From the IMG/VR virus record IMGVR_UViG_3300045988_173726, positions 64,001 through 128,000 of that record: DNA of 64,000 nucleotides; one strand, written 5' to 3'. The DNA is from a virus. The translations under genes and the position numbers were made by a program. The number at the start of each line of letters is the position of its first letter. The stretch's first letter is position 1. Of this stretch, positions 1 to 64,000 are shown piece after piece. The notes beneath the pieces are model-generated. The model searched no databases and had not been told where the DNA came from. It saw nothing but the letters and a program-made list of their open reading frames with translations.

Positions 1-720
1 GACGATGATGTTCGTAAACTCCGTGATGAGAGCAAGATAAAGACAGTCCCGCAGATGTATATACTGGTTGCGGTTGTTAAGATGAGTACGAATAGCGATG
101 GTAGCGTTTCTCCTGCTACACTGGTAGACGGGATGCCCGCATATCAGCTAAAGATTTGGAAGGCTACTGTCAAGAAGGTAAAGGAACTGCGTGAGAAGCT
201 TGCGAAGTCGCGTAAGACAGAGTTTGGAGCAGAGGTTTATTTCACGCATCCGACAGTTGCCGACCCGAAGAGCGCTTACGGTCGTATGCAGTTAGTTTCT
301 GGTATGACGATGGATGTTGTGGGAAGTGACATGAGTCTATCGAACGAATACCCGAAGCTTTTCGATAAGATGCAGGCTGACGCGCTTGGAGTTATGGATA
401 CGATATTCGATACGGTTGAGAAGTCGTTTCCAGAGTTCAAGCCCGCGTATAAGGAGAATCTGGTGCTTGAGATGGACAAGCTGTTCGGTGCTTGGGACGA
501 GTATCAGAAGGAGCTTCTTGAGAATCCGCAGGCTAAGTATCTTGAGTACGCGGCTACGGGCAAGGCGGTAACGAATCCTGCGGTAGCGGTAGGTACTGCA
601 CAGTCCGCGCCTATCGGTGGCATGGCTATGATAGGCGATGTGCCGCAGATGGAGGCTATGCCGAAGCTTGTGGTAGCGGAGAGTGAGCTTGTAAGCGGAG
701 ATGGCATTGCAGAAATCTAA
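1..720 (+). CDS. hypothetical protein (5' end probably outside the window)
   Basis: The frame is open from base 1, with no stop before the first ATG at 55. Stop TAA 718-720 is followed by a strong terminator. No motif recognised. Confidence 0.55.
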   Translation, partial: DDDVRKLRDESKIKTVPQMYILVAVVKMSTNSDGSVSPATLVDGMPAYQLKIWKATVKKVKELREKLAKSRKTEFGAEVYFTHPTVADPKSAYGRMQLVSGMTMDVVGSDMSLSNEYPKLFDKMQADALGVMDTIFDTVEKSFPEFKPAYKENLVLEMDKLFGAWDEYQKELLENPQAKYLEYAATGKAVTNPAVAVGTAQSAPIGGMAMIGDVPQMEAMPKLVVAESELVSGDGIAEI

Positions 721-747
721 GTTTATCGGCTAAGGATTAAGAGACGG

Positions 748-780
748 GGCTAGGGCGGTAAGACCGTCCTAGCCTTTTTC
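748..780 (+). terminator. intrinsic terminator
   Basis: 11-bp GC-rich stem GGCTAGGGCGG/CCGTCCTAGCC (one G.U), 5-nt loop, then TTTTT. Confidence 0.75.
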
Positions 781-798
781 TTGAAGGAGGCATGGCAT

Positions 799-2118
799 AT
801 GGATAACAAAAAAGAGAGTAGACAAGTTTATTCTCCGATAAAGCGTTGGGGTATTAAGAATTTTAGAAATTTAGGGGAAGTCGGGTTTGAGTTTGACACG
901 CCGATAGTGACACTGGTCGGGGATAACGAGGCTGGAAAGACTTCTGTTGTAAAGACTTTTGCGGTACTTGGTGCGAACGGGTATGCTACGGAGCAGAAGG
1001 ACTATATACGGGATAACACGAAGGGGTTTTCGATAGAGTGTGAGTTATCGGACGGGACGACCGTAAAGCGTGTAAAGACAGCGAGTGAGAACGCCTTTGA
1101 GATTCTTAGCGCAGACGGGGAAGTTTACGCGGCAGATAAGATAGATAGGGGCTACGGAACGCCTGTAGAGCTTGAGCGGGTTATGGGGATGATGGTAGAA
1201 CCCGAGACAAAGGAACTACTGCAAATACGGACATATGAGGATAGCTTGCTGTTTGTTTTAACAAAGAGCAGTGAAAACTATAAGGTCATGTATAATGCGT
1301 TAAAGGTCGGAAACTTAACTCGGGCTATTACTATCGGGAATCAGCAAGCGAACGGGTATCGAAACGCTATAGATGAGTATAGCGTAAAGGCAGAGACGCT
1401 TGAGAGCGAGTTAGAGAGCATAAAGGACATAGATATAGCGAGTGCGGTACGGTTAAAGGGGGAGATAGAGAGGTTAAGCCGTATTGTAGCGGGGCTAACG
1501 GGTCTGATTAAGCGGCTTGACGCGGCAGATGAGAGCGAGGAGCGGCTACGAGTTTACGCGGGAGTAGCGGGAATACGAGAAGAGAGTGAGAGCGTAGGGC
1601 ACTCGTTTAAGAGTCTGGTAGAGCGTTTAGGGGCGCGGGAGCGGTTAGGTGCGCGGCTAAGTGCGGTATCTAAGATAGACAGTATCTCTATGGAGCGAGA
1701 CGTGGACGGGGTAGTAAAGCTATTAAGCCGGTTACGAGATAGAGAGCGTCTAAAGAGCGTGGCAGATGTATTTACGGGGCTAGATACGGTGCGAGAGGAA
1801 CGAGAGAGCGTTCTTACAGGGCTTTTAGTATTAAGTAAGTGTGTGTTAGACGGGGAGCGCCTAGCGGGGGCTGTAACAGCGTTTACGGGGCTTCCGAAGA
1901 GCGAGGTAGACATATCTATGCTAAGTCGGCTAAGGGGTCTAATCGGGCGTATAGAGAGCCTTACGGCAGAAGAGGAAGAGTTGCGGGCGGTAAAGGAGAA
2001 GGCGAGCGAGAGCTACGCGGCATTAAAGGCTACGGGAGCAGAGGTTATTGTTTGCCCGAACTGCGGAGCGGATATAGTTATTACAGGGAGTGGACATGAA
2101 CATTTGGAGGAGATATGA
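799..2118 (+). CDS. SMC/Rad50/SbcC-type ABC ATPase, N-terminal half (Walker A head plus coiled coil ending in CxxC)
   Basis: ATG 799 lies 8 nt after GAAGGAGG. IKNFRNLGEV...VTLVGDNEAGKTS matches the SMC/RecF/SbcC head with Walker A. A long repetitive helical region (ERL... repeats) follows, and the C-terminus reads CPNCGADI. I saw no signature motif or Walker B in this ORF. Confidence 0.7.
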   Translation: MDNKKESRQVYSPIKRWGIKNFRNLGEVGFEFDTPIVTLVGDNEAGKTSVVKTFAVLGANGYATEQKDYIRDNTKGFSIECELSDGTTVKRVKTASENAFEILSADGEVYAADKIDRGYGTPVELERVMGMMVEPETKELLQIRTYEDSLLFVLTKSSENYKVMYNALKVGNLTRAITIGNQQANGYRNAIDEYSVKAETLESELESIKDIDIASAVRLKGEIERLSRIVAGLTGLIKRLDAADESEERLRVYAGVAGIREESESVGHSFKSLVERLGARERLGARLSAVSKIDSISMERDVDGVVKLLSRLRDRERLKSVADVFTGLDTVREERESVLTGLLVLSKCVLDGERLAGAVTAFTGLPKSEVDISMLSRLRGLIGRIESLTAEEEELRAVKEKASESYAALKATGAEVIVCPNCGADIVITGSGHEHLEEI

Positions 2119-2237
2119 GTAGAGGCGAGAGAGGTAAGAGAGCGGTAAAGTCGCTTGGATTGCGGCTAATTGGGGTCATGGCAGGCTTTATTTTAGCTAT
2201 GTGGTTGCTTGACATCATGGAAGAGTTTGAGGAGTGA
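2115..2237 (+). CDS. small membrane peptide (40 aa)
   Basis: ATG overlaps the upstream stop (ATGA), with GGAGGA just upstream. Basic N-terminus followed by one hydrophobic helix (LIGVMAGFILAMWLL). Below the ORF-track size cutoff. Confidence 0.35.
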   Translation: MSRGERGKRAVKSLGLRLIGVMAGFILAMWLLDIMEEFEE

Positions 2238-2297
2238 GCGTGTCTGTTAGGGGATTGCAGAATAAGCTAGATAAGATAAAAGAAGGGAGCTGATAGA

Positions 2298-2561
2298 GTG
2301 GTTAGATTCGTGTCTTATGACGGGGAATACCCTTGTCTTTGCTTTGGTATCTTAAAGATTGAAGTTGATGGAAAACTCTGGGAGCTTGAAGATGCACTAG
2401 TCTCAAACGGAGACTGTGTAATTACAGATGATGGCGATGACTATTGCATAACTGCTCCGTGGAGTGTTGATTTACCGGTACAATTAAAGCCTTATGAAAA
2501 AGAAATTACAGATGTAGTCAATGAAAATGTTGCATGGGGATGTTGCGGTGGTTGTTTATGA
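2298..2561 (+). CDS. Cys-rich small protein, unknown function
   Basis: GTG start after GAAGGGAG. 87 aa with several Cys, including YPCLCFG and the C-terminal WGCCGGCL. No family recognised. Confidence 0.45.
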   Translation: MVRFVSYDGEYPCLCFGILKIEVDGKLWELEDALVSNGDCVITDDGDDYCITAPWSVDLPVQLKPYEKEITDVVNENVAWGCCGGCL

Positions 2562-2673
2562 GTTTGAATTGACAAGAGAATAGTCGAGTTAAGCGCTAGA
2601 AAGAGAGTATGAAGCTTTAGAGTTTACGCGCGACTGGGCAGGAATAGCTTTACGACATAGGCGAAAGAGGTGT

Positions 2674-2705
2674 AGCGGGCGGCGAGAACCGCCCGCTTTT
2701 TGTTT
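2674..2705 (+). terminator. intrinsic terminator
   Basis: Perfect 9-bp stem AGCGGGCGG/CCGCCCGCT, 6-nt loop, then TTTTTGTTT. Confidence 0.7.
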
Positions 2706-2815
2706 GCCCTCGGGCGGTATTTCTATAAAATTTCTATTTACTATTTCTATGCGGTATGATATGCTATGAGGGACGAGGTTATGCAACAAAGTGTTTGATA
2801 AGGAGACGGAGGGAA

Positions 2816-2980
2816 ATGTCAACAGAGGCGTTTACGGCGGTTTGGCTGTTTAATCTTTATATGGCATATAAGGTATACCGTAGTAAGGCATGGCGCATAA
2901 TTATGACCTTGCTTTATTTGATTGCACTTGCGGGTCGCATAACATATGAGCTAAGTGGAGAGGGAATTTTATGGAGATAG
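2816..2980 (+). CDS. small membrane protein (54 aa)
   Basis: ATG 2816 is preceded by AGGAGACGGAGGG. Two hydrophobic segments. The 3' end overlaps the next start. Confidence 0.4.
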   Translation: MSTEAFTAVWLFNLYMAYKVYRSKAWRIIMTLLYLIALAGRITYELSGEGILWR

Positions 2981-3924
2981 CGAGAATCGGGATAGACGGG
3001 GATTTGCACTTAAGTTCCAAGAATCGAGGTGCACATAACGACTATCCGCAGGAGTCACTGATGTATCTAAACTACGCGACCGACATATTTGAGAAGAACG
3101 GGTGTACGCACATCGTGAATCTCGGAGATATAGAGTACGGTCGGTTTGGGACTTTAGAGTATCGTGGCTTGGTAGAGCAGGCGTTTAAGCGTAGGAGAGA
3201 GCTTACGAAGGGGAACTTTTATATCGTCAAGGGAAATCACGACAGCGCGACCTATGGAATGACAGAGTACGAGTTCTACTTAGAGAAAGGTGCGTTTAAG
3301 GGGAGCTGTGATTTAGAGATAGGCAAGATGAAGCTGTTTATGTGTGACTTCGGGGGAGAGGATAGGGAGTTCCAGATAGATAGCGACAGGACGAATATTG
3401 TTTTAGGTCATAACTACTTTATGTTCAAGGACACGCTCATGCCGAACTTCGGAGACCCGATAGTTCTTGACGAGAGGGAGAACTTTTTTGGGGTAGACTA
3501 CATCTTTAGTGGGCATATACATCAAGAGTATGTGTTTAGCGGGATAATTGCGCGGGGTGGAATCGGTCATAAGTGTATTGTGCATCAGTTGCCCTGTTTA
3601 GCGCGTCCAGAGTATTTAGGTGATAGAACGCCAGAGAAGGGCGCGGTAATTGTGCTTCGTGTGTATGACGATAAAGAGCCAGAGGCAGTTAGATTAGAGT
3701 TTCCGTTATTACCGATAGAGCAGTCGTTTAATCTTGCGTTAAAGAATAAGCAGGATGCGGACAGTATGCGAAAGCATGTAGATGTAAGTTCGGTTGTAAA
3801 GGGTTTAGCGGAGTTTGAGCGAGAGATAGGGGACACGGAGAGTTATATCAAAGGTCTAGTTGGGGTAAAGGCAGAGTATAAGGAGAAAGCATTAGCCTTA
3901 TTAAAGGCAGGAGAGGAGGAGTGA
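2971..3924 (+). CDS. Mre11/SbcD-like calcineurin-type metallophosphoesterase
   Basis: Phosphoesterase motifs occur in canonical order: GIDGDLHL, NLGDIEYG, VKGNHD, VLGHNY, FSGHIHQ. Confidence 0.75.
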   Translation: MEIARIGIDGDLHLSSKNRGAHNDYPQESLMYLNYATDIFEKNGCTHIVNLGDIEYGRFGTLEYRGLVEQAFKRRRELTKGNFYIVKGNHDSATYGMTEYEFYLEKGAFKGSCDLEIGKMKLFMCDFGGEDREFQIDSDRTNIVLGHNYFMFKDTLMPNFGDPIVLDERENFFGVDYIFSGHIHQEYVFSGIIARGGIGHKCIVHQLPCLARPEYLGDRTPEKGAVIVLRVYDDKEPEAVRLEFPLLPIEQSFNLALKNKQDADSMRKHVDVSSVVKGLAEFEREIGDTESYIKGLVGVKAEYKEKALALLKAGEEE

Positions 3925-3928
3925 GGGT

Positions 3929-4441
3929 ATGGATAAGGTCTGTTTACTGGATAGTGGTGATAGATGTAGGGTTCTTACTAAGCCATTTATTCTGTCATTA
4001 GATGCAAGAGTATCAAAAGAGATGGTTGACGGTCTGCAAAGAGTTGATATTGCGCTGTCAAAGTACAGGGACACAGGAGCGCTGAAAGATGCCAGCGTTC
4101 CGAGATATACTGTTACTAATCTACATAAAGAGTATGACGGGAATTTGTGTCTTGACAGAATTGAGATTGAGGTATACGAGATGGATTCCGTATCTGATGC
4201 AATTATGCGTGTTTCAGAGAATGTCTGTTTTAGAGAGCGTGATACTCGAAAGGTAGATTTAGCCCTTGGAACTCCGTATACGCATAGTTTATGGGTACAT
4301 AGCAAGAAGCCACTATATGCGTTAGTTAAAGCGAAGTTATTTGTGGTTCACGGTGACGGTAATAATTTGTCAATTCCGTTAGAGCTATGTAAGGTTTGTG
4401 CAGGTGACTACGGAGAAGTTGACATTAGAAAGGGGGAGTAA
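3929..4441 (+). CDS. hypothetical protein, paralog of the next ORF
   Basis: RBS GGAGGAG. Shares the VDIAL and GTPYTHSLWV blocks with 4448..4978. Confidence 0.6.
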   Translation: MDKVCLLDSGDRCRVLTKPFILSLDARVSKEMVDGLQRVDIALSKYRDTGALKDASVPRYTVTNLHKEYDGNLCLDRIEIEVYEMDSVSDAIMRVSENVCFRERDTRKVDLALGTPYTHSLWVHSKKPLYALVKAKLFVVHGDGNNLSIPLELCKVCAGDYGEVDIRKGE

Positions 4442-4447
4442 AGTAAT

Positions 4448-4978
4448 ATGAACAGTCGGGTTTATTTCAGTGGCAGAGAGGGAGAAGAGAATCCTACTGT
4501 AGTTGGTTTATCGGTTGGCGTTCGTCCAGAAGTCGAAAAGAAGTTAAGCAAGGTAGACATTGCGTTAGTTATGCAGTCCGATGTAAGTGCGCCAGAGGAT
4601 GTAAAGGTTGCTAAATTAGCGAACTGTGGTAACATGTTTATTCCGCGAGAGATTTCTGTAGGGGTGTTTTCAGAGGATAAGCAGAGCGGGGTGTATACGC
4701 TTGTGCAGTCGGAGAGGGTAAAGTTCACTACTTCTGACAGGGTGCTGGCGTGTTTGAAAGACGGTATTCCGTATACGCATAGTTTATATGTGCCATATCG
4801 AGAGAAACTGCATGTAAGCGTGGTAGCACAGTTGATTATTGCTAGTGAATTTGACTATGACGACTTTAAGTATCACAGATTTAGGAAGGGACTGCCTGTA
4901 GAGCTTAGTTGCCTAGCGGATAGCGGAGAAGAGAGCAACTTTAACTACGAGGAGTGGAAGGATACTGACTGGGACTAA
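4448..4978 (+). CDS. hypothetical protein, paralog of the previous ORF
   Basis: RBS AGGGGGAG. Shares the KVDIAL and GIPYTHSLYV blocks with 3929..4441. Confidence 0.6.
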   Translation: MNSRVYFSGREGEENPTVVGLSVGVRPEVEKKLSKVDIALVMQSDVSAPEDVKVAKLANCGNMFIPREISVGVFSEDKQSGVYTLVQSERVKFTTSDRVLACLKDGIPYTHSLYVPYREKLHVSVVAQLIIASEFDYDDFKYHRFRKGLPVELSCLADSGEESNFNYEEWKDTDWD

Positions 4979-5408
4979 GGTAACGGGGCTTGTGGCGGAT
5001 GGTTTTTGGAGTTTTTGGATTTGACTAAGCATATCTAGGAAATCGCTAGGTTTATGTGATAGATTTTTGCAGAGACCTGTCTTACTGCAAATTAGGGTTT
5101 TGTGCGTGGACTTTGGCAAATTTCTGTACTTTCTTAACGATTTTTAGCCCATGTGAAACTGTAGGCGAGGCTTTCCTATTTTATAAACTCTTCAAAATAA
5201 GCCAAATACCATAGCCGATTTTCGGGCAAGACTTATAGCAAAATTGGCTATACCATACACGCAACTTTTTCGAGGTGGTTTTGGGTAAGTCATTATAACT
5301 TCGGGTATTACAACAGGGCAGGCTTTTAGGGGGCGAGGTGGGATTGGGCTTCGCCCTTCCCTCGGGTTTACGAGAGGGCGGCTTCGCCCTTCTTACGGTC
5401 GTTTAGGG

Positions 5409-5437
5409 TAGCCAAAGCCCTAATTTTGTGGTAAAAT
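5409..5437 (+). promoter_or_regulatory. candidate sigma-A type promoter
   Basis: TAGCCA, a 17-nt spacer, then TAAAAT with TG at -15/-14. It sits about 45 nt upstream of the ATG at 5482 and ends a 480-nt non-coding gap. Confidence 0.4.
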
Positions 5438-5481
5438 AGCAGTACAACTTTGAATCAGTGAGTTTTTCTGGAGGGAAAAAG

Positions 5482-5757
5482 ATGCAGGAAATCGACATCG
5501 AGCGAGTAAGAGAGTTTAACAGGGCGTACAAGCAGTTTAAGCAGAGGGAAGTCGAGCTTACGGCAGAGAGAGACATGAATAACAAGGAGATAGACAGGCT
5601 TTGTAAGGAGTTGTCGGAGGAGCTTGGCATCGAGATTACTCGTGAGAACGCGCGAGAGGTCTGTGAGAGGTATGTTACGGAGTTAAACGAGCGTTTAGGA
5701 GTCGGAGAAGCAATCTTTCAGCGTATTAACGCAGAGATTAGCGGTATGCAGGGCTAA
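5482..5757 (+). CDS. small charged helical protein, unknown function
   Basis: ATG 5482 follows GGAGGGAAAAAG. The track start at 5458 has no RBS. Confidence 0.5.
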   Translation: MQEIDIERVREFNRAYKQFKQREVELTAERDMNNKEIDRLCKELSEELGIEITRENAREVCERYVTELNERLGVGEAIFQRINAEISGMQG

Positions 5758-5772
5758 GAGGGGGTAATTTCG

Positions 5773-7086
5773 GTGAAGATTAACTATGCAGAGTTTAAGA
5801 AGGTGTTTGAGCAGACAGGCAAGTTTATGTCGAACTCGGAGATAGGGGTAATGTTTTCCCCGAAGGAGAACGGGTATGCGCTTGTGTATTCCGACAATAG
5901 ACAGGCGATTTACGGGGTGTTTCCCGCAGAGTTTACAGCGGAGGAGCGTGCTCTTGGTAACTTTGTAGTAGACTATCTCGGTCTAAAGACGGCGATGGAG
6001 CAGTTTTCGTCAACGGGTTCTCTTCTTGTAAAGGAGATAGAGGCTGACTTGTCTGGTTTAGCGGAGTCGAATACGATTATGCTAAAGGTAGATAAGGTTC
6101 GGCAGGAGGAAGAGGACGGGAAATTCTATGAGACAGTCGTAAGTAGCCTTAGAAAGACGGTAAAGGCGTTCTTAGCCGATAAGGTAGACAATAGGTATAA
6201 GATTGTGGCTCGGTTTGACGCAGATTCGTGCCTGTTTAACCGTGAAGAGTACGATACTTGGCAGACAAAGGAGTTGTCACAGTTACTTGGCAGTCTTGGT
6301 GCGGGAGATGACAGTAGAAATTGCTATATTTCCACAAAGAAGGGCGTAGGCTTTGTTGTAACGCAGAATTCCATGATATGTTTGTCGCTTCCAGACGGTA
6401 TAAACTTCGGTTTTGCGATGACAGGTAAGGTAGCAAAGAGCCTAGGCGGTATCTTAGGCAAGATTTTGAGTGAGACAGTGCGTTTGTCGGTCACAGGGGA
6501 GTTAGGTGCTAAGTCCTGTGCGATTACGACCGAGGATGAGAGCTTTGGTGTATGGTTTATGCTGGCGAGTCCGAGGATGCAGGACGCGGATACGCTTACA
6601 AGCTATCGGTTTAACGGGAACGAGGTTCGGGAGTATAATCGTTTTTGCTTTAAGATAGCGACAGACGGTTTAAGGGATATGGTTCGGGCGTGCCAGAGCG
6701 GAACGGTGCAGTCTCCGACTACGGTTATGATTCTTGACTTTAACAGCACGGACGGAATGTATACGACACGGCAGTTAGACAATAAGGGCAATATCGTAGC
6801 GGAACCGGAGTCCGAGAAGGCGGTTTTAAGGTTTGGCGAGAGTAAATCTGGTTCAAATACGATGTATGCGTTTTATCGTGTAACAGGAGAAGTTCCGAAG
6901 GACGAGTTAAAGCTTGGAGTTTCGCTAAAGGCGCTTACAGAGGTGCTTAGTGTTTGCACGCACGATACGGTAATTCTGGGTATCGAGGAAGTAGACGCGA
7001 CCCGTAGGTATTTAAGGGTGCAGGACGCGGATGCAGGCGACAATGTGTATGCGAACATGTATCTTCTGGCAACGCTAAAGGGGTAA
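5773..7086 (+). CDS. hypothetical protein (437 aa)
   Basis: GTG start after AGAGGGGG. Long uninterrupted ORF. No motif I can support. Confidence 0.55.
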   Translation: MKINYAEFKKVFEQTGKFMSNSEIGVMFSPKENGYALVYSDNRQAIYGVFPAEFTAEERALGNFVVDYLGLKTAMEQFSSTGSLLVKEIEADLSGLAESNTIMLKVDKVRQEEEDGKFYETVVSSLRKTVKAFLADKVDNRYKIVARFDADSCLFNREEYDTWQTKELSQLLGSLGAGDDSRNCYISTKKGVGFVVTQNSMICLSLPDGINFGFAMTGKVAKSLGGILGKILSETVRLSVTGELGAKSCAITTEDESFGVWFMLASPRMQDADTLTSYRFNGNEVREYNRFCFKIATDGLRDMVRACQSGTVQSPTTVMILDFNSTDGMYTTRQLDNKGNIVAEPESEKAVLRFGESKSGSNTMYAFYRVTGEVPKDELKLGVSLKALTEVLSVCTHDTVILGIEEVDATRRYLRVQDADAGDNVYANMYLLATLKG

Positions 7087-7094
7087 GCTAGAGG

Positions 7095-7769
7095 ATGACG
7101 GCGAGCGAGTATATAGAGAAGGTCGAGCAGTTAGAAGCTCTAAACAAAGCGAATGAGCGAAACAGAGAGCAGTTAAAGAAGTCAATCGTTAAGTATAACG
7201 AGCTTCGGGATAAGGCGGCGACCGACCTAGATGTTACGATAAATGCAATCAATATCCTAACGGTTTTGTCGAATAACGCGGTCAATCAGTCGTATAAGTT
7301 TATCGAGGAGAGCGTAAACAGCGCTCTGGCTAAGATATTCGAGAACAGCGAGCGGAAGATTATTCTAAAGGAGAGTGTATTTCGCGGGCAGTATAAGCAG
7401 TTAGAGATAGAGTTGCATGTAGAGGGCGGCAAGGTACGGAGTCTAAAGGCAGACAGCGGGCATGGGTTAATGCAGATAGTGAGTCTGCTTTGCGTATTGT
7501 CGTTAATCGTGATAACGGGGAGTCGGCGTTTACTGGTGCTTGACGAGGTGTTGAGCGGACTAAGTGCAAGTAGTAGGCGTATCATATGCGATGTGCTTGA
7601 AGCGTTTACGGATATAGGGTTTCAGTTTGTGATAAACGAGCATGGCTTAATCCCGAAAGGGAGCAGGGTTGTAAAGCTTGCGGTTTCAAACGGGGTAAGC
7701 GGTGTTTCGGAGACCTATATCGAAGAGAGCGGCGTTTATCTTGACAGTAAGGACAGTGTTGCAGAGTAA
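7095..7769 (+). CDS. SMC/Rad50/SbcC-type ABC ATPase, C-terminal half (signature, Walker B, D-loop, H-loop)
   Basis: About 100 aa of coiled coil come first. Then ADSGHGLMQ (signature-like), LLVLDEVLSGLS (Walker B plus D-loop) and VINEHG (H-loop). There is no Walker A. Confidence 0.65.
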   Translation: MTASEYIEKVEQLEALNKANERNREQLKKSIVKYNELRDKAATDLDVTINAINILTVLSNNAVNQSYKFIEESVNSALAKIFENSERKIILKESVFRGQYKQLEIELHVEGGKVRSLKADSGHGLMQIVSLLCVLSLIVITGSRRLLVLDEVLSGLSASSRRIICDVLEAFTDIGFQFVINEHGLIPKGSRVVKLAVSNGVSGVSETYIEESGVYLDSKDSVAE

Positions 7770-7802
7770 TACTTACTGAAATCTACAAGTTAATACGCAT
7801 GA

Positions 7803-7840
7803 AATAGGGTAACGGAGTATAAGCCGTTGCCCTATTTTTG
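7803..7840 (+). terminator. intrinsic terminator
   Basis: 13-bp stem AATAGGGTAACGG/CCGTTGCCCTATT (one G.U) running into TTTTTG. Confidence 0.7.
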
Positions 7841-7905
7841 TACCAAGCGGCGTTAGGCGAGCTAGTATAAAATAAGGCTAATAGGGTAGCCTAGGAGGTG
7901 GCTTT

Positions 7906-9021
7906 ATGGGAAGTATAAATCTATATAATCGCATCAGAGCGTTTATTCATGTTCCTAACTCGCTTGGCGAGCATGATTATCCGTTATATAAGCGTGCAGT
8001 AAAGAAGATGGACGGCAGTGATAACTATGTCGATACGGATGAGCATGACTGGGAGAGTGCGGCGGCACGGGATAAGGAGTGGTCGAGTCAGATAGGTGCG
8101 ACCTACAGTTCTCCGAGGAATGTAAGGCGTTTGTTTATCGGAGTGAACACTGTTGTGGTGCATTTCTGGTCGCCTATCGTAAAGAACGGGGTGCAGGGGA
8201 GTAGCCTTGTGTTAAAGCAGAGGTATCGGGATAGGATAGAGGCGAGTGAGCTAGGTGCGATAGTGCTTCACGGGGAGAGCGATAAGCATAAGGTGACAGG
8301 GGGTCGATGCGGGCTAGAGTCCTTAAAGCAGTGGTCTTTGCGGAACTTAGAGGAGTTGTATTTCGACTGGACAGCAGTGTATCGGGCAGGAAGTGCAAAG
8401 AATGATTTCTTTAACATAGCGATAGCGAATGTTTATCGGTCGAAGAAGATAGGAAACTATGCTCCGTTTAAGGAAGCGGTAGCAAAGTTGATTTCGAGGA
8501 ACGGTAATCTGGATAAGGACTATCCTAGGCTAAAGCGGGTAATGCTAATTGCGAATCTTGATAAGTATATCGAGGACGGGGCGGCGTATACGGGTAGCGG
8601 CGTAGATAGTGTAGAGAAGCTTGCGGATGACTGGGGGTATGACAGCGCGTTTGAGGGGTATATCGGGGCAGACGGCGTGAATCGTCATGGTTTATGCGAG
8701 ACTTTTGGTTTGTCGCCTAACATATACGAGTTCGACCAGCTATATTTGCTTGACAAAGTTAGAGATATTATGCGAAGTATCTCAAAGGCGAAGCAGGAAG
8801 CGAGGTCTACAGCGGGTTTATCTGAAAGCGCGGGGGAAAGCGCTATCGGAGAGTTTGAGCAGGCGGTTTTAATGCTAAAGAATTATACGGATGACAAGAC
8901 GATAGCGAAGATATTAAGCCATCTGGGGGATAACGACGCAGGGGAGCTTAGAAATGAGCTATTGACCGTCACAAAGGAAAATCAAGGCTGGTTTGAGAAT
9001 CTTTTGAGGAGTGCGAAATGA
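7906..9021 (+). CDS. hypothetical protein (371 aa)
   Basis: RBS AGGAGG 7 nt upstream. No motif recognised. Confidence 0.55.
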   Translation: MGSINLYNRIRAFIHVPNSLGEHDYPLYKRAVKKMDGSDNYVDTDEHDWESAAARDKEWSSQIGATYSSPRNVRRLFIGVNTVVVHFWSPIVKNGVQGSSLVLKQRYRDRIEASELGAIVLHGESDKHKVTGGRCGLESLKQWSLRNLEELYFDWTAVYRAGSAKNDFFNIAIANVYRSKKIGNYAPFKEAVAKLISRNGNLDKDYPRLKRVMLIANLDKYIEDGAAYTGSGVDSVEKLADDWGYDSAFEGYIGADGVNRHGLCETFGLSPNIYEFDQLYLLDKVRDIMRSISKAKQEARSTAGLSESAGESAIGEFEQAVLMLKNYTDDKTIAKILSHLGDNDAGELRNELLTVTKENQGWFENLLRSAK

Positions 9022-12000
9022 CGAACAAGAAGATATTAGCCTTATACGGGTATTTATTGCAGGATAGAGGGAAGTTAGAGGATTTGTGGAAAGCCCTAGA
9101 TAGGGTTGACGAGTGCGATGACGATGATATTCTAAGGGTTTTACAGAATAAAGACCTGTGCCGCATAGTGAGCGTGCTTGCGGGGGATAAGTTTAGCGGT
9201 TCAGTGAGTGGCGACATAAGTTTAGCTGACTTAGAGCAGGTCATTTCATATGTAAAGGACGAGTTAGACGAGGATTCGGACGATATAGATATAGACGAAG
9301 ATGAGGACGAGGGGGAAGAGGAAGATTACGAGGAGGACGAGGATTCGGACGAAGAGGACGGGGAAGCGGAGAGCAATTCCGTAACAGAGCAGTCCCACGA
9401 AGTCCCGCACGACACGGCGAGTTTATCAGAGAGTGATAAGGACGAGTTAGCACAGTCTGTGGTAGAGGCTTGTAAGAGCAGTATAGATAATGCGGTTACG
9501 GAGATTTATAAGGTCTATACTTCTATGTTCAAGTCTGGATATGGAGTTATTCAGCCAGAGGGAATACTGGCTGGGCAAAAGAGCGGTAGTATGATTAAGT
9601 TTCAACCGCTTGATTATGAGCATTTAATGCTTGTGCCTCGGAACTACTATTCCGACACATGGGAGTTATTAAAGCAGGAGCTTGGGTTAAAGGAGAGTAC
9701 GAAGCGGACTATTACTTACGGCGAGATACGGGACGGGTATAACTATTTCCCGTTTAAGATAATAGAGCTTGTATTCGGAAGATACTTGTCTAAAGAGTCA
9801 GATATAGCGGGCAAGCGCTATTGTAAATCGTCTGCGAGTGTGTCTTGGGAGTCGTATTGGGAGCAGGATGTAAAGCATAATATCGAGAGATATATCCGAA
9901 ACATCGTAACGGAGTATATAAAATCGTTAGCGGCGAATGAGAAGCTGGATATAAATAACTTGTCCAGTGTTTATGGGGCGGTTCGGCAGTTAGCGAACAA
10001 GACGATTCTGGCATATACGCCTGCGATTGTGATTTGCGAGGATTCTGGCGGTAGGTTTAAGATAAGGTTTTCGGATTACGCGCATAGGATAGACGCGACT
10101 CGGCTAAAGCGCATAGAGAAAAAGATTTTAGGGTGGGTAGGAACAAAAGAGGTCGAGTTAGACAGAGCATCTTTCTCATTGATGCGAGATAACGACAGCA
10201 TAAAAGAGATAGAGGTCGTAAGGGACAAGAGTTTATGCGGGACAGTCCCGTTATTTAGCTATATTGCGCTTAGAAAGTTAAGAGAGCAGGGTAAGCGTCC
10301 GTCCTATCAGAATTTGATATTAGGTCGCGCAGAGGACGACAGTATTTATATCGGCAACAGCAAGGATACGCCTTTTGGTGGCTTTAATACGGCTATAGGG
10401 TCGTTTGTCCTGCACTTGTCGGCGGGTTCTCGTTCTGGTAAAGGTGTTATGACGCTGAATATGATTGCGTCAGCGCTTGCTTCAAATGTAGCCGTGCCGT
10501 ATTTAGACAGTAAGCCAGATATGTCGTCTTTGCTTTTGTATATTGCGAAGAAGCTCGGGGTAAAGACCTTTGCGTTAAACGGTGGCTCGGAGTATGACAG
10601 TAAAGCGGATATAGGCGGGGTAGTTCGGGAGGTAATGTCGAGGGAGGTTTATCGGAAGCCCGCAGGACTTGAAGATTTAGCTGTGCCAGAGACAGCGTGG
10701 AGTGCGCTTAAGTATATAAAGGCTTTGGATTTCTGGATTTGGCTTTCTCCGAAGATTCAGTCTGGTGAGATAAAGACGAAGAGCGGGGATTTGTTAATCA
10801 TAGCGGACGAAGTTTGGCGTATGATAACGGGTTGGGCGCCTTTGTATGCAGAGTTGTTTGCGAAGAAGAGTGAGAGAGTTCGGAAGGGCGAGGATGACAC
10901 AGCGGTAGAGAGTGCGAAGTGGCTGTATAACTGGTATATGCGGGCGATGGGAAGCTGGCTTGCGGCGAAGGACGCTACGCTAAAGAACATAAAGCCGAAG
11001 TTAATGCTTATATATCAAGAGCATATAACGCCGTCATGGTCGTCTATGAGTAGCACAGAGTATAACGGAATCAACAAAGCGAATGCGTTTATCTTTAGGA
11101 CGCTTGAGAATATGGGTAAGCGCGGGTTTATAGGATATGACGAAGCGTCTATAGCCTACGGAGGTGTTTTACCTACCACTAAAATCCCGAATAAGTCAGA
11201 CTTTATCCAGCCTGTTTTAACAACTACAAAGGGAAAGAAGTTTTGTAATGTGAATGACAGGTATTTTGCGTGGGTAGATGATGTAGATTCGCAGGGCGTG
11301 AACGGGGATAGCACGACAGCGCAGTTTATAAAGCCGTTTTTGATTTTGAATGACGCAGACGAGAACGGGACATTTGTCCAGCAGTTAAAGGGGCAGTTAA
11401 AGAACTCGGTCGGAACGGACGAGAAGGTAGAGGAAATCATGAAGCAGTTCCGTGATAAGAACGGAAAGCTTGAGGAGTCTATCGGATTCGAGGGATATCT
11501 CCGTGAGATGACAGCTGACATGGAGGGATATAGCCTCGGGGAAGCGTTTAATGAGAGTTATCGTATTTTTGAAGAGGTGATAACGAAGTTTGGCTACATG
11601 GAGGCATCGGGAGCGAGCGACCCGATGGAGTATTTCAGTGACTTCCGTGCAGAGTTTATGCCGAACTGGAGTAGGATGGACAGAGCGCTTGCGGGTGAGA
11701 AGTTAGGAAAGGACGGAAGCGGAAGCGAGGACGGTATAGACAGTGAGTATTCTGGTGTAGAGTTTACGGGGGACGAGGGAGAAAGTGCAGGAGTAGAGAG
11801 CTTAGGCGAGAACGAGAATACAGGCTTAGAGGGCTTAGGCGAAAGTGGAGCAAGTGCGAGCGAGGCGGTTTCCGAGGAACCCGTAAGAAATGCGGAAAAA
11901 CCTGCTGGAAGTGTATTTGATAGTCTAATGCAGGGCAGGGAGAGTAATCTTTCGGATGAGTTTATCGGGTTTATGCCAGAGGGAAGCGAGGAAAACGGAG

Positions 12001-13061
12001 CATTTTCGGCGGGTAGTGAAGATTTCTCGGAGAAGAGTGATGAGTTTGACAGTGAACCGCTTACAGAGAGCGGAGCGTTTAATCACGGAGATAGTTATAG
12101 TGGTTATTCTGGGCGCTCGGCAGAAAAAGAGCCGATAAATGTTCGTGAGTATGAGTCCTCGGTGGGGTATAGTAATGCAATAACTGACGGGTCGAAGCTT
12201 GAGAACGCAAAAGGCGTTACGATGGTGCAGGGTATAGAGCGTATAAAGGCAGATGTTTCTAGGCTTTCGCCAGAGAACAGCGTGGATTGCACAAATCTTT
12301 CGCTAGGCGGCTTGCTTAGTCACGCGCCGCTGTTTACGAGTACGAAGTTTGGGGCAGACATGTATCGCAGGGAAGTCCTAAACGGGGTATTAGACAGGAT
12401 AGACAGGAGCATAGGGCGAGGTAATGTAACGAAGATAATTCTTACGGCGAACGGAATGATAGTAAACAACAAGCTAGTGAACTTAAACGGAGTCATGGGC
12501 GGGAATACGGGTCGTTATCTCTCTGATTTCATATCGTTTAAGGAGTTAGCGAAGCGATATAGCAGTTTAGCGCGGATTGGAATGGATACGGAGTATTTGA
12601 ACGCATTTAGCCTAGAGTATTATATCGACCCTTCCGACACAGAGCGGCTACTTGGGAGTATTTTCGACACATTTAGAGTTTTGGGGGTGGTAAACATCAA
12701 CAATCACGACATAAGGCGGCAGGAATATCTTACGATGGCGCAGAGACAGCGGATGTCGGCAGAGATGGAAGCGGTAAAGCGAAATGTAGCTATGTATCGT
12801 GCGACCGAAGAGATAGGGGCAGAGTTAAGCGCGAACGCGAGGATAAAGCCAGAGGATGAGGGCAGTCGGATGCGTAGGTTTACGCGGGCATTGCCGTTTA
12901 TGAGTAAGGCAGAGAGAGGACAGCGAAGCGGTAGAGGCAGTGGAATCGGTGGACTCATCGGAGCGGCGGTCTTTGGAGCGGCGTTTGGAATCGGGAAGCT
13001 CGGACGGGCAATCATTTCTGGGATACAGGAAGGTTCGGCAAAGAAGCATTACGGAAAGTAA
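9018..13061 (+). CDS. giant protein with an FtsK/HerA/TraG-like P-loop NTPase core
   Basis: The start overlaps the upstream stop. Acidic tract DEDSDDIDIDEDEDEGEEEDYEEDEDSDEEDGE. P-loop HLSAGSRSGKGVMTLNMI followed by PYLDSKPD. Walker-B-like LLIIADEVW. A Ser/Glu/Gly-rich low-complexity region is followed by a C-terminal Gly-rich hydrophobic segment, GIGGLIGAAVFGAAFGIG. Confidence 0.6.
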   Translation: MTNKKILALYGYLLQDRGKLEDLWKALDRVDECDDDDILRVLQNKDLCRIVSVLAGDKFSGSVSGDISLADLEQVISYVKDELDEDSDDIDIDEDEDEGEEEDYEEDEDSDEEDGEAESNSVTEQSHEVPHDTASLSESDKDELAQSVVEACKSSIDNAVTEIYKVYTSMFKSGYGVIQPEGILAGQKSGSMIKFQPLDYEHLMLVPRNYYSDTWELLKQELGLKESTKRTITYGEIRDGYNYFPFKIIELVFGRYLSKESDIAGKRYCKSSASVSWESYWEQDVKHNIERYIRNIVTEYIKSLAANEKLDINNLSSVYGAVRQLANKTILAYTPAIVICEDSGGRFKIRFSDYAHRIDATRLKRIEKKILGWVGTKEVELDRASFSLMRDNDSIKEIEVVRDKSLCGTVPLFSYIALRKLREQGKRPSYQNLILGRAEDDSIYIGNSKDTPFGGFNTAIGSFVLHLSAGSRSGKGVMTLNMIASALASNVAVPYLDSKPDMSSLLLYIAKKLGVKTFALNGGSEYDSKADIGGVVREVMSREVYRKPAGLEDLAVPETAWSALKYIKALDFWIWLSPKIQSGEIKTKSGDLLIIADEVWRMITGWAPLYAELFAKKSERVRKGEDDTAVESAKWLYNWYMRAMGSWLAAKDATLKNIKPKLMLIYQEHITPSWSSMSSTEYNGINKANAFIFRTLENMGKRGFIGYDEASIAYGGVLPTTKIPNKSDFIQPVLTTTKGKKFCNVNDRYFAWVDDVDSQGVNGDSTTAQFIKPFLILNDADENGTFVQQLKGQLKNSVGTDEKVEEIMKQFRDKNGKLEESIGFEGYLREMTADMEGYSLGEAFNESYRIFEEVITKFGYMEASGASDPMEYFSDFRAEFMPNWSRMDRALAGEKLGKDGSGSEDGIDSEYSGVEFTGDEGESAGVESLGENENTGLEGLGESGASASEAVSEEPVRNAEKPAGSVFDSLMQGRESNLSDEFIGFMPEGSEENGAFSAGSEDFSEKSDEFDSEPLTESGAFNHGDSYSGYSGRSAEKEPINVREYESSVGYSNAITDGSKLENAKGVTMVQGIERIKADVSRLSPENSVDCTNLSLGGLLSHAPLFTSTKFGADMYRREVLNGVLDRIDRSIGRGNVTKIILTANGMIVNNKLVNLNGVMGGNTGRYLSDFISFKELAKRYSSLARIGMDTEYLNAFSLEYYIDPSDTERLLGSIFDTFRVLGVVNINNHDIRRQEYLTMAQRQRMSAEMEAVKRNVAMYRATEEIGAELSANARIKPEDEGSRMRRFTRALPFMSKAERGQRSGRGSGIGGLIGAAVFGAAFGIGKLGRAIISGIQEGSAKKHYGK

Positions 13062-13082
13062 GGGTTTAAGCGGGGTTTAGGC

Positions 13083-13110
13083 GGGGTTAGGTAGCGCCTA
13101 GCCCCGTTTC
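13083..13110 (+). terminator. weak candidate terminator
   Basis: 9-bp stem GGGGTTAGG/CCTAGCCCC (one G.U), but only GTTTC follows. Confidence 0.35.
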
Positions 13111-13180
13111 TAGTTTGGGGAGAATAGGGAGTTAGGTGATTTGGAAGTAAATGCGTGGAATAGTACAGAGTTGCTAGTAG

Positions 13181-13240
13181 ATTATAAAGTAAAAGCTAGG
13201 CTATGTCTTTAGACGCACCAGAATGGCTTTTAAGGCGTGT
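13181..13240 (+). repeat. 58-nt direct repeat, copy 1
   Basis: ATTATAAAGTAAAAGCTAGGCTATG...GACGCACCAGAATGGCTTTTAAGG. The 24-nt core is identical to the copy at 13534-13557. Confidence 0.8.
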
Positions 13241-13502
13241 CTAGGTTTAGACGGACGCTTTTACAGGTTTTAGGTTTCTGCTTAGGATTAGGGGGTTTCT
13301 ATCGGCGCAGGACGGCTAAGAAAGGGGAATAGGGGGATTAGATGGGAGAGATAGAAACGGGCAGGGGGAGGGGCTTAAGTCGGCGGGACAGTACAGGGCG
13401 GGTAAGCTCTGGGTTTAGGGGTTTATTGGGCAAGGGGAAGCCCCGTAACGGGAGGAGGCAGTCGCCTAGGCAGGAGAGGGGTTTTGTAAGTTTAACAGTG
13501 AA

Positions 13503-13560
13503 ATTGACAAGTAAAAGATAGACTATGCCCTGTGACGCACCAGAATGGCTTTTAAGGGGC
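13503..13560 (+). repeat. 58-nt direct repeat, copy 2
   Basis: ATTGACAAGTAAAAGATAGACTATG...GACGCACCAGAATGGCTTTTAAGG. I counted about 9 mismatches to copy 1 outside the identical core. Confidence 0.8.
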
Positions 13561-13786
13561 ATAATCGTTTAGGTGTAAAAGTGTATAGAGGTAAGAGACT
13601 TCCCTTTGAAATCCCTAATGAGTCGGCGGTTCAAAACGAGTGAAAACGGACGATAGAGGTGAGCGGGGGCTTGAGGCGGGGCAAAGTGGTATGGGGCTGT
13701 AGAGCGTTTACGGGGTAAACGGGAGATGCGGGTTTAGTGAGGACAAGTGGGGGATTGGGTGGTAAGATAGTGGCTGGAGGGTTTTT

Positions 13787-14569
13787 ATGAAGATTTTAGC
13801 AGGGTTAGTGGCACTAGTTGTCACGGCAGGGTGCATGATAGCGGTTGGGAAGGTGTCGGATAAAATATACCAAAGGAAGCACGCGCTAAAGATAAAGTTT
13901 ATCGCGGGAGCGTTGCGTCTTTTAATCGTAGCGGTGTTTATCTGCGCAGAGATGTATATATTTGGTGGCTCGGACGGGTTAGGCAGCAAGATACTCGGTG
14001 GTTCGACTTTGATTGTGGCAGTTTTAACCTTTACAGCGCAACAAGCATTGGGAAATATCATAAGCGGGTTTTCTATAAGTTTATCGAAGCCTATCGAGGT
14101 CGGACAGAAGGTTAAGATAGTGCAGGGGTCAAATATCATAGCAGAGGGGATAGTAAAGGATATGTCGGTTCGGCATATCATAATAACGACATTTGACGGG
14201 CAGAGCTGTATTGTGCCAAACAGCATAGTAGAGAACAGTGTGATATTGAATACGAATTACGAGAAGGATGTAGGTAATTTTGTAGAGTTTGAGGTGGGTT
14301 ACGGGACAGATATAGAGTTTGCGAAGGCTTTAATCGTGGCAGAGTGTTCAAAAGAGCCTTTAATCATTCGTCCTGTGAAGGTATCCGTAAATCGGTATAC
14401 AGCAAACGGGGTAGTGTTAAAGCTTACGATATGGACAGAGCATTTGGACGACAACTTTGCGATATGCGGGCGGCTTAGGGAGAGTATGTTAAAGCTGTTT
14501 ATAAGTTTCGGGATAGAGTTGCCGTATAATCATGTTACGGTAGGTAGACTAGGCGACACGGAGCGTTAG
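13787..14569 (+). CDS. MscS-family small-conductance mechanosensitive channel
   Basis: N-terminal TM helices, then the MscS core pattern QQALGNIISGFSISLSKPIEVGQKVKI...IVKDMSVRHIIITTFDGQSCIVPNS. Confidence 0.8.
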   Translation: MKILAGLVALVVTAGCMIAVGKVSDKIYQRKHALKIKFIAGALRLLIVAVFICAEMYIFGGSDGLGSKILGGSTLIVAVLTFTAQQALGNIISGFSISLSKPIEVGQKVKIVQGSNIIAEGIVKDMSVRHIIITTFDGQSCIVPNSIVENSVILNTNYEKDVGNFVEFEVGYGTDIEFAKALIVAECSKEPLIIRPVKVSVNRYTANGVVLKLTIWTEHLDDNFAICGRLRESMLKLFISFGIELPYNHVTVGRLGDTER

Positions 14570-15042
14570 AAGGTAAGTTTCTATAGGTACAAGGCTGAAA
14601 GAAAGCAAGTTTTATGGTTAAGCGCGGGGAGATTAGTTTATCGGGGGTTTGCTAGGGTTTTTGTGTCATGTGTTTGGGGCGTAGTTTAGCGGTAGCTTTG
14701 CGGTGGCGTTTGTGTGTGAAAGAAAGTTTAGGTTGGTACAAGTCCAGCGAAACGAAAGTTTAGATATATGGAGAGCGCTAGAAAGGAAGTTTAGGATTTA
14801 GAGCGTGACACGGGGTTTGCCCTTAGACGGGTTGGCTTTCCCTTATTTGGGACACAAGTTTAAGGGATGTAGGCGGGCTTTACGAGTAACAGAGTGCTGT
14901 CTTGGGAATCGACTGGAGGTGGCTTGAGGCTGTGACACATGCTGGGAACAGGTGATTTTAGAAGCAAGAAAGTAAACTTCCTAGGAACTTCTGCGTGGAA
15001 AGGTTGGTTTATCTGAATAAGAAAGCTTCTAAAGCAAGTTTA

Positions 15043-15072
15043 GGGCTTACGGGAAATCCGTAAGCCCTTTTT
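15043..15072 (+). terminator. intrinsic terminator inside the repeat field
   Basis: Perfect 10-bp stem GGGCTTACGG/CCGTAAGCCC, 5-nt loop, then TTTTT. Confidence 0.75.
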
Positions 15073-16030
15073 AATGTTGGGGTTTTGGGCAGAGAGTTAG
15101 GCGGGTGACGGGGTTGGGAAGGTAAGTTTCTTGTCGATTTCGGGGCTAAAAAGAAAGTTTACGGGGTTCGCGGGATGGCGGGTTTCCATTGAGCTACGCT
15201 TCTAAAAAGCAAGTTTCCCCGAAGAGTTTGATTGTGAAAAGAAAGTTCCGCTGGGTGGATGGGGTTTCGTTGAAAGTAAGTTTCCTCGTAAATTCTGGCA
15301 GGAGAAAGGAAGTTTCTGGTGATGGCGGGGCGCTGGGTGTTTATAAGGTTAGGCTAAAAGTTGACAGATAAACTAGGGTAATGCCTTGTAATAGTTATAA
15401 AGGCAATTCTGGTAGGTGTGCTGGTTTGCTGGATTGGTTTGCGATTACGGTTGTTTGTTTTGTAATCCGTGCATAAATTCAAGTTTCTTGAGGACTTGCT
15501 TGGATAGAAAGTAAGTTTAAGTAATACCTAGCTGTAATTGAAGAAAAATCAGTAAATGAGCTTTGAGTTAGAAAGCAAGTTTCTCGGTATACTTTTAGTT
15601 CAAAAAGGAAGTTTATAAACGGACGAGTATCCGACAAGTTTTCGATTTGATTTTAACGGGAAAATCTAGGGGGTTGAGGCTTTGTTTATCAGTTAAACAG
15701 TTGGACTCTTGTCATTTTGAAGTTAGAAAGTAAGTTTCAGAGATACCTATAGAAGCGAAAAGTAAGCTTCTAGTATTTAAGAATTGGCTGGTTGTTGAGG
15801 GAAAACTGCTTTGATACTTGAGAATTTCTTTGCGCTATTGAAAATCGTTAGAAAGTAAGTTTCAAGTGATACTTTGGCAGTCGAAAGGAAGTTTCCGTTT
15901 TTAGCTATGCAAAGCGGATTTTCCGTGTCGTTGAAACTTTCTTTCCTGGCTGGTTTTGTGATTTCGTTAGAAAGTAAGTTTCCCCTTAAACATCAGTGTT
16001 AGAAAGTAAGTTTCAGATATACCAAACGAC

Positions 16031-16059
16031 TTGAAAGAAATCGCAAAATATGGTATAGT
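16031..16059 (+). promoter_or_regulatory. candidate sigma-A type promoter
   Basis: TTGAAA, a 17-nt spacer, then TATAGT with TGG immediately upstream (extended -10). Confidence 0.5.
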
Positions 16060-16327
16060 TGAGGTGCAGTTAGAAGAAAGTAAGTTTCCGAGATACCTGT
16101 ATACGAAGAAAGGAAGTTTCAGCGAATCAAAGAAAAGCTATCTAGTATCTTGAAAGTAAGTTTCGCCTTTCCGAGCGTTTTTCCTTGGAAAGCTAAAGTG
16201 CGCTACACCTTGATGTTCTGCGAGCTTTCTTTTAATCAGAGTGGATTCCTTGTATTGGAGCGAGTACACAGGTATTTCGTCCTATAAATTTTATTACTAA
16301 TTTTATGCTTATTTGGAGGTATGAGTT

Positions 16328-17362
16328 ATGAGGCTAGTTAAGATTCTGTCTTTTGCGTGCGCTGTTTCGCTTTTAGCGGCAAGTGCTACAGCTTGTGGTA
16401 AAGGGAAGGTTTCCGTAAACGCGGAAAACAGCAAAGAAGCTGTGAAGCCTGCGAATGTCGAGATAAAGGAGGCTCTTAATAAGATGTATGAGAGCGGTGG
16501 AATGACTTTGACGCGGGTAGATAAGAACACGACAATTACGACAATCTATGACAATTCTGGACAGGCATATGTGCAGTCTGGATATACGGCTGGGGTTTAT
16601 CTCTTAGGAGATAAGCTTTTGACCGTGAAAGAGGGCGTTGACGGGGGGAGTCCTAAGTTTGTTTTGACAGATGACATTTCGCCTGCGCGTATGGTAGAGG
16701 TAGCGTGTGATTTTGCAGATAAGGGCGGTGCAAGTTTAACAGAGACTACGGAAACGGGAAAAGAGCCTAAGGATACTTCGGAAAGGTCGTTTGAAATAGC
16801 GGTTTCTGGCAGTAATATCTACGAGCTTTATAAGTCCGTGAGTAAGAGCTACGCAGAGAATATTTTGCCTCTATACAATTACAAAAATTCGGACGAGTTT
16901 GTGGCCGGTGATAAATTCGTTGTCGGAATTTCTACTACAGAGAATAATTTGAGCCTCGACATGTATATAGTGTCGCATAACGCTCCGAATGAGCGGGTGC
17001 ATATCGTAGGGTTTGATGGCTATGTGCCGCTGGGCGGCTGGTCGCTTGACGGGTCGATTAATAGTGAGATGGATTTAGGCGACTACGATGGCATTAAGGA
17101 AAAATTACAGGCAATGCAGAATGACCTGTCGGAAAAGATACAGAAATATGTTGCGGAGCATGAGGAAGAGTTGCTTGTGAGCGAGGCTACAGCAGAAACA
17201 AATGTAGGTAAGGAGACTGTAGACGGTAGCGAGAGCGTAGAGGAGAGTAGCATAGAAAGCGGGTCGGAAGAGAGCGCCGAGAGCAGTTTATCTGAAAGCT
17301 TGAAAAGCACGGAAGAAAGCACAGAAGTATCCGATACAAGTGAGCAGGAGTCGGGAAATTGA
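16328..17362 (+). CDS. putative lipoprotein with an acidic Ser/Glu-rich C-terminus
   Basis: Signal peptide MRLVKILSFACAVSLLAASATAC, with Cys in a lipobox-like context. RBS GGAGG. Confidence 0.6.
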   Translation: MRLVKILSFACAVSLLAASATACGKGKVSVNAENSKEAVKPANVEIKEALNKMYESGGMTLTRVDKNTTITTIYDNSGQAYVQSGYTAGVYLLGDKLLTVKEGVDGGSPKFVLTDDISPARMVEVACDFADKGGASLTETTETGKEPKDTSERSFEIAVSGSNIYELYKSVSKSYAENILPLYNYKNSDEFVAGDKFVVGISTTENNLSLDMYIVSHNAPNERVHIVGFDGYVPLGGWSLDGSINSEMDLGDYDGIKEKLQAMQNDLSEKIQKYVAEHEEELLVSEATAETNVGKETVDGSESVEESSIESGSEESAESSLSESLKSTEESTEVSDTSEQESGN

Positions 17363-17401
17363 GCTATAGAGACGCGCGGTATCGCATAATAGGTGCTAGA
17401 T

Positions 17402-18052
17402 ATGGATTTAGTGACGGCTCTTCAAATGTACGGGTATCACTCGGTAGAAGAGGTTAAGATTGAGATAACTACAAGGGTTTATAGGCGGCTTGTAAAAGAG
17501 AACCATCCAGATAATACGGAGAGTCCCAGATATTTGGTTGGGGATATTACGGATGCGCGGGGGTTGCTAAACAGCGTAGCAGACGGTAGCTATTCGTCTA
17601 ACAGTAGCTTCGCAAACGCTCAAAGAAATAGCGGATTTAACAAGAGAAGTTATAATAGTCAGCCTTTTACGCGGGAGAATGATTTTAGAAGCGGAAGTAA
17701 TGTTAGATATGGCATGCCCTATCCCGTGAAGTTAGAGGGTTTGCAAGAACTGTTTCAGCCTGGTCGTGTCTACTATGGGGACGATAACTATTTTGTTCTT
17801 GATAGAGGCGTTCGGCGCGTTGTTTATGTGATGTTTAAGGCACAGGTAACGCAGGGTGGGGAGAAAGTAGAATACACTTTCCCGAAGAAGGTTTCGGAGA
17901 GTAATAAGTATCAGCTGTCGTTATCGCTTGAAAAGGCAATGGGTTCGGCAGTCATTGAGGTTTATGGAAGAAGATTTGAGGTTTCCAGTAGTGTCCGTAG
18001 CCTTAAAGTGGGATTTAATGGAGTAACTATTGTGCTTGATATAATGTTTTGA
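17402..18052 (+). CDS. J-domain (DnaJ-like) protein
   Basis: N-terminal ...EEVKIEITTRVYRRLVKENHPDN carries the HPD tripeptide in a J-domain helix II/III context. The remainder is unrecognised. Confidence 0.6.
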   Translation: MDLVTALQMYGYHSVEEVKIEITTRVYRRLVKENHPDNTESPRYLVGDITDARGLLNSVADGSYSSNSSFANAQRNSGFNKRSYNSQPFTRENDFRSGSNVRYGMPYPVKLEGLQELFQPGRVYYGDDNYFVLDRGVRRVVYVMFKAQVTQGGEKVEYTFPKKVSESNKYQLSLSLEKAMGSAVIEVYGRRFEVSSSVRSLKVGFNGVTIVLDIMF

Positions 18053-18063
18053 CGGAGGAAGAT

Positions 18064-18570
18064 ATGATTAAGAAAAGTGGAGAAAACGGTTCACCTGCTA
18101 GAAAGACGCTTCATGTTCTGGTTGGTAATTACGGTGAGTTTCATAGAATCTTGCAAGAGGGCGTTGTTTATACGCTTTCCCCGCGCGGAGGCTACGAGAT
18201 AGATATGTCTGTAAACGGAGTGTTGTATAGCACTTTTGACGCAAGGAGTATAAGCCTTGCAGAGATAGTGTCTACGATGCCCGTTCGGGATAGGCATGTA
18301 GCGGTAGAGTTTGTGGGGGTCTTGTCAAAGCTTTGCACGATAGATGTTTTGTCGGAAATTATGGCAAAAAAGTATAGACTGGTTGTAACAGGCGGGGACG
18401 CGCTGTCTGGAATTTACGATTTGCTTTGTAAGACCTATGGTGAATCTGGTTTTAGTGTGTCTATGGACGACTTAAAGACAGTGTGCAGGAGTAGGGCAGA
18501 TTTTGTAGGGGCGTATCGTGCATTTGCGGGAGTAAACGGTGTTATGGGAAATCGCGGGATGCGGGGCTGA
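18064..18570 (+). CDS. hypothetical protein
   Basis: ATG 18064 lies 5 nt after GGAGG. The start region overlaps the end of the upstream gene. Confidence 0.5.
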   Translation: MIKKSGENGSPARKTLHVLVGNYGEFHRILQEGVVYTLSPRGGYEIDMSVNGVLYSTFDARSISLAEIVSTMPVRDRHVAVEFVGVLSKLCTIDVLSEIMAKKYRLVVTGGDALSGIYDLLCKTYGESGFSVSMDDLKTVCRSRADFVGAYRAFAGVNGVMGNRGMRG

Positions 18571-18783
18571 TTGACAGGGTGTTTATTGGACAAATCTAAT
18601 GGTTAGTTTGTAATTGCCATTAGATTTAAGGCTTCTGTGTTAGGTTTTGGGCGCTTCGGTGTGCGAGACAAGTGACAGAGATGTCGCGACAGGTTTATCT
18701 GGGTATGCTTGGTTTGATAGTTGAACCTTGCATTTTGACTAGTAAGCTAATTTGTAGCTAGACCTGTGAAAATTCAAAGCGTT

Positions 18784-18822
18784 GCGGGGAGCGGATAGAA
18801 GAAATCCGTTTCCCGCTTTTTA
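18784..18822 (+). terminator. intrinsic terminator
   Basis: 13-bp imperfect stem GCGGGGAGCGGAT/ATCCGTTTCCCGC followed by TTTTT. Confidence 0.7.
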
Positions 18823-19191
18823 TTTCTAATCTTTTGTGTGTAATCTTTGTGGTCTTGGAAGAATATCCTAGACCCTATTAGAATTAAGCAGTACACATGG
18901 CTTTCTTGCTTATAAATTTAGGCTTGCTTTGCCGCGCCTTTTGGCTGTTTATCTGCTGATTTATTTTGCGTCTTTTCGTGTAGAAAATGGCGTGCAATTT
19001 TGCGCGATTTCTAGGATTTTATAGGGCTTTATTTTTCAAAATTCCGTGCGAGGGCGTGCAGAGCGGGTTTTCCTAGGGGCGCGGGAAAATTTTTGGCAGG
19101 GGCAAAGGCAAAATCCTGTCCAAAAGAAACAAGTACACTTAAGGAGTCGCAATTTGATAAAGTTCTCCGTTTATTCGGAAAAGGAGTTATT

Positions 19192-20328
19192 ATGAGGCGC
19201 AGTACAATCAAAAAGATAGCAGTTATTTCTTTATCAGTAATGGCAATACTTATGCTTTCGCTTGCAATAATTTTTAATCATTATTATAGCAAGCTACGGC
19301 GAGCGAGTAATAGTAATGCCTTGGCTACCCGTCAAAATGCGTTGGAGTCTGCGAGTGTTGGTTTGGATTTTGATGGCTTATCGGAAGAGCTGGACAAAAG
19401 TATCTTAGATGCGTTGACTAGTGAGATTTTGTGTGAGCAATCTAGGGTAATAGCGGATGAACAGGTAAAGGCGCTAGGGTCGGAGCTTGAGAAGCAGTCT
19501 ATTTCAAATATCTTGCTTGTAGGTGTAGACAATCGAGAGGGTAAGTTTGACGGAAATAGCGATACTATCATAATCGTGTCTATAGATAGGGCTAGGAAGC
19601 GTATAACGCTAACGAGTGTGCTTAGAGACACACTGGTTTATCTGGACGGCTACGGGAGCAGGAGGATTAACGCGGCATATGCGCTTGGTGGAGCAGAGGG
19701 CTTGGAGTCAGTCCTAAAAGAGATATACGGAATAGATTTCTCTGGTTTTCTGGTAGTAAACTTTAATGCAGTTAGAAACGCGGTTGATAAGGTAGGTGGT
19801 ATTGACTTAGCACTAAGTAAAGACGAGATACGGCTAATGAACGCCTATGTAAACGAGCAGAATAGGCTCATAGGGGACGACCCAGAGAAGGATGTGATTC
19901 GTAGCTATAAAGGTGGGGTGATGCACTTAAACGGCAATCAAGCCTTGGGGTATGCTCGGAATCGGTATGTAGGCACAGATTTTCATAGGACGATGCGGCA
20001 AAGAGTTGTAATTGAGAAGTGTTTGTCAAAGTTAAAGCGGTTAAATGTGCTTGAGCTTGGCAGTTTAGCGGACAGTGTTCTTCCAGAGGTTTATACAGAT
20101 TTAACGGAAAAAGATGTAGCTTCGCTATTACTAGTTGGCATTGACCTTGGTAGCTACAAAATATCGAGTCTTACGCTTCCTGTAGACGGAAGTTTTGATT
20201 TTGTAAAAGTCGGCGGGCAGGATGTGATAAAGGTAAATTTTAGGAAGAACGCTGATACATGGTATCAAACAATCTTAGCGAGCGACAGCGATGCGCTCAA
20301 AATTGATAGAAAAGTAGTTGACGATTAA
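19192..20328 (+). CDS. LytR-CpsA-Psr (LCP) family cell-envelope protein
   Basis: ATG 19192 follows AAAGGAG. N-terminal TM segment. The LCP core reads ILLVGVDNREG..DGNSDTIIIVSIDRARKRITLTSVLRDTLV...RINAAYALGG...VVNFNAVRNAVDKVGGIDL. Confidence 0.8.
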   Translation: MRRSTIKKIAVISLSVMAILMLSLAIIFNHYYSKLRRASNSNALATRQNALESASVGLDFDGLSEELDKSILDALTSEILCEQSRVIADEQVKALGSELEKQSISNILLVGVDNREGKFDGNSDTIIIVSIDRARKRITLTSVLRDTLVYLDGYGSRRINAAYALGGAEGLESVLKEIYGIDFSGFLVVNFNAVRNAVDKVGGIDLALSKDEIRLMNAYVNEQNRLIGDDPEKDVIRSYKGGVMHLNGNQALGYARNRYVGTDFHRTMRQRVVIEKCLSKLKRLNVLELGSLADSVLPEVYTDLTEKDVASLLLVGIDLGSYKISSLTLPVDGSFDFVKVGGQDVIKVNFRKNADTWYQTILASDSDALKIDRKVVDD

Positions 20329-20386
20329 CGCGCAATCTGCTAAACTGTCTTTAGCAGTTAGGTAGTTTGCAGGAGGCACGAGAGGT

Positions 20387-20458
20387 ATGGTTCTGGTAGG
20401 AGTGCTTTTGCTGGTAGGTGTAGTTTATCTGGTAGTCACGGCAAGTGAAAACGAATAA
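20387..20458 (+). CDS. 23-aa hydrophobic micropeptide (candidate)
   Basis: MVLVGVLLLVGVVYLVVTASENE. AGGAGG lies 10 nt upstream. It fills the gap between two genes. Confidence 0.3.
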   Translation: MVLVGVLLLVGVVYLVVTASENE

Positions 20459-20470
20459 GGGGGTAAGGAA

Positions 20471-20956
20471 ATGGCAGACAGAAAGTGGGACAGATTTTCC
20501 CGTGACGGTGGCTTGCAGTTGGAAGGTGACGCTTATAAGGGCGATTTCGAGGAGCGTTATTATGTGGGTGCATACGGTTATGGGCTTCATGTGTCGGGAG
20601 ATGAGCCGTATTTCTACGGTGGCATCAAGTATGCGGGCTTCCAGAATGTGTGTGAAGAGGTAAACGAGCCATCCATTAATGTTCTTGACCCGCTTCGTAG
20701 AGATGTTTCCGAAGTTGACGCGCTTAAGGACGCCGAAGAGCTGAATGTCATGGATTGGTTTGAGAACGGATTGTTGCCGATTGAGGTTTCCGCAGGTCTT
20801 AATGACGGAGAGCTTGTAATGAGCGCAACGGGCAAGGTTTATGCGGAACAGGGCAGTGATGCAGTTTATTTCGCTGAATATCGGTCTGTGTGGAAGAGTT
20901 GGCATCCGTTTGAGACAAAGAAGGAAGAACTCTTATATCTTCCGTTTGTTGACTAA
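20471..20956 (+). CDS. hypothetical protein
   Basis: RBS AAGGGGG. No motif recognised. The overlapping +2 and minus-strand ORFs are rejected. Confidence 0.55.
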   Translation: MADRKWDRFSRDGGLQLEGDAYKGDFEERYYVGAYGYGLHVSGDEPYFYGGIKYAGFQNVCEEVNEPSINVLDPLRRDVSEVDALKDAEELNVMDWFENGLLPIEVSAGLNDGELVMSATGKVYAEQGSDAVYFAEYRSVWKSWHPFETKKEELLYLPFVD

Positions 20957-20974
20957 GAATTTGGAGGGTAAGTC

Positions 20975-21031
20975 GTGATTTATATTATTGTGCTGGCAGG
21001 CTTCGCCCTGCTAGTGCGTTTAAGTAGATAA
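20975..21031 (+). CDS. 18-aa hydrophobic micropeptide (candidate)
   Basis: GTG start after GGAGGG. Sequence MIYIIVLAGFALLVRLSR. Confidence 0.25.
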   Translation: MIYIIVLAGFALLVRLSR

Positions 21032-21047
21032 CGGGGAGTAGTTGGAA

Positions 21048-21245
21048 ATGGGAGAGAATAATCGCCTTAAACTTGCGAGTAAGCCAAAGCCCGAACAGTT
21101 TTTCACGATTTCTGGTCGGGATAAGTTGCTGGAATCTACGGGTTATGTAGTTTTTCGGGACGGATTAACTTTTGCAGAGTATCTGGACGAAGATGACGGT
21201 TCTATCTATTTAATGAGGTGTGAGTTACGCTATGCGGCTAAATGA
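21048..21245 (+). CDS. hypothetical small protein
   Basis: ATG follows GGGGAG. 65 aa. Confidence 0.45.
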   Translation: MGENNRLKLASKPKPEQFFTISGRDKLLESTGYVVFRDGLTFAEYLDEDDGSIYLMRCELRYAAK

Positions 21246-21663
21246 GTATTGGAGACGGCTTAATCGTAGCGGGCTTCTTTGCTATCGTTGGACAGGTTTT
21301 GCGGAGTTTGCGGCTTGGTCGGAAGCGAACGGCTATCGTCCTTGGAGATTGCTCCATCGTAAAGACAAGAATGCGCTTTATAGCCCAGAAAACTGTTTCT
21401 GGGCTAGTTCCGTCCCAAGGAGTGAACCTGTTGTAAAGTGCGCAAGCTATGAAAAGACGGTTCGTATGCTCGGGCTTTATGACGTGCTGTTAGCAGAGAT
21501 TACAGAGGATGCAAAGCGAGCAGAGGCATGTTTAGAGGCTCTGTCCGAATCGGATTGGGTGAGTAGCAAAGATACTGCGCTTAAGCTTAAGAAAGAGGTG
21601 CAGTTGCTTATGCGGCGGGTTTCAGAAATCCGTTTAACTGCCCTTTATGACAAAGAGAAATAA
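21232..21663 (+). CDS. hypothetical protein, possibly DNA-binding
   Basis: FAEFAAWSEANGYRPWRLLHRKDKNALYSPENCFWA resembles the F..F..W....GY......R.D....Y.P.NC.W pattern of phage AP2/HNH-associated DNA-binding modules. This is a weak assignment. Confidence 0.4.
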   Translation: MRLNEYWRRLNRSGLLCYRWTGFAEFAAWSEANGYRPWRLLHRKDKNALYSPENCFWASSVPRSEPVVKCASYEKTVRMLGLYDVLLAEITEDAKRAEACLEALSESDWVSSKDTALKLKKEVQLLMRRVSEIRLTALYDKEK

Positions 21664-21701
21664 CGGGAAAGATTTTTGGCTAGAGGCAGGGGTGAGTTAG
21701 A

Positions 21702-22376
21702 ATGCGTGGCAGACCTACAAAGTATCTTACAAATGTTCTTGAGAATCTAAAGACGGCTATCTATAACTACTACAACTTAAGCACGGGAGAGGTTAGAGAA
21801 GTAGGCTTAAACGAGGTACCACTTAGCAGAGAGCGGGGGGCTTTGCTTGGGGATTTAATTGATTTGTGCTTAAACACGAATTACTTGAGTCTTGAGGCAA
21901 GGGTTTATCTGCGTCACGGGCTTGTGCGCCTTCCGATGTTAAGCGAGGTCTTGCTAAATGAAGAGGGAGTTCGGTCGAGTTATAACGACTGTCGGAGCAA
22001 GGCTAGATATGCTTGTACGAAGTTGCGAGAGGATTTCGGTGAGAAAGCGGTTGTTCTAATTTTAGACCAGAGAGAACCTGACTTGAGCGAGCTGGCTGAC
22101 AAGGTTTGCAAGGTTCGTGAGAAGTATTGCAAAATTTCGGGTCTTAGTGACTACCTGTTAGATTTCGATAAAATAACGGCTACGCCTGTCGTAAAAGGCA
22201 ACGGAGAGATTACGCGGGTAGTCGGTCTTATGGGGGCTTACAGAAAAGAGACAGTAGACAAGTTTATCGGGATGAACAAGGAGACACTTGGTTTTATCAA
22301 GTATTTGATGAGCAGTGCTTATTATCGCGAGAAGTATCGTGATATAGTGCGTTTAATCGAGGGGAGCGAGCCGTGA
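21702..22376 (+). CDS. hypothetical protein
   Basis: RBS GGGGTGAG. Begins MRGRPTKY. No family recognised. Confidence 0.5.
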   Translation: MRGRPTKYLTNVLENLKTAIYNYYNLSTGEVREVGLNEVPLSRERGALLGDLIDLCLNTNYLSLEARVYLRHGLVRLPMLSEVLLNEEGVRSSYNDCRSKARYACTKLREDFGEKAVVLILDQREPDLSELADKVCKVREKYCKISGLSDYLLDFDKITATPVVKGNGEITRVVGLMGAYRKETVDKFIGMNKETLGFIKYLMSSAYYREKYRDIVRLIEGSEP

Positions 22377-23629
22377 TAGAGATAAAGATTAGACAAGACT
22401 TAAAGATTACGCAGTTGTCCTCAAGGAGTGCAAAGAGTTTGCAGGCTATCATAAAGGCGGTAGAGGCGCATAAGGGGGAGACAGTTAATCTAAACTTCTA
22501 TCAAGTCGTTGTGACGAATGTCTGGAAGTGTGTGGAGTTTGGGAATCTGCTTTGCAAGTACGATGTGCGGATGGAGTTTTACAGTGCGCCGGAAGCGGCG
22601 AAGAGCGCAAAGGTGTTGCTTAAGCTTGGGGGTTTACCGGAGGATAGAGTTGTAAATCATGTGGTTGTCTCAAAGGCTGTAGAGGTTAAGCCCGCGCTTC
22701 GTGACGCATTAAAGGGCATGGCAGAGAAGATGCGTGTTATTGACGGGGAGCTTTGCCTTAAGTTAAGTGAGTGCGGGTTTCGGCAGATAGGGAATATGCG
22801 AACGCTTGAGTCGGTGGTAGAGGTTATAGCCTATCGAAAGACGCAGGAGGATTGCGCAGGCGTAGACAAGTTTATGCTTGATGTTACAGGCATTTCGATG
22901 GTGCAGGACGTGTATACTCGTATGGATGAGTTTGAAAGACAGGTCATTGCGCTCGGGTTTACGCCTCGGTACGCCGCAGAGGGTGAATACGGGGAGGCGC
23001 TGTTAAACGCGATTCATAATACGCTTGCATTTTCAAGGAGTCGTGATTTAAGCCCGAAAGAGCGTGTGGAGTTGTTAAACAGGAAGTTACCTGTAAATTC
23101 GGCGGTGCTGTTTATGACTTTCTGTAATGGGCAGTCTAGGTCAAATTCGCAGAGCATTTGTATAGATAACGAGCCTACTACGAGTAGACCCGCTATTTAT
23201 CTCGGCAGTTCGGAAGAGAAGAACGGGTATTCGCTAAAGTTTATGGTATTTCCGATAGAGGATAACTTTGTAGTGAGTGAGGATTACGCCTTAGATAACG
23301 AGGGGGAGTATCTGGGTAATATAAAGTCGTATGTAATGCCGATAGCCTTAGAGGATATAGGGTTTGGAGCAGACGATGTAGAGTTTTTCGGGAAGAAGTA
23401 TTTTGTAGCTTTGCCGATAGCGGATTCGGCAGGAGAGCCGGAGTTATATAACTTGTATGTGACAGACGGGGATAGGCTTACGACTCGGCAAGTATCGGTT
23501 GCGGAGTATATGAAAGCGGTGTTTGACGACAGAGGAGTGGTTTATGACGTGCCACTACTGAATCGCTGTATCGAGGAGAGCAACAGAAATATCGAGATAT
23601 GGAAGAATCGGAAAGATAGGAGCAAGTAA
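22373..23629 (+). CDS. hypothetical protein (418 aa)
   Basis: GTG start overlaps the upstream stop. RBS GAGGGGAG. Confidence 0.5.
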   Translation: MIEIKIRQDLKITQLSSRSAKSLQAIIKAVEAHKGETVNLNFYQVVVTNVWKCVEFGNLLCKYDVRMEFYSAPEAAKSAKVLLKLGGLPEDRVVNHVVVSKAVEVKPALRDALKGMAEKMRVIDGELCLKLSECGFRQIGNMRTLESVVEVIAYRKTQEDCAGVDKFMLDVTGISMVQDVYTRMDEFERQVIALGFTPRYAAEGEYGEALLNAIHNTLAFSRSRDLSPKERVELLNRKLPVNSAVLFMTFCNGQSRSNSQSICIDNEPTTSRPAIYLGSSEEKNGYSLKFMVFPIEDNFVVSEDYALDNEGEYLGNIKSYVMPIALEDIGFGADDVEFFGKKYFVALPIADSAGEPELYNLYVTDGDRLTTRQVSVAEYMKAVFDDRGVVYDVPLLNRCIEESNRNIEIWKNRKDRSK

Positions 23630-23764
23630 ACTCAAGTTTCTCTGTTAGAGAGCAGTATAAACTCAAGTTTCGGCTATATGCGGTTGCGGCTCTGCTTCGG
23701 CGGTAACAGGGGTCTTGTCCCGCAGAAAATCTGTGGAAAGAGAAAGAAAGTTTCGGGGTATACC
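23626..23764 (+). promoter_or_regulatory. three AAGTTTC-core motif copies upstream of the helicase gene
   Basis: GTAAACTCAAGTTTC at 23626. ATAAACTCAAGTTTC at 23657, 31 nt later. GAAAGAGAAAGAAAGTTTCGGGGTATACC at 23736-23764, abutting the ATG. Confidence 0.55.
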
Positions 23765-25918
23765 ATGATAGATAAAAGTAAGTTGATTGCAGACATTGAG
23801 CGTGTAAAAGGAATTAAGCATAGTGTCGAGCAACTGGCTGTTTTGAATAGCACGGGCGGTCTGGTGATTATTGCGGGTGCTGGTTCGGGTAAGACAAGCA
23901 CGATTACGGAGTTAGCCTATATCCGAGCAAAGACAGGGGAATTAGAGCCGTCTAAAACTCTTTGTGCGACTTACAGTAAGAGCGGTGCGCATGAGATGCA
24001 GAGGAAGTTTAAGCGTCTTTGTTCGGAGCTTGGGGACGATTTTGAATTGAGCTTTAAGACTCTGCATAGTTGCTATTATCAAATCCTTCGGTATCTGGGC
24101 TATCCGATAAACATTTGTAGTGAGGGCAGGGCGATGGGGTATCTTCGGCAAGCCCTAAAGGACTGCGGCATCAAGAGTAAGGACAAGGAGCTTGTAGAAT
24201 ATCTCAAAAACTTGTTTTCCTATCAGATAAACAAGGCGATGAGCTATAATGACTTGAGTCAGCACTATCAGTTTGACGAGAAGCGGATTAGTTTAGAGGA
24301 CTATAAGCGCGTAAACACGCAGTATAAGCAGTTAAAGGCGAACGACAGTGTTATGGAGTACGATGACATGCAGTTTATGGTTTACTGCATATTCTGCGGG
24401 GTTTCGGGTGCAGAGTTGACACAGAAAGTGTTGTCGTTCTGTAGGAGTCAGTGGAAGTATTTTATTCTTGACGAATTTCAAGATACAAGCACAATCCAGT
24501 ATAAGATTTTGCGGTGTATGTGCCCCACAGAGAACAGTGCAAATCTAATCGTAATCGGGGACGATGAGCAGGCAATTTACACTTGGAGAGGAACTGACCC
24601 TAAGATTATCCTAGAGGATGTGCAAGTAGACTATCGCTTGAGTTTATATGTTTTGTCCACAAACTATCGTTGCAAGTCAAATATCGTAAAGTTTGCGTTT
24701 AATTCCGTGAAGAATCTAAGCTATCGGCAGAAGAAGGAGCTTAATGCGAACACAGACGGCGGGAGTATTAAGATTCTTTCTAGTGATAACACACTTTACG
24801 GCATAAGCGAAGCGGTCTTAAAGTATGTCAAAGAGCGCATTGCGAGTGGAGAGAAAGCAGACAAAATAGCGGTACTAGTTAGAAATAACTACGAGGCTTG
24901 CGTTCTAAACGCAATGCTTTATGAGAACGGCATCTTTACGGATACGACAAGTGAGAGTATGAGGTTTACGCGGCAGGGGTTGTATGCCGATGTAAAGAGT
25001 GCGTTTGAGCTTCTTAGTAACACTTATAACGGGGACAGGGTTTCTGAGGTGCTTTGGAAGTATGTCGTATTTCTTGGTGCAAACGGAGCGAAGGTCATCG
25101 GGAGCATTATGAACGACTTCGGGGTAAGCCTTACGGAAGCTCTGGGGATTGCGCTAAGTTTAACTGCCTACAGTAGCAAAGTAGGCAAAGTGGGGGAGGA
25201 AATCCCGAGAGGATATAGAGATACGCTTGCGGCTAAGATTTACGCGATGGGTAGAGACACGGTATGGGGTCTGTATCAACTATATTCCCTTCTTTCGGCA
25301 AAGATTAGTAACGAGGACAAGTTTAGTGGTCTTATGGCTATTCTTTACGAGGGAGTTCGGTATATTTACGGAACTCCGGAGCGAGAAAGGCTTTTAAGCG
25401 GGTATTTATCGTATGTTAGGAGTTTATTTGGGCGGTTTAATACGATAGATAGGCTTAAGGAGTATTTTTCAGCGCTATATCAGTACGAGACAGCAGTAGA
25501 TAAGGGGTCAGACTGCATAAATGTCTATACCTATCATGGTGCAAAAGGTCTTGAGTGGGATACGGTAATTTTAATGTGCTGTGACAGCCTAGCCTTGCCG
25601 GAGAGTAGAAGCATTCGGGATATGGTAAACAGGGGTTACGAGTCCAAGGATATAGTGGAGTATATAGACTGCGAGCGGCGGTTATACTATGTTGGATGCA
25701 CGAGAGCTAAAGAGAGGCTTGTGATAGCTTGTGATAACAGTGAGCCGTCCCAGTTTCTTATGGAGTCTTTGGGATTAAACGATGCATACAGGGACAGTAA
25801 CCTTGAGCTTATTGAGGATTCAGACTTTAATTTAGCGGCGAAGGAGAGATTGCCAAGGTATTTGTCAGTCGTTGAAAGTTGGAGGAAGTCGGATGAAGAG
25901 GATAGCGAATCTGTTTGA
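23765..25918 (+). CDS. UvrD/Rep/PcrA-family superfamily-1 DNA helicase
   Basis: IIAGAGSGKTST (motif I), FILDEFQDTS (II), VIGDDEQAIYTWRG (III), LSTNYRC, YTYHGAKGLEWDTVIL (V), YYVGCTRAKERL (VI). I prefer the ATG at 23765; the track start at 23678 adds 29 residues that overlap the motif repeats. Confidence 0.85.
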   Translation: MIDKSKLIADIERVKGIKHSVEQLAVLNSTGGLVIIAGAGSGKTSTITELAYIRAKTGELEPSKTLCATYSKSGAHEMQRKFKRLCSELGDDFELSFKTLHSCYYQILRYLGYPINICSEGRAMGYLRQALKDCGIKSKDKELVEYLKNLFSYQINKAMSYNDLSQHYQFDEKRISLEDYKRVNTQYKQLKANDSVMEYDDMQFMVYCIFCGVSGAELTQKVLSFCRSQWKYFILDEFQDTSTIQYKILRCMCPTENSANLIVIGDDEQAIYTWRGTDPKIILEDVQVDYRLSLYVLSTNYRCKSNIVKFAFNSVKNLSYRQKKELNANTDGGSIKILSSDNTLYGISEAVLKYVKERIASGEKADKIAVLVRNNYEACVLNAMLYENGIFTDTTSESMRFTRQGLYADVKSAFELLSNTYNGDRVSEVLWKYVVFLGANGAKVIGSIMNDFGVSLTEALGIALSLTAYSSKVGKVGEEIPRGYRDTLAAKIYAMGRDTVWGLYQLYSLLSAKISNEDKFSGLMAILYEGVRYIYGTPERERLLSGYLSYVRSLFGRFNTIDRLKEYFSALYQYETAVDKGSDCINVYTYHGAKGLEWDTVILMCCDSLALPESRSIRDMVNRGYESKDIVEYIDCERRLYYVGCTRAKERLVIACDNSEPSQFLMESLGLNDAYRDSNLELIEDSDFNLAAKERLPRYLSVVESWRKSDEEDSESV

Positions 25919-26363
25919 CAGGTGGAGTTCCGGGCTACATGCCTTGGCATTGGGAATTTTTATCATTCTGGTGCTTGTGCTTTTTGGGTCTATGACTGGG
26001 GCTTACAACAAGGTGAGTAAGCGCACGGTTAAGAGGATTATGTATGATATGTACACACCGAAAAGCATGGAGTATTTCAATTCCAGAGCGCGGTATTATG
26101 TAAAGAAGCGGGTAATAACTTCCGATGAGGCGAGCCAGTTGTTTATTAGCACGCGGGAGAAGGAACTTACGGAGGACGATAAAGAGCGGAAGCTTGATAT
26201 AGAGAGCGTGACCGAGAGTAAGGCATCGGATAACACGACAGGAGATACTCTGTATCGGGTGAAAGCGTCTCTTCGGTATAAAGGAAAGACTACACGGTTT
26301 GAGATTATCTTTTCGGTAGATAAGAGTGGTGCAATATATAAGCATGTAGCACAGGTGCTATAA
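25893..26363 (+). CDS. membrane-anchored hypothetical protein
   Basis: ATG 25893 follows GGAGGA. One TM segment (LHALALGIFIILVLVLFGSM). Overlaps the helicase 3' end. Confidence 0.5.
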   Translation: MKRIANLFDRWSSGLHALALGIFIILVLVLFGSMTGAYNKVSKRTVKRIMYDMYTPKSMEYFNSRARYYVKKRVITSDEASQLFISTREKELTEDDKERKLDIESVTESKASDNTTGDTLYRVKASLRYKGKTTRFEIIFSVDKSGAIYKHVAQVL

Positions 26364-26370
26364 GTAGAAT

Positions 26371-26397
26371 AGGCGGTAGGGAGACCTGCCGCCTTTA
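26371..26397 (+). terminator. weak candidate terminator
   Basis: 10-bp stem AGGCGGTAGG/CCTGCCGCCT (one G.U), 4-nt loop, and a short T run. Confidence 0.4.
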
Positions 26398-26449
26398 GGC
26401 GATTAAGAGGGATTTGGTTTAGGTTTAATGGTTTTTGGAGGAAGCTTCT

Positions 26450-29400
26450 ATGCGGAAGGGCGATAAAAAAGACGAGAAGAAGCCGAAGGGGAAATTATCA
26501 AAGGTAATTCGCAAGTTTTTAATGGCACCCCTAGCGACTTCGGTGGTGGTAGCGACACTGACTTACGGTTTAGCGGTTTTGCCCGTAGCGGTTGTGGTGA
26601 TAAGCTATAACGCGATTTCGGATGACGGAAAGAAGACAGAGGTAGACGATGGCTTAACTGTAAACAAGGTGAGTTGCGGTTGTACGATAATCGGGAGTGG
26701 GCAGGGAGCGGGTGTCACGCAAGAGGTCGATACGACAGCCTCGGCTTTCCCGACATATAACCTAACGGATGCGCAGTTAATAAGGCTTGCGAGGCTTTGT
26801 CATGCGGAGCAGGGTGTAGGCGGCGAAGGGGGAGTGAAGGCAGAGGCAAGTTTAATCGCGAGTAAATACGAGGATTCCGTAAGAAAACAGGGGAAGTCAA
26901 AGGCGGGTGAGCCTTGGGAAACAAAGTCTCTTGACTACTACGCGGATTGGAGCGGCTGGTGGCACGGCACAAAGGGGTGGACAGCGGCTAAGGCGGGTCG
27001 TCCCGACAAGGATTATATGGAAAAAGGTTCTTATACCGCGCAGGAAGTCGAGTGGATGCGGGATGTGTTTGTGAAGGGAGAGCGGACAATTCCTAACTAT
27101 GTCATGGAGCATGATAACATAAACGAAATAACGCGAGCGGTAACGGACGGAGCGGAAACGCCGAAGCGGGCAGACGCATTTGTGCAGGGTAAAACGAAGC
27201 TGTTTAATGTCTATGATTCGCATTATATCTTTTTTGCACAGCCGAGTCCTCGTTCCGACCCGTTTGGCTATATAGAGGCAGATAGAGCGCGTATTGAGCG
27301 TTTGGGTGCGGTTATTAATGTCGGAGATAAGAAGAAAGTTACAACAACGGTAGTAGCGGACGGCAGTAACGGTAGTAACGGAAGTGCGGGCGGTGGCACG
27401 GCAACAGGTTCAACGGGAGCGGTAGTAACAAACGGGGCTGGGATGGCGACAAGCGGTCGTTTAGCGGAGGTGCATCAAAACATCTATCGTATAGCGATGT
27501 CACATATAGGCACAAGGTATGTGTGGGGCGGTAGTTCTTGGACTAGTGGAGCGGACTGTTCTCATGAGACATATATGATACTAAAAGAGGCGGGTGGTTA
27601 TAACAGGGGCTATGTTACTTCGCAAGTATTCCTAACTCTTGGACCAGAAGTAAGTCTAACGGAGTTGCAAGCTGGGGACTGCCTAGTAAGCCCTGGACAT
27701 GTAGCAATTTATATCGGTAATGACATGGTTTTTAGCTCTGGGCAGACGGGTTCGGTAAGTTATGTAAAGCCAGCGTCCGAGTATATCGGGTGGTTTCAGC
27801 GTAAAGGAAAGCGTTTGCAGGCAGTCCGTGTAAACGAAATGATAGCGATAGCGCAGGCAGACGCGGCGGCAGGGAACGGAAGTAGCACGCCGCAAGCGCA
27901 AGCTAGCGGTTTAACGGACGGTTCGTTTAAGGTAGCGGTAGCGAACGAAGTAAGTTTGCGGGGGCAAGCGCCGATAGACGGGACACTGGTCGGTATCACG
28001 GACGGCGGCACGGTAAGCACGAATGCTGGCAGTGTAACGGGGTTAAGCTCTGGAAGTACGGGAGCGCCTATCGGAGCGTCAAGTACAAATAGCGGTAGCC
28101 TAGGTAAGCGAATAGATAACGCAGAGCAGAACAAGTATGGTTTGCCGTTGTACGACAATTACACGTTTAATCCTGATGTTTATGAGCATTTCGACATAGA
28201 TTATTCAAGGTTCTGGAACGGAAGCACGCCAGCGGGGGATGTTGTATACGGTGGTGGAGACTGGAAAGATAACGCATCGAAGAATATTCTTGCATGGGAG
28301 TATAGCGACTCATATTTGAGAAGGCATCCTAATCTGCGAAAGTTTCAGAAGTTTATACCAGACTCGGAAAGTGGAGCATTTGGTTTCCGAGACGGAAGGC
28401 TTGTTATGGCAGTTCCCTATAGGCTGTTGTGTGTAAATTCGGACGAGTCTACAAACTGGTTTGAGACAATACTGCCAACAAAGCAGGCAAACGGCAGAAC
28501 AGGAACTAGTGGAGACAGTCCTGTTATCGAGCCACCGAGTAAGATTAAGCGTATCGAAGGCACAGACGGCATGTATTTTGATGTTGTGTTTGATGACGGG
28601 ACGGTTTTAGGCTGTATGGCTTGTGACGCTATGGGATTGCATACTGGTGTAAATCATTTTGATGACGGCTCATCAACGACATCTTTTGACAAATGGAGTA
28701 AGGGAGCATTTCATACGAGTGTAGTAGGGAGCGTTCCGAATAATACAGAGGCAGAGAGGACGGCGGCTAACCCTAAGATGCGCCTAAATTTCTTTGAGAT
28801 ATTAGGGGCAAAGGATAATAACGCAATGATTTCGCAGTTGAAAGACTTTCTTAGGTCTGGACAGAAGCGAATCAAGTCAGTAAGGGTGTATCCTACGCTT
28901 TTATTAAAGAATGGAGAGCAGTTCGCATCCGCAGGCACGAACAGCTCATTTGGTTTAACAGGTGGCACAGCGGGACGTGCGGTTGCGGGAGAGGATACGA
29001 CAGCACAGACAGGGAACAGTAGCGGCAATACGGGCTTATATGCAAATTGCACTTGTAGCGAGTGCCATTGCCACGATAACGAGAGTAGTGGAGTGAGCGG
29101 CGGACCAGCGTCCTCAATCGTGGCGAATACGGGTAAACTAACGGAGACAGCGGGTATGCCGCAGGGTGTTTACTGGAATAAGGCAACAAATAAGCAGTAT
29201 ACGCCGCAGGAAGTGCTTGATATGTTTAGGACAAACTTCCCGAATATATCAAGTCAGTATATACCTTGCTTTGGGTTACGTGATTTTACAGATTTAGCAG
29301 TTCCAGCAGATAAGCTTCCAGAGAAGTTTAAGGACACGCGGGGAGTACTCGGGTATGCGCAGGGAAATCAGTCTTGGAAAGGGTTAAAGTGGATAGTAGC

Positions 29401-30085
29401 GGGGCTTCCGTATCGGGATAGCTTTGCAAATGACGCAACTTTTGCGCAGAGTTCGTGCGGAGTTCATGCGCAGAGTATTATCATAAGCAGTCTGTTGCAT
29501 CGGTATATCACGCCACCAGAGGTTGTAATGGCGGCAATCATGAGTGATAAGCTTGGCGGTGATGAGCATGGAGCATATAGCACGGGTCGAGTTTACGCAG
29601 CGATGGGATTTAGCCGTATTTATAACAGCTTTAAGTTTAACGGGGAGAATCTGTTTAATGTCGAGTTTTCGGAGACTTTATCGCGGGATAAGCTTGACAG
29701 TGTGTTAAACGCGGGTGGTATGGTTTCGGTGTGTGTGCATAGGTATTGGACGAGAGCGGGTCATTTCGTGGTAATCGCGACAAGAGACAGCGATAACAAG
29801 TATTACATCGTAGATAGCAACGCGAGTCACTTAGTAAAAGACACTGTTCCTTACGATAAGGGATATACGTTTGACGAGATAGCCCAGCTTGGCGGGGTAA
29901 TCAATCAAGTAAACTATGTTACGCCGACAGAGGCATATAACCAGTATTTGCAGAGCGGAAGTAACAGCACGGCGGTAAGTACGAGTAGCGGCGCGGGTAC
30001 GAGCGAGAGCGCTACGGGAGCTACAAGTAATAGCTCGGAAAGCGCGAACAGCGAAAGTACGACTGTGGAAGAGGAGGATGAGTGA
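26450..30085 (+). CDS. membrane-anchored multi-domain cell-wall hydrolase (NlpC/P60 plus a C-terminal papain/C39-like Cys peptidase)
   Basis: ATG 26450 follows GGAGGA, and there is an N-terminal TM segment. NlpC/P60 motifs: YVWGGSSWTSGADCSH...GDCLVSPGHVAIYIG. C-terminal: QSSCGVHAQSIIISSLL...AGHFVVIATRD..YYIVDSN. The N-terminal RLARLCHAEQG stretch might be SleB/CwlJ-like, but that is weak. Confidence 0.7.
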   Translation: MRKGDKKDEKKPKGKLSKVIRKFLMAPLATSVVVATLTYGLAVLPVAVVVISYNAISDDGKKTEVDDGLTVNKVSCGCTIIGSGQGAGVTQEVDTTASAFPTYNLTDAQLIRLARLCHAEQGVGGEGGVKAEASLIASKYEDSVRKQGKSKAGEPWETKSLDYYADWSGWWHGTKGWTAAKAGRPDKDYMEKGSYTAQEVEWMRDVFVKGERTIPNYVMEHDNINEITRAVTDGAETPKRADAFVQGKTKLFNVYDSHYIFFAQPSPRSDPFGYIEADRARIERLGAVINVGDKKKVTTTVVADGSNGSNGSAGGGTATGSTGAVVTNGAGMATSGRLAEVHQNIYRIAMSHIGTRYVWGGSSWTSGADCSHETYMILKEAGGYNRGYVTSQVFLTLGPEVSLTELQAGDCLVSPGHVAIYIGNDMVFSSGQTGSVSYVKPASEYIGWFQRKGKRLQAVRVNEMIAIAQADAAAGNGSSTPQAQASGLTDGSFKVAVANEVSLRGQAPIDGTLVGITDGGTVSTNAGSVTGLSSGSTGAPIGASSTNSGSLGKRIDNAEQNKYGLPLYDNYTFNPDVYEHFDIDYSRFWNGSTPAGDVVYGGGDWKDNASKNILAWEYSDSYLRRHPNLRKFQKFIPDSESGAFGFRDGRLVMAVPYRLLCVNSDESTNWFETILPTKQANGRTGTSGDSPVIEPPSKIKRIEGTDGMYFDVVFDDGTVLGCMACDAMGLHTGVNHFDDGSSTTSFDKWSKGAFHTSVVGSVPNNTEAERTAANPKMRLNFFEILGAKDNNAMISQLKDFLRSGQKRIKSVRVYPTLLLKNGEQFASAGTNSSFGLTGGTAGRAVAGEDTTAQTGNSSGNTGLYANCTCSECHCHDNESSGVSGGPASSIVANTGKLTETAGMPQGVYWNKATNKQYTPQEVLDMFRTNFPNISSQYIPCFGLRDFTDLAVPADKLPEKFKDTRGVLGYAQGNQSWKGLKWIVAGLPYRDSFANDATFAQSSCGVHAQSIIISSLLHRYITPPEVVMAAIMSDKLGGDEHGAYSTGRVYAAMGFSRIYNSFKFNGENLFNVEFSETLSRDKLDSVLNAGGMVSVCVHRYWTRAGHFVVIATRDSDNKYYIVDSNASHLVKDTVPYDKGYTFDEIAQLGGVINQVNYVTPTEAYNQYLQSGSNSTAVSTSSGAGTSESATGATSNSSESANSESTTVEEEDE

Positions 30086-31146
30086 TGCGGCTTAAGGGAA
30101 TCGGGGCAGTTCTTTTCCTAGGAGTAGCCCTAAGTTTGTCGGCTTGTGGGAGCAGTGGATTGAGTGCGGATAGTGTAAAGGGGGATTTAACGAGTCTAGT
30201 CAATTACGAGGTAAACGGCGGGTTAAAGGGAGCTTCGGAGGGGGATTTCGATAAGAAGCTTATTGAGAGATTAAAGACAGAGTATGCGGATAGGGACGCA
30301 GGGGATGAGGTTTGCGTGAGCGATATACCCGCCTTTTCGGAGTTATATACGAAAATGAAGCAGGATATGGCGCAGTATTATAACGATTGCCGCTACGGAA
30401 ACGACTATGAGCAGGACACGCCGAGTGATGAAGCTTTGGCGGCTGGGTTAGCCTATGCCGCTGAGCAGTCGGAGAAGGTAAAGGCGGTAGTGGAGCGGAT
30501 AAAGGGTCTTAATGAGTTTAAGGGGACACATAGCGAGGAAGAGGTTGCGGCAGAGATAGAGGCGATAAAGGGGATGTATATCGAGTTGCCCGAGAACTAC
30601 AGGGGTAGCGTATACAACTACAGTGACATAGTAGGTAAAGGCGAGGAAGCGCCAAAGGTGGAGAAAAAGACAGATATAATCATTGCAGACACGCCGAGTA
30701 ACAGTTGGACAGAGCTTGATGCAAATAGTTACGGGTATGCACGGTGTATATCTAGCGAGTGGTACGATAGCATCATAGATAAGGGCGAGAATGCGGTGCT
30801 TGTAGACGACAGTAAGTTTATTTCGCACATTGTAGCGGCATCGGATGGAAAGCTAACGCTAAAGGACGGGAAGTTATATCTAAACAAGTCAGAGGTAGAC
30901 AAGAGTTTCAATGTTTGCGATAAGATTTCTATTCGTGTAGTAAAGTCAACTCCTATACCGGAAGAGTTTTCTCTAAAAGATTTCATTTTATGGGACGATG
31001 GGACATTTAAGGCATCGTTTGAGAGCGAGACATACAAGTATACGCTTCTTGGCTATGTAAGAAAGGGGAAGGTATATGTTTCTTCTGGAGCAGAGGGATT
31101 GGTTAGAGCTGTAACATACGATATAAGGGCTACAGTAGCAGAGTAA
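30085..31146 (+). CDS. putative lipoprotein
   Basis: TGATG overlap with the upstream stop. Signal peptide MRLKGIGAVLFLGVALSLSAC with an LSAC lipobox. Confidence 0.65.
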   Translation: MRLKGIGAVLFLGVALSLSACGSSGLSADSVKGDLTSLVNYEVNGGLKGASEGDFDKKLIERLKTEYADRDAGDEVCVSDIPAFSELYTKMKQDMAQYYNDCRYGNDYEQDTPSDEALAAGLAYAAEQSEKVKAVVERIKGLNEFKGTHSEEEVAAEIEAIKGMYIELPENYRGSVYNYSDIVGKGEEAPKVEKKTDIIIADTPSNSWTELDANSYGYARCISSEWYDSIIDKGENAVLVDDSKFISHIVAASDGKLTLKDGKLYLNKSEVDKSFNVCDKISIRVVKSTPIPEEFSLKDFILWDDGTFKASFESETYKYTLLGYVRKGKVYVSSGAEGLVRAVTYDIRATVAE

Positions 31147-31202
31147 GCCAAGTACACAGCACAGTTTAACAGGTATAAAGATTTAAGGAGAGGTAGGGTA
31201 AA

Positions 31203-31480
31203 CTAGCAGTTTCCAACAATGTAGAAGAAACAGGAATTATTCTCGACTTTATACATTTTATTTAGTAAGCAGTCCTATACAGATGTATTCAACGCAAGAC
31301 AGTTGAGCATCTCCCTTTAGGGCTAAGTTTATCAGAAGCCTTGACAACAATTTTCATTGTGTGGCTACGGTTGAAATGAGATGAGTTAGGGTGGAATAGG
31401 TTAACCGTAAGACCTTGAGTTGCAAAACTCTAAAATTGAGCTAGAGTATGGATTTTTCAAGTTTCGTATTTCTAGTTACG
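31203..31480 (+). mobile_element. ORF-less mini copy (left-end block fused to right-end block) of the TnpB-like element
   Basis: 31203-31268 matches the left-end blocks at 31511 and 36309 (CAGTTTCCAACAATG..GGAATTATT..). 31269-31480 matches the post-stop blocks of both full copies and ends at the same CTAGTTACGG. Confidence 0.7.
31269..31480 (+). ncRNA. orphan copy of the omega-RNA-like structured block
   Basis: About 212 nt, homologous to 32966-33173 and 37748-37963. Carries the invariant TCAAC-GCAAGACA-GTTGA hairpin. Confidence 0.45.
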
Positions 31481-31618
31481 GTATCAGTCGAAGGACAAGT
31501 AGGAAGAGTAATCGACAGTTTCTAACAATGCGGAAGAAGCAGGAATTATTTCTCGATTTTCTATGTTGTTTTAGTTAGCTAAGGTTATTTCATTAGGGGC
31601 GCAGGGTGGTGAGGTGTA

Positions 31619-32950
31619 ATGCAGAAACTAAAGTTGACTACAGTAGCACAGCTACATGAGGGGAGTAACCGATGTTTAATTGAATATATGGAATCTTCTC
31701 GTAGCGATTACGGAAAAGCATTGCGAGAGACTTTCTATGCAATCAAGCGAGGAGGAGTAAATAAGTCAAAGTACAACACATATCTCCAGTATAAATACGG
31801 AATTTCTAGTCGGACTGCAAATTCTATCATTTATGACGCACAAGGACGCTTTAATGCTCTTAAGGAGTTAAAAGGGCATGAAAGGAAGCAGTTGGAGAGA
31901 AAAATTAAGTATATTGAGAGTGTAGTTATTCCAAAGCTAGTTGAGAAAAGGAATCAGAACTCAGCTAAAATTCAAGACGGAGCATATGTGTTGCTGGGTC
32001 AACAAAGGAATCTAAGGTTAAGGGTAGTTGCGAAGAAGTCAAGGTTAAACAGGCTGAAACAGAAGCTAAAGGCACTAGAGTACCAATTAAAATCTGGAAT
32101 GTTAAAGCTTTGTTTCGGTACAAAACGGCTACTTAAACAAGACCATGATAAGTTTGTTGAACAGCGAGACAGCCAAATGACTCTCATAGGAGCTAAAGAG
32201 AAACCAGCGTGTAATCCAGTTTTACAGTTGACTTATAATCGAAGGAGTAATCAGTTTTTGATTCGGTTGCGGAAAGATTTCGGAGGGTATAAGTCAGCAA
32301 GAGGTGAGGATAGATATGCTTATGGAAAGGTTTATTTCAATCTTCATAAGACACAGCTTGTATCAATTTTGAGGTATAAGACTAGTCCTCTATCTTATAG
32401 AATAATCAAGATGAATGGCAGATATTACCTATATTGTATATTTGAGTTTCAAGTAAGTGCTGGCGATATAGTTACTCGTTCTTCTTACGGAACGATAGGG
32501 CTGGACTTTAACAAAGGTTTTGTGACCTTATCAGAGACGAATCAATACGGTCATCTAGTAAAAACACAGTTTATGCCATATCGGTTTAAGTCTGGAAACA
32601 AGACAAATACAGACCTACAAGCAATAGCAAATCATGTAGCTAAACTAGCATTGGTAACAGGAAAAGATGTTTGTATAGAGAATCTTGATTTTAGAGCAAA
32701 GAAAGCTAAGACAGAATCAAAGATAGGAAAGAAATACAACGAGATGCTTCATTCGTTAGCCTATCGGGAGTTTAGTGACGCGATGAAAAGTGTAGCATAT
32801 AGAAACAGAGTTAGATTAAATAAAGTAAATCCAGCGTGGACATCATGGTTAGCAGATAGGATTTATTGTAAGTCTATGAAGTTGAATATACATACTGGAG
32901 CTTCATATGTAATAGCAAGGCGTGGACAGGGTTATAAAGACGCTGTGTAA
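31619..32950 (+). CDS. TnpB/IS605-OrfB-like protein lacking the zinc ribbon and the RuvC-III Asp
   Basis: IGLDFNKG (RuvC-I), VCIENLDF (RuvC-II) and VNPAWTSW (the V.P.YTSQ block). These are followed directly by LADRIYCKSMKLNIHTGASYVIARRG, with no CxxC..CxxC and no D.NAA. Confidence 0.75.
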   Translation: MQKLKLTTVAQLHEGSNRCLIEYMESSRSDYGKALRETFYAIKRGGVNKSKYNTYLQYKYGISSRTANSIIYDAQGRFNALKELKGHERKQLERKIKYIESVVIPKLVEKRNQNSAKIQDGAYVLLGQQRNLRLRVVAKKSRLNRLKQKLKALEYQLKSGMLKLCFGTKRLLKQDHDKFVEQRDSQMTLIGAKEKPACNPVLQLTYNRRSNQFLIRLRKDFGGYKSARGEDRYAYGKVYFNLHKTQLVSILRYKTSPLSYRIIKMNGRYYLYCIFEFQVSAGDIVTRSSYGTIGLDFNKGFVTLSETNQYGHLVKTQFMPYRFKSGNKTNTDLQAIANHVAKLALVTGKDVCIENLDFRAKKAKTESKIGKKYNEMLHSLAYREFSDAMKSVAYRNRVRLNKVNPAWTSWLADRIYCKSMKLNIHTGASYVIARRGQGYKDAV

Positions 32951-33173
32951 GGAGCATCTAACAATCAATCCTATACAGATGTATTCAACGCAAGACAGTT
33001 GAGCATTTCCCTGTAGGATTAAGTTTACTAGAAACTCTGATAACAATTCTCATTGTGTGGCTACGGTCGAAATGGAATGAGTCTGGATGGAATAGGTTAG
33101 CCGTAAGACCTTGGGTTGGAAAACTCTAAAATTGAGCTAGAAATGTGGATTTCTTAGCTATTTTCTAGTTACG
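32951..33173 (+). ncRNA. omega-RNA-like conserved block downstream of TnpB-like copy 1
   Basis: Conserved in three copies and ends abruptly at CTAGTTACGG. Hairpins show compensatory differences between copies. Confidence 0.5.
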
Positions 33174-33346
33174 GCTAACGCCTGCGGAGCGAGAAGAGGT
33201 TTTACGGGGCTTAGAAGCATAAAGCCCCGTAGACGCACGAGACGGCGTTTTACGGGCGGTTAGAGGTTTAAGCCTAAGGAATAGCCTAGGGGCAGTTAGG
33301 CGGCTTGGAGAGGCGTGTAGCGCGTCAGAGAGGGATGAGGGACGAT

Positions 33347-33649
33347 ATGGGAGAGCAGAATAGAAATCCGCTTGAGGGGTTACTTGAGGTACGGCGTGAG
33401 GTAAGAAAGCTTTGTCCAGAGCTTTTTCCGAAAGAGGAGCGAGTAGCCTACGGGGTAGTAGGCGAGACAGGAGAGCCTTCGGTGGCGCTTCAAAAGTTTA
33501 ATAAGCTATTGGCGGCACAGACGGGCAGTAAGACAGGAAAGAAGCGAAAGACAGCGGTAAAAGTCCCAGCAAAGCAAGGAAAGGTCGGAGACGGCGAATT
33601 TACGGGAACGAGTTTATTTGAGGCGATGAAACGAGGGGGAGTGCTATGA
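33347..33649 (+). CDS. small basic hypothetical protein
   Basis: ATG 33347 follows GAGGGA. The stop overlaps the next ATG (ATGA). Confidence 0.5.
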   Translation: MGEQNRNPLEGLLEVRREVRKLCPELFPKEERVAYGVVGETGEPSVALQKFNKLLAAQTGSKTGKKRKTAVKVPAKQGKVGDGEFTGTSLFEAMKRGGVL

Positions 33650-34065
33650 GTAAGCGCGTGTATGCGAAAGCCGAGACGGTACGAGTTCTAGATAGGTGGG
33701 ACGAAGAAGCGGAAGCTTCACTACAACTGCTTGCGTCCCCGAAGGCAATCGTAAGTCGTGTGAGGACAAATCCGAGAGGGTATTTCAAGCGTGTTAAGTA
33801 TGTTGTTCGACACGAAGGGAATGAATTAACTGAGGTTATAGTGAATTGTGAGGATTTTGATGCAGAGTCACCTTTCTTTGTCGGGACAGAGGAGATGATG
33901 TTTGTGTTTTCAACGCGGGGCAGTATACCTTGTACTTCTTTTACCGTCAAAATTAGCTTTGCAACAGGTTCTATCAAGATATTCGGAACTATAGAAGCGA
34001 TAGGATACTTGACAGACTGGCTTCATGTTCCATTTACAGATTTTAAGCTTGTGAGATACAGGTAA
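33646..34065 (+). CDS. family-A paralog A1
   Basis: RVYAKA, VSRVRTNPRG, IKIFG and the C-terminal DWLHVPFTDFKL. RBS GGGGGAG. Confidence 0.65.
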   Translation: MSKRVYAKAETVRVLDRWDEEAEASLQLLASPKAIVSRVRTNPRGYFKRVKYVVRHEGNELTEVIVNCEDFDAESPFFVGTEEMMFVFSTRGSIPCTSFTVKISFATGSIKIFGTIEAIGYLTDWLHVPFTDFKLVRYR

Positions 34066-34083
34066 GAGAATGGGGGTTTTGTT

Positions 34084-34494
34084 GTGAAAGTATATGCGAA
34101 AGCAGTGAAATTGAGAGTACCAGACAGGTGTGACGGGGATATACATGTCACGCTTCAAATGGTTAAGCCTCTAAATGCGGTTTTAAGTAGAATAATGACA
34201 ACGCCGAACGGACGGTTAGTTCGTTCAGAGTATGTTGTTCGGAACGAGCAGGGAGTAACAACTCTTAGAGCAAATTTTGGTGAGTTTTGCGCAGAATCAC
34301 CTGTACCTGACGGCACAGAGCGGATAAGGCTTAGATTTTTAGTACGAGGTGGAGCAATACACACCTCAATTCGTGTCAATATCAATCTTTTGACTGGCTC
34401 TATAGATATATTTGGAAAGTATGGGACAGTCGCAGACTTGACTGACTGGCTTCATGTGTCGCCTAGCGATTTTAAGATTGTGAGAGCCAAGTAA
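34084..34494 (+). CDS. family-A paralog A2
   Basis: KVYAKA, LSRIMTTPNG, IDIFGK, DWLHVSPSDFKI. Confidence 0.65.
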   Translation: MKVYAKAVKLRVPDRCDGDIHVTLQMVKPLNAVLSRIMTTPNGRLVRSEYVVRNEQGVTTLRANFGEFCAESPVPDGTERIRLRFLVRGGAIHTSIRVNINLLTGSIDIFGKYGTVADLTDWLHVSPSDFKIVRAK

Positions 34495-34516
34495 GAAAAG
34501 TTAGCGGGGGAGGTTT

Positions 34517-34933
34517 ATGAGTGGTCGAGTTTACGCGAGAGCAGGGAAGATGCGGGTCAGTCCGTTTCGAGATAGCGACAATGATACTGTACGGGCTACA
34601 CTTCAACGGGTAATATATCCGAGGTCATTTCTAAGTCGGTTAAGAACAAATCCGAAGGCGGAGTTTGTTAGCGCTGAATGCGTCATTCGTAATAGAGCAG
34701 AGAGTATACCGCTACGGTTTGAGGATTTGGTAGCTTTTCATTTCCCCATAGGAACGGTAGGTGTGACTTTAAGGTTTAAGCCGCGCTATAGTTTCGGAGA
34801 CAGTCTACTCTCTATTAAGACTAACCTTATCACAGACGATATAGAGGATATAGAGATAGTCGGGAAAAGAGAAGCGGTTGTAGACTTGTTAGAGTGGTTA
34901 CATGTGCCGCTGTCAGAGTTTCGATTGAAGTAG
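34517..34933 (+). CDS. family-A paralog A3
   Basis: RVYARA, LSRLRTNPKA, IEIVGK, EWLHVPLSEFRL. Confidence 0.65.
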   Translation: MSGRVYARAGKMRVSPFRDSDNDTVRATLQRVIYPRSFLSRLRTNPKAEFVSAECVIRNRAESIPLRFEDLVAFHFPIGTVGVTLRFKPRYSFGDSLLSIKTNLITDDIEDIEIVGKREAVVDLLEWLHVPLSEFRLK

Positions 34934-34946
34934 TTTGGGGTGGTCT

Positions 34947-35402
34947 ATGAGTAAGAAGAGTAAGAAACAGTACGCGAGAGCTGAAGTAATAAGTCCATTT
35001 CTGGGGAGCGGTGGCGATGTGATAAAAGCTTGTCTTAGTATAGTTGTTTCTCCTATGGCATTTGTACGTCGGGTAATAGCGAATAAAATTGGTAAGCTAG
35101 CGGGTGTTGAGTACATTGCTTCTCGTGAAGCTGGCTATCTTCCGATACTGGCAGAAGATTTCCTAGCCAATGCGGATTTACCTAGTAACACGAAATGTGT
35201 AAGGCTTAAGTTCATGTTGCATAGTAGTTTATCCAGCAGTCTATCGGGTGGTATATTCTTAGTATTTGTTAGCTTCCGAGTTGGTCGTGTAGAAATACTC
35301 GGAAAGATGAATACAGTAGTAGCCCTAGTCGATTGGCTTAATGTTCCGTTTTCGGAATTTGAATTTATCCTTCCGAGTTCAGATTCATTGTGTTTAGGTT
35401 AG
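34947..35402 (+). CDS. family-A paralog A4
   Basis: QYARAE, VRRVIANKIG, VEILGK, DWLNVPFSEFEF. I prefer the ATG at 34947. Confidence 0.6.
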   Translation: MSKKSKKQYARAEVISPFLGSGGDVIKACLSIVVSPMAFVRRVIANKIGKLAGVEYIASREAGYLPILAEDFLANADLPSNTKCVRLKFMLHSSLSSSLSGGIFLVFVSFRVGRVEILGKMNTVVALVDWLNVPFSEFEFILPSSDSLCLG

Positions 35403-35415
35403 GGGGTTTGTGGAT

Positions 35416-35838
35416 ATGAGTGGCAGGAAGTATTTGGATGTGGGCCATTTGAAGATAAGTAGTTCTGGTGGTATGCGAGGTCTATTGCATGTAACTTGCA
35501 AGACTAGCGCTTCTCTAAAGGCACTTGCGAGTAGAGTTTGCACGAATCCGCATAGTAGATTAACGGAAGCCTATTATTTAGTGGCGGGAAGTAGTGGGCG
35601 GCTTAATATCGAGGAGCTAAGTGTGTTGGACTTAAAAGCCTTTCGTTTACCCGAGGTGGCTGTTGGGCTTAGACTTGATTTTTCATCAAAAGGTAAGCTA
35701 GAAAGCAGGATAGGCGGCGAGGAGTTTTCAGTTTGGATTAACTCTGTGGAGAGTAAGCTGGAGATAATTGGCAAGAGAAACGCCGTTATAGAGTTGTGCG
35801 CGTGGCTTAATGCGCCGCTTTCAGATTTAATTAAGTAA
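35416..35838 (+). CDS. family-A paralog A5
   Basis: ASRVCTNPHS, LEIIGKRNAV, AWLNAPLSDL. Confidence 0.6.
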   Translation: MSGRKYLDVGHLKISSSGGMRGLLHVTCKTSASLKALASRVCTNPHSRLTEAYYLVAGSSGRLNIEELSVLDLKAFRLPEVAVGLRLDFSSKGKLESRIGGEEFSVWINSVESKLEIIGKRNAVIELCAWLNAPLSDLIK

Positions 35839-35861
35839 TTCTGTGTTTAGGAGGTGAGATT

Positions 35862-36257
35862 GTGGGCGAGAGACGGTATCTGGACGATAGTTCCGTAAAG
35901 ATAGCGTGGGTTGGAGATAAATTAGACGCAAAGTTTAGAGTTGTCTCGTCATTAAAGGCGGTTGCGAGCCGTGTTAGGACAAACCCAAAAGGTAAGTTAG
36001 TGGAGGCTTCATGCGTAGTAGCTAGTGGCGGCAGTGTAAGATATGTTATGCTAAGGGTAGCGGATTTAGTTGCCTTCCGTTTACCTGTTGGGACTACTAG
36101 CGTTTTGCTTATTTTTGAGTCGAAAGGTAGTAGGCGCGGGGAAACATTTTCCATTATAATTGACTTAGCGGGGAAGTCGTTAGAGATAATTGGTAACAGA
36201 AACGAAGTAGTAGATTTGTGTTCGTGGCTTCATGAGCCGATTTGGGGGAATATATGA
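35862..36257 (+). CDS. family-A paralog A6
   Basis: GTG start 8 nt after AGGAGG. ASRVRTNPKG, LEIIGNRNEV, SWLHEPIWGNI. Confidence 0.6.
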   Translation: MGERRYLDDSSVKIAWVGDKLDAKFRVVSSLKAVASRVRTNPKGKLVEASCVVASGGSVRYVMLRVADLVAFRLPVGTTSVLLIFESKGSRRGETFSIIIDLAGKSLEIIGNRNEVVDLCSWLHEPIWGNI

Positions 36258-36310
36258 CAGAACGAAGAAGCAGTGACAAGAGTTCCGTAAAGATAGCGCG
36301 GATAAATTAG
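36254..36310 (+). pseudogene. 5' remnant (18 codons) of a family-A paralog, truncated by TnpB-like element copy 2
   Basis: ATGA overlap with the A6 stop. MTERRSSDKSSVKIARIN resembles the A6 N-terminus MGERRYLDDSSVKIAW. Its TAG stop lies at the element's left boundary. Confidence 0.6.
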
Positions 36311-36400
36311 CCGTTTCCAACGATGCAGAGAAGCGGGAATTACGTCTCAATTTTCTATGTTTTAGTTAAGGTTTTCATTAGGGGCATAGGGTGAATTGTA

Positions 36401-37732
36401 ATGCAGAAGCTAAAGTTGACTATAGTAACACAGCTACACGAGGGAAGTAACCGAGGTTTAATTGAATATATGGAAGCTTCCCGTAGGGATTATGGGAAAG
36501 CAATGCGAGAGACTTTCTATGCAATTAAGCGTGGTGGTTTTGATAAGTCAAAGTACAACACATGCCTTCAACATAGACATGGAATTGTTAGTCGAACTGC
36601 AAATGCTATCATTTCTGACGCTCAAGGAAGATTTTATGCTCTTAAGGCGCTGAAAGAGTGTGAGAGGAAGCAGTTAGAGCGAAAGATTAAATATCTTGAG
36701 AGTACAGTTATTCCTAAGTTAGTTGAGCAAAGGAATCAGAATTCAACTAAGCTTCAAGACGGAGTATTTGTTTCGTTGATTCAACAAAGGAATCTAAGGT
36801 TAAGGGTAGTTTCAAAGAAGTCTAAACTAAATAGGTTGAAGCAGAAGCTTGAAGTGTTGAAGTATCAACTAGAAATAGGAAAGTTAAAGCTTTGTTTTGG
36901 AACGAAAAGGTTGTTAAAGCAAGACCAAGAGAAGTTTATTGAGCAAAGGGATAGTCAGATGACTTTCATAGGAGCTAAGGGGGAGCTAGCATGTAATCAC
37001 AACTTGCAGTTGCGCTACAATCGAAGAAGTAATCAGTTTTTGGTTCGATTGCGTAAAGATTTCGGAGGGTATAAGTTAGTTAAAGGCGAAGATAGGTATG
37101 TTTACGGCAAAGTTTATTTCAATCATCACAAGGGACAGCTTGTTTCGATTCTGAGGTCTAAAACTAGTCCTTTATCTTATAGGATAGTCAAAAGGAAAGG
37201 TAGGTATTATTTACACTGTATATTTGAGTTTCAAGTAGGGAACAGCGGTATAGTTACTCGTTCTTCTTACGGAACGGTAGGATTAGACTTTAACAAAGGG
37301 TTTGTGACCTTATCAGAGACGAATCAGTACGGACATTTAGTTAAAACAGAGTTTATGCCTTATTGTTTCGAGTCTGGAAGTAAAACAAAAACAGACTTAC
37401 AGGATGTAGCTAATCATGTAGTTAAACTAGCTTTACGAACAGGTAAGGATATTTGTATAGAGAATCTTGATTTTAGAAGAACAAAAGCAAAGACAGAAAC
37501 AAAGATAGGAAAGAAATACAATGCTATGCTTCATTCTTTAGCCTATCGAGAGTTCAGTGACGCGATGGGGAGTGTATGTTATAGGAACAGTGTTGGATTG
37601 CACAAAGTAAATCCAGCGTGGACATCATGGTTTGCAGAGAGGATTTATTGTAAACCTATGAAGTTGAACATACATACTGGGGCTTCGTATGTAATAGCAA
37701 GGCGTGGGCAAGGGTATAAGGATGCTATATAA
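36401..37732 (+). CDS. TnpB/IS605-OrfB-like protein lacking the zinc ribbon and the RuvC-III Asp (copy 2)
   Basis: Same length and motifs as copy 1: VGLDFNKG, ICIENLDF, VNPAWTSW, NIHTGASYVIARRG. I counted 20 differences in the first 101 residues. Confidence 0.75.
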   Translation: MQKLKLTIVTQLHEGSNRGLIEYMEASRRDYGKAMRETFYAIKRGGFDKSKYNTCLQHRHGIVSRTANAIISDAQGRFYALKALKECERKQLERKIKYLESTVIPKLVEQRNQNSTKLQDGVFVSLIQQRNLRLRVVSKKSKLNRLKQKLEVLKYQLEIGKLKLCFGTKRLLKQDQEKFIEQRDSQMTFIGAKGELACNHNLQLRYNRRSNQFLVRLRKDFGGYKLVKGEDRYVYGKVYFNHHKGQLVSILRSKTSPLSYRIVKRKGRYYLHCIFEFQVGNSGIVTRSSYGTVGLDFNKGFVTLSETNQYGHLVKTEFMPYCFESGSKTKTDLQDVANHVVKLALRTGKDICIENLDFRRTKAKTETKIGKKYNAMLHSLAYREFSDAMGSVCYRNSVGLHKVNPAWTSWFAERIYCKPMKLNIHTGASYVIARRGQGYKDAI

Positions 37733-37963
37733 ATAGCATTTAACAATCAGTCCTACACAGATGTATCAACGCAAGACAGTTGAGCATTTCCCTGTAGGAC
37801 AAAGTTTAATTAGAAGCTCTGGCAATAATTCTCATTGTGTGGCTCTACGGTCGAAATGGGATGAGTTAGGGTGGAATAGGTTAACCGTAAGACCTTGAGT
37901 TGAAAAACTCTAAAATTGAGCTGGGAATATTGATTTATTAAATTTCGTATTTTCTAGTTACGG
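37733..37963 (+). ncRNA. omega-RNA-like conserved block downstream of TnpB-like copy 2
   Basis: Homologous to 32951-33173 and 31269-31480, with the same terminal CTAGTTACGG. Confidence 0.5.
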
Positions 37964-37967
37964 TTCA

Positions 37968-38000
37968 TGGCTTTATGTGCCGATTTGGAGGAGTGTGTGA
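37968..38000 (+). pseudogene. 3' remnant (10 codons) of a family-A paralog
   Basis: TGG CTT TAT GTG CCG ATT TGG AGG AGT GTG TGA reads WLYVPIWRSV*, which is the family-A C-terminal signature. Its TGA overlaps the ATG of the next paralog. Confidence 0.55.
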
Positions 38001-38671
38001 TGGAAAAAAGAAGAAGCAGTGGAAAGATTAAAGTTAAAAGGGACGCTAATGGTCGTTTAGTTCAGACTTTTGACGCCCAAGTTAAAGTTAAGAGGGACGC
38101 TAATGGTGATTTAGTGCAGATTGGCGGCGATAAAGAAACCGTGCGGGTTAAGGCATCTAGTAGGCACGGTATAGGCACTAGGAATTTGGCAGGGGCAGGT
38201 TTGGGTGTTCATCATCTTGTTAAGGACGCGAGCGGTCGTTTAATTGTGTGTGATAATATTGGTAGTGTTCTTAGGGGTAATCTTGGGGGTAAAAAGATAC
38301 ATTCTATAGATATAGACGGTCGGGTTCAGTTATGGAGAGGTAACGGAGTTTGTAGTGTATCATTTGGGATACTGATGGAGCCAAGAGAGTTTTTGGAGGG
38401 ATTGGTACAGTATCCGAATTGCACGAGAGCTGAAGTAGCTCTGATGTATCCGAGTTTTAAGTCTACAAAGTTTACTGCTAATTATAGCTTAGATAAGCTG
38501 ATTAGAAATGGGCTTTCAGAGGACACTCGTGGTATGATTCTTTATTTTAGTCGCAATAGGGAAGTAAACTATAACCTTACAGCGATGGTAAGCTTTATGG
38601 ATAGGATACTGACGCTTACAGGGGATAATGATTATGTGGCGGCGTTGGTTCATTGGCTTAGTGCGAGGTGA
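38000..38671 (+). CDS. family-A-related paralog A7 with an N-terminal repeat extension
   Basis: ATG 38000 follows GGAGGAG. N-terminus MEKRRSSGK. Repeats VKVKRDANGRLVQ, VKVKRDANGDLVQ and VKDASGRLIV. C-terminus LTLTGDNDYVAALVHWLSAR. Confidence 0.55.
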   Translation: MEKRRSSGKIKVKRDANGRLVQTFDAQVKVKRDANGDLVQIGGDKETVRVKASSRHGIGTRNLAGAGLGVHHLVKDASGRLIVCDNIGSVLRGNLGGKKIHSIDIDGRVQLWRGNGVCSVSFGILMEPREFLEGLVQYPNCTRAEVALMYPSFKSTKFTANYSLDKLIRNGLSEDTRGMILYFSRNREVNYNLTAMVSFMDRILTLTGDNDYVAALVHWLSAR

Positions 38672-39024
38672 CTTGTGTGAATAGACCGATGGTAAAGCTC
38701 TTACATGTCGAGCAGAATCACGGCGGGGTTGATTGGAGTAGGGTGCTTCACTATAAGATTCTGATAAACACATTAACCTTCGCGAAGATTCTTGTAAAGA
38801 AGAATTTAGATGAAATAGAGTTTATACAGTGTGTGGAGTATGTAAAAGACGAGTGTAGCGGAGCTTGGAAGAGTGAGTGGAGTCGTATTAAGCCAGACGA
38901 GTTCTTAAAGCTTAAGTATCGGCGTAAAGAACGCAAGGAGTATATTATCAACTTCACGAGCTGTAATGTGGCGGTAATTCGTTGTTGGCGGCGGGAAGCG
39001 GATATTGTAGAGGTTAGTTTATAG
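38668..39024 (+). CDS. hypothetical small protein, possibly a diverged family-A member
   Basis: It occupies a paralog slot in the array. The start is uncertain (GTG 38668 or ATG 38689) and similarity to family A is weak. Confidence 0.4.
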   Translation: MTCVNRPMVKLLHVEQNHGGVDWSRVLHYKILINTLTFAKILVKKNLDEIEFIQCVEYVKDECSGAWKSEWSRIKPDEFLKLKYRRKERKEYIINFTSCNVAVIRCWRREADIVEVSL

Positions 39025-39042
39025 CGTTTATAGGGGGAGTTT

Positions 39043-39372
39043 ATGCGGAAAGCGCGAATTAAGCAAGTTGAAGTAGGGAAGTGGAAGCTAACGGAGTCGG
39101 TAGAGAGTTTTCTTCGCTTTGCGCTTAGGGAAAGCAACTTTAGTAACGCATTATTCAAGGTTACTGTAGGAGATGGGGAGCAGTGGAAACAGGTTTCGGT
39201 AGTCGAGGCAGTTAGCTTTGCGAAGCAGACGCTACGGTTTATCTGTATTGAGTATGGCGACCCGTCTACGATGCGAAGTTGTAGTATGTGTATAGACGCA
39301 GGGAGCAGGCTTTTAACGCTTTTTGGTGACGAGGAGCTTATCGGATTTGTTCTTTCCGAGTGCGGGGTGTGA
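39043..39372 (+). CDS. diverged family-A-like paralog A9
   Basis: RBS GGGGGAG. The C-terminal LLTLFGDEELIGFVLSE resembles the I.IFGK....L..WL block. Confidence 0.5.
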   Translation: MRKARIKQVEVGKWKLTESVESFLRFALRESNFSNALFKVTVGDGEQWKQVSVVEAVSFAKQTLRFICIEYGDPSTMRSCSMCIDAGSRLLTLFGDEELIGFVLSECGV

Positions 39373-39803
39373 GAGTGGCGAAAAGAAAGCGTCTTGAAGT
39401 TATTAAGCGTTATATTAGTCCAGACCTGTGTTATGCAGAGGTAACTTGTGAGCTAGGCTGTAAGCCTTCTGCAATTTGTAGCTGGGCGCTTAAGACCTCT
39501 GGGGTTGCAGAGTATGTGGAAATAATGGCAGAGCATAAATTAGGCTTGTGGGGGCGAGTAACACAGTCGGTTCTTGAGCGTGATGTTTTAATAGGGGGCA
39601 GAGAGTTCATGTTCTCTTTTGGTACGAGACCTGATGACACTTTTCTTACCCTTTTTCTTGACTGTAGGTATAGGCAAGTGCGTATTTGTGGAATACCGGA
39701 GTTGATTTTCTCGTTTATAAAGGCATTTAATGGCGCGATAGTGATAAAAAGCCTTTTATATGAGTATGCAAAGGCTGTCTTACAGCACGAAGAGGTGGAA
39801 TGA
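39360..39803 (+). CDS. diverged family-A-like paralog A10
   Basis: QVRICGIPELIFSFIKAFN resembles LEIIGKRNAVIELCAWLN. An alternative start is the GTG at 39375. Confidence 0.45.
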   Translation: MRGVRVAKRKRLEVIKRYISPDLCYAEVTCELGCKPSAICSWALKTSGVAEYVEIMAEHKLGLWGRVTQSVLERDVLIGGREFMFSFGTRPDDTFLTLFLDCRYRQVRICGIPELIFSFIKAFNGAIVIKSLLYEYAKAVLQHEEVE

Positions 39804-40189
39804 TGAATGGCAGAGTTTTAATTAGCGAAGAGCCGCTAGAGGTGACGCCTATTAGTTGGGATACCCGCGCTATCTTTCGTACTGTGGCTACACCGAGGAA
39901 GATATTAGAGAGGATTCTAAGCATGCCGCAGAGCGATAGTTATAGTGCAAACTTGATTTTGGCAGACGGTTCATTGAATCCGATAAGCGAAGCGGCTCTT
40001 AGGTCTTTGAAGTTTCCGAGAGGCACAGTTGGAGTAGAGTTTTCCCATTCTTATGTGATTAGTGGTGGTTGGGTGACAATTTGGATAGCGATTAAATTTC
40101 GTGAAAAGACGCTTACTTTGCAGGGTGATGCGTGTGGTGTGAGTTCGGCAGTAACTTGGCTTTTAACAACAGAAGAGACGCGGGAGTAG
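39800..40189 (+). CDS. family-A paralog A11
   Basis: ATGATG start overlaps the upstream stop. Pattern LERILSMPQS, KFPRGTVGVEF, LTLQGDACGVSSAVTWLL. Confidence 0.55.
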   Translation: MMNGRVLISEEPLEVTPISWDTRAIFRTVATPRKILERILSMPQSDSYSANLILADGSLNPISEAALRSLKFPRGTVGVEFSHSYVISGGWVTIWIAIKFREKTLTLQGDACGVSSAVTWLLTTEETRE

Positions 40190-40192
40190 CCT

Positions 40193-40627
40193 ATGTATCA
40201 AGTATATACTTACACGTTGAGCGAGCTATACAGTTTGTTTGACAATGGCAGGATTAAGTTGAAAGCGCCTAGTGATAGGACGCTCTCGAATGAGCATGTG
40301 CGGCTCTTGCTTGACGGGATATTTTGCGGTTATCCGATAGCGCCGCTTGTGATAATTAGAGGAGCTACAGAGCTAGGAGAGCCAGTTATTAAGGTTTTGC
40401 ATGGCACGTTTGTTTTGTCTGTTCTGCTCGGATACCGTAAGGGAGCAATACGGAGCAAAGGTTATTTGAGTTTTAAGAGCGTATCTGATAGGTCAAAGCA
40501 CGGAGACAGCGATGATTTTATAAAGCTTATGAACTATGATGTACCTGTTATAGCGCTTAGTGATGCGAAGAGTGGAGAAGCAGAGGCAACGCTACGGTTG
40601 ATTAGAGCAATGGGAAAGCACGAGTGA
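40193..40627 (+). CDS. family-B paralog B1 (degenerate DUF262/ParB-like N-terminal domain)
   Basis: LLLDGIFCGYPIAPLVII....VIKVLHGTFVLSVLLGY fits the LIDSI..G.PIP.I.L....VIDGQQRL..L..F pattern, but FQR and DGQQR are replaced. Confidence 0.5.
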   Translation: MYQVYTYTLSELYSLFDNGRIKLKAPSDRTLSNEHVRLLLDGIFCGYPIAPLVIIRGATELGEPVIKVLHGTFVLSVLLGYRKGAIRSKGYLSFKSVSDRSKHGDSDDFIKLMNYDVPVIALSDAKSGEAEATLRLIRAMGKHE

Positions 40628-40635
40628 GGTAGAAT

Positions 40636-41229
40636 ATGGGAGCGGTCATTAAGAAAGAATTTTGGACGGTAGAGCAGATTTTTCGCTTTGTGGATGAGAG
40701 ATTGGATAAGAACGCCTTTTACACTTTGAGAACAGAGGAAGGTGCAAGTAAGGGCGCAGTGATAGATGATATAACTACGCTAGCGCAGAGTCTTGAGGAG
40801 TTTCCAAACGATGTGTTAAACTGTGTATTTAATAATTATCCACTTCCGAATATCGTACTTTGCCGTGCTAGGTTATTTCCTGACGAGAGATTTAGAGAGG
40901 GTATAGGCGAAGATGTTTGGGCGCTTTGTTCTGGTGAATTAATACTTGGTACACTTTATGCCTACCGTGAAGGTTTAGCTAATTGGCGTGCGGTTGAAGA
41001 GGATGCCGAGATTGATTATGATGACGCCGATGATGCTAATTTTGACTGGTGGAATGGTGAAAGTTATCAGACGCTTGTACAAAAGGCTTCCATGGGGGAT
41101 AGAGAGGCGAAGGAGAGGTTGGAAGCCTTTAATAACTGTGAGATTCCGTTTATTCGTATAATGGAGATTGATGACAAGGAATACATTTGGGAAATTGACG
41201 AAGTGCTTGAGTATTGCTCCGACTACTAA
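40636..41229 (+). CDS. family-B paralog B2
   Basis: VLNCVFNNYPLPNIVLCR...WALCSGELILGTLYAY, with an acidic C-terminal extension. Confidence 0.5.
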   Translation: MGAVIKKEFWTVEQIFRFVDERLDKNAFYTLRTEEGASKGAVIDDITTLAQSLEEFPNDVLNCVFNNYPLPNIVLCRARLFPDERFREGIGEDVWALCSGELILGTLYAYREGLANWRAVEEDAEIDYDDADDANFDWWNGESYQTLVQKASMGDREAKERLEAFNNCEIPFIRIMEIDDKEYIWEIDEVLEYCSDY

Positions 41230-41239
41230 GAGGCAGTAT

Positions 41240-41635
41240 ATGCAGACAAGCGGGACGGTAACGGTCAAGTGGCTTTACGATAAGTATGACAAACTAGTTA
41301 CGGCGGGAGCATTAAAGCCGTTAAGGTTCGGGGCGATTGTTTACGAGAACGAAGGTCACTATAAAGACATTTTGTCGGCTATCGTGCAGGGCTTGCCTAT
41401 TCCGCAGATAGTGGTAGGGCGAGTGAGAGCGGGGGAGACAGAGCGTTATAGCATAGTTTCTGGCGTGTTTATTCTATGTAGTTTGCTTAATTTTCGTGCC
41501 GAGAGCGGTGGTATGAGCGCAGAGCGAGTATTACAGATTTTAAGCTATTCTGTAAATCTAACGATGCTTGATACGATGACACCCCAGCGTTTAACAGAGG
41601 TAAGTAAGCTTCTAGGCGAGGTTCTGATATGGTAA
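41240..41635 (+). CDS. family-B paralog B3
   Basis: ATG 41240 follows AAGAGG; the track start at 41168 overlaps B2. ILSAIVQGLPIPQIVVGR...YSIVSGVFILCSLLNF. Confidence 0.5.
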   Translation: MQTSGTVTVKWLYDKYDKLVTAGALKPLRFGAIVYENEGHYKDILSAIVQGLPIPQIVVGRVRAGETERYSIVSGVFILCSLLNFRAESGGMSAERVLQILSYSVNLTMLDTMTPQRLTEVSKLLGEVLIW

Positions 41636-41997
41636 ACTACGAAGTAATGGGGATGTCGGTTAGGGACTTGTATCGAAGGTTAAAAAACGGGCAGATTATT
41701 TTAGAGTCAAAATACTTTGTGAAAGCTACGACAAGTAGCGAGGAGTTATTGCTTCGTGGAGTGCTTTCTGGCGTCCCGTTTCCTGCTATCGTGCTAATGC
41801 GAGAGAGCAAGGGCTATAGCGTAATTCTCGGCAGGGAGCTGTTGAGTGTGCTTATATCATTGCTTGATAGTAACGTTTATGAGGAGCTTGACGATATTGA
41901 CAAGTTTATGCTTATGCGTCACTGCTTTTATGTAAATATTGTGGAAGGTCGTGACAGCATAGATATTGTTGTAGAGGTTTTCGAGAGCTTTCGTTAG
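41629..41997 (+). CDS. family-B paralog B4
   Basis: LLLRGVLSGVPFPAIVLMR..YSVILGRELLSVLISLL. Confidence 0.5.
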   Translation: MVNYEVMGMSVRDLYRRLKNGQIILESKYFVKATTSSEELLLRGVLSGVPFPAIVLMRESKGYSVILGRELLSVLISLLDSNVYEELDDIDKFMLMRHCFYVNIVEGRDSIDIVVEVFESFR

Positions 41998-42010
41998 GAG
42001 GACTTGTTGC

Positions 42011-42379
42011 ATGAAGCACTTTAACTGTTACAACATCGACTTAACTATTTTTGATATACATGATAAGTGTTCCAGTGGAGATTTGTTGTACAAGTGTGGC
42101 AGTGATATTAAAGAGAGTGACATTGAGCTGTTAAATACCTGCCTTGAGTCTGGCTATCCGCTTCCAACACTGGTAGTTTACATAGGGAAAGACGCGCCAG
42201 CAAGGGTTCTGGTGGGTAATAGACTTGTTGCAACGATTAGCGCGTTTGTGACTATGGGAAAGTACAAAAGTTCAGTGCGAGAGAGGTTGTTTAAGAGCAT
42301 TCATTGTATCATAATAGATTCAGCTAGTCTCAGTGACGCGAATAACATTCGGCGTTTATTTAAGAGGTTTTCAGCATGA
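42011..42379 (+). CDS. family-B paralog B5
   Basis: RBS AGGAGG. LLNTCLESGYPLPTLVVY...RVLVGNRLVATISAFV. Confidence 0.5.
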   Translation: MKHFNCYNIDLTIFDIHDKCSSGDLLYKCGSDIKESDIELLNTCLESGYPLPTLVVYIGKDAPARVLVGNRLVATISAFVTMGKYKSSVRERLFKSIHCIIIDSASLSDANNIRRLFKRFSA

Positions 42380-42771
42380 GCAAGAAGTATAGGGAGATTA
42401 AGATTAAACCAGAGGAGTTAGGGCACTTGGCAGATAATTTCAAGTTATCTGTCGTGAATATTGGCAATCGGGTAGCTACTAAGCTAGACATTAGCAGAGT
42501 GAAGTCGCTTGCGGCGCATGGATTTCCGTTTCCTACGCTTGTTTTAGCAGAGTATTTAGTGGACGGGAATAGAAAGTATCGTGTTGTTTATGGCGCTGGG
42601 CTTGTATCGGCTATTTTGTCCTACATAGCTAACGCTTCGGAGAAGGAAAAGGATACGCAAGCGTTTAAGGAGTTTATGCGGTACGAGTTTACGGCTTTTG
42701 TGGTGGGCAGTGATAACAAGGAGAACGATTACTTGTTTGATGCATTTAAGGGAATAAACAGAAAGGGTTAA
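42376..42771 (+). CDS. family-B paralog B6
   Basis: VKSLAAHGFPFPTLVLAE...YRVVYGAGLVSAILSYI. The start overlaps the B5 stop. Confidence 0.5.
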   Translation: MSKKYREIKIKPEELGHLADNFKLSVVNIGNRVATKLDISRVKSLAAHGFPFPTLVLAEYLVDGNRKYRVVYGAGLVSAILSYIANASEKEKDTQAFKEFMRYEFTAFVVGSDNKENDYLFDAFKGINRKG

Positions 42772-44361
42772 ATGGAGATAAAAGAGCTACTTAATGGGGT
42801 AATAGACGAGAGAGAGCTTGATTATCGGGTGTTAATCGGGGAAGAGGGGGCTTCAAAGCCCCCGTTAATCCCGTTTTTTAATTTAATGCCTGCATTAAAC
42901 TTAATGCATCGGCATTTGGTTCGTGGCGGGAGTGTGTTAATTCACGCAGATGTTGATATGGACGGGTTAGGCGCAGCGAAAGTTGTAAGAGAGGAGCTTA
43001 ATGCGATTGGGTTTAAGGATATAAAGACCTGTATCAACAGTAAGCGGGAGCATGGGATGAATCCGCAGATAGTGTCTCATGTGAATAGCAAGAAGCCGAG
43101 TTTATTTATAGTCGTAGACAGTAGTAGTAACGACTTAGAGTATATAAAGGCTTTGGAGTGCGATGTAATGGTCTTAGACCATCATATAGTAGAGCATAGC
43201 GAGTATTCTGGAAAGACAGCTGGCGGGGAGTATCTAATCATAAACTGTATGATAGATAACAAGGCAGATGGTTATGAAGCAGACGAGGATATGTCGGGAG
43301 CATTGGTAGCTTACGAGTTTTTCCGTCAGTATGAGGACAGAGTAGACAGGCATTATCTTGAGGGTCTTAAGTTGTATCAGTGGGTCGGGGTAACTTTGAT
43401 TTCCGACATCATACGGACGGGGAATGCAAGGAACCAGTGGTATATCGAAAGGACGATAAATCAGACAGAGCTTAGAGACGAGTTGCGGGTTTTAATGCGG
43501 GTGTTGAATCCGAACGAGAAGAGGCTAACGCGGTCGTTTATCGCCTATAAGCTAGTCCCTGCGGTAAATAAGGCGATACGGGCGGGGGCTACAGCGGTAG
43601 CACTGTATGTAATCATGGCACATCCAGAGGAAGCATATAAGCTAGAGGTTTACGGGAAGTATCAGCCGAAGGTAAACGACATTCCGAAGCGGGTTGTGCG
43701 GATAGAGAACGGAATCGGGATAGTCGATTTAGGTGAGCTTAATTTAGCGGTGAATGTGCTTGGGTTAGCGGTAAACTATACGGGCTTGGTAGCGGCTATG
43801 GTAATGAGAAAGCATAACTGTAGTGCGATAGCATATGTGCGTGATACGGATAGCGAGGGGAACACGATTTTCCGTGGGTCATTTCGCGGGAGAGCGCACG
43901 GATTGCCCTATAAGGAGATAGCCACGAAGTATAGTATTATGGCGCAGGGGCATACGAACGCCTTTGGTATAAGGGTAAAGCCTAGTGAGTTAAGCCGTTT
44001 AACGGGGGCGCTAGGTATTAGTGAGAGTGCCTATCGGTATAAGCCGTATTGCACGATGTATCCGATACGGGATGACTTGCGGGGGCGACATTTTAAGGAT
44101 TTAGGGGAGCTAAGAGAGGGGAAGAAACTTTTGTATCTCGGGATAGCGAATAGTCGGTTGTCGTCCGATGAGCAGATAAATGTGACGATGGAGAGTAAGA
44201 ATCTAGTGCTTACGGAGGAGCATACGAACTACTACAAGTACGAGATAGACGGCTACGAGGTAACAGCCTTTGAGCGCGTGAAAACGGAATTTGTAGACAT
44301 ATATTTTGAGTATGGTGAGTATCTTCGTGGCTATGTGCGAGCTAGACACGACAGCATTTAG
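42772..44361 (+). CDS. DHH/DHHA1-family phosphoesterase (RecJ-like)
   Basis: IHADVDMDGLGAA, FIVVDSSSND, VMVLDHH (the DHH motif) and the later QGHTNAFG (DHHA1-like GH..A.G). The ATG abuts the B6 stop (TAAATG). Confidence 0.65.
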   Translation: MEIKELLNGVIDERELDYRVLIGEEGASKPPLIPFFNLMPALNLMHRHLVRGGSVLIHADVDMDGLGAAKVVREELNAIGFKDIKTCINSKREHGMNPQIVSHVNSKKPSLFIVVDSSSNDLEYIKALECDVMVLDHHIVEHSEYSGKTAGGEYLIINCMIDNKADGYEADEDMSGALVAYEFFRQYEDRVDRHYLEGLKLYQWVGVTLISDIIRTGNARNQWYIERTINQTELRDELRVLMRVLNPNEKRLTRSFIAYKLVPAVNKAIRAGATAVALYVIMAHPEEAYKLEVYGKYQPKVNDIPKRVVRIENGIGIVDLGELNLAVNVLGLAVNYTGLVAAMVMRKHNCSAIAYVRDTDSEGNTIFRGSFRGRAHGLPYKEIATKYSIMAQGHTNAFGIRVKPSELSRLTGALGISESAYRYKPYCTMYPIRDDLRGRHFKDLGELREGKKLLYLGIANSRLSSDEQINVTMESKNLVLTEEHTNYYKYEIDGYEVTAFERVKTEFVDIYFEYGEYLRGYVRARHDSI

Positions 44362-44370
44362 ACCTCACTT

Positions 44371-44430
44371 AATACCGCCTTTGTATCTTGGGCATAACTT
44401 AAAGTCTCAAGAGAAAGGCGGTATTTTGCT
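44371..44430 (+). terminator. long hairpin, possible terminator or attenuator ahead of the Tad operon
   Basis: 12-bp arms AATACCGCCTTT/AAAGGCGGTATT with an inner TCTTG/CAAGA helix, then TTTTGC just before the GTG at 44431. Confidence 0.45.
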
Positions 44431-45261
44431 GTGAAGATTGGAAATAAAGTCGTTCACAAGACATCATTGAATGAGGGAAAGAGCCTTGTGCCTGTAATTG
44501 CGGTAGGTGCGGGTATCGTAGGCGCAGTGGTTTATGTGTCGCTTGTCGGTAGGAATGCGAGTAAGAGCGTACAGGTTGCGCAGTTAAAGAGTAGCGTTTA
44601 TAAGAATCAGCCGATTACGCTGGATATGCTACAGCCGTATGATATGTTGCAGGCAGAGTATGACAAGCAGATAATGTCCACGGCGAATAGTGACGGCACG
44701 GTGGAGAAGCGTTTAGTTGCTTGGAAAGATGTGCAGGGCTATTTGTCGCAGGGTGCGTTTGCGGCGTATCAGCTTCCGAAGGAGAGTTTTCTCGATTTAA
44801 GGACGCTTATGACGAGCAGAGTGGACAATAGCGACAGTGTTCTTTACAGTTTCCCGGGAAAAGAGGTTGTACAGCTTGAAGTAAACGGTGCAGACTTAAA
44901 TGCGTTCAAGACTTTCATACAACCTGGAGATAAAGTAAACATTGATGCTATATACTCCGAGGATATGCAGAGTGGTAACGACAGAGTTAAGATATATCGT
45001 TCCGAGCCAGTGTTTACGGGCATTATGATAGCGGATATTATCAACAGTTCGGGTGCTTCGGTATTAGACATGTATGCAGAGTATAACGCAATGTCCGAGG
45101 TAGATAAGGCGGCATTGGATAACGATGCGACATGGCAGGAGCAGACAGAGCCGAGTTCGCTGTTAGTCGCCTTAACGCCAGATGAGAAGGACAGCTATTA
45201 TAAGTTCTTAAATCGCGACAATGTGAAGTTTAAGGTGTCGTTGCCGCAGAGAGCGGACTAA
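44431..45261 (+). CDS. CpaB/RcpC-like Flp pilus assembly protein
   Basis: N-terminal TM segment LVPVIAVGAGIVGAVVYVSLV, then a SAF-like segment VQVAQLKSSVYKNQPITLDMLQ. First gene of the Tad cluster. Confidence 0.5.
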   Translation: MKIGNKVVHKTSLNEGKSLVPVIAVGAGIVGAVVYVSLVGRNASKSVQVAQLKSSVYKNQPITLDMLQPYDMLQAEYDKQIMSTANSDGTVEKRLVAWKDVQGYLSQGAFAAYQLPKESFLDLRTLMTSRVDNSDSVLYSFPGKEVVQLEVNGADLNAFKTFIQPGDKVNIDAIYSEDMQSGNDRVKIYRSEPVFTGIMIADIINSSGASVLDMYAEYNAMSEVDKAALDNDATWQEQTEPSSLLVALTPDEKDSYYKFLNRDNVKFKVSLPQRAD

Positions 45262-45273
45262 GGGGGTAGGTTC

Positions 45274-46197
45274 ATGGCAGATATGCAGGATATACTTAAC
45301 TCTTCGGATATGGCTGACGGAAACGACTTACGGAGTAAGACAGATAAGGCGGTAGGTCGCTTAATCAGTCGTTTTTCTGGGGCAGATGAGAGTAGGAAGA
45401 TAGTAAAGCGGGTGTTAAACAATGTCATCGTGTTTATGGGAGCAAGCGGTGGCGCGGGAGCAAGCACGCTGGTCGCGACAGAAGCGGTTGCGATGAAGGA
45501 GAAGGGTCTTACGGTAGCGGTAGTTGACCTTGGAATCATGTTTCCGAGTCAGCATATCTATTTTGACTTAGACCAGTCTATCGGAAAAGCAGATTTAGTT
45601 TCGTATCTTTCGGGTAATAACGGGTTAAATGTGTCGCTTGAGTATAGCGATGTGCTGTTTAACAACGAGGCTACGGGGGTGGCAACGCTAACTGCTTGTA
45701 ACAGGACGCTTCGGGACTATGTGGTTATTGACAGTTCAAATGACGCGGTGCAAGCTTTAACGGAGGCATTAAACAGGCTTTCGAGTTTATTTGATGTAGT
45801 TCTAATCGACTGTAAGCTTGATTTAAGCTCTATGCTTGTGCAGACGACTCTGTTTAGGGCAGATAACATCTACTTGGTTATGGACGATGGGGTGCAGTCG
45901 CTCATAAATGTCAGTAAGCTCCGCGCAAACCTAGACGATTCGGGTATAAACACGAATAAGGTGCGTTATATCATGAACAAGCGTAAGAGTTTCTATTACG
46001 CAGAAAACAACTTAAAAGCGCTCGGTATAGAGTTAATCGGTATTTTGCCGTTTGAGATGGGTGTAGTCGAGTGCGGTTTAAGGGGACAGCTATTTACGGT
46101 ATCGGGAAAGAATACTAGCAAGACTTCCCCGAAGTATTTAGAGGCGGTAGACAGTCTAACGGCATCAATCCTTGAGATAGGAGGATATACAGAGTGA
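45274..46197 (+). CDS. TadZ/CpaE-like MinD/ParA-fold protein with a degenerate P-loop
   Basis: VIVFMGASGGAGASTLVATEAVAMKEKGLTVAVVDLG aligns to the ..SGKGGVGKTT..A..LA..G..V.LVDLD pattern, but both Lys are absent. Sits immediately upstream of the CpaF-like ATPase. Confidence 0.55.
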   Translation: MADMQDILNSSDMADGNDLRSKTDKAVGRLISRFSGADESRKIVKRVLNNVIVFMGASGGAGASTLVATEAVAMKEKGLTVAVVDLGIMFPSQHIYFDLDQSIGKADLVSYLSGNNGLNVSLEYSDVLFNNEATGVATLTACNRTLRDYVVIDSSNDAVQALTEALNRLSSLFDVVLIDCKLDLSSMLVQTTLFRADNIYLVMDDGVQSLINVSKLRANLDDSGINTNKVRYIMNKRKSFYYAENNLKALGIELIGILPFEMGVVECGLRGQLFTVSGKNTSKTSPKYLEAVDSLTASILEIGGYTE

Positions 46198-47744
46198 ATC
46201 CAGAGCAGTATTTGCATATGCAGTCAAAGCGTGGTGCAAAGCAGACCACGACAGACAAGACAGCGCGTCCGTTTGAGAGTGTATTAACGGAGTGCAGAGG
46301 GTATATCGACAAGAATGCCGATTCGCTGGAGAGTAAGTCGGGTACAGAAAAGACAAAGAAGATAGGCGAGTTGATTTTGTCGTATCTGATGCAGGCGAAG
46401 CCGTTGGTCGAGGGGTTTATAAACGCGGACGGCACTTCCGACACACAGGGGTTAACCCAGCGTTTAACGCAGGAAATCACGGATTACGGTATTTTAACGG
46501 ATGCGTTAGAGAACGATGACATTTTCGAGATACGAGATAACGGTCGAGAGATAAAGGTCGAGATAAAGGGACATGTAGAGGACTATCGCGACCCAAAGAC
46601 AGGTCATATCGTAAGGTTTGACTCGCCAGAACAGCAGAAAACGGTCATTGCGAAGTTGCTCGGCGATGTGAGACTTACGCCAAAGGACGCAGTGGTTAAT
46701 GCGAGAACGGTGCAGGGCTATCGTGTAGCGGCATTGCATAGTTCGGCGCAGTCGAAAGACCCGATAGACCCGTCAAACGACCAGTATGCTTCGTTTGTTC
46801 TCCGTAAGTTTAAGCGGAATCGAATGAATCTTGGCGACATAGTAAAGAGCGGTACGCTAAGTGACAACATGGCGCGTTTACTTGCACTTAGTATGTCGGG
46901 AAGTTTAACTTTCTTCACCGTTGGACCAACATCTTCTGGTAAGACGACAACGAACCAAGCGATTTTGCAGGCAACGCCGCCTAAGCAGAGAGTTGTGTTG
47001 CTACAGAATCCGTCCGAGATAGACCTTCGTATGCGAGATTCAACGGGTCGTATCATAAACGATGTGTTGCACTTAGAGGCAAAGGACGACATACAGAATC
47101 CGCTCCCGACTTCTCCGACTATGGAGAACTTGATGAAGCACATTTTGCGACTTTCTCCGACATTTGTGTGTTTCGGTGAGCTTCGAGATAATGTAGAGTT
47201 TCAGCGTGGCATCAGTATCGGTTTAGCGGGTCATCCGTTTAACTGCACCTATCACGCCGAGGATTCGGCGGGTGCAATCGACCGATTCTTAAAGGCGTAT
47301 ATAGCGGCTTCTGGAGAGGGTATAGACACTTCGATGAGTACACTAACGAGGCTTTTGAATTTGATTATTGTGCAGAAGATACTGCCAGACGGCACGCGAA
47401 AGATTTTACAGATTTCGGAGGTAATCGGCACAGACCCGAACGATTCAAGCAAGCCGATAATCAACGATATTTACAGGTATGTGATTGACGAAGAGCCAGA
47501 CCTTGACGATGAGGGAAATGTTCTTCGGATTAACGGTAAGCATAAGCGGGTCGGTTGTTTATCGGAGAAGATAGTGCATAAGTTAAAAATCGAGGGTGTT
47601 GCGACAACGCGGTTTGATTTTCTGTTAAAGCCGCCGACAGCGGACGAGGTAGAGACTTATGAGGGCAACTACGAGACGATTATCCATTACGGCTTGGATA
47701 AGCTAAGAGAGCAGAAGCGCATGAATGCGTTAAAGAAGGACTAA
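46194..47744 (+). CDS. cpaF: CpaF/TadA-type secretion ATPase (VirB11/GspE superfamily)
   Basis: Walker A FTVGPTSSGKTTT. FVCFGELRD box. RLNLIIVQK..PDGTRK..ISEV, typical of the CpaF C-terminus. Confidence 0.85.
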   Translation: MNPEQYLHMQSKRGAKQTTTDKTARPFESVLTECRGYIDKNADSLESKSGTEKTKKIGELILSYLMQAKPLVEGFINADGTSDTQGLTQRLTQEITDYGILTDALENDDIFEIRDNGREIKVEIKGHVEDYRDPKTGHIVRFDSPEQQKTVIAKLLGDVRLTPKDAVVNARTVQGYRVAALHSSAQSKDPIDPSNDQYASFVLRKFKRNRMNLGDIVKSGTLSDNMARLLALSMSGSLTFFTVGPTSSGKTTTNQAILQATPPKQRVVLLQNPSEIDLRMRDSTGRIINDVLHLEAKDDIQNPLPTSPTMENLMKHILRLSPTFVCFGELRDNVEFQRGISIGLAGHPFNCTYHAEDSAGAIDRFLKAYIAASGEGIDTSMSTLTRLLNLIIVQKILPDGTRKILQISEVIGTDPNDSSKPIINDIYRYVIDEEPDLDDEGNVLRINGKHKRVGCLSEKIVHKLKIEGVATTRFDFLLKPPTADEVETYEGNYETIIHYGLDKLREQKRMNALKKD

Positions 47745-47756
47745 GGGGGTGATGGA

Positions 47757-48749
47757 ATGAAGATAAGCCCGTCACTTTATACGGTAGCGGGGGCTTCAAA
47801 GGTGGCGACACTGGTGATAATCCTCCTAGCGCTGTATGTGTTTATCGTTTGGTTTGGGATACATCCGCTAGATGTATTGCTTATCGGCTTAGACAAGTTC
47901 ACAAGGCTTGTAGGTCGGAGGGTAAATAGGCTTGACGAGCGGTATAAGCGAAATGTCGAGGTAGGTAAGCTTCGTGACGGAAGTAACTCGGTTAGGCTTT
48001 ATAAGTTTATGAACGACTTAACGATAGACTTAGGGTATAAGCGAAAGGGTGTAACGCCATACGAGTTGATGCTGTTTATTCTAGTCATATCGGTAGTGGT
48101 ATCGCTTTTAATCGGGGAGCTGATATTTAGAAGCCTGTTGCTTTCATTTCTAGCGTTTATCCCAGTGCTTTTGTCGGTGTGTTGCATCCTTTATACGAAG
48201 GCAAATATCTCGCATGATAGCCGAATCGAGGCAGTTATTTTAGCGGAGAACATAATCTCTGCAAATATCGACCGAGGCGTGGTCGTTGCGATAAGGACAA
48301 ACATTGAGTCGATGCCGATAAGCATTAAGTCCGAGTTTACGAAGTTTTTAGACAGGGTAGAGACGCAGAACTACTACATCGAGACAGCACTATTAGAGCT
48401 AGGTGCGTCCCTTGGTTCTATATCGGACGATTTTATCAGTAAGTGCATCACTTTCGAGCTTGAGGAAGAGGCTGGTTTAGCTGGTATCTTCAAAGATGTG
48501 GTAGAGGTGAATAACATAAAGACCGAGCTTAGAATCGACATGAAGCACAAGTTTGAGGCAGTGACATTTGACTTCATAATCAGTGCTACGATGGTGTTTG
48601 TGTTTTTAATCGGTGCGATAGCGATATATCCGATTTTGCAGAGATTTTATTTCCGAATGATAGTAGGACAGCTTCTTCTCCTAGTGGATTTCATGCTTGT
48701 GGTGTTTGAGTTTGTCTACATCACTTATCTTAGAGCAAAAGAGGTGTAA
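47757..48749 (+). CDS. TadB-like inner-membrane platform protein
   Basis: Polytopic, with TM segments at both ends and a soluble middle. Sits directly after the CpaF-like gene. Confidence 0.55.
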   Translation: MKISPSLYTVAGASKVATLVIILLALYVFIVWFGIHPLDVLLIGLDKFTRLVGRRVNRLDERYKRNVEVGKLRDGSNSVRLYKFMNDLTIDLGYKRKGVTPYELMLFILVISVVVSLLIGELIFRSLLLSFLAFIPVLLSVCCILYTKANISHDSRIEAVILAENIISANIDRGVVVAIRTNIESMPISIKSEFTKFLDRVETQNYYIETALLELGASLGSISDDFISKCITFELEEEAGLAGIFKDVVEVNNIKTELRIDMKHKFEAVTFDFIISATMVFVFLIGAIAIYPILQRFYFRMIVGQLLLLVDFMLVVFEFVYITYLRAKEV

Positions 48750-48751
48750 GT

Positions 48752-49846
48752 ATGTGGCAGTTTTTAATACCCCTAGCAACAGCCGAGGGATTTGGCGGCA
48801 AGATAGACGGTGGAGAAGTCGGCAGGGCAGTAGAGAAGGTAACGCCAAAGGGCTACAACTACGAGTTCTTTGATACGAGCATAATGCGGCAGTATAGCAC
48901 CTATTTACAGGTGAAGGTCGCACTAATCGTGCTTATCGTATTGCTTGGCTTTGTGATTATCACCCGTTTACTGGGAATCGGAAGTATTTTCGGAAGTGCT
49001 TTTGCGGAGAAGGCGGTAAGAGCAGAGAAGAGTAGCGTAGAGTCGTTGCGGTCGCGAGATGCGTTTGTTTTGCGGGCGAATAAGGCAATGGACGCTATCA
49101 CGCGGGCGGTCTACGGCAGGGGAATACGAGTTTCCAAAGAGAAGCTATCGTATATGCAGTACAACCTAGAGCGAGCAGGGGTTCGGATAGCGGGTGGCTA
49201 CCGATATATGAAGCCAGACGAGTTTAACGCGCTTTGCACGCTCGGTATGGCGATAATGATGTTGGTAGGTGTGCTGATTGCGGCGTTTATCAACATCATC
49301 CTCGGGGGAATGATATTTGCGCTTGCGATAATCGTGTTTAGCGTAGCTCCGATGCTGATTGTGCGTTCGATAGTCGCGGCAAAGGACGAAGTGATAAAGA
49401 ATGAGTTTCCCGACTTGTATCTAATGGTGCATTACGAGTTGATGGCAGACAGTGGAACGCCGCTAGCAAGAACTTTCCAGTCGTATAAGAGAATTGCTCG
49501 GTCGGATGAGATGAAGCAGTTTGTGAGTGAGAGCATAAACTTGATGGACACATACGGCGAGTTTGACGCTACGGAGCATATCGCGTCACGGTATCGAGAG
49601 ATACAGGATGTGACGAGGCTCATGCGCTTAATCAGACAGCAGGGCGAGGGCGGTGACATAAAGCCAGAGCTTATGGGTTTCCGAAAACAGGTCATAGACG
49701 CGAAGCGGTATACGATAGGCAAGCGCGTAGACAGGCTAATCATGATGGCGAGGGGTTCACTGTTTTTGCTGAATATCCCGCTCATGCAGGCAATTTTAAG
49801 CGGTGTGCTTGCGGTCGTAGGCTTTGGTGGAACGAGTCCAATGTAA
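48752..49846 (+). CDS. TadC-like inner-membrane platform protein
   Basis: Same architecture as the previous ORF. The pair follows the canonical tadB-tadC order. Confidence 0.55.
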   Translation: MWQFLIPLATAEGFGGKIDGGEVGRAVEKVTPKGYNYEFFDTSIMRQYSTYLQVKVALIVLIVLLGFVIITRLLGIGSIFGSAFAEKAVRAEKSSVESLRSRDAFVLRANKAMDAITRAVYGRGIRVSKEKLSYMQYNLERAGVRIAGGYRYMKPDEFNALCTLGMAIMMLVGVLIAAFINIILGGMIFALAIIVFSVAPMLIVRSIVAAKDEVIKNEFPDLYLMVHYELMADSGTPLARTFQSYKRIARSDEMKQFVSESINLMDTYGEFDATEHIASRYREIQDVTRLMRLIRQQGEGGDIKPELMGFRKQVIDAKRYTIGKRVDRLIMMARGSLFLLNIPLMQAILSGVLAVVGFGGTSPM

Positions 49847-49931
49847 GTTTATCTGCGAGAAATTTTAGATACCGAGACCTATACCGAGTATGTTTTCGGT
49901 CGTGAAATTAAAGCGAAAGGAGGAATATCCT

Positions 49932-50222
49932 ATGGGAAAGGGAGCTGTAAAGACGATGACCACGATAGGTGCGGTTGTCGCATGTGTCATGCTTCTTGCT
50001 TTCGGACTGAATGTTATCCTTCCGAATACGGTTGCGGGCGTTATCAATGCGCTTGAGAACGGTCTTAGAAACGCTACGGGTGTTACGATTGACATCAACG
50101 GCGATAACAAGGCTGGTGAGCGCACGAATAAGGCGGTCGTGAACGGTGCGAACGATGCGGCGGCAAAGGGCGCAAAGGTCGGCGGCTTTAGCAAGATGCA
50201 GGAAGAGAACAACGGTAGATAA
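49932..50222 (+). CDS. small secreted/membrane protein in the pilin position (candidate Flp-type pilin)
   Basis: ATG 49932 lies about 9 nt after AGGAGG. Short charged leader followed by the hydrophobic helix TIGAVVACVMLLAFGL. A strong terminator follows. No canonical G/xxxEY site seen. Confidence 0.35.
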   Translation: MGKGAVKTMTTIGAVVACVMLLAFGLNVILPNTVAGVINALENGLRNATGVTIDINGDNKAGERTNKAVVNGANDAAAKGAKVGGFSKMQEENNGR

Positions 50223-50242
50223 GGTTTAGCCGTTGTGCTGGG

Positions 50243-50290
50243 GCAGGACGCCTAACACCTACATACGGGCGTTAGGTGTCCTGCTTTTTG
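50243..50290 (+). terminator. intrinsic terminator after the pilin-like gene
   Basis: 17-bp imperfect stem GCAGGACGCCTAACACC/GGCGTTAGGTGTCCTGC followed by TTTTT. Confidence 0.75.
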
Positions 50291-50310
50291 ATTAGAGTTA
50301 GGAGACTTGT

Positions 50311-50925
50311 ATGACAGGGACAGTAAAGAGTATCTTCAAGACGCTGGTGAAAGTACCCGTTACCATCATTGTAGCGTATTTCATTATAAATCTCGTATTG
50401 TTTTCTTACTTTTACTTTAGGTTTGCGGGTGTATCGTATGTCATAATGCAGACAGCGATGGAGAATAACTACATTCCCGAGACAGAGGATAAGATAATCA
50501 AGCAGGCTATACGGGACATCGTTTATCACAAGGATGAGAACGGGGTAGAGTATCCGAGTTCGGTGATACGGGCGAGCGGTGTGGATAGTCAAGGCAATGA
50601 CGCTTCTGCGCACATTATCTACAATAACGGCAACAAGCGTATGCAGTATGGTTCAAAGATAACGGTAGGTGTGCATTATACTTATCAGTGGCTATTTCCG
50701 TTAATGCCGTCCGAGTGGGGACAGCGACCGATGCAGTCCGGTACGGAGATAAATGACGCTTCGTTTTATGGTAACAACGGTTCTTCGGATTTGCGGGACG
50801 GTGCGAGTAACATGTCGGACGGTGAGTTAGAGGCGATTCGTAACGATAATAAGCATAAGGTCGCAATTCCAATCGACATAACCTATACAGTTCCCGGGTT
50901 GCAGTATTATTCTGACTTAGAGTAA
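50311..50925 (+). CDS. membrane-anchored protein, possible TadE-like pseudopilin
   Basis: N-terminal hydrophobic helix VPVTIIVAYFIINLVLFSYF. Assigned from its position in the Tad cluster; no motif proof. Confidence 0.35.
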   Translation: MTGTVKSIFKTLVKVPVTIIVAYFIINLVLFSYFYFRFAGVSYVIMQTAMENNYIPETEDKIIKQAIRDIVYHKDENGVEYPSSVIRASGVDSQGNDASAHIIYNNGNKRMQYGSKITVGVHYTYQWLFPLMPSEWGQRPMQSGTEINDASFYGNNGSSDLRDGASNMSDGELEAIRNDNKHKVAIPIDITYTVPGLQYYSDLE

Positions 50926-50942
50926 GTTACGAGGGGGCTTAA

Positions 50943-52013
50943 ATGGTAAAATCGGTATTCAAGTGGCTTGGTTTATCCATCATTATTCCGATATTTGCTA
51001 TGCTCTTAGTAGAGATGGCAAATATTGCAATGAATGCGCCAAAGTTTAAGGCACTAGCCCAGCTTACGCTACAGCAGTCGTGTCAGTATTTTGCGCAGGA
51101 GACGTATAAGACTGATACAAGCGGGTTTGTAGGGAACGCACATCAGTTAGTGGGAGCGGGTGGACAGCGGGACGGTGCTTTGGACGGAAACTTTTATCAC
51201 GCGACTTCTTCACAGCAGGCATATGATAAGCTGTATCGGAATAGTCCAGAGTTTAGTCGGTTTTATACGGCGGTAGCGCGGAATAAGTGGAAGAGGCTTG
51301 ACTTGTTAGCTTACGAGTTTGGGTTTAGCGGAGCGCCGCAACCCGTTCCCTCGGACGCTTCGATGGCTAAGTATTATTCGGAGGCGATGTTAACGCCGTT
51401 AAATATCGGTGTAGCGTATCTTGACAGGGAGACAGTAAAGGACATCTTTCGTTGGGAGTTTGTAGCGGCGCTAACGAACGACAGGCAAGAGATGATACAG
51501 GTAGTGGGGAATAATTCAGTAGATAACTACGCTTTGTTTAGCGGGATGCGGATTTATTACAATACTATCAAGGTTACAGGAATAGATTACAAGGTTTATG
51601 ACCTTAGAAATCAGTTTGACAAGAAGCGTTTCAAGGAATTAACGAATATGGACGCAGATACGCTAGCGGCTGGCATGTCTGGAAGCGATGAGCGTAATTA
51701 TGTAATCGTAGCTACGCTAAACTACTCAATGCGAGTCGGTTACGAGGGTTTAACGCCGATAAAGCGAATTTTTAAGTGGGCGATGAACGTGTATTACAAC
51801 AACGACCGCTCAGCAGAGGATACTTCGCAGTATGTGAATGTAGGAAGGCGAGGTAGTTCTTGGGATGATAGCTTTGAGGACAGGGATAAAGACACGACTC
51901 TAAGCAAGGCGGGTGCTAGGAACGAGGATGCGTCCGAGAATCGTGGGGACAACTTTAACAACATCGGGGACAAAACATATAGTAGCCAAGTTGTTTATTA
52001 CATCATACGATGA
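50943..52013 (+). CDS. membrane-anchored protein, possible TadG-like or minor pilin
   Basis: N-terminal helix WLGLSIIIPIFAMLLV. Assigned from position only. Confidence 0.3.
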   Translation: MVKSVFKWLGLSIIIPIFAMLLVEMANIAMNAPKFKALAQLTLQQSCQYFAQETYKTDTSGFVGNAHQLVGAGGQRDGALDGNFYHATSSQQAYDKLYRNSPEFSRFYTAVARNKWKRLDLLAYEFGFSGAPQPVPSDASMAKYYSEAMLTPLNIGVAYLDRETVKDIFRWEFVAALTNDRQEMIQVVGNNSVDNYALFSGMRIYYNTIKVTGIDYKVYDLRNQFDKKRFKELTNMDADTLAAGMSGSDERNYVIVATLNYSMRVGYEGLTPIKRIFKWAMNVYYNNDRSAEDTSQYVNVGRRGSSWDDSFEDRDKDTTLSKAGARNEDASENRGDNFNNIGDKTYSSQVVYYIIR

Positions 52014-52025
52014 GAGGGGTTTTAT

Positions 52026-52673
52026 ATGGCGTTATTTGATTTTTTGAAGAGGAAGCCAAAAGAGCCAGAGATACCACCAGAGCCGATTAACTCTAGTTTA
52101 GTTTTGGTATTGCCGTCACACAAGGACGGGTTGATTTCGTATCTTGACGAGCATGGTATTCCGATAGAGATGGCGATATATAGCCTAGAGGATGTGCAGT
52201 ATAGTTTAATGGCACCTTCGGAGTATCACAGGAGAGTCGTGATAGTAGACGATGGGGAGTGGGATTTCAAAGACCAGTTCAATGTCGAGCAGTTAATGGG
52301 AGTTATGGAGCTGGTAAACAACGTGGACGTAGACGCTACAATCTTTTATACAGACAGAACGCTGTCAAAGGCGATAAGTCGGAAGTTAAAGGATATAAAG
52401 AGTAACGGTGGTGCAGATGTTACGGTAGATATGACGCAGTACGAGTCGATGGTAGCGGTGTATCGTCATATAGCGCAGTATAACGAGGTGTATCACGGGG
52501 ACGGAGTAGATGATACGGACACGCATAACAGCCTAGAGTATTGTTTGCCGAGGCGTTTAGAGAAGTTTGACGCAAAGCAGATACGGGATTACAAGGATAA
52601 GGCGGTAATATCCCGTTTATCGGAGGGGGAAGAGGCAGGGGAGAGCCTTCCGAGGTTTGAGGTAAAGGTTTAA
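52026..52673 (+). CDS. hypothetical protein
   Basis: RBS GAGAGGGG. No motif recognised. Confidence 0.5.
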   Translation: MALFDFLKRKPKEPEIPPEPINSSLVLVLPSHKDGLISYLDEHGIPIEMAIYSLEDVQYSLMAPSEYHRRVVIVDDGEWDFKDQFNVEQLMGVMELVNNVDVDATIFYTDRTLSKAISRKLKDIKSNGGADVTVDMTQYESMVAVYRHIAQYNEVYHGDGVDDTDTHNSLEYCLPRRLEKFDAKQIRDYKDKAVISRLSEGEEAGESLPRFEVKV

Positions 52674-52699
52674 GGGTTTAGGTGGTACAGAAAGTGATA

Positions 52700-52730
52700 G
52701 GGCGAGGGAGAAAATCCCCTCGCCCGTTTT
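52700..52730 (+). terminator. intrinsic terminator
   Basis: Perfect 9-bp stem GGGCGAGGG/CCCTCGCCC followed by GTTTT. Confidence 0.7.
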
Positions 52731-52760
52731 GTGGAAGTAGGTACTTAGAGTTTCTAACAG

Positions 52761-52828
52761 TAGAAATCAAGTTTCCATATACCGTTTCTTAAATAACTCA
52801 ATTTCGTAGCAGTACACAAGGGTATATG
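52761..52828 (+). promoter_or_regulatory. candidate operator/centromere-like site upstream of the ParM-like gene
   Basis: TAGAAATCAAGTTTCCATATACC is the same AAGTTTC-N-ATACC motif as in the repeat field. There is also a perfect 8-bp inverted repeat, CATATACC (52776) and GGTATATG (52821), separated by 37 nt. Confidence 0.45.
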
Positions 52829-52882
52829 ACAGTGTAAGTTTTAATGAATTTTTCTGTTTACTTTTGAAAGGAGTAAGAAGGA

Positions 52883-54040
52883 ATGAGCATGAATGTGGTT
52901 TGCTTAGACGAGGGAGCATCGAGTTCGAGATACGCGGTGAACAGCGGGGCGGTAAAGGTCTATCCGAACAACGCGCGTTTAATCGAGGAGGATACGGTGG
53001 TAAGCCTTGTGCCGAATTCGGACGATGTGCTTGATAATCTTGACATCACGATTACGAAAACGAGCGGTGAGAGTCGTTATTTCCCGCAGAGGGTGCTGAT
53101 GGGCAGTTTAGCGGAGCGGTTTAGCCGTTCAAACACACGTCCTTCGATGAACGCAAATAAGTGCCGTCAGAAGCTAACTTATATCACGGTTTTGCTTGGC
53201 ACAGCGCTTGGGTGCTTAGATGCAGGCATCGGCGGTGAGGAAGTGTCAATCATCATGAATCTGCCGCCTGTCGAGATTACGGATGACAACGTGAACTATG
53301 TGAAGAGCGAGCTTCTGGGTGAGTTTAGCGTTAAGTTCCATAAGCTTGAGAAAGAGATTTCGTTTACGGTAACGGATGTGGTCGTTAAGCCAGAGGGCGT
53401 GTCGGCATCGGTAGCGTTCTTTTATAACAAAGACGCATCTCCGAGGGTAACGATGGCAGACTATTCGACTGGCTATGTGCTTGTGGTGGATATTGGCGCA
53501 TCGACTTCCGACTTAGCGCTCTTAAAGGACAAGAAGTTTATCGAGCGCACGGGTCAGACCTATAAGCTGGGTGGAAACACGCTTCGGGATAAGGTTAGGT
53601 CAAAGATTAAAGAGGTTTCGGGACTTGAGGTAACGGACGAGGCGGTAGAGACTTTGCTTTCGGAGGGCAGACTTCCGTATGGCAATAGCTATCGAGACAT
53701 GAGTAAGGAGCTGGTAGCCGCGAAGAGAGAGTTTGCGGACGAGCTGTATGACAGCATTGACAGCTACTTTACGACTGTGGGTGTCGGTATTTCGAGTATC
53801 AAGGCAGTGTTTGTCTGCGGTGGCGGCTCAATGGAGAGTAGCTACTTTGACGAGAAAGAGAATAAAGAGGTCAAGACCTCCGAACCCGTCAGCAAGTATC
53901 TGTTAGAGCGTTTACAGGAGGTTTGTGATAGCGTAGATGTGGTGAGTTATCCAGACGGCAATCCGCGTATGGCAAACATCATCGGCACTATCTTAATCGG
54001 CAACGCATATAGGGCTAAGAAGGCGGCAAAGAAAGCGTAA
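52883..54040 (+). CDS. ParM/Alp-family actin-like ATPase
   Basis: Actin-fold motifs: VVCLDEGASSSR (phosphate 1), VLVVDIGASTSDLAL (phosphate 2), VFVCGGGS (adenosine). Confidence 0.7.
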   Translation: MSMNVVCLDEGASSSRYAVNSGAVKVYPNNARLIEEDTVVSLVPNSDDVLDNLDITITKTSGESRYFPQRVLMGSLAERFSRSNTRPSMNANKCRQKLTYITVLLGTALGCLDAGIGGEEVSIIMNLPPVEITDDNVNYVKSELLGEFSVKFHKLEKEISFTVTDVVVKPEGVSASVAFFYNKDASPRVTMADYSTGYVLVVDIGASTSDLALLKDKKFIERTGQTYKLGGNTLRDKVRSKIKEVSGLEVTDEAVETLLSEGRLPYGNSYRDMSKELVAAKREFADELYDSIDSYFTTVGVGISSIKAVFVCGGGSMESSYFDEKENKEVKTSEPVSKYLLERLQEVCDSVDVVSYPDGNPRMANIIGTILIGNAYRAKKAAKKA

Positions 54041-54057
54041 GAGCTAGGGAGGTTGGT

Positions 54058-56259
54058 ATGCTAAAGGCGATAGTAGCCGTAGGTAAGAGTTCTGTGATAC
54101 GGCTTCGTGACGCAGTAGCCTATCGAGCCATAAGTCCAAGCGAGGTAACGCGCTATCTTGAGAGTTTATCGGGGATTGACATCGTAATTTACGAAGAGCC
54201 GAGTCGGGAGACGCTTGAAAGTATCGGGGGAATAGAAGTTCCGATAGCGGTGCTGGATAGCGTAGGTAACTCGAGGGTCGAGGCGCTGTGCGTAGAGCGT
54301 GGATACGCTTATACACACAGCGTAGCCGACTTGCAGGACGCGATAGAAAGTTTAACGGGGAAGAGCGTAGCGACCCATGTTCGGGACGAGAAAGAAATCG
54401 TAGAGGATGATAACTTAGACGATGACATAGCGGGGCTGTTCACAGAGGGTGACGCAGAGGACACAGAGGTCACGGAGAAGCGTCACAGCATGAATGCGGG
54501 CACGATAAGCAGTGTGCTGAATGTGAATCAGTATACGGCGGGGGATACGCAGGACAGCGACCAAGTAGAGGTAGTTATCACTTCCAAGGCAGGGCTTACG
54601 GCTACCACGCGGGACGATGAGAGTTTACTGGATAGTGAATCGGAAGAGGCGCTTGAAGAAGAGGATACAGGTAACGAAGAGCGTGTAGCAGAGCTTTTAA
54701 GTGAGATAGATAGTCTAAAGAGCCAGTTGAGTGCATCCTATGAGACGATAGAGAGTCTAAGTAGTGAGAGGGAGTCGGTCGAGTCCGAGTATCGCGACAT
54801 AAAGGCTCGGGTCGAGAAATTGTTTCTTGACACAAAAGTAACCGAGGTTGTGATAGGCGGGGTTGACATTGAGGACTATGAGCAAAAGATAGCGGATTTA
54901 GAGAGTGAGCTAGATAATCTTAGGTTGCAGGCGGTCGAGGTCGAAGAGTTAAAGCGCGGCTTATCGGAGCTTACGGAGAAGGTAGCGTTAAAGGAGCGGG
55001 AAGAGGTTGCGCTTCGGCAGGAGATAGAGACGCTTCGTGATAACAGCGAGGCAGAGGGGCTTAAGGTAGCGGTAGCCGACAGTTTATCGGATAGAGAAAC
55101 GGTCGCTGGGCTACTTAGGGACGCGGTAGAGGCATTAACGCGGTATGAGAAAGAGGCAGAGAGCCTAAAGAGTAACGCGAGAGAGGCTTCGGAGTATGCA
55201 AAGGAGTTAAAGGGCAGTGCGGACGCATTAAGAACCGAGATAAGCACGCTACGGGGAATCGTATCAGAGAAAGAGCATAGGCTTATAGAGCAGGGAGAAG
55301 ATAGCGAGAGACGGATTTCTGCTTTAACGGCATCGCGGGACAGCCTAAATCGAGAGATAAATCGTCTAAAGGGAGAGCTGTCGGGGAGTAGTAGTTTACG
55401 AGAGCGTCTAGAGGCGACAGAGAGTGCGTTAAAGACACGGGATAGCGAGGTAGCTTCTTTACGGGGTCAGTTGTCGAGCGGAGTCAAAGAGTTAAACATA
55501 AAGTTCCGTTACGGCGGTAGGGCATCGCTTGTACCAGTGTTTGGCGGTAGTAGTTCTGGAATTACGGCTACGGCGGTAACAATAGCAAAGCAGTTAAAGG
55601 GACGGACGCTTTTAATCGACTTAGACATAGTATCTCCGAAGGTAGACAGTTACTTAGGCGTAAATCCGATAAAGAGCGGGTTAGACATTCAGAATCAGCT
55701 ACTTCGGACAGGTCTTGGAAGCTATTTAGAGCGAGGGCTTGATTATTTCATAGTAAATAAGCGAGAGATAATCACGAAAATCACGAAGAGGACGGACGGG
55801 ACAGCGCTGGACTACTTGAGCGGGCTGTATACGAGTGTAAGTGCGGATAAGTTTATCACGAACGACTTAGGTCGGTTACTGGATTATCTAGGCGGGGATT
55901 ACGACTATATAGTTTGTGATTTAGGGAAGATAGCGGGAAACGAAGTGCAGAATCAGATAATCGGGAGTGTATGCGCAGGAAGTGGAATATCGGTATGCGT
56001 ATCTCAAAACGATAAGTCTGACGCGCGGAGTTTAGCGTTACGGATTAGCGGTCTTAGCCTTAAGGGAAAGCTCATGTGGGTATTAAACTTTGCAAGAAGC
56101 CGCGAGATGGACGGAATCACGAGTAAGTGTGTAGGGAAATCGAAGTATGCGTATATGATGTTTGACGCAGAGGGATTTGGAGCGAGGCAGACGCTAGACA
56201 TGTTAAACGGGAATCGCGAAGCGGTAGCGGAGTTAGTGCGTGAGGTATCGCGGGAGTAA
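54058..56259 (+). CDS. 733-aa protein with an N-terminal domain, long acidic coiled coil and a degenerate MinD/ParA-like C-terminal domain
   Basis: About 300 aa of heptad-rich E/L/R sequence. Then VPVFGGSSSGITATAVTIAKQLKGRTLLIDLD (a P-loop position without Lys) and DYIVCDLG (Walker-B-like). Confidence 0.5.
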   Translation: MLKAIVAVGKSSVIRLRDAVAYRAISPSEVTRYLESLSGIDIVIYEEPSRETLESIGGIEVPIAVLDSVGNSRVEALCVERGYAYTHSVADLQDAIESLTGKSVATHVRDEKEIVEDDNLDDDIAGLFTEGDAEDTEVTEKRHSMNAGTISSVLNVNQYTAGDTQDSDQVEVVITSKAGLTATTRDDESLLDSESEEALEEEDTGNEERVAELLSEIDSLKSQLSASYETIESLSSERESVESEYRDIKARVEKLFLDTKVTEVVIGGVDIEDYEQKIADLESELDNLRLQAVEVEELKRGLSELTEKVALKEREEVALRQEIETLRDNSEAEGLKVAVADSLSDRETVAGLLRDAVEALTRYEKEAESLKSNAREASEYAKELKGSADALRTEISTLRGIVSEKEHRLIEQGEDSERRISALTASRDSLNREINRLKGELSGSSSLRERLEATESALKTRDSEVASLRGQLSSGVKELNIKFRYGGRASLVPVFGGSSSGITATAVTIAKQLKGRTLLIDLDIVSPKVDSYLGVNPIKSGLDIQNQLLRTGLGSYLERGLDYFIVNKREIITKITKRTDGTALDYLSGLYTSVSADKFITNDLGRLLDYLGGDYDYIVCDLGKIAGNEVQNQIIGSVCAGSGISVCVSQNDKSDARSLALRISGLSLKGKLMWVLNFARSREMDGITSKCVGKSKYAYMMFDAEGFGARQTLDMLNGNREAVAELVREVSRE

Positions 56260-56296
56260 TTTTCTGTAAGTAAAATTATTGATAGACCATGTACTC

Positions 56297-56464
56297 ATGA
56301 TTAAATCGAAAGAGATGGTTAACCGTTTAGGTGTTAGTATAAAAACTTTACAACGATGTGACTGAGAAGGTATTTTAGTTGCCAAACGTACCCAATGACC
56401 AATGAATAGAAGGTATTATACAGAGGAGCAATATTTGTCTTCTCGTGTCGAATCTATGGTTTGA
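56297..56464 (+). pseudogene. remnant of an IS607-type serine-recombinase TnpA (MerR-like HTH only, two in-frame stops)
   Basis: MIKSKEMVNRLGVSIKTLQRCD*EGILVAKRTQ*PMNRRYYTEEQ matches the LGVS..TLRRWD.EG.L...RT..G.RRY N-terminus. The catalytic domain is missing. Confidence 0.6.
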
Positions 56465-56488
56465 TAAAGTATAAGAAAGGGTTAAAGG

Positions 56489-57676
56489 ATGATTAGAGCT
56501 TACAAGACAGAAATCAATCCAACTAAGTCTCAAATTGAGTTAATTCATAAGACGTTTGGGTGTGCCCGCTATATTTACAATCAATATGTGAATGAGAACC
56601 TAGAAAATCTTGCATTAGGGAAAGACTTTGTTTCTGCCTTTAGCTATTCTAAACGAGTGAATAATGACCCTAACACTCCTTATTGGTTGAAAGAAGTTCC
56701 AAGCAAGGCAATCAAGCAAGCTTTGATTTGTGCAGACAGAGCTTTTAAAGATTACTTTTCTAAACGTAGAGGGAAACCTAAGTTTAAAAAGAAATGGAAT
56801 AATGATGAGAGTTTCTATCTCATCGGCACGATTAAAGTGGAACGCCATCGGATATTTGTCCCTAAATTGAAATGGCTTCGCTTGAAGGAATTTGGCTACA
56901 TTCCTAAGAATATCAGCTCTGTAACGATTTCCATGAAGAATGGGCGTTATTACATTTCCTGCTTATGTAAAGAGGAGAAAGACGAGCGGATTCCTTTGTC
57001 TGACTCCGCTATGGGCATTGATTTTGGGTTGAAAGACCAATTTATTACAGGAAATAGGACAATTCCTTCCATCAATCGCTCTTTACGGATTAGGAAATTA
57101 GAGAAATGTTTACGAAGAGAACAGAGGAAGTTGTCTCGCAAAATTGAAGCTAACATGGTTGATAAGGTCTATGTTCAATCAGGCTCTAAGAAGGGGCAAC
57201 TTAAATCATATAAGTGGGTAAAGCATTTATCTGAGTGTAAGAACGTTCAGAAACAGAAGTTAAAAGTGGCACGAATTCATGAGCGCTTAACTCGGATTCG
57301 GACAGATTACAACCGAAAATCTTTATATTCTCTAGTGTTAGAACGAAAACCAAGTTCTATCACCATTGAAGACTTATCAGTTCGCAATCTCATGAAGAAT
57401 CGGCACTTGAGTGTAGCTATCATGAAGGCACAGTGGTATCAATCTCGGCTTTATTTGGAAAATCTCTGTGACAGGTTAGGGATAGAGCTTAGAGTAGCCG
57501 ATAAGTTTTATCCTTCTAGCAAAATCTGTTCAACTTGTGGCTTAAAGTATCAAGACTTGAAGCTAAAGGAACGCTTTTGGACTTGTTCTAATTGTGGCTG
57601 TGAGCATGATAGGGATAGAAATGCGGCTATCAATTTAGAACAATGCAAAAACTATACTGTTTTGACAGCAGTTTAA
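56489..57676 (+). CDS. tnpB: canonical TnpB (IS200/IS605-IS607 family RNA-guided endonuclease)
   Basis: MIRAYKTEINPTKSQ...YIYNQ N-terminus. GIDFGLKD (RuvC-I), ITIEDLSVRNL (RuvC-II), CSTCG...CSNCG zinc ribbon, DRDRNAAINL (RuvC-III). Confidence 0.9.
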   Translation: MIRAYKTEINPTKSQIELIHKTFGCARYIYNQYVNENLENLALGKDFVSAFSYSKRVNNDPNTPYWLKEVPSKAIKQALICADRAFKDYFSKRRGKPKFKKKWNNDESFYLIGTIKVERHRIFVPKLKWLRLKEFGYIPKNISSVTISMKNGRYYISCLCKEEKDERIPLSDSAMGIDFGLKDQFITGNRTIPSINRSLRIRKLEKCLRREQRKLSRKIEANMVDKVYVQSGSKKGQLKSYKWVKHLSECKNVQKQKLKVARIHERLTRIRTDYNRKSLYSLVLERKPSSITIEDLSVRNLMKNRHLSVAIMKAQWYQSRLYLENLCDRLGIELRVADKFYPSSKICSTCGLKYQDLKLKERFWTCSNCGCEHDRDRNAAINLEQCKNYTVLTAV

Positions 57677-57866
57677 ATACCGTCACTACCGTGGGTTACA
57701 CGGAAAGTTAAGCTTGTGGACTGTTCTATCAAATGGGAGTAGTCTTTATATCTCGATACAAAAAAAACAAAACCAGACAGGATGAAGCAAGAAGAATTTC
57801 TAAAATATTTTATTAGAAAGGTCATGAAATATACGTTTGGGTATATTTTGTGTAACAGGCAGCAAG

Positions 57867-58643
57867 ATGATAACGAAGGTAAAGCTAGGGGCTACGATAG
57901 CGTTTGACTTAGAGCATGAGCGAGACATCGTAGCGTTGCTTGACGATTTACGGCAGAGTCATAAGCTCGGGGAGTATATATCGCATACGATACGGTATGC
58001 GGTAGAGCATCAAGAGGATTTTGAGAAGGAGACAAAGGTTTACGCGCGTCTTGGGGTGTCAAATCGGAGGAAAGAGTTCTTTGACAAGGCAGAGCAGTCG
58101 CTTAGAATCATAGCGGAGCGTGTAAACGAGATATATCGGGTTACGAATAACTTAAAAGCGCTGGCGCAGTTTAACAAGAAGTTAGGGTTAAATGAGCGTG
58201 TAGATTCGGCATATATGGCGCAGTTTGTGGTGCAGAAGCAGATAAACGACCTTTGCAGGATACTGGGAGTCAACAGTTTAGAGAGCAAGTTCGCGTCAAA
58301 CAAGCTTCACGACATAAATAACGACATAGACAGCGTGATTGAGTTTATCATCACCTACTATGACGGGATAGTGAGTGAGATACGGGAGAGTGTCGAGGAA
58401 GCGAAGAGCCGAGAGAGAGTCAGTGCAAGCGATAGCGCGGCAGAGATAGCGGAGTTAAAGGAACAGCTTAAGCGTTTAACGGAGAGTAGCTATCTAAAGG
58501 GCGTAGCGGACGAGGCTACAGAGGCTAAGAGAGAGAAAGCCACAGAAAGCGAGCCAGCCGTGCCGAGCGAGCCGCCCGCAGAGTTTGCGGTAGGTGATAG
58601 CGCCGATTTAGCGGGCATAGCGGATTTGGTCGGAGATATTTAA
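57867..58643 (+). CDS. hypothetical protein with a possible N-terminal ribbon-helix-helix
   Basis: ATG at 57867. KVKLGATIAFDLEHERDIVALLDDL...LGEYISHTIRYAVEH fits a strand-helix-helix pattern. Acidic C-terminus. Confidence 0.45.
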   Translation: MITKVKLGATIAFDLEHERDIVALLDDLRQSHKLGEYISHTIRYAVEHQEDFEKETKVYARLGVSNRRKEFFDKAEQSLRIIAERVNEIYRVTNNLKALAQFNKKLGLNERVDSAYMAQFVVQKQINDLCRILGVNSLESKFASNKLHDINNDIDSVIEFIITYYDGIVSEIRESVEEAKSRERVSASDSAAEIAELKEQLKRLTESSYLKGVADEATEAKREKATESEPAVPSEPPAEFAVGDSADLAGIADLVGDI

Positions 58644-58711
58644 GGCGAGAGCGGCAGAGGGGTCTTAACGGGGCTTCTCGTAGGCGCGCGAGGCAAGAGA
58701 GGGCGAGGGAC

Positions 58712-60160
58712 ATGGGAGATAGAGTAGCGTTAGCATTCAGCCAAGATGAAGAGGAACTGCTTAACAGGGCTTATAAAGAGACAGGAGTTACAGACAGCGA
58801 ACGGGAAGGCGAGATGCTAGGGCTTTCGGAGGATAGGCTCTCTGGTAAGCTAAGGGAAAAGCTAATCTTAGACCTTACGAGGCTTCGTGGCTACGGGGAG
58901 AGCAGTAGTCTAAAAGAGGACAGCCTTTACAAAGCAGTAACGGGTTTATCGGAGAGGGAGCTTCCAGTCCCAGAGAGTGTATTTAAGGCGCTTGACGAGC
59001 GGGTTAAGGGGTTACGGCAGAAGGTAATCGGGGAGCTTGAAAAGCTCGGGCATTTTTTGCTTGACGATAAGAGCTATTCGCCTGTAATAGACGGTTTTCG
59101 GGACGGGATATATACGGCAGGGCTGGATACGGTAGTCCAGTGGTTTGACATCTACATGGTGAGCGTAGAGGCATTTAATTTCTTAACTTCAAACGGGGCT
59201 GTAAAGGTAACGGATAGAGTCCCGAATATCGCAGAGAGCGTGTTTCGGGAGCGTTTAATCGTGCGGAGAGCAGACGGTACGGTGCGGCTTGCGACAAAAC
59301 AAGAGGTTAAGAAGATGCCAGTCGGGGTCGTAAAAGAGAAGATTCGCCTTTTACCAGAGGAGAAAGAGCGTGGTGTTTTGCTTTCCGCGTGGGTAACTAC
59401 TGGAGACAACAAATATCTAAAGGCGGTGTATCCGAGTATTAAGGTTCGGGGCAAGGGAGTTCCGAATCTTAAAGAGGTTTTAGGAGAGCATTTGCAGGAG
59501 ATACGGAAGGCTCTTCGGTATATCGTAAGCTACGAGTTTTCGCACGAGGACATACGGGTTTTAATCGACACGCCAAAGGAAGTCGTTTATCTTGACAGCG
59601 CAGAGGATGAGCTTCTTGACAACGGGAAGATTATCGAGATGTTAAAGGCGGTAAAGAAGGGTACAGACCCAGACTACGGCACGGAGTACGAGAAGATAGC
59701 GTTTAATATCGCGCGGGACGCTTTGTCAAGGAAGTCGTATTGTTTAACGGAGAAGCAGTCGAAGATAATCGAGAGTGTTTACGAGAAGCTACAGGGAGCG
59801 GGGACAGAGAAGAAGAAAGCGGACAGTGAGCAAGTGGCGAAGGCGAAAGAGGTCTTAGAGGAGCTTGATAAACGGGAGACGCTTTCTGACAAGAAGCCGA
59901 GTAATTATGCGGTAATGGTTAGAGACATTGCGGGGCGCATGGCGAAGGGGTTAAAATGTTCGGAGAAACAGATAGCGGTAGTCGATAAGTTTTACGCGGG
60001 ATTCAAGAAGCGTGAGGACGGAAACGAGGCGGGTTCTCCGAGCAAAGACGGAAGTAAGAAAGTAGATAGCGTTTCCAAGGAGAGCAAAGAGAGTAGTGCA
60101 GGGAATACCGGCTCGGTTTGGGATGTCTATATGAATTTAGACGCGGCATTTGGAGGATAA
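58712..60160 (+). CDS. hypothetical protein (482 aa)
   Basis: RBS GAGGGCGAGGG. No motif recognised. Confidence 0.5.
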   Translation: MGDRVALAFSQDEEELLNRAYKETGVTDSEREGEMLGLSEDRLSGKLREKLILDLTRLRGYGESSSLKEDSLYKAVTGLSERELPVPESVFKALDERVKGLRQKVIGELEKLGHFLLDDKSYSPVIDGFRDGIYTAGLDTVVQWFDIYMVSVEAFNFLTSNGAVKVTDRVPNIAESVFRERLIVRRADGTVRLATKQEVKKMPVGVVKEKIRLLPEEKERGVLLSAWVTTGDNKYLKAVYPSIKVRGKGVPNLKEVLGEHLQEIRKALRYIVSYEFSHEDIRVLIDTPKEVVYLDSAEDELLDNGKIIEMLKAVKKGTDPDYGTEYEKIAFNIARDALSRKSYCLTEKQSKIIESVYEKLQGAGTEKKKADSEQVAKAKEVLEELDKRETLSDKKPSNYAVMVRDIAGRMAKGLKCSEKQIAVVDKFYAGFKKREDGNEAGSPSKDGSKKVDSVSKESKESSAGNTGSVWDVYMNLDAAFGG

Positions 60161-60168
60161 GAGGAAAG

Positions 60169-60381
60169 ATGGGGCTAGGGATATTGGTCGCGAGGGATGA
60201 CAACGATAGGTGGTCGTTTATCCTAAGCGATAGGCTTGAAACGCTTAACGGCATTTATGAGACGATGCAGGATAAGAGTAAGCGGGTTATGAGGGTCGTG
60301 CCTGTCGGAGATGATGCCGAGTTAGACAGGTTAAGACGGGATAAGGAATATCTAAACGAGTGGCTGAACTACTCAAGATAA
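60169..60381 (+). CDS. hypothetical small protein
   Basis: ATG 60169 follows GGAGGATAAGAGGAAAG. Confidence 0.45.
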   Translation: MGLGILVARDDNDRWSFILSDRLETLNGIYETMQDKSKRVMRVVPVGDDAELDRLRRDKEYLNEWLNYSR

Positions 60382-60965
60382 GGTCTGACTTTACAGACTA
60401 CTATGACGCACCCTGCTCGGCAGAGGGTGGTAAGGGTAGTAAAGCGGTTGTATACGACAGGTATCGTATAAACAGGACACGGATAGCGGATTTGCAGGAG
60501 CTTAGATTTCTTGGAATCAGAACGCTAGAGATAAAGCCAGTTTCAAAGGTACTGCTAAGTCGTGACGACAGGGTTTGCGTTTATACGGACTTAATGTCGC
60601 ACGGTAGAGAGGGAGTAATTAGCGTAACCTACAACGAAGCAGTAGAGATGTATCACAACAGGCTTTGTAGTACGGTAAACTGGCTCGGGTACGGGTATAT
60701 CTACAAGTATATACAGGTAGGCACGCGGAGATTTTGGATAACGACCGACAGAAACGGAAATGTGCTTGGGATGCGGGAGATGGAGTCGGGTTACAGCCTA
60801 ATACAGCTACCGATATACAGCATAGACTACATAAGCGTAGGCGGGGTGCAGACGGCGGTCGATTTTAACACAGTGCAGAGGTTGTCGGACGCGAGGCTAG
60901 AGTTTATATTGCCGTCTGCGGATGTTAGAGCGTTGGTTTACGCTTATTTGACGAGAGGGAAGTAA
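60360..60965 (+). CDS. hypothetical protein
   Basis: GTG start overlaps the previous ORF by 22 nt. The start is uncertain. Confidence 0.45.
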   Translation: MAELLKIRSDFTDYYDAPCSAEGGKGSKAVVYDRYRINRTRIADLQELRFLGIRTLEIKPVSKVLLSRDDRVCVYTDLMSHGREGVISVTYNEAVEMYHNRLCSTVNWLGYGYIYKYIQVGTRRFWITTDRNGNVLGMREMESGYSLIQLPIYSIDYISVGGVQTAVDFNTVQRLSDARLEFILPSADVRALVYAYLTRGK

Positions 60966-60968
60966 GAT

Positions 60969-61838
60969 ATGGCGAAGTTAGACATAGGGCAGGCGGTTTA
61001 TAAGTTTCTTTCGGACAAGGAGTTCCGTACGATAGAGGTCAATCGGGAAGAAGATACGCGGTTTGGAAAGATATATTCCTGTGGGATACAGGTATATGAG
61101 CATGGGGATTCTTCAGCAATCTTAAAGCGTAACGAGGTATCTGGAGAGATTAGCCACTTTACGGGAGATAAGATAGACTTGCGAGAGGAGTTATCAAAGT
61201 ATGTAAAGCGTGCTAAAGTAGGAAAGGGAGTTTTAGAGGTTTATGACGACTTTTGTGCGTGCAGAAAGGTATTAGTTCCGTTTAAGCCAAGCCTCCCCGT
61301 AGACATAAAGATTTATGTAGAGGAGACTAAAGGAAAAGCCGTTATGCGGAGGGTTCGCGGGAAGATTGCTTCTGTAAAAGCGATGCTTGAGACGGTAGAG
61401 GCAGAGGGTAAGAAGGTTTTAACTTTCAAGGAGACTCTGATTTGTGAGTGCGGGAGCAGTTCTACAAAGAGCGGGACGCTAGCAACAGTAGCGATTTACG
61501 AGTATGGGAAGCGGTATCATATAACGGTCGGTTTAAGCGTGAAGTCACCGAGACTTGGAAAAGGCGAGGCGTTAAGTATGACCGAGTTCGGGTATTTTAG
61601 ACCGATTAAGCTGACGCTCGGGGGTAAAGAGGTCTTAATAGACGGAAACGGGGTATATGATACAGAGTATACGGTTTTAGCCGAGTTTACGCCAAAGGGA
61701 CTGGTAAAGACGAGTGAGCTTATCGGAGAGGACAGGAAGTTTATCGAGGAGCTTGTGAGTTATATTGCGCCGATGCGGAAGTTGATTGCGCCAGCGGGGT
61801 CGGTAGAGCCGTTTAAGGTAACGCTACTGGACAAGTAA
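60969..61838 (+). CDS. hypothetical protein
   Basis: RBS GAGAGGGAAG. No motif recognised. Confidence 0.5.
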   Translation: MAKLDIGQAVYKFLSDKEFRTIEVNREEDTRFGKIYSCGIQVYEHGDSSAILKRNEVSGEISHFTGDKIDLREELSKYVKRAKVGKGVLEVYDDFCACRKVLVPFKPSLPVDIKIYVEETKGKAVMRRVRGKIASVKAMLETVEAEGKKVLTFKETLICECGSSSTKSGTLATVAIYEYGKRYHITVGLSVKSPRLGKGEALSMTEFGYFRPIKLTLGGKEVLIDGNGVYDTEYTVLAEFTPKGLVKTSELIGEDRKFIEELVSYIAPMRKLIAPAGSVEPFKVTLLDK

Positions 61839-61848
61839 GGGAGTAAGT

Positions 61849-62886
61849 ATGCAGGATAGGTTAGAGGAAAAGGCGGTAGAGAATCCGTATTACGCAAAGG
61901 ATACGCTTAGACGGATGAACCGCAAGTTAAAAGTCAACTTAATCATAGACTTTGACGGTCTATTGGAATATTTTGACAGGTTACGGCACGGTAGCCTAGA
62001 GAGTAAGATACAGACAGTCGGGAATCGGCACATCAATAACACGCTAAAGTTCTATGTAAGTAAAGAGATAGAGCAGACGATGACACGCATACGGCAGTCG
62101 TGCTGGAAGCGGTTTAAGCGTAAAGTAAACATAACGGTTTCGGTTTGCTTTGATGATAACGATAAGGGTTCGATACTATCAACAAACTTCCGTGAAGTGC
62201 GGAAAGCGCGTATGGATGATAAACTTAGAGAGCGCAGGGAAGAGTTTGTAGAGTATTTTAAGAGCCTAGGCTACGGGGTTTATCAGAAGAGCGGGTATAA
62301 CGCGGACGACTTAATCTATTCGATTGTCAAAGACATGGGGTTAATCTTTGACGAGAGCGTGATTCTTACAGATGACGCGAATCTATGGCGGCTTTGCAGT
62401 CGGAATGTACGGTTCATGTTTCGGTTTCCAGACCTTACGAAGCGAGTATTTGACAATAACCTGTATAGGGCTTGCCTCCGTAGGTATGGCTATCCGATAC
62501 CGTACAACGCTCTAATGCTCTATTTCTGTTTATGCGGTGATAAGGCAAGAAAGCTCACTGGAGCAGGGTTTTCAAACGAAGAGTTCTATGTGTTTTTAGA
62601 GGAAGCGATACGGGACGGAGCTAAAGTCGAGAGTTTAAGCGTGGAGAGTGCGGTTGAAGCGGTGTTACGGGATAAGCTAAGTGGGGAAAAGCTTGAGAGT
62701 GCATTAACGGTGCTAGATTCCGAGCGGTATTTCTACACGAAGCTACAGATTTTCAGAGTAGCCTCGCCTTGGGAGAGGCGCAAGGAAGTTTATCTTGAGC
62801 ATGGGTTTGATGATTGCGCTTGCTTTAGAGACTTGTACGCTACAACGCAGTATCTAAAAAGAAAAGAGGAGGAGACTGGGGGATGA
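61849..62886 (+). CDS. FEN/5'-3' exonuclease-like (PIN-like domain) protein
   Basis: The order NLIIDFDGLLEYF, VSVCFDD..., FREVRKARM, GYNADDLIYSIV, VILTDDANLWRL mirrors the Pol I 5'-nuclease/T5 exonuclease blocks (L.DG..L.FR, FD....R...YKA.R, EADD, S.DKD..QL). Several acidic positions are changed. Confidence 0.5.
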   Translation: MQDRLEEKAVENPYYAKDTLRRMNRKLKVNLIIDFDGLLEYFDRLRHGSLESKIQTVGNRHINNTLKFYVSKEIEQTMTRIRQSCWKRFKRKVNITVSVCFDDNDKGSILSTNFREVRKARMDDKLRERREEFVEYFKSLGYGVYQKSGYNADDLIYSIVKDMGLIFDESVILTDDANLWRLCSRNVRFMFRFPDLTKRVFDNNLYRACLRRYGYPIPYNALMLYFCLCGDKARKLTGAGFSNEEFYVFLEEAIRDGAKVESLSVESAVEAVLRDKLSGEKLESALTVLDSERYFYTKLQIFRVASPWERRKEVYLEHGFDDCACFRDLYATTQYLKRKEEETGG

Positions 62887-63980
62887 TTTCAGTAGATGAC
62901 GCAGGTCTTTCGTATGATGAGTGTCTAGCGCTCGGGTTTCCGAGGGAAGTAGTGAATGGAGCGATATGGACTCTAAATATGGCAATAGGCAAGGGTTTAG
63001 GGGCGCTTACGGTAACGAAGGTAAGTGAGATATTGCTTGAGTCGGGGAATCAGAACGCTACAAACGAGAGGTTTGTGCAGATGGTGAACTATTTAGTTCG
63101 GATTAAGCTGTCTGCGAAGGATATAGAGTTTGCGGATGCGTTTAGGTCGGTATCTGGGAGAAGGAATCAGCTTAGTAGTGGGACAGCGGTTAGGGTATTA
63201 GCGTCCCACTATCGTTATATGTATAAGCATTTCGGTTTGTGCGGGGACAAGGCAGGGGATTTGTCAGAGCGAATATCGAATAGTCAGCTTCCAAAGAGTA
63301 GTGTTACGGTTTTAGCCGTGAAAGCGATAGTAGACAAGATACCCGCAGACTCAAAGTTTTGTATTTACAACTCAAGTCGGTATTTAGGTGCAGAGCGGTA
63401 TTATGATGTGCTTAGAGTCGGTAGAGCGGACAGTGACTTAGCTAGTACAAGGAAGCCCGTCTTAACGAAGGAAGAGGTGCAGGGTAGAGGGAATGTAATC
63501 TACAGTGCAGAGGGTATCGGGAAGTTAATGACTGGGAAGATGACACGGCAGGAGAGTGATGGCACGCTAAGAGACGCGGAGATACAGTTTATCCGAATCG
63601 CTAATAAGTTTGTTAGGCTATTATCTAGGTATGCTATCGTAGCGTCTACGAGAAAGCCTGCGAAGCAGTGTGGCATGAACGCAGTGATGGGAGCTGGAGG
63701 CAGTGTTATTTATGTTTACGCGGTGAGTAAGAACAATTTCGAGAGTAATCGTGTAAATTTGCGTGACGGTTCTCTAAGAGTTTATGCGTATGGGTTTACG
63801 CCGAAGCGGTTAGCGGCAGATTTAGCGAGTGTAACGAACTATATCTATCGGGAGTGCAGTGGTGTGAGGGTGGTTAGCTTCACGCCGGACTATAATTTCA
63901 ATGTAGAGTTTTTACCGGTAATCACGCAAGCGCAGAGTGTAGAGAGCGAGTTGCTGGTGCAATTTGACAGCAAGTATTAA
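62883..63980 (+). CDS. hypothetical protein
   Basis: The start overlaps the upstream stop (ATGA). No motif recognised. Confidence 0.5.
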   Translation: MISVDDAGLSYDECLALGFPREVVNGAIWTLNMAIGKGLGALTVTKVSEILLESGNQNATNERFVQMVNYLVRIKLSAKDIEFADAFRSVSGRRNQLSSGTAVRVLASHYRYMYKHFGLCGDKAGDLSERISNSQLPKSSVTVLAVKAIVDKIPADSKFCIYNSSRYLGAERYYDVLRVGRADSDLASTRKPVLTKEEVQGRGNVIYSAEGIGKLMTGKMTRQESDGTLRDAEIQFIRIANKFVRLLSRYAIVASTRKPAKQCGMNAVMGAGGSVIYVYAVSKNNFESNRVNLRDGSLRVYAYGFTPKRLAADLASVTNYIYRECSGVRVVSFTPDYNFNVEFLPVITQAQSVESELLVQFDSKY

Positions 63981-64000
63981 CATAAATCTTTAGCAGAACC

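What the first reader, a model, noticed from the sequence alone, without database searches (positions are those of the whole stretch)
36254..38002. TnpB-like copy 2 occupies the body of a family-A paralog, and its putative guide coincides with the family's most conserved DNA block
Just upstream of the element, an ORF coupled to the A6 stop (ATGA) reads MTERRSSDKSSVKIARIN. It ends at a TAG located at the element's left boundary. Compare the N-termini of A6 (MGERRYLDDSSVKIAW) and A7 (MEKRRSSGKIKVK). Just after the right boundary (37963), TGG CTT TAT GTG CCG ATT TGG AGG AGT GTG TGA reads WLYVPIWRSV*. That is the family-A C-terminal signature (A6 ends WLHEPIWGNI*), and the TGA overlaps the ATG of A7. 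So about 18 N-terminal and 10 C-terminal codons of a paralog flank the 1.65 kb element, and the roughly 110 middle codons are missing. As a result, the first 20 nt after the boundary (TTCATGGCTTTATGTGCCGA) overlap the TGGCTT.ATG..CCG block found at the 3' end of A1-A6. It is speculation that the RNA could address other paralogs, for example in regulation or homing within the array.
Basis: partly seen in the sequence, partly recalled or inferred. Interest (0 to 1): 0.65.

Follow-up and report, generated by a model that had tools for sequence, protein, structure and literature searches.

The report
TnpB insertion element inside gene remnants
A small mobile element carrying an RNA-guided nuclease gene (TnpB) and its guide RNA sits between the leftover head and tail of a small gene in a roughly 265 kb circular element from human mouth metagenomes (some relatives are labelled as phage in public records); this is an ordinary kind of insertion, and its guide matches the unbroken version of that one gene, not the neighbouring gene copies.

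Summary
The sequence observation holds. An 18-codon ORF (36254-36310) follows A6, and SWLYVPIWRSV* (37965-38000) follows the element and overlaps the A7 start. Both flanks resemble A6 far more than shuffled sequence does (0 of 2000 shuffles each).

The element is a TnpB gene (36401-37732) followed by an omega-RNA (Rfam RF03065, 203 bits) that ends at 37963. The protein fits the published TnpB clade RIIIr-4: the third catalytic Asp is His and there is no zinc finger.

The "extra paralog" reading is only partly right:
- In every related locus examined, one A6 gene abuts A7 directly.
- None of 120 A6-like protein clusters has the hybrid N-terminus.
- The remnant looks like one lineage's original A6. 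An intact A6 appears to have been added upstream by recombination with another lineage.

The 20 nt after the element do lie in the family's most conserved block. They match only A6 (3 mismatches). A1-A5 differ at 6 or more positions, which is chance level. A6 orthologues in relatives match with 1-3 mismatches.

Copy 1 likewise replaces the body of a 96-aa gene. I rate this a new member of a known kind, of modest interest.

The parts
35862..36257 (+). A6, the intact 131-aa family-A gene. It ends WLHEPIWGNI, a rare variant of the usual WLY[VM]P.
   Evidence: The WLHEP ending is seen only here and in L106, the other genome that carries copy 2.
36221..36240 (+). The only near match to the copy-2 guide inside the window: TTCGTGGCTTCATGAGCCGA, with 3 mismatches (positions 4, 11, 15), preceded by TTTGTG.
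36254..36301 (+). N-terminal gene remnant of 16 codons (MTERRSSDKSSVKIAR). Codons 1-8 are A7-like and codons 10-16 are A6-like. The ORF runs on to a TAG at 36308-36310 inside the element's left end.
36302..36400 (+). Left end of copy 2 (ATAAATTAG-CCGTTTCCAACGATG...). The boundary is uncertain within about 36299-36311.
   Evidence: nhmmer alignment of 25 left ends. No significant hairpin was found.
36401..37732 (+). tnpB-like gene of 443 aa. RuvC-I is D296, RuvC-II is E354, H425 stands in place of the RuvC-III Asp, and there is no zinc finger.
37750..37963 (+). omega-RNA scaffold (Rfam RF03065, IS605-orfB-I). The element's right end is ...TTCTAGTTACGG.
   Evidence: 202.8 bits, gathering score 94.2
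37964..37983 (+). Putative guide, TTCATGGCTTTATGTGCCGA, read from flanking DNA. It overlaps the conserved family-A block.
   Evidence: That it is transcribed into the RNA is inferred from what is known of TnpB omega-RNAs.
37965..38000 (+). C-terminal gene remnant SWLYVPIWRSV*. Its stop overlaps the A7 start, as at the A6/A7 junction of relatives.
38000..38671 (+). A7, 223 aa. Gene callers extend it to 37967, giving 234 aa.
31197..31481 (+). Orphan mini-element: a left end plus an omega-RNA (RF03065, 189 bits), with no protein gene.
31507..33174 (+). Copy 1 of the element (tnpB 31619-32950, omega-RNA to 33174). With the mini-element it replaces the body of a 96-aa gene that is intact in relatives.

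Best explanation
Copy 2 (about 36302-37963) is a non-autonomous TnpB insertion element. It consists of a left end, a tnpB gene of the RIIIr-4 clade (Asp-Glu-His site, no zinc finger), and an omega-RNA whose scaffold ends at 37963. Its guide is therefore read from the next roughly 20 nt of flanking DNA.

The element lies in the wreck of an A6-type gene. Sixteen head codons and eleven tail codons remain, and about 104 codons are gone. The tail remnant and its overlap with A7 form the ordinary A6/A7 junction seen in all relatives. I infer that the wreck is the original A6 of one parental lineage.

I also infer that the intact A6 upstream, together with the first 8 A7-like codons, came from a second lineage. 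The likely route is an unequal crossover between the similar N-terminal codons of A7 and A6. That would restore a working A6 while keeping the element.

The missing gene body most likely went through recombination between two same-orientation element copies inserted at two sites in the gene. Such an event is visible elsewhere in this lineage.

Because the right junction falls in the A6 tail, the guide equals the conserved WL(Y/H)xP block. Its near-perfect targets are uninterrupted A6 alleles in related genomes. The resident A6 carries 3 mismatches, and the other paralogs are not matched. Whether the RNA-protein complex actually cuts those alleles, which would favour retention or spread of the element as shown for other TnpBs, is inferred and not shown.
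For: Identity of the element:
- Three RF03065 hits (179-203 bits against a gathering score of 94), each ending at TTACGG.
- About 90 related right ends with the same terminus and unrelated flanks.
- Partial NF040570 TnpB match at E = 1.6e-8.
- 1431 representative clusters match. D296, E354 and H425 are conserved at 98-100% in 98 diverse members, and proteins end without a zinc finger. This fits the description of clade RIIIr-4 in PMC10691335.

Remnants: shuffle tests and alignment to L003.

No extra paralog: relatives, and 120 A6-like clusters without the hybrid N-terminus.

Two-lineage origin: the left copy of the 62-nt A6-end/A7-start junction is closest to the L107 allele (54/62). In the first 38 nt, which encode the A6 tail, the right copy is closest to the L004 allele (36/38). 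L106, from another sample, has the same A6 tail, remnant and copy-2 left junction on a different A6 5' half.

Gene-body replacement is general in this lineage:
- Copy 1 replaces about 215 nt of a 96-aa gene.
- L005 lacks two paralogs where an element sits.
- The L052 mini-element equals the window's mini-element left part joined to copy 1's right part and flank, which is the product expected from recombination between the two copies.

Guide matches.
Against: - The order of events (insertion first, or duplication first) cannot be told from the sequence.
- No genome was found with two elements in one A6 gene, so the two-insertion route to the deletion is by analogy only.
- No transposase (TnpA) gene was noticed; only about half of the window's larger ORFs were scanned and no search for TnpA was made. 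The left end shows no significant hairpin, so how the element inserts is unknown.
- The motif next to targets (TAM) is only loosely inferred, as G/T-G before the target.
- Nuclease activity of the Asp-Glu-His site is untested.
- The AlphaFold model of the protein was poor (pLDDT 53).
- The right junction is directly read in only one assembly, although 4 contigs carry the 234-aa ORF that starts 4 nt after it.
Confidence: 0.7

Rival explanations
1. The array once held a seventh full paralog (Ax) between A6 and A7, made by tandem duplication. The element inserted into it, the body was later deleted, and the guide lets the RNA act on other paralogs for regulation or homing within the array.
For: The head and tail remnants are real. 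The array varies in copy number among relatives. The guide overlaps the most conserved block.
Against: No relative has a gene between A6 and A7. No intact hybrid-head gene occurs in 120 clusters. The two junction copies resemble different alleles rather than each other (42/62 ungapped, 78% over 54 nt). The guide has 6 or more mismatches to A1-A5, which is chance level.
Confidence: 0.15
2. The arrangement is an assembly artefact. The source contig's ends fall inside copy 2, so the element and its flanks may have been joined wrongly.
For: The contig ends at window 36727 and starts at 36673, inside tnpB. The genome holds other copies of the element.
Against: The ends overlap by 55 nt, as expected for a circular contig. 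The copies are only about 81-85% identical, so they are hard to confuse. An independent sample (L106) shows the same A6-remnant-left end-tnpB junction at near identity. Four contigs carry the exact 234-aa ORF that begins 4 nt after the right end.
Confidence: 0.03
3. The protein is a domesticated, non-cutting RNA-guided DNA binder (TldR-like) that uses the flank-derived guide to control A6 or A7 expression.
For: The canonical third catalytic Asp and the zinc finger are absent. The guide lies at the A6-tail/A7-start junction.
Against: Asp, Glu and His are 98-100% conserved over a very diverse family, which suggests an active site (the same argument is made in PMC10691335). The element is multi-copy, with conserved ends and about 60 different flanks, so it is mobile. 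The guide's own locus is preceded by the element end TTACGG, not by the TTGTG seen at empty sites.
Confidence: 0.07

Closest known systems
TnpB clade RIIIr-4 (Altae-Tran et al. 2023, PNAS; PMC10691335)
   Same: RuvC-III Asp replaced by His, no C4 zinc finger, about 440 aa, and found in virus-like genomes.
   Different: Placement rests on the two diagnostic features and not on a tree. The paper does not describe this oral roughly 265 kb host element, or the link to RF03065, in the passages I read.
IS200/IS605-family TnpB elements with omega-RNA (for example ISDra2)
   Same: The tnpB gene is followed by a structured RNA whose scaffold ends at the right end, with the guide read from the flank. 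There are many copies with conserved ends and varied flanks.
   Different: No TnpA gene was noticed in the window, though not all ORFs were scanned. The left end has no clear hairpin. Several insertions are accompanied by loss of target DNA (2 nt to over 1 kb) rather than clean insertion.
TnpB/IscB-assisted element retention by cutting the empty site
   Same: The guide matches uninterrupted alleles (1-3 mismatches) next to a constant 5' motif. The tract shared between window and L106 ends about 250 nt upstream of the element.
   Different: The presumed targets would be alleles in other, co-resident genomes. Nothing here shows cutting.
TldR (TnpB-like nuclease-dead repressors; recalled from my own knowledge)
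   Same: Lacks the canonical RuvC-III Asp and the zinc-finger region.
   Different: The Asp-Glu-His site is strictly conserved, and the element is mobile and multi-copy.

Membership tests
TnpB (RNA-guided nuclease of IS200/IS605/IS607 elements) | Sequence match to curated TnpB models | tested here: inconclusive
   NF040570 matches at E = 1.6e-8 but scores 34 bits against a cutoff of 100, covering only model positions 272-346. There is no Pfam OrfB_IS605 hit. PHROG 506 (transposase) matches at 7e-6.
TnpB (RNA-guided nuclease of IS200/IS605/IS607 elements) | RuvC-I Asp and RuvC-II Glu in their usual motifs (G-x-D, x-E-x-L) and an NPxxTS motif | tested here: met
   GLD296FN, IE354NL and NPAWTS are present. 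They are conserved at 98-100%, 100% and about 90% in 98 diverse representatives.
TnpB (RNA-guided nuclease of IS200/IS605/IS607 elements) | An omega-RNA encoded at the 3' end of the gene and running to the element's right end | tested here: met
   RF03065 hits of 179-203 bits after both genes and in the mini-element.
TnpB clade RIIIr-4 | RuvC-III Asp replaced by His | tested here: met
   H425 is at 98% in 98 representatives. The feature is as stated in PMC10691335.
[quoted passage not shown]
   Only 15 residues lie between NPAWTS and H425, with no CxxC pairs. The family ends at about residue 443.
TnpB clade RIIIr-4 | Phylogenetic placement inside the clade | not tested
IS200/IS605 insertion sequence | Y1 TnpA transposase in the element or genome | tested here: inconclusive
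   Neither element copy has room for a second gene, so no TnpA lies inside the elements. About half of the window's larger ORFs were scanned against Pfam and none hit a transposase other than the canonical TnpB. No search aimed at TnpA was made, and the rest of the roughly 265 kb genome was not examined.
IS200/IS605 insertion sequence | Subterminal hairpins at both ends | tested here: inconclusive
   The right end is highly structured as the omega-RNA. The left-end folds are no better than shuffles (z = 0.15, 0.21 and -0.98).
IS200/IS605 insertion sequence | Insertion 3' of a short conserved target motif, with no target loss | tested here: inconclusive
   Left flanks end mostly in GG. Empty sites end in G/T-G before the guide match. 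Several sites have lost 2 nt to over 1 kb of target.
Family A (small paralogous proteins 33646-36257) | Any match to a described protein family or fold | tested here: not met
   No Pfam, NCBIfam or PHROG family, and no PDB sequence match. The AlphaFold model has pLDDT 89, but the best fold hits have E >= 0.003 and TM <= 0.44.
TldR (nuclease-dead TnpB-like repressor) | Catalytic residues lost and the locus immobile | tested here: not met
   The Asp-Glu-His site is conserved. The element is multi-copy with varied flanks.

The most novel reading that the evidence does not exclude
In these oral roughly 265 kb genomes, the RIIIr-4 TnpB elements may persist and spread between co-resident relatives by RNA-guided cutting of uninterrupted alleles. 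Repair would copy in the element and replace the gene body. Genomes would keep a working gene copy only if it carries mismatches to the guide, as with the rare WLHEP tail of A6, which is seen only in the two genomes that carry copy 2.
Probability: 0.15. Interest if true: 0.7.

Novelty: new member of a known kind. Interest (0 to 1): 0.33.

Why it matters
Mostly this tidies up the finding. The insertion is real, and its guide lies in a conserved block only because that is where the right junction fell. The suggested cross-talk with other paralogs is not supported.

Three smaller points may interest TnpB workers:
- The Rfam RNA family RF03065 is here tied to the His-variant, zinc-finger-less TnpB clade.
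- These elements repeatedly sit where gene bodies have been lost.
- The only intact A6 alleles that differ from the guide at position 15 as well as at 4 and 11 are those that share a genome with it.

These points make a natural test case for whether TnpB guides shape competition between related mobile genomes.

Tried and rejected
- Megablast of 33000-40000 against phage and plasmid collections found nothing.
- IMG/VR scans with A7, with the TnpB protein and with a right-end pattern gave 0, 3 and 4 loci, too few to use alone.
- The exact 223-aa A7 is not on record.
- The AlphaFold model of the TnpB-like protein was too poor to search with (pLDDT 53).
- phmmer of the protein against PDB found nothing relevant.
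- I considered that GATAAATTAG before the element is target-derived, because A6 has the same 10-mer 7 nt downstream of the aligned position. It equally fits the element's left-end consensus, so the left boundary is left uncertain.
- I tried to define the target-adjacent motif from 8 empty sites. The third base before the guide match is G in all 8, and 5 of the 8 end in G/T-G.
- A hairpin at the left end was looked for and not found.
- Candidate tRNA targets in L063 and L099 were not confirmed by ARAGORN.
Full report
WHAT IS THERE

The window is part of a 264,603-bp circular contig from a human metagenome. The contig's two ends overlap by 55 nt inside copy 2, at window 36673-36727. One of the relatives comes from a record labelled human oral metagenome. 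All genes lie on the + strand and GC skew is about 0.3. Relatives are 240-275 kb contigs, some of them labelled Caudoviricetes in public records.

After the A6 stop, an ORF at 36254-36310 reads MTERRSSDKSSVKIARIN*. After position 37963, the sequence reads (S)WLYVPIWRSV* at 37965-38000, and its TGA overlaps the A7 start at 38000.

THE ELEMENT

Rfam finds three copies of the IS605-orfB-I RNA (RF03065) well above threshold:
- 37750-37967, after copy 2;
- 32968-33178, after copy 1;
- 31272-31485, an orphan with no gene.

The alignment to the model closes its last helix on UUACGG and leaves the next four bases unpaired. A scan of public metagenome contigs with a right-end pattern brought in 85 loci. 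In about 90 right ends the terminus is ...TTCTAGTTACGG, followed by unrelated DNA. The right boundary at 37963 is therefore firm, and the following bases are where a TnpB guide would be read.

The 443-aa protein matches curated TnpB models only in part (NF040570, E = 1.6e-8, below cutoff), and no Pfam model hits. It belongs to a large family: 4,496 close homologues and 1,431 representative clusters. In 98 diverse members D296, E354 and H425 are 98-100% conserved, and the proteins end about 18 residues after the His, without a zinc finger. A published survey describes exactly this combination as the major TnpB clade RIIIr-4. That clade is over-represented in viruses, and its authors judge it likely to be active because the altered site is conserved (PMC10691335). 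I did not place the protein on a tree.

THE FLANKS

Both flanks resemble A6 far beyond chance, and A6 is their best match anywhere in the window. Two details change the reading.
- Codons 1-8 of the left remnant align to the N-terminus of A7, not of A6. Only codons 10-16 are A6-like.
- The last nine bases before the conserved left-end core (ATAAATTAG) fit the element family's own left-end consensus. The left boundary is therefore uncertain by about ten bases.

RELATIVES

A7 homologues led to loci from other samples. In every one that covers the site, a single 131-aa A6 gene abuts A7 with overlapping stop and start, and nothing lies between them. A search with a reconstructed hybrid gene found 120 A6-like clusters, and none has the hybrid head. 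The tail remnant (WLYVP) is of the type common in relatives, while the window's intact A6 ends with the rare WLHEP.

The 62-nt stretch "A6 tail plus next gene's first codons" occurs on both sides of the element. The two copies resemble different alleles:
- the left copy is closest to L107 (54/62);
- in the first 38 nt, which encode the A6 tail, the right copy is closest to L004 (36/38).

A second sample (L106) has the same A6 tail, remnant, left end and tnpB at near identity, joined to a different A6 5' half.

My reading, which is inference, is that the remnant is the original A6 of one lineage. An unequal crossover between the similar first codons of A7 (from an intact genome) and of A6 (from the disrupted genome) then placed an intact A6 upstream. 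A duplication that came first and was followed by insertion cannot be excluded.

THE MISSING BODY

Loss of target DNA at these elements is common in this lineage.
- Copy 1 and the mini-element replace a 96-aa gene that is intact in relatives. Codons 3-12 survive between the two elements, the last about 13 codons survive after copy 1, and about 215 nt are gone.
- In L005 an element occupies the place of two paralogs.
- Smaller losses of 2-13 nt are seen at three other sites.
- In L052 a mini-element consists of the window's mini-element left part joined to copy 1's right part and flank. This is what recombination between the two same-orientation copies would leave.

By analogy, I think the A6 body was lost by recombination between two copies inserted at two sites in the gene. 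This step is inferred.

THE GUIDE

The block TGGCTTCATGTnCCG is the most conserved 20-nt window in the A1-A6 codon alignment, and the 20 nt after 37963 overlap it. The matches are as follows:
- A6 has 3 mismatches (positions 4, 11, 15).
- A1-A5 have 6-7 mismatches or more. Shuffled windows give about 20 sites at 7 or fewer mismatches.
- A6 orthologues in relatives have 1-3 mismatches, and each is preceded by (T/C)(T/C)TGTG.

The overlap with a conserved block follows simply from where the right junction lies. The natural targets would be uninterrupted A6 alleles, as in the known TnpB retention model (my own knowledge, not read here). Cutting is not shown, the target-adjacent motif is only loosely inferred, and no RNA data could be used.

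FAMILY A

No family or fold match was found for family A, despite a confident model. Its function remains unknown.

VERDICT

This is an ordinary TnpB element insertion with gene remnants, a new member of a known kind. The more novel possibility is guide-driven competition between related genomes, with a mismatched resident copy. It is not excluded, but it is untested.

Noticed in passing
window 56489-57793: A canonical TnpB (Pfam OrfB_IS605, HTH and Cas12f1-like TNB domains) at 56489-57676 is followed by a RAGATH-18 RNA at 57713-57793. This is a second, unrelated TnpB/RNA pair in the same window.
   Followed up: partly
window 31197-33194: An orphan mini-element and copy 1 lie 25-35 nt apart, depending on where copy 1's left end is placed. 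Together they replace a 96-aa gene that is intact in relatives (L004, L005, L007, L011, L027). In L052 a single mini-element looks like the recombination product of the two.
   Followed up: yes
L005 8036-9593; also L006, L028, L097: Another element of the family has a frameshifted tnpB and a different 5' end. It sits in the family-A array in place of two paralogs, and its guide equals the ribosome-binding site and start of A6.
   Followed up: partly
L101 1434-3090: An element is inserted right at the start codon of an A3-like family-A gene. The array and the adjacent 96-aa gene hold at least six of about 25 distinct insertion sites seen.
   Followed up: partly
L105 291-2693; L063; L099: L105 has a 13-gene tRNA array with omega-RNA mini-elements between the tRNAs. 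The flanks after the element in L063 and L099 look like tRNA 3' ends, but ARAGORN finds no intact tRNA there.
   Followed up: partly
window 38000-40189: A7 and the next small ORFs end in a motif like L.L.GD...V..L..WL, resembling the family-A tail. The paralog array may therefore extend beyond A6. A7 also contains an internal 54-nt tandem repeat (38028-38120).
   Followed up: no
window 35862-36257 and L106 5001-5405: The rare WLHEP tail of A6 occurs only in the two genomes that carry copy 2, among about 120 A6-like clusters. This could be hitch-hiking or escape from the guide.
   Followed up: partly
window 1-64000: Every ORF of 150 aa or more lies on the + strand, apart from two that overlap + strand ORFs, and GC skew is about 0.3 throughout. 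The window also encodes a Tad-type secretion ATPase, ParA-like and actin-like partition proteins, a UvrD helicase and a 1216-aa NlpC/P60 protein. No clear phage structural genes were found among those scanned, so the host element may be a plasmid-like or phage-plasmid replicon.
   Followed up: partly
about 90 right ends in L014-L105: The first base after the element's right end is T in most copies. This may be part of the target preference or of the RNA.
   Followed up: no

Follow-up and report, generated by a model that had tools for sequence, protein, structure and literature searches.

Few sensor domains in prokaryotic immune systems are as widespread as DUF262, with examples in type IV restriction and in the Ssp, Menshen, Dazbog and Dnd systems. 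It serves as the NTP-driven sensor of immune nucleases that include GmrSD/BrxU, SspE, the Menshen protein NsnA and DndB, the last of which represents the related DGQHR branch. How DUF262 proteins recognise foreign DNA, and how mobile elements escape from them, are both poorly understood. Three motifs have been defined for the domain (PMC12065111); one of these, DGQQR, is close to 100% conserved in GmrSD proteins and positions the γ-phosphate (PMC4619093, PMC8565348). Several specific inhibitors of GmrSD can be present within one phage, as in the case of Ip1, Ip2 and Ip3 of T4, each directed at one GmrSD variant (PMC12373910), and the enterococcal phage protein TifA, which is acidic, inhibits restriction enzymes of type IV (PMC11322646).

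Here we describe six tandem genes, B1–B6, in a stretch of viral DNA of 64,000 nucleotides (the window). On the sequence comparisons and structural models presented below, we put at roughly 0.9 the probability that they form a lineage-specific family arising from ancient duplication, in which every member is one complete ParB/Srx-fold DUF262 (GmrSD_N) domain and nothing else, has lost the residues for nucleotide binding and hydrolysis and would therefore be a pseudo-enzyme.

Results

Positions 40193–42771 of the window are filled exactly by six tightly packed ORFs on the plus strand, in agreement with the first-pass annotation of this DNA, which had placed six tandem small proteins there. They encode 122–197 amino acids each and form the 3′ end of a hypervariable island; the element that carries it, ~260 kb long, is unclassified. 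The features of this region are as follows.

33305–42771, + strand: hypervariable island, ~19 small ORFs including paralogue family A, unrelated small ORFs and two IS605-orfB-like insertions
33646–36257: paralogue family A, within the hypervariable island
40193–40627, + strand: B1, 144 aa; degenerate stand-alone ParB-DUF262 domain, basic, pI ~9.0; motif II reads HGTFV
40636–41229, + strand: B2, 197 aa; domain as in B1 but with two insertions; motif II reads SGELI
41240–41635, + strand: B3, 131 aa; motif I deleted; motif II reads SGVFI
41629–41997, + strand: B4, 122 aa; 7-nt overlap with B3; motif II reads LGREL
42011–42379, + strand: B5, 122 aa; motif II reads VGNRL
42376–42771, + strand: B6, 131 aa; basic; 4-nt overlap with B5; motif II reads YGAGL
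42772–44361, + strand: RecJ-like DHH exonuclease gene, starting on the base after the B6 stop; 95–97% identity, dN/dS 0.05–0.08

The start of B3 is the ATG at 41240, which has an AAGAGG Shine-Dalgarno sequence, although the mechanically called ORF begins at a TTG at 41168. Spacing between genes within the array ranges from −7 to +13 nt, with 0 nt between B6 and the RecJ-like gene, which probably shares a transcription unit with the array. No repeats, promoters or terminators beyond chance were found within the array. Shine-Dalgarno sequences are present and more than 100 variants in the databases carry the ORFs intact; taken together with the tight spacing and dN/dS values below 1, these features make the B genes look real and expressed. 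The encoded proteins differ in charge, B1, B3, B5 and B6 being neutral to basic and B2 and B4 acidic. B2 is very acidic (pI 4.2, 22% D+E), and one of its two insertions is an acidic stretch (AVEEDAEIDYDDADDANFDWW). Charge is conserved paralogue by paralogue across orthologues, with pI values of 4.1–4.7 for B2 and ~9.2 for B1 and B6.

Pairwise BLASTP similarity between the six copies is weak (E values of 6e-5 to 6e-3, 24–36% identity over partial lengths). Leave-one-out profiles, from which the tested paralogue and its orthologues had been removed, nevertheless recognised every copy, with E values at Z=1500 of 7e-15 for B1, 3.5e-4 for B2, 1e-11 for B3, 1e-12 for B4, 3e-8 for B5 and 1e-9 for B6, whilst the best of the other stop-to-stop ORFs in the window reached only 0.58 against the family profile. 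Because each copy is found in this way and no other ORF of the window matches, B1–B6 are, as judged from their sequences, six genuine paralogues of one family, a relationship well beyond what chance would produce. The pattern they have in common, G-[YLVF]-P-x-P-x-x-V ... G-x-x-[LIV], bears out the motif G(Y/L/V/F)P(I/L/F)P..(V/I)(V/L) that had been noted in each copy. P48, V53 and G71 are invariant; across the family only P, V and G residues are, and no polar residue is conserved.

The family escapes standard annotation entirely, and only exhaustive profile searching and structure comparison revealed its affinities. Pfam, PHROGs, PADLOC and a profile search of PDB sequences returned nothing or sub-threshold noise for the B proteins, and the Pfam profile PF03235 matched none of the six, nor any of 25 family members even at an E value of 10. 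In PADLOC, B4 weakly matched the Menshen ParB-DUF262 protein NsnA (E 0.0044). No helix-turn-helix (HTH) scored above threshold in the B proteins, the sole match being HTH_16 in B2 (18 bits; cutoff 22), and DUF1524 and HNH domains were absent both from the B proteins and from the neighbours scanned. When 1.84 billion proteins were searched exhaustively, by contrast, the family profile matched the N-termini of other proteins, beyond the family's own orthologues, from an E value of 4e-9. Almost all of the profile matches tested (102 of 110) were PF03235 proteins (GmrSD_N/DUF262), with the consensus QR..VW / LIDSI..GYPxP / DGxQRL. Alignment of the B family with 125 such N-domains by hhalign gave a probability of 99.4% (E 1.8e-21) over 141 columns and the whole length of the protein; in this alignment the B proteins stop at the end of the N-domain, without the helical linker.

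Structural modelling points in the same direction. An AF2 model of B1 (pLDDT 83.4, pTM 0.75) was compared by Foldseek with the PDB, where the best match was BrxU (7p9k, probability 1.00, TMq 0.65), followed by sulfiredoxin, Noc, ParB, KorB and PadC, and with the viral models of BFVD, where the best matches were GmrSD_N proteins (E 4e-8, TMq 0.76). The first-pass annotation had proposed DUF262/ParB-like N-terminal domains, had suggested structural comparison with the N-domains of BrxU and GmrSD, and had named a lack of ParB/Srx similarity, or identification of another family, as grounds for abandoning the idea. The profile matches, the hhalign result and the leading position of BrxU in the PDB support its proposal: similarity was found, and the family it points to is DUF262.

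The motifs of the domain have fared less well than its fold. At the columns of motif II (DGxQR), read for B1–B6 as listed above, only the G is kept. The arginine of motif I (QRxxxW) survives alone in B1 (DRTLS) and B6 (NRVAT), whereas neither Q nor R is found at these columns in B2–B5, B3 having lost the segment altogether. Amongst B1 and B6 orthologues this arginine and the residues adjacent to it are strongly conserved, as seen for the remnant ‘APSDRTL’ in 63 orthologues of B1; orthologues of B6 number more than 30. Motif III (FxxxN) takes the form FKG[ILF]N in B6 (FKGIN) and in most of its orthologues, and its asparagine is missing from the other five copies. A shifted arginine lies near motif II in B4 (GREL) and B5 (GNRL). 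The hydrophobic core, h-h-x-x-h-x-x-G-Y-P-x-P-x-h-V-h ... G-x-x-h-h, has been kept. Since every copy retains no more than the glycine of motif II, and motif I is lost or reduced to its arginine, the B proteins are predicted to be pseudo-enzymes, from which no NTPase activity is expected. The earlier statement that FQR and DGQQR are replaced in every copy is correct for DGQQR in six of six, but too strong for motif I, given the arginines of B1 (DR) and B6 (NR).

A sharp boundary at 42771/42772, marked by the RecJ-like gene, separates the hypervariable island from a conserved core. Flanking genes (the RecJ/Tad neighbours) are 95–100% identical among relatives with dN/dS of 0.01–0.08, whereas the B genes, at similar dS, are 30–92% identical with dN/dS of 0.08–0.6. 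All six are under purifying selection, with dN/dS below 1. B3 is the most constrained copy (86–91% identity, dN/dS 0.08–0.14) and B5 the most divergent between elements (30–45%, dN/dS 0.4–0.6), with B6 at 49–68% identity; dN/dS is highest for B5 and B6 (0.3–0.6) and lower for B1, B3 and most B4 pairs (0.08–0.23). Relatives carry five to seven copies, most of them with an extra copy of B2 type. In some, B1 or B2a is split, or copies are frameshifted, truncated or missing, and B1 is absent from the relatives L008 and L010. IS insertions accumulate in the island, as expected of any dispensable region. Family A yielded a confident AF2 model, and Foldseek returned the RnlA NRD at TMq 0.46 and CYTH at E 0.014 with an rmsd above 10 Å. 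As AF2 and Foldseek thus reveal no clear defence-related fold for family A, the notion of an ‘island of decoys’ cannot be regarded as established.

No close DNA relative of the element came up when phage and plasmid collections were searched with megablast, and the GTDB genome contigs scanned (185,579 species genomes) yielded no relative either. With the RecJ-like protein as query, tblastn recovered relatives of 21–25% identity only, in Firmicutes phages and Bacillus plasmids. The cargo includes an LCP-family protein and an NlpC/P60 protein of Gram-positive type, a hint only as to the host. Assignment of the element to the Inocles was rejected, as the GC content of the window is ~45% and that of Inocles 24–32% (PMC12340149). 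The element shows extreme strand asymmetry; an actin-like protein, ALP, provides partition machinery near the array, and a ParA-like gene at 45274 belongs to a Tad-like locus. Four other small degenerate DUF262-like proteins recovered by the profile search (P0160, P0215, P0249 and P0250) are encoded by single genes on short contigs resembling mobile elements, and no second array was found. Small solitary proteins of DUF262 type are not confined to this element.

Discussion

We infer, at rather less than even odds, that the B proteins are non-enzymatic binding modules used in anti-defence. They would act as non-catalytic binders in the conflict between the element and its hosts or rivals. The genes would be co-transcribed as one operon, and a single scaffold would present a different surface in each paralogue, basic in B1 and B6 and, in B2, strongly acidic in the manner of DNA-mimic inhibitors, with each protein titrating a target of its own. 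That target might be an immune protein of DUF262 type in the host, which would be blocked when the B protein associates non-productively with its N-domain or nucleotide-gated interface, or a DNA feature read by DUF262 sensors, which the B protein would shield. By analogy with Ip1, Ip2 and Ip3 of T4, multiple fast-diverging copies might match the diversity of DUF262 enzymes. In a more specific and, to us, doubtful version of events, a ParB-DUF262 sensor domain was captured from host immune nucleases, its NTPase was killed, and it was amplified to six or seven stand-alone pseudo-enzymes, each specifically aimed, as a dominant negative or a decoy, at another of the DUF262-based defences (GmrSD/BrxU, SspE, Menshen or Dazbog).

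The support for anti-defence is circumstantial, consisting of the location on a mobile element, the hypervariable hotspot, the diversification in multiple copies and the presence of an acidic member. Divergent B genes beside near-invariant neighbours, changes in copy number and the sharp boundary have the appearance of an arms-race signature, but high divergence with dN/dS below 1 is also compatible with relaxed constraint on accessory genes of another function. Our literature searches found no anti-defence protein reported as an inactivated DUF262 homologue, and we know of no anti-defence arsenal that consists of inactivated copies of a defence's own sensor domain. The BrxU dimer is formed via intertwined linkers (PMC8565348); as the B proteins lack linkers of this type, simple poisoning by heterodimer formation is not obviously possible.

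Several other functions deserve consideration. The neutral to basic charge of B1, B3, B5 and B6, the conservation of the motif I arginine and its neighbours in B1 and B6 orthologues, the proximity of the ALP partition machinery and the strand asymmetry would all suit non-enzymatic proteins, ParB-DUF262 domains kept solely to recognise DNA or its modifications, that bind and shield the element's own DNA, coating, marking, protecting or organising it without an NTP cycle, and DUF262 has been proposed as a sensor of DNA or its modification (PMC12065111). We consider this improbable, since DNA binding in characterised relatives needs a downstream helical ParBDB or HTH domain that is absent here (PMC8565348, PMC12065111), B2 and B4 are acidic, and housekeeping organisers of DNA would be expected to be as conserved as the core neighbours, whereas the B genes are 30–90% identical and copies are gained and lost. 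The abutting stop codon of B6 and start codon of the RecJ-like gene invite a different view, in which the B proteins are diversified, NTPase-independent sensors or adaptors of an element-borne defence or exclusion system with a separate effector such as the RecJ-like DHH nuclease. DUF262 is overwhelmingly found in defence systems, the sensor modules of which are typically polymorphic (PMC12065111), and the weak match of B4 to NsnA fits as well. To this view we assign a similarly low probability, however: DGxQR is kept in all known DUF262 defence proteins, no PADLOC model was matched convincingly, RecJ hardly varies whereas the B genes do, and RecJ-like genes are also present in numerous phages and plasmids that have no array of this kind. 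Nor, to our knowledge, is there a precedent for six sensors without a fused or paired effector.

Clusters of immunity genes are typically tandem arrays of rapidly diverging small paralogues in which copies are gained and lost, a description that also fits the B array. Small diversifying proteins of this kind, comparable to the orphan clusters of immunity genes that mobile elements carry, might each neutralise a different toxin of a competitor, be it a ParB/DUF262-domain or another nuclease toxin, and ParB-like DNases are present in polymorphic toxins (PMC5512222). Neither a toxin gene, nor a secretion-associated toxin cassette, nor a known Imm family was found in or beside the array, and we hold this origin to be very unlikely. 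No immunity family of ParB/Srx fold is known to us. Equally slim is the chance that the genes are what a once-active DUF262 gene left behind, decaying copies without function, or that they still encode active NTPases with non-canonical residues. Decay would account for the frameshifted, truncated or missing copies in some relatives and for the elevated dN/dS of B5 and B6, but not for ratios clearly below 1 in all six and as low as those of B1, B3 and most B4 pairs, for ORFs intact in so many variants, for conserved blocks and a charge particular to each paralogue, or for the confident AF2 model. As to residual activity, the motif I arginine of B1 and B6 and the shifted arginine of B4 and B5 have to be set against the lack of any polar residue conserved family-wide.

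Minimal NTPase-less DUF262 domains that are selected and diversifying in the hotspot of a giant element are concrete candidates for a new strategy of anti-defence, sensor-domain mimicry. The family also constitutes a natural experiment on which surfaces of DUF262 matter after catalysis has been removed.

Comparison with known systems

In functional terms only, the closest analogues of the array are Ip1, Ip2 and Ip3 of T4, likewise a set of small proteins that evolve fast and come from a hotspot of a mobile element (PMC12373910), and TifA, which is acidic like B2 (PMC11322646). These inhibitors have no sequence or fold kinship to the B proteins and are not homologues of their target. Small ParB/Srx proteins of mobile elements that take part in conflict between elements, as the B family may, are known in Osa of the IncW plasmid pSa and in the DdrB-like solo domains of phages and plasmids (PMC5512222, PMC4619093). 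The active-site arginine, lost from the B family, is retained in those proteins, which are ATPases or DNases; they are not described as a tandem array in PMC5512222 and PMC4619093, and Osa was absent from the top 50 structural matches of the B1 model.

ParB, Noc and KorB have the fold of the ParB/Srx N-domain in common with the B1 model (6sdk, 7ol9 and 8qa9; probability 0.84–0.97), and carry a helix with G-x-x-R at the position equivalent to the B-family helix. The B proteins lack the GERRxR arginine patch, the HTH DNA-binding domain and the C-terminal dimerisation domain of ParB clamps, and the model resembles ParB-type proteins less closely (TMq ~0.4) than DUF262-type ones (0.65–0.76). A ParB-like clamp mechanism is for these reasons unlikely. 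The first-pass annotation had offered CTP-independent clamps alongside decoys or inhibitors of DUF262 nucleases, and the clamp is the weaker of these ideas, as there is no DNA-binding domain.

The PF03235 proteins themselves (GmrSD/BrxU, SspE, Menshen NsnA, Dazbog and PD-T4-2) have the same fold, with homology across the ~130-aa domain: an N-terminal β-strand and helix, the ‘hhDSh..GYPxPxhhh’ helix-strand and the ‘h.G..hh..h..F’ helix are common to both, and B6 even retains a FxxxN-like block. The B proteins differ in that they stand alone, without the ParBDB helical domain or DUF1524/HNH, and have lost motifs I and II. Genomic setting differs too, for PF03235 genes are single-copy members of defence islands, whereas a mobile element carries the B genes as a tandem run of six diversified copies.

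Six tandem paralogues at the edge of a hypervariable island

The first-pass annotation described six small tandem proteins at 40193–42771 (B1–B6, the B family), and ORFs, alignment and leave-one-out profiles confirm them as six consecutive plus-strand paralogues.

Genes of the B array, with the residues found at the DUF262 motif columns I, II and III.
40193–40627, +: B1, 144 aa; I DRTLS (Arg kept), II HGTFV, III no Asn
40636–41229, +: B2, 197 aa; I no Q or R, II SGELI, III no Asn
41240–41635, +: B3, 131 aa; I segment deleted, II SGVFI, III no Asn
41629–41997, +: B4, 122 aa; I no Q or R, II LGREL, III no Asn
42011–42379, +: B5, 122 aa; I no Q or R, II VGNRL, III no Asn
42376–42771, +: B6, 131 aa; I NRVAT (Arg kept), II YGAGL, III FKGIN (FxxxN-like)

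We took the start of B3 at ATG 41240, which has an AAGAGG Shine-Dalgarno sequence upstream; the mechanical ORF start, TTG 41168, lies within B2. Intergenic distances run from −7 to +13 nt, GAGG-type ribosome-binding sites precede most of the genes, and no gap separates the B6 stop codon from the start codon of a RecJ-like DHH exonuclease gene (42772–44361, +), so that B1–B6 appear to form a single operon. In pairwise BLASTP the proteins are weakly similar (E 6e-5 to 6e-3). When each paralogue was removed with its orthologues and scored by a profile of the remainder (Z=1500), all six were recognised (E 7e-15 to 3.5e-4). The shared sequence pattern reported in the first-pass annotation is present in the multiple alignment, where P48, V53 and G71 are invariant. 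No further family member was found in any frame of the window, the best other ORF reaching only E 0.58.

The B proteins as divergent DUF262 domains

Neither Pfam nor PHROGs matched any of the six proteins, Pfam returning only sub-threshold noise such as HTH_16 in B2, and a profile search of PDB sequences with the B family gave nothing relevant. PADLOC matches were weak, among them a borderline one (E 0.0044) between B4 and the Menshen ParB-DUF262 protein NsnA. In a word-indexed search, 153 of 5.8 billion proteins matched, none of them annotated; each of the 120 listed is an orthologue of B1, B2, B5 or B6, and their contigs reach about 272 kb.

An exhaustive HMMER search of 1.84 billion representatives with a 25-sequence B profile gave only 13 matches at E <1e-10, all from the B family itself, and about 380 further matches beyond the family at E 4e-9 to 1e-3. 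Among the matches listed past E 4e-9, most have 150–650 aa, with the N-terminus aligned over nearly the whole profile. PF03235 (GmrSD_N, formerly DUF262), the N-terminal domain of immune nucleases such as GmrSD and BrxU, was found in 102 of 110 such proteins tested, at Pfam E-values down to 5e-33, and the consensus of the matched proteins carries the canonical motifs QR..VW, LIDSI..GYPxP and DGxQRL. Comparison of the B family with 125 such N-domains by hhalign gave a probability of 99.4% (E 1.8e-21, 141 columns) and spanned the full-length B protein against the full DUF262 N-domain; the templates were picked with the B profile, yet were independently certified by Pfam. Both results bear out the earlier reading of B1–B6 as DUF262-like domains.

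A structural comparison with BrxU had also been proposed, and the AlphaFold2 model of B1, which is confident (pLDDT 83.4, pTM 0.75), has as its best PDB match BrxU (7p9k, prob 1.00, TMq 0.65), to our knowledge the only GmrSD-family enzyme with a solved structure. Sulfiredoxin, Noc, ParB, KorB and PadC follow, and together these matches indicate a ParB/Srx fold. Against predicted viral structures the model gave 21 matches at E <1e-3 (best E 4e-8, TMq 0.76); those with names are almost all GmrSD_N/DUF262 proteins, and stand-alone proteins of 141–162 aa are among the matches. The B family does not reach the Pfam threshold for PF03235; by homology it belongs to ParB-DUF262 as an offshoot that has diverged strongly.

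Loss of the catalytic motifs

DUF262 domains carry motif I (QRxxxW), motif II (DGxQR) and motif III (FxxxN) (PMC12065111). Nearly 100% of GmrSD proteins retain DGQQR, and in BrxU D98, Q100, Q101 and R102 position the gamma-phosphate, mutations there abolishing defence (PMC4619093, PMC8565348). The description of the B proteins as catalytically degenerate holds, as the motif I and II columns are lost or reduced in all six. The stronger statement that the catalytic residues are replaced in every copy is correct for DGQQR (6/6), but not for motif I, whose Arg is kept in B1 and B6. Family-wide, only structural-core Pro, Val and Gly residues are invariant, leaving no polar site common to the family. 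Every paralogue has blocks of its own that are strongly conserved between orthologues, for instance APSDRTL and LSVLLGY for B1 (63 sequences) or YRVVYGAGL for B6 (30 sequences). No DNA-binding or nuclease domain is attached to the B proteins. B1–B6 are shown to be minimal DUF262 domains, predicted to be unable to run the canonical NTP cycle.

Divergence and selection

Comparison of the window with eight related loci; the dN/dS ratios of B2, B5 and B6 are rough because their dS is near saturation.
B1: identity 77–89%, or absent; dN/dS 0.16–0.23; dS about 0.4
B2: identity 54–67%; dN/dS 0.20–0.36; dS 0.5–1.4
B3: identity 86–91%; dN/dS 0.08–0.14; dS 0.36–0.66
B4: identity 66–92%; dN/dS 0.13–0.35; dS 0.3–1.0
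B5: identity 30–45%; dN/dS 0.39–0.64; dS 0.9–1.2
B6: identity 49–68%; dN/dS 0.22–0.57; dS 0.6–1.3
3′ neighbours of the array (RecJ-like gene, Tad-like locus and the ORFs beyond): identity 95–100% (one small ORF 83% in one locus); dN/dS 0.00–0.08; dS about 0.2–0.47

The hypervariable stretch extends from ~33.3 kb to 42.77 kb and ends precisely where B6 meets the RecJ-like gene. The related loci differ in copy number (5 to 7): most have an additional gene of B2 type, some have a split or truncated B1 or B2a, and two lack B1. Identity, dN/dS and copy number together establish the B genes as real genes under purifying selection, whose non-synonymous evolution is several-fold to tens-of-fold faster than that of their neighbours, and whose copies have been gained and lost. 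Charge is specific to each paralogue and conserved between its orthologues: B2 is always very acidic (pI 4.1–4.7, 22% Asp+Glu, with an acidic insertion), whilst B1 and B6, at a pI of about 9.2, are basic in every case.

The same island contains family A (33646–36257), six tandem paralogous small proteins of 131–155 aa, 25–44% identical, which are restricted to this element's lineage and hypervariable between relatives (26–88%). Its AF2 model is confident (pLDDT 87.7), with only weak Foldseek matches: the RnlA NRD domain (TMq 0.46, prob 0.97–0.99) and CYTH/TTM (E 0.014, rmsd above 10 Å). Two paralogous 443-aa genes (31619–32950 and 36401–37732), 80% identical and without a Pfam hit in the copy scanned, are each followed by an IS605-orfB-I RNA (Rfam RF03065, 179–203 bits; 32968–33178 and 37750–37967), of which a solo copy lies at 31272–31485. 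Each copy resembles a divergent TnpB-like element that inserted recently together with its guide RNA, and the two flank family A. Of the eight related loci, seven lack the genes; the bracketing is seen in the window and one relative. ORF 37967–38671 (234 aa), also in the island, has a 39-nt segment repeated at 54-nt spacing (38028–38120, 90% identical), which encodes the duplicated peptide VKVKRDANG.LVQ.

The element

Every substantial ORF of the window is on the plus strand, and GC skew is unusually extreme (all 2 kb bins lie between +0.20 and +0.39), the coding strand having about 1.5- to 2.3-fold more G than C. A search for tRNA genes in the window gave none.

Selected features of the window.
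13787–14569, +: MscS-like channel
19093–20328, +: LCP (LytR-CpsA-Psr) cell-wall protein
44431–49846, +: Tad-like locus (CpaB-like protein, ParA/TadZ-like ATPase, T2SSE ATPase, two ORFs of 330 and 364 aa without Pfam match)
52883–54040, +: actin-like (ALP/ParM-type) partition protein

The partition protein, LCP protein and channel are plasmid-like, Gram-positive-type cargo on an element filed as viral by IMG/VR and nr. The Tad-like locus directly adjoins the hypervariable island and is under extreme purifying selection, its proteins being 99–100% identical across eight related elements (dS 0.2–0.4, dN/dS about 0.01). Repair and nuclease genes comprise SbcCD-like genes, a UvrD helicase, the RecJ-like exonuclease and a FEN-like nuclease, and a 1216-aa NlpC/P60 protein is also encoded. 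Just 3′ of the SbcCD-like pair (781–2118, AAA_23/SMC_N; 2971–3924, metallophosphatase), two adjacent paralogous ORFs of 170 and 176 aa (3929–4978) are 32% identical (E 7e-10), ORF 3929–4441 having no Pfam hit. IS605-type elements are present, and at 56489–57793 a 395-aa transposase gene (phrog_506, E 1e-98) has a RAGATH-18 RNA after it (RF03064, 69 bits; 57713–57793).

Relatives are contigs of 140–268 kb that IMG/VR files as viral, and one protein is named 'Caudoviricetes sp.' in nr. No phage structural hallmark was seen within the window and no relatives were found in GTDB genomes, and we therefore treat it as an unclassified giant extrachromosomal element. An identity as an Inocle was rejected on GC content, which differs.

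Discussion

The B proteins are maintained by selection whilst diversifying in a mobile-element hotspot. They would work by binding and not by catalysis, and such binding would belong to a genetic conflict, whose most economical target would be machinery built on the same DUF262 domain. DUF262 immune proteins might be hit through non-productive association or a blocked nucleotide-gated interface, or the B proteins might shield a DNA feature read by DUF262 sensors. We tentatively favour B1–B6 as anti-defence binding modules, at a probability of about 0.35–0.4. Several specific copies are plausible given that T4 needs Ip1, Ip2 and Ip3, each against a different GmrSD variant (PMC12373910), and that TifA, a small acidic inhibitor from an enterococcal phage, binds type IV enzymes (PMC11322646). 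Against an anti-defence role, the linkers by which BrxU dimerises are missing from the B proteins, and among the reported inhibitors that our literature search found, none is a homologue of DUF262 that has been inactivated.

Other explanations are each less probable. The B proteins could shield or organise the element's own DNA, which we consider unlikely, and an element-borne defence or exclusion module, perhaps acting with the adjacent RecJ-like nuclease, is in our view no likelier. An immunity-like array is more doubtful still, and we give equally little weight to decay or residual activity.

Since the B family fails the Pfam threshold, motif I, motif II and every defining feature of GmrSD enzymes and of ParB clamps, it should be labelled 'DUF262-derived pseudo-enzyme domains' and not given a GmrSD or ParB annotation. 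Solo ParB/Srx proteins on mobile elements are already known, for instance Osa and DdrB-like domains (PMC5512222). The predicted viral structures likewise include GmrSD_N proteins that stand alone, and the four other degenerate DUF262 mini-versions that we examined are single genes elsewhere. What appears to be new is the combination of full catalytic-motif loss with sixfold to sevenfold tandem amplification of copies with differentiated surfaces, in a giant element and within its hypervariable island.
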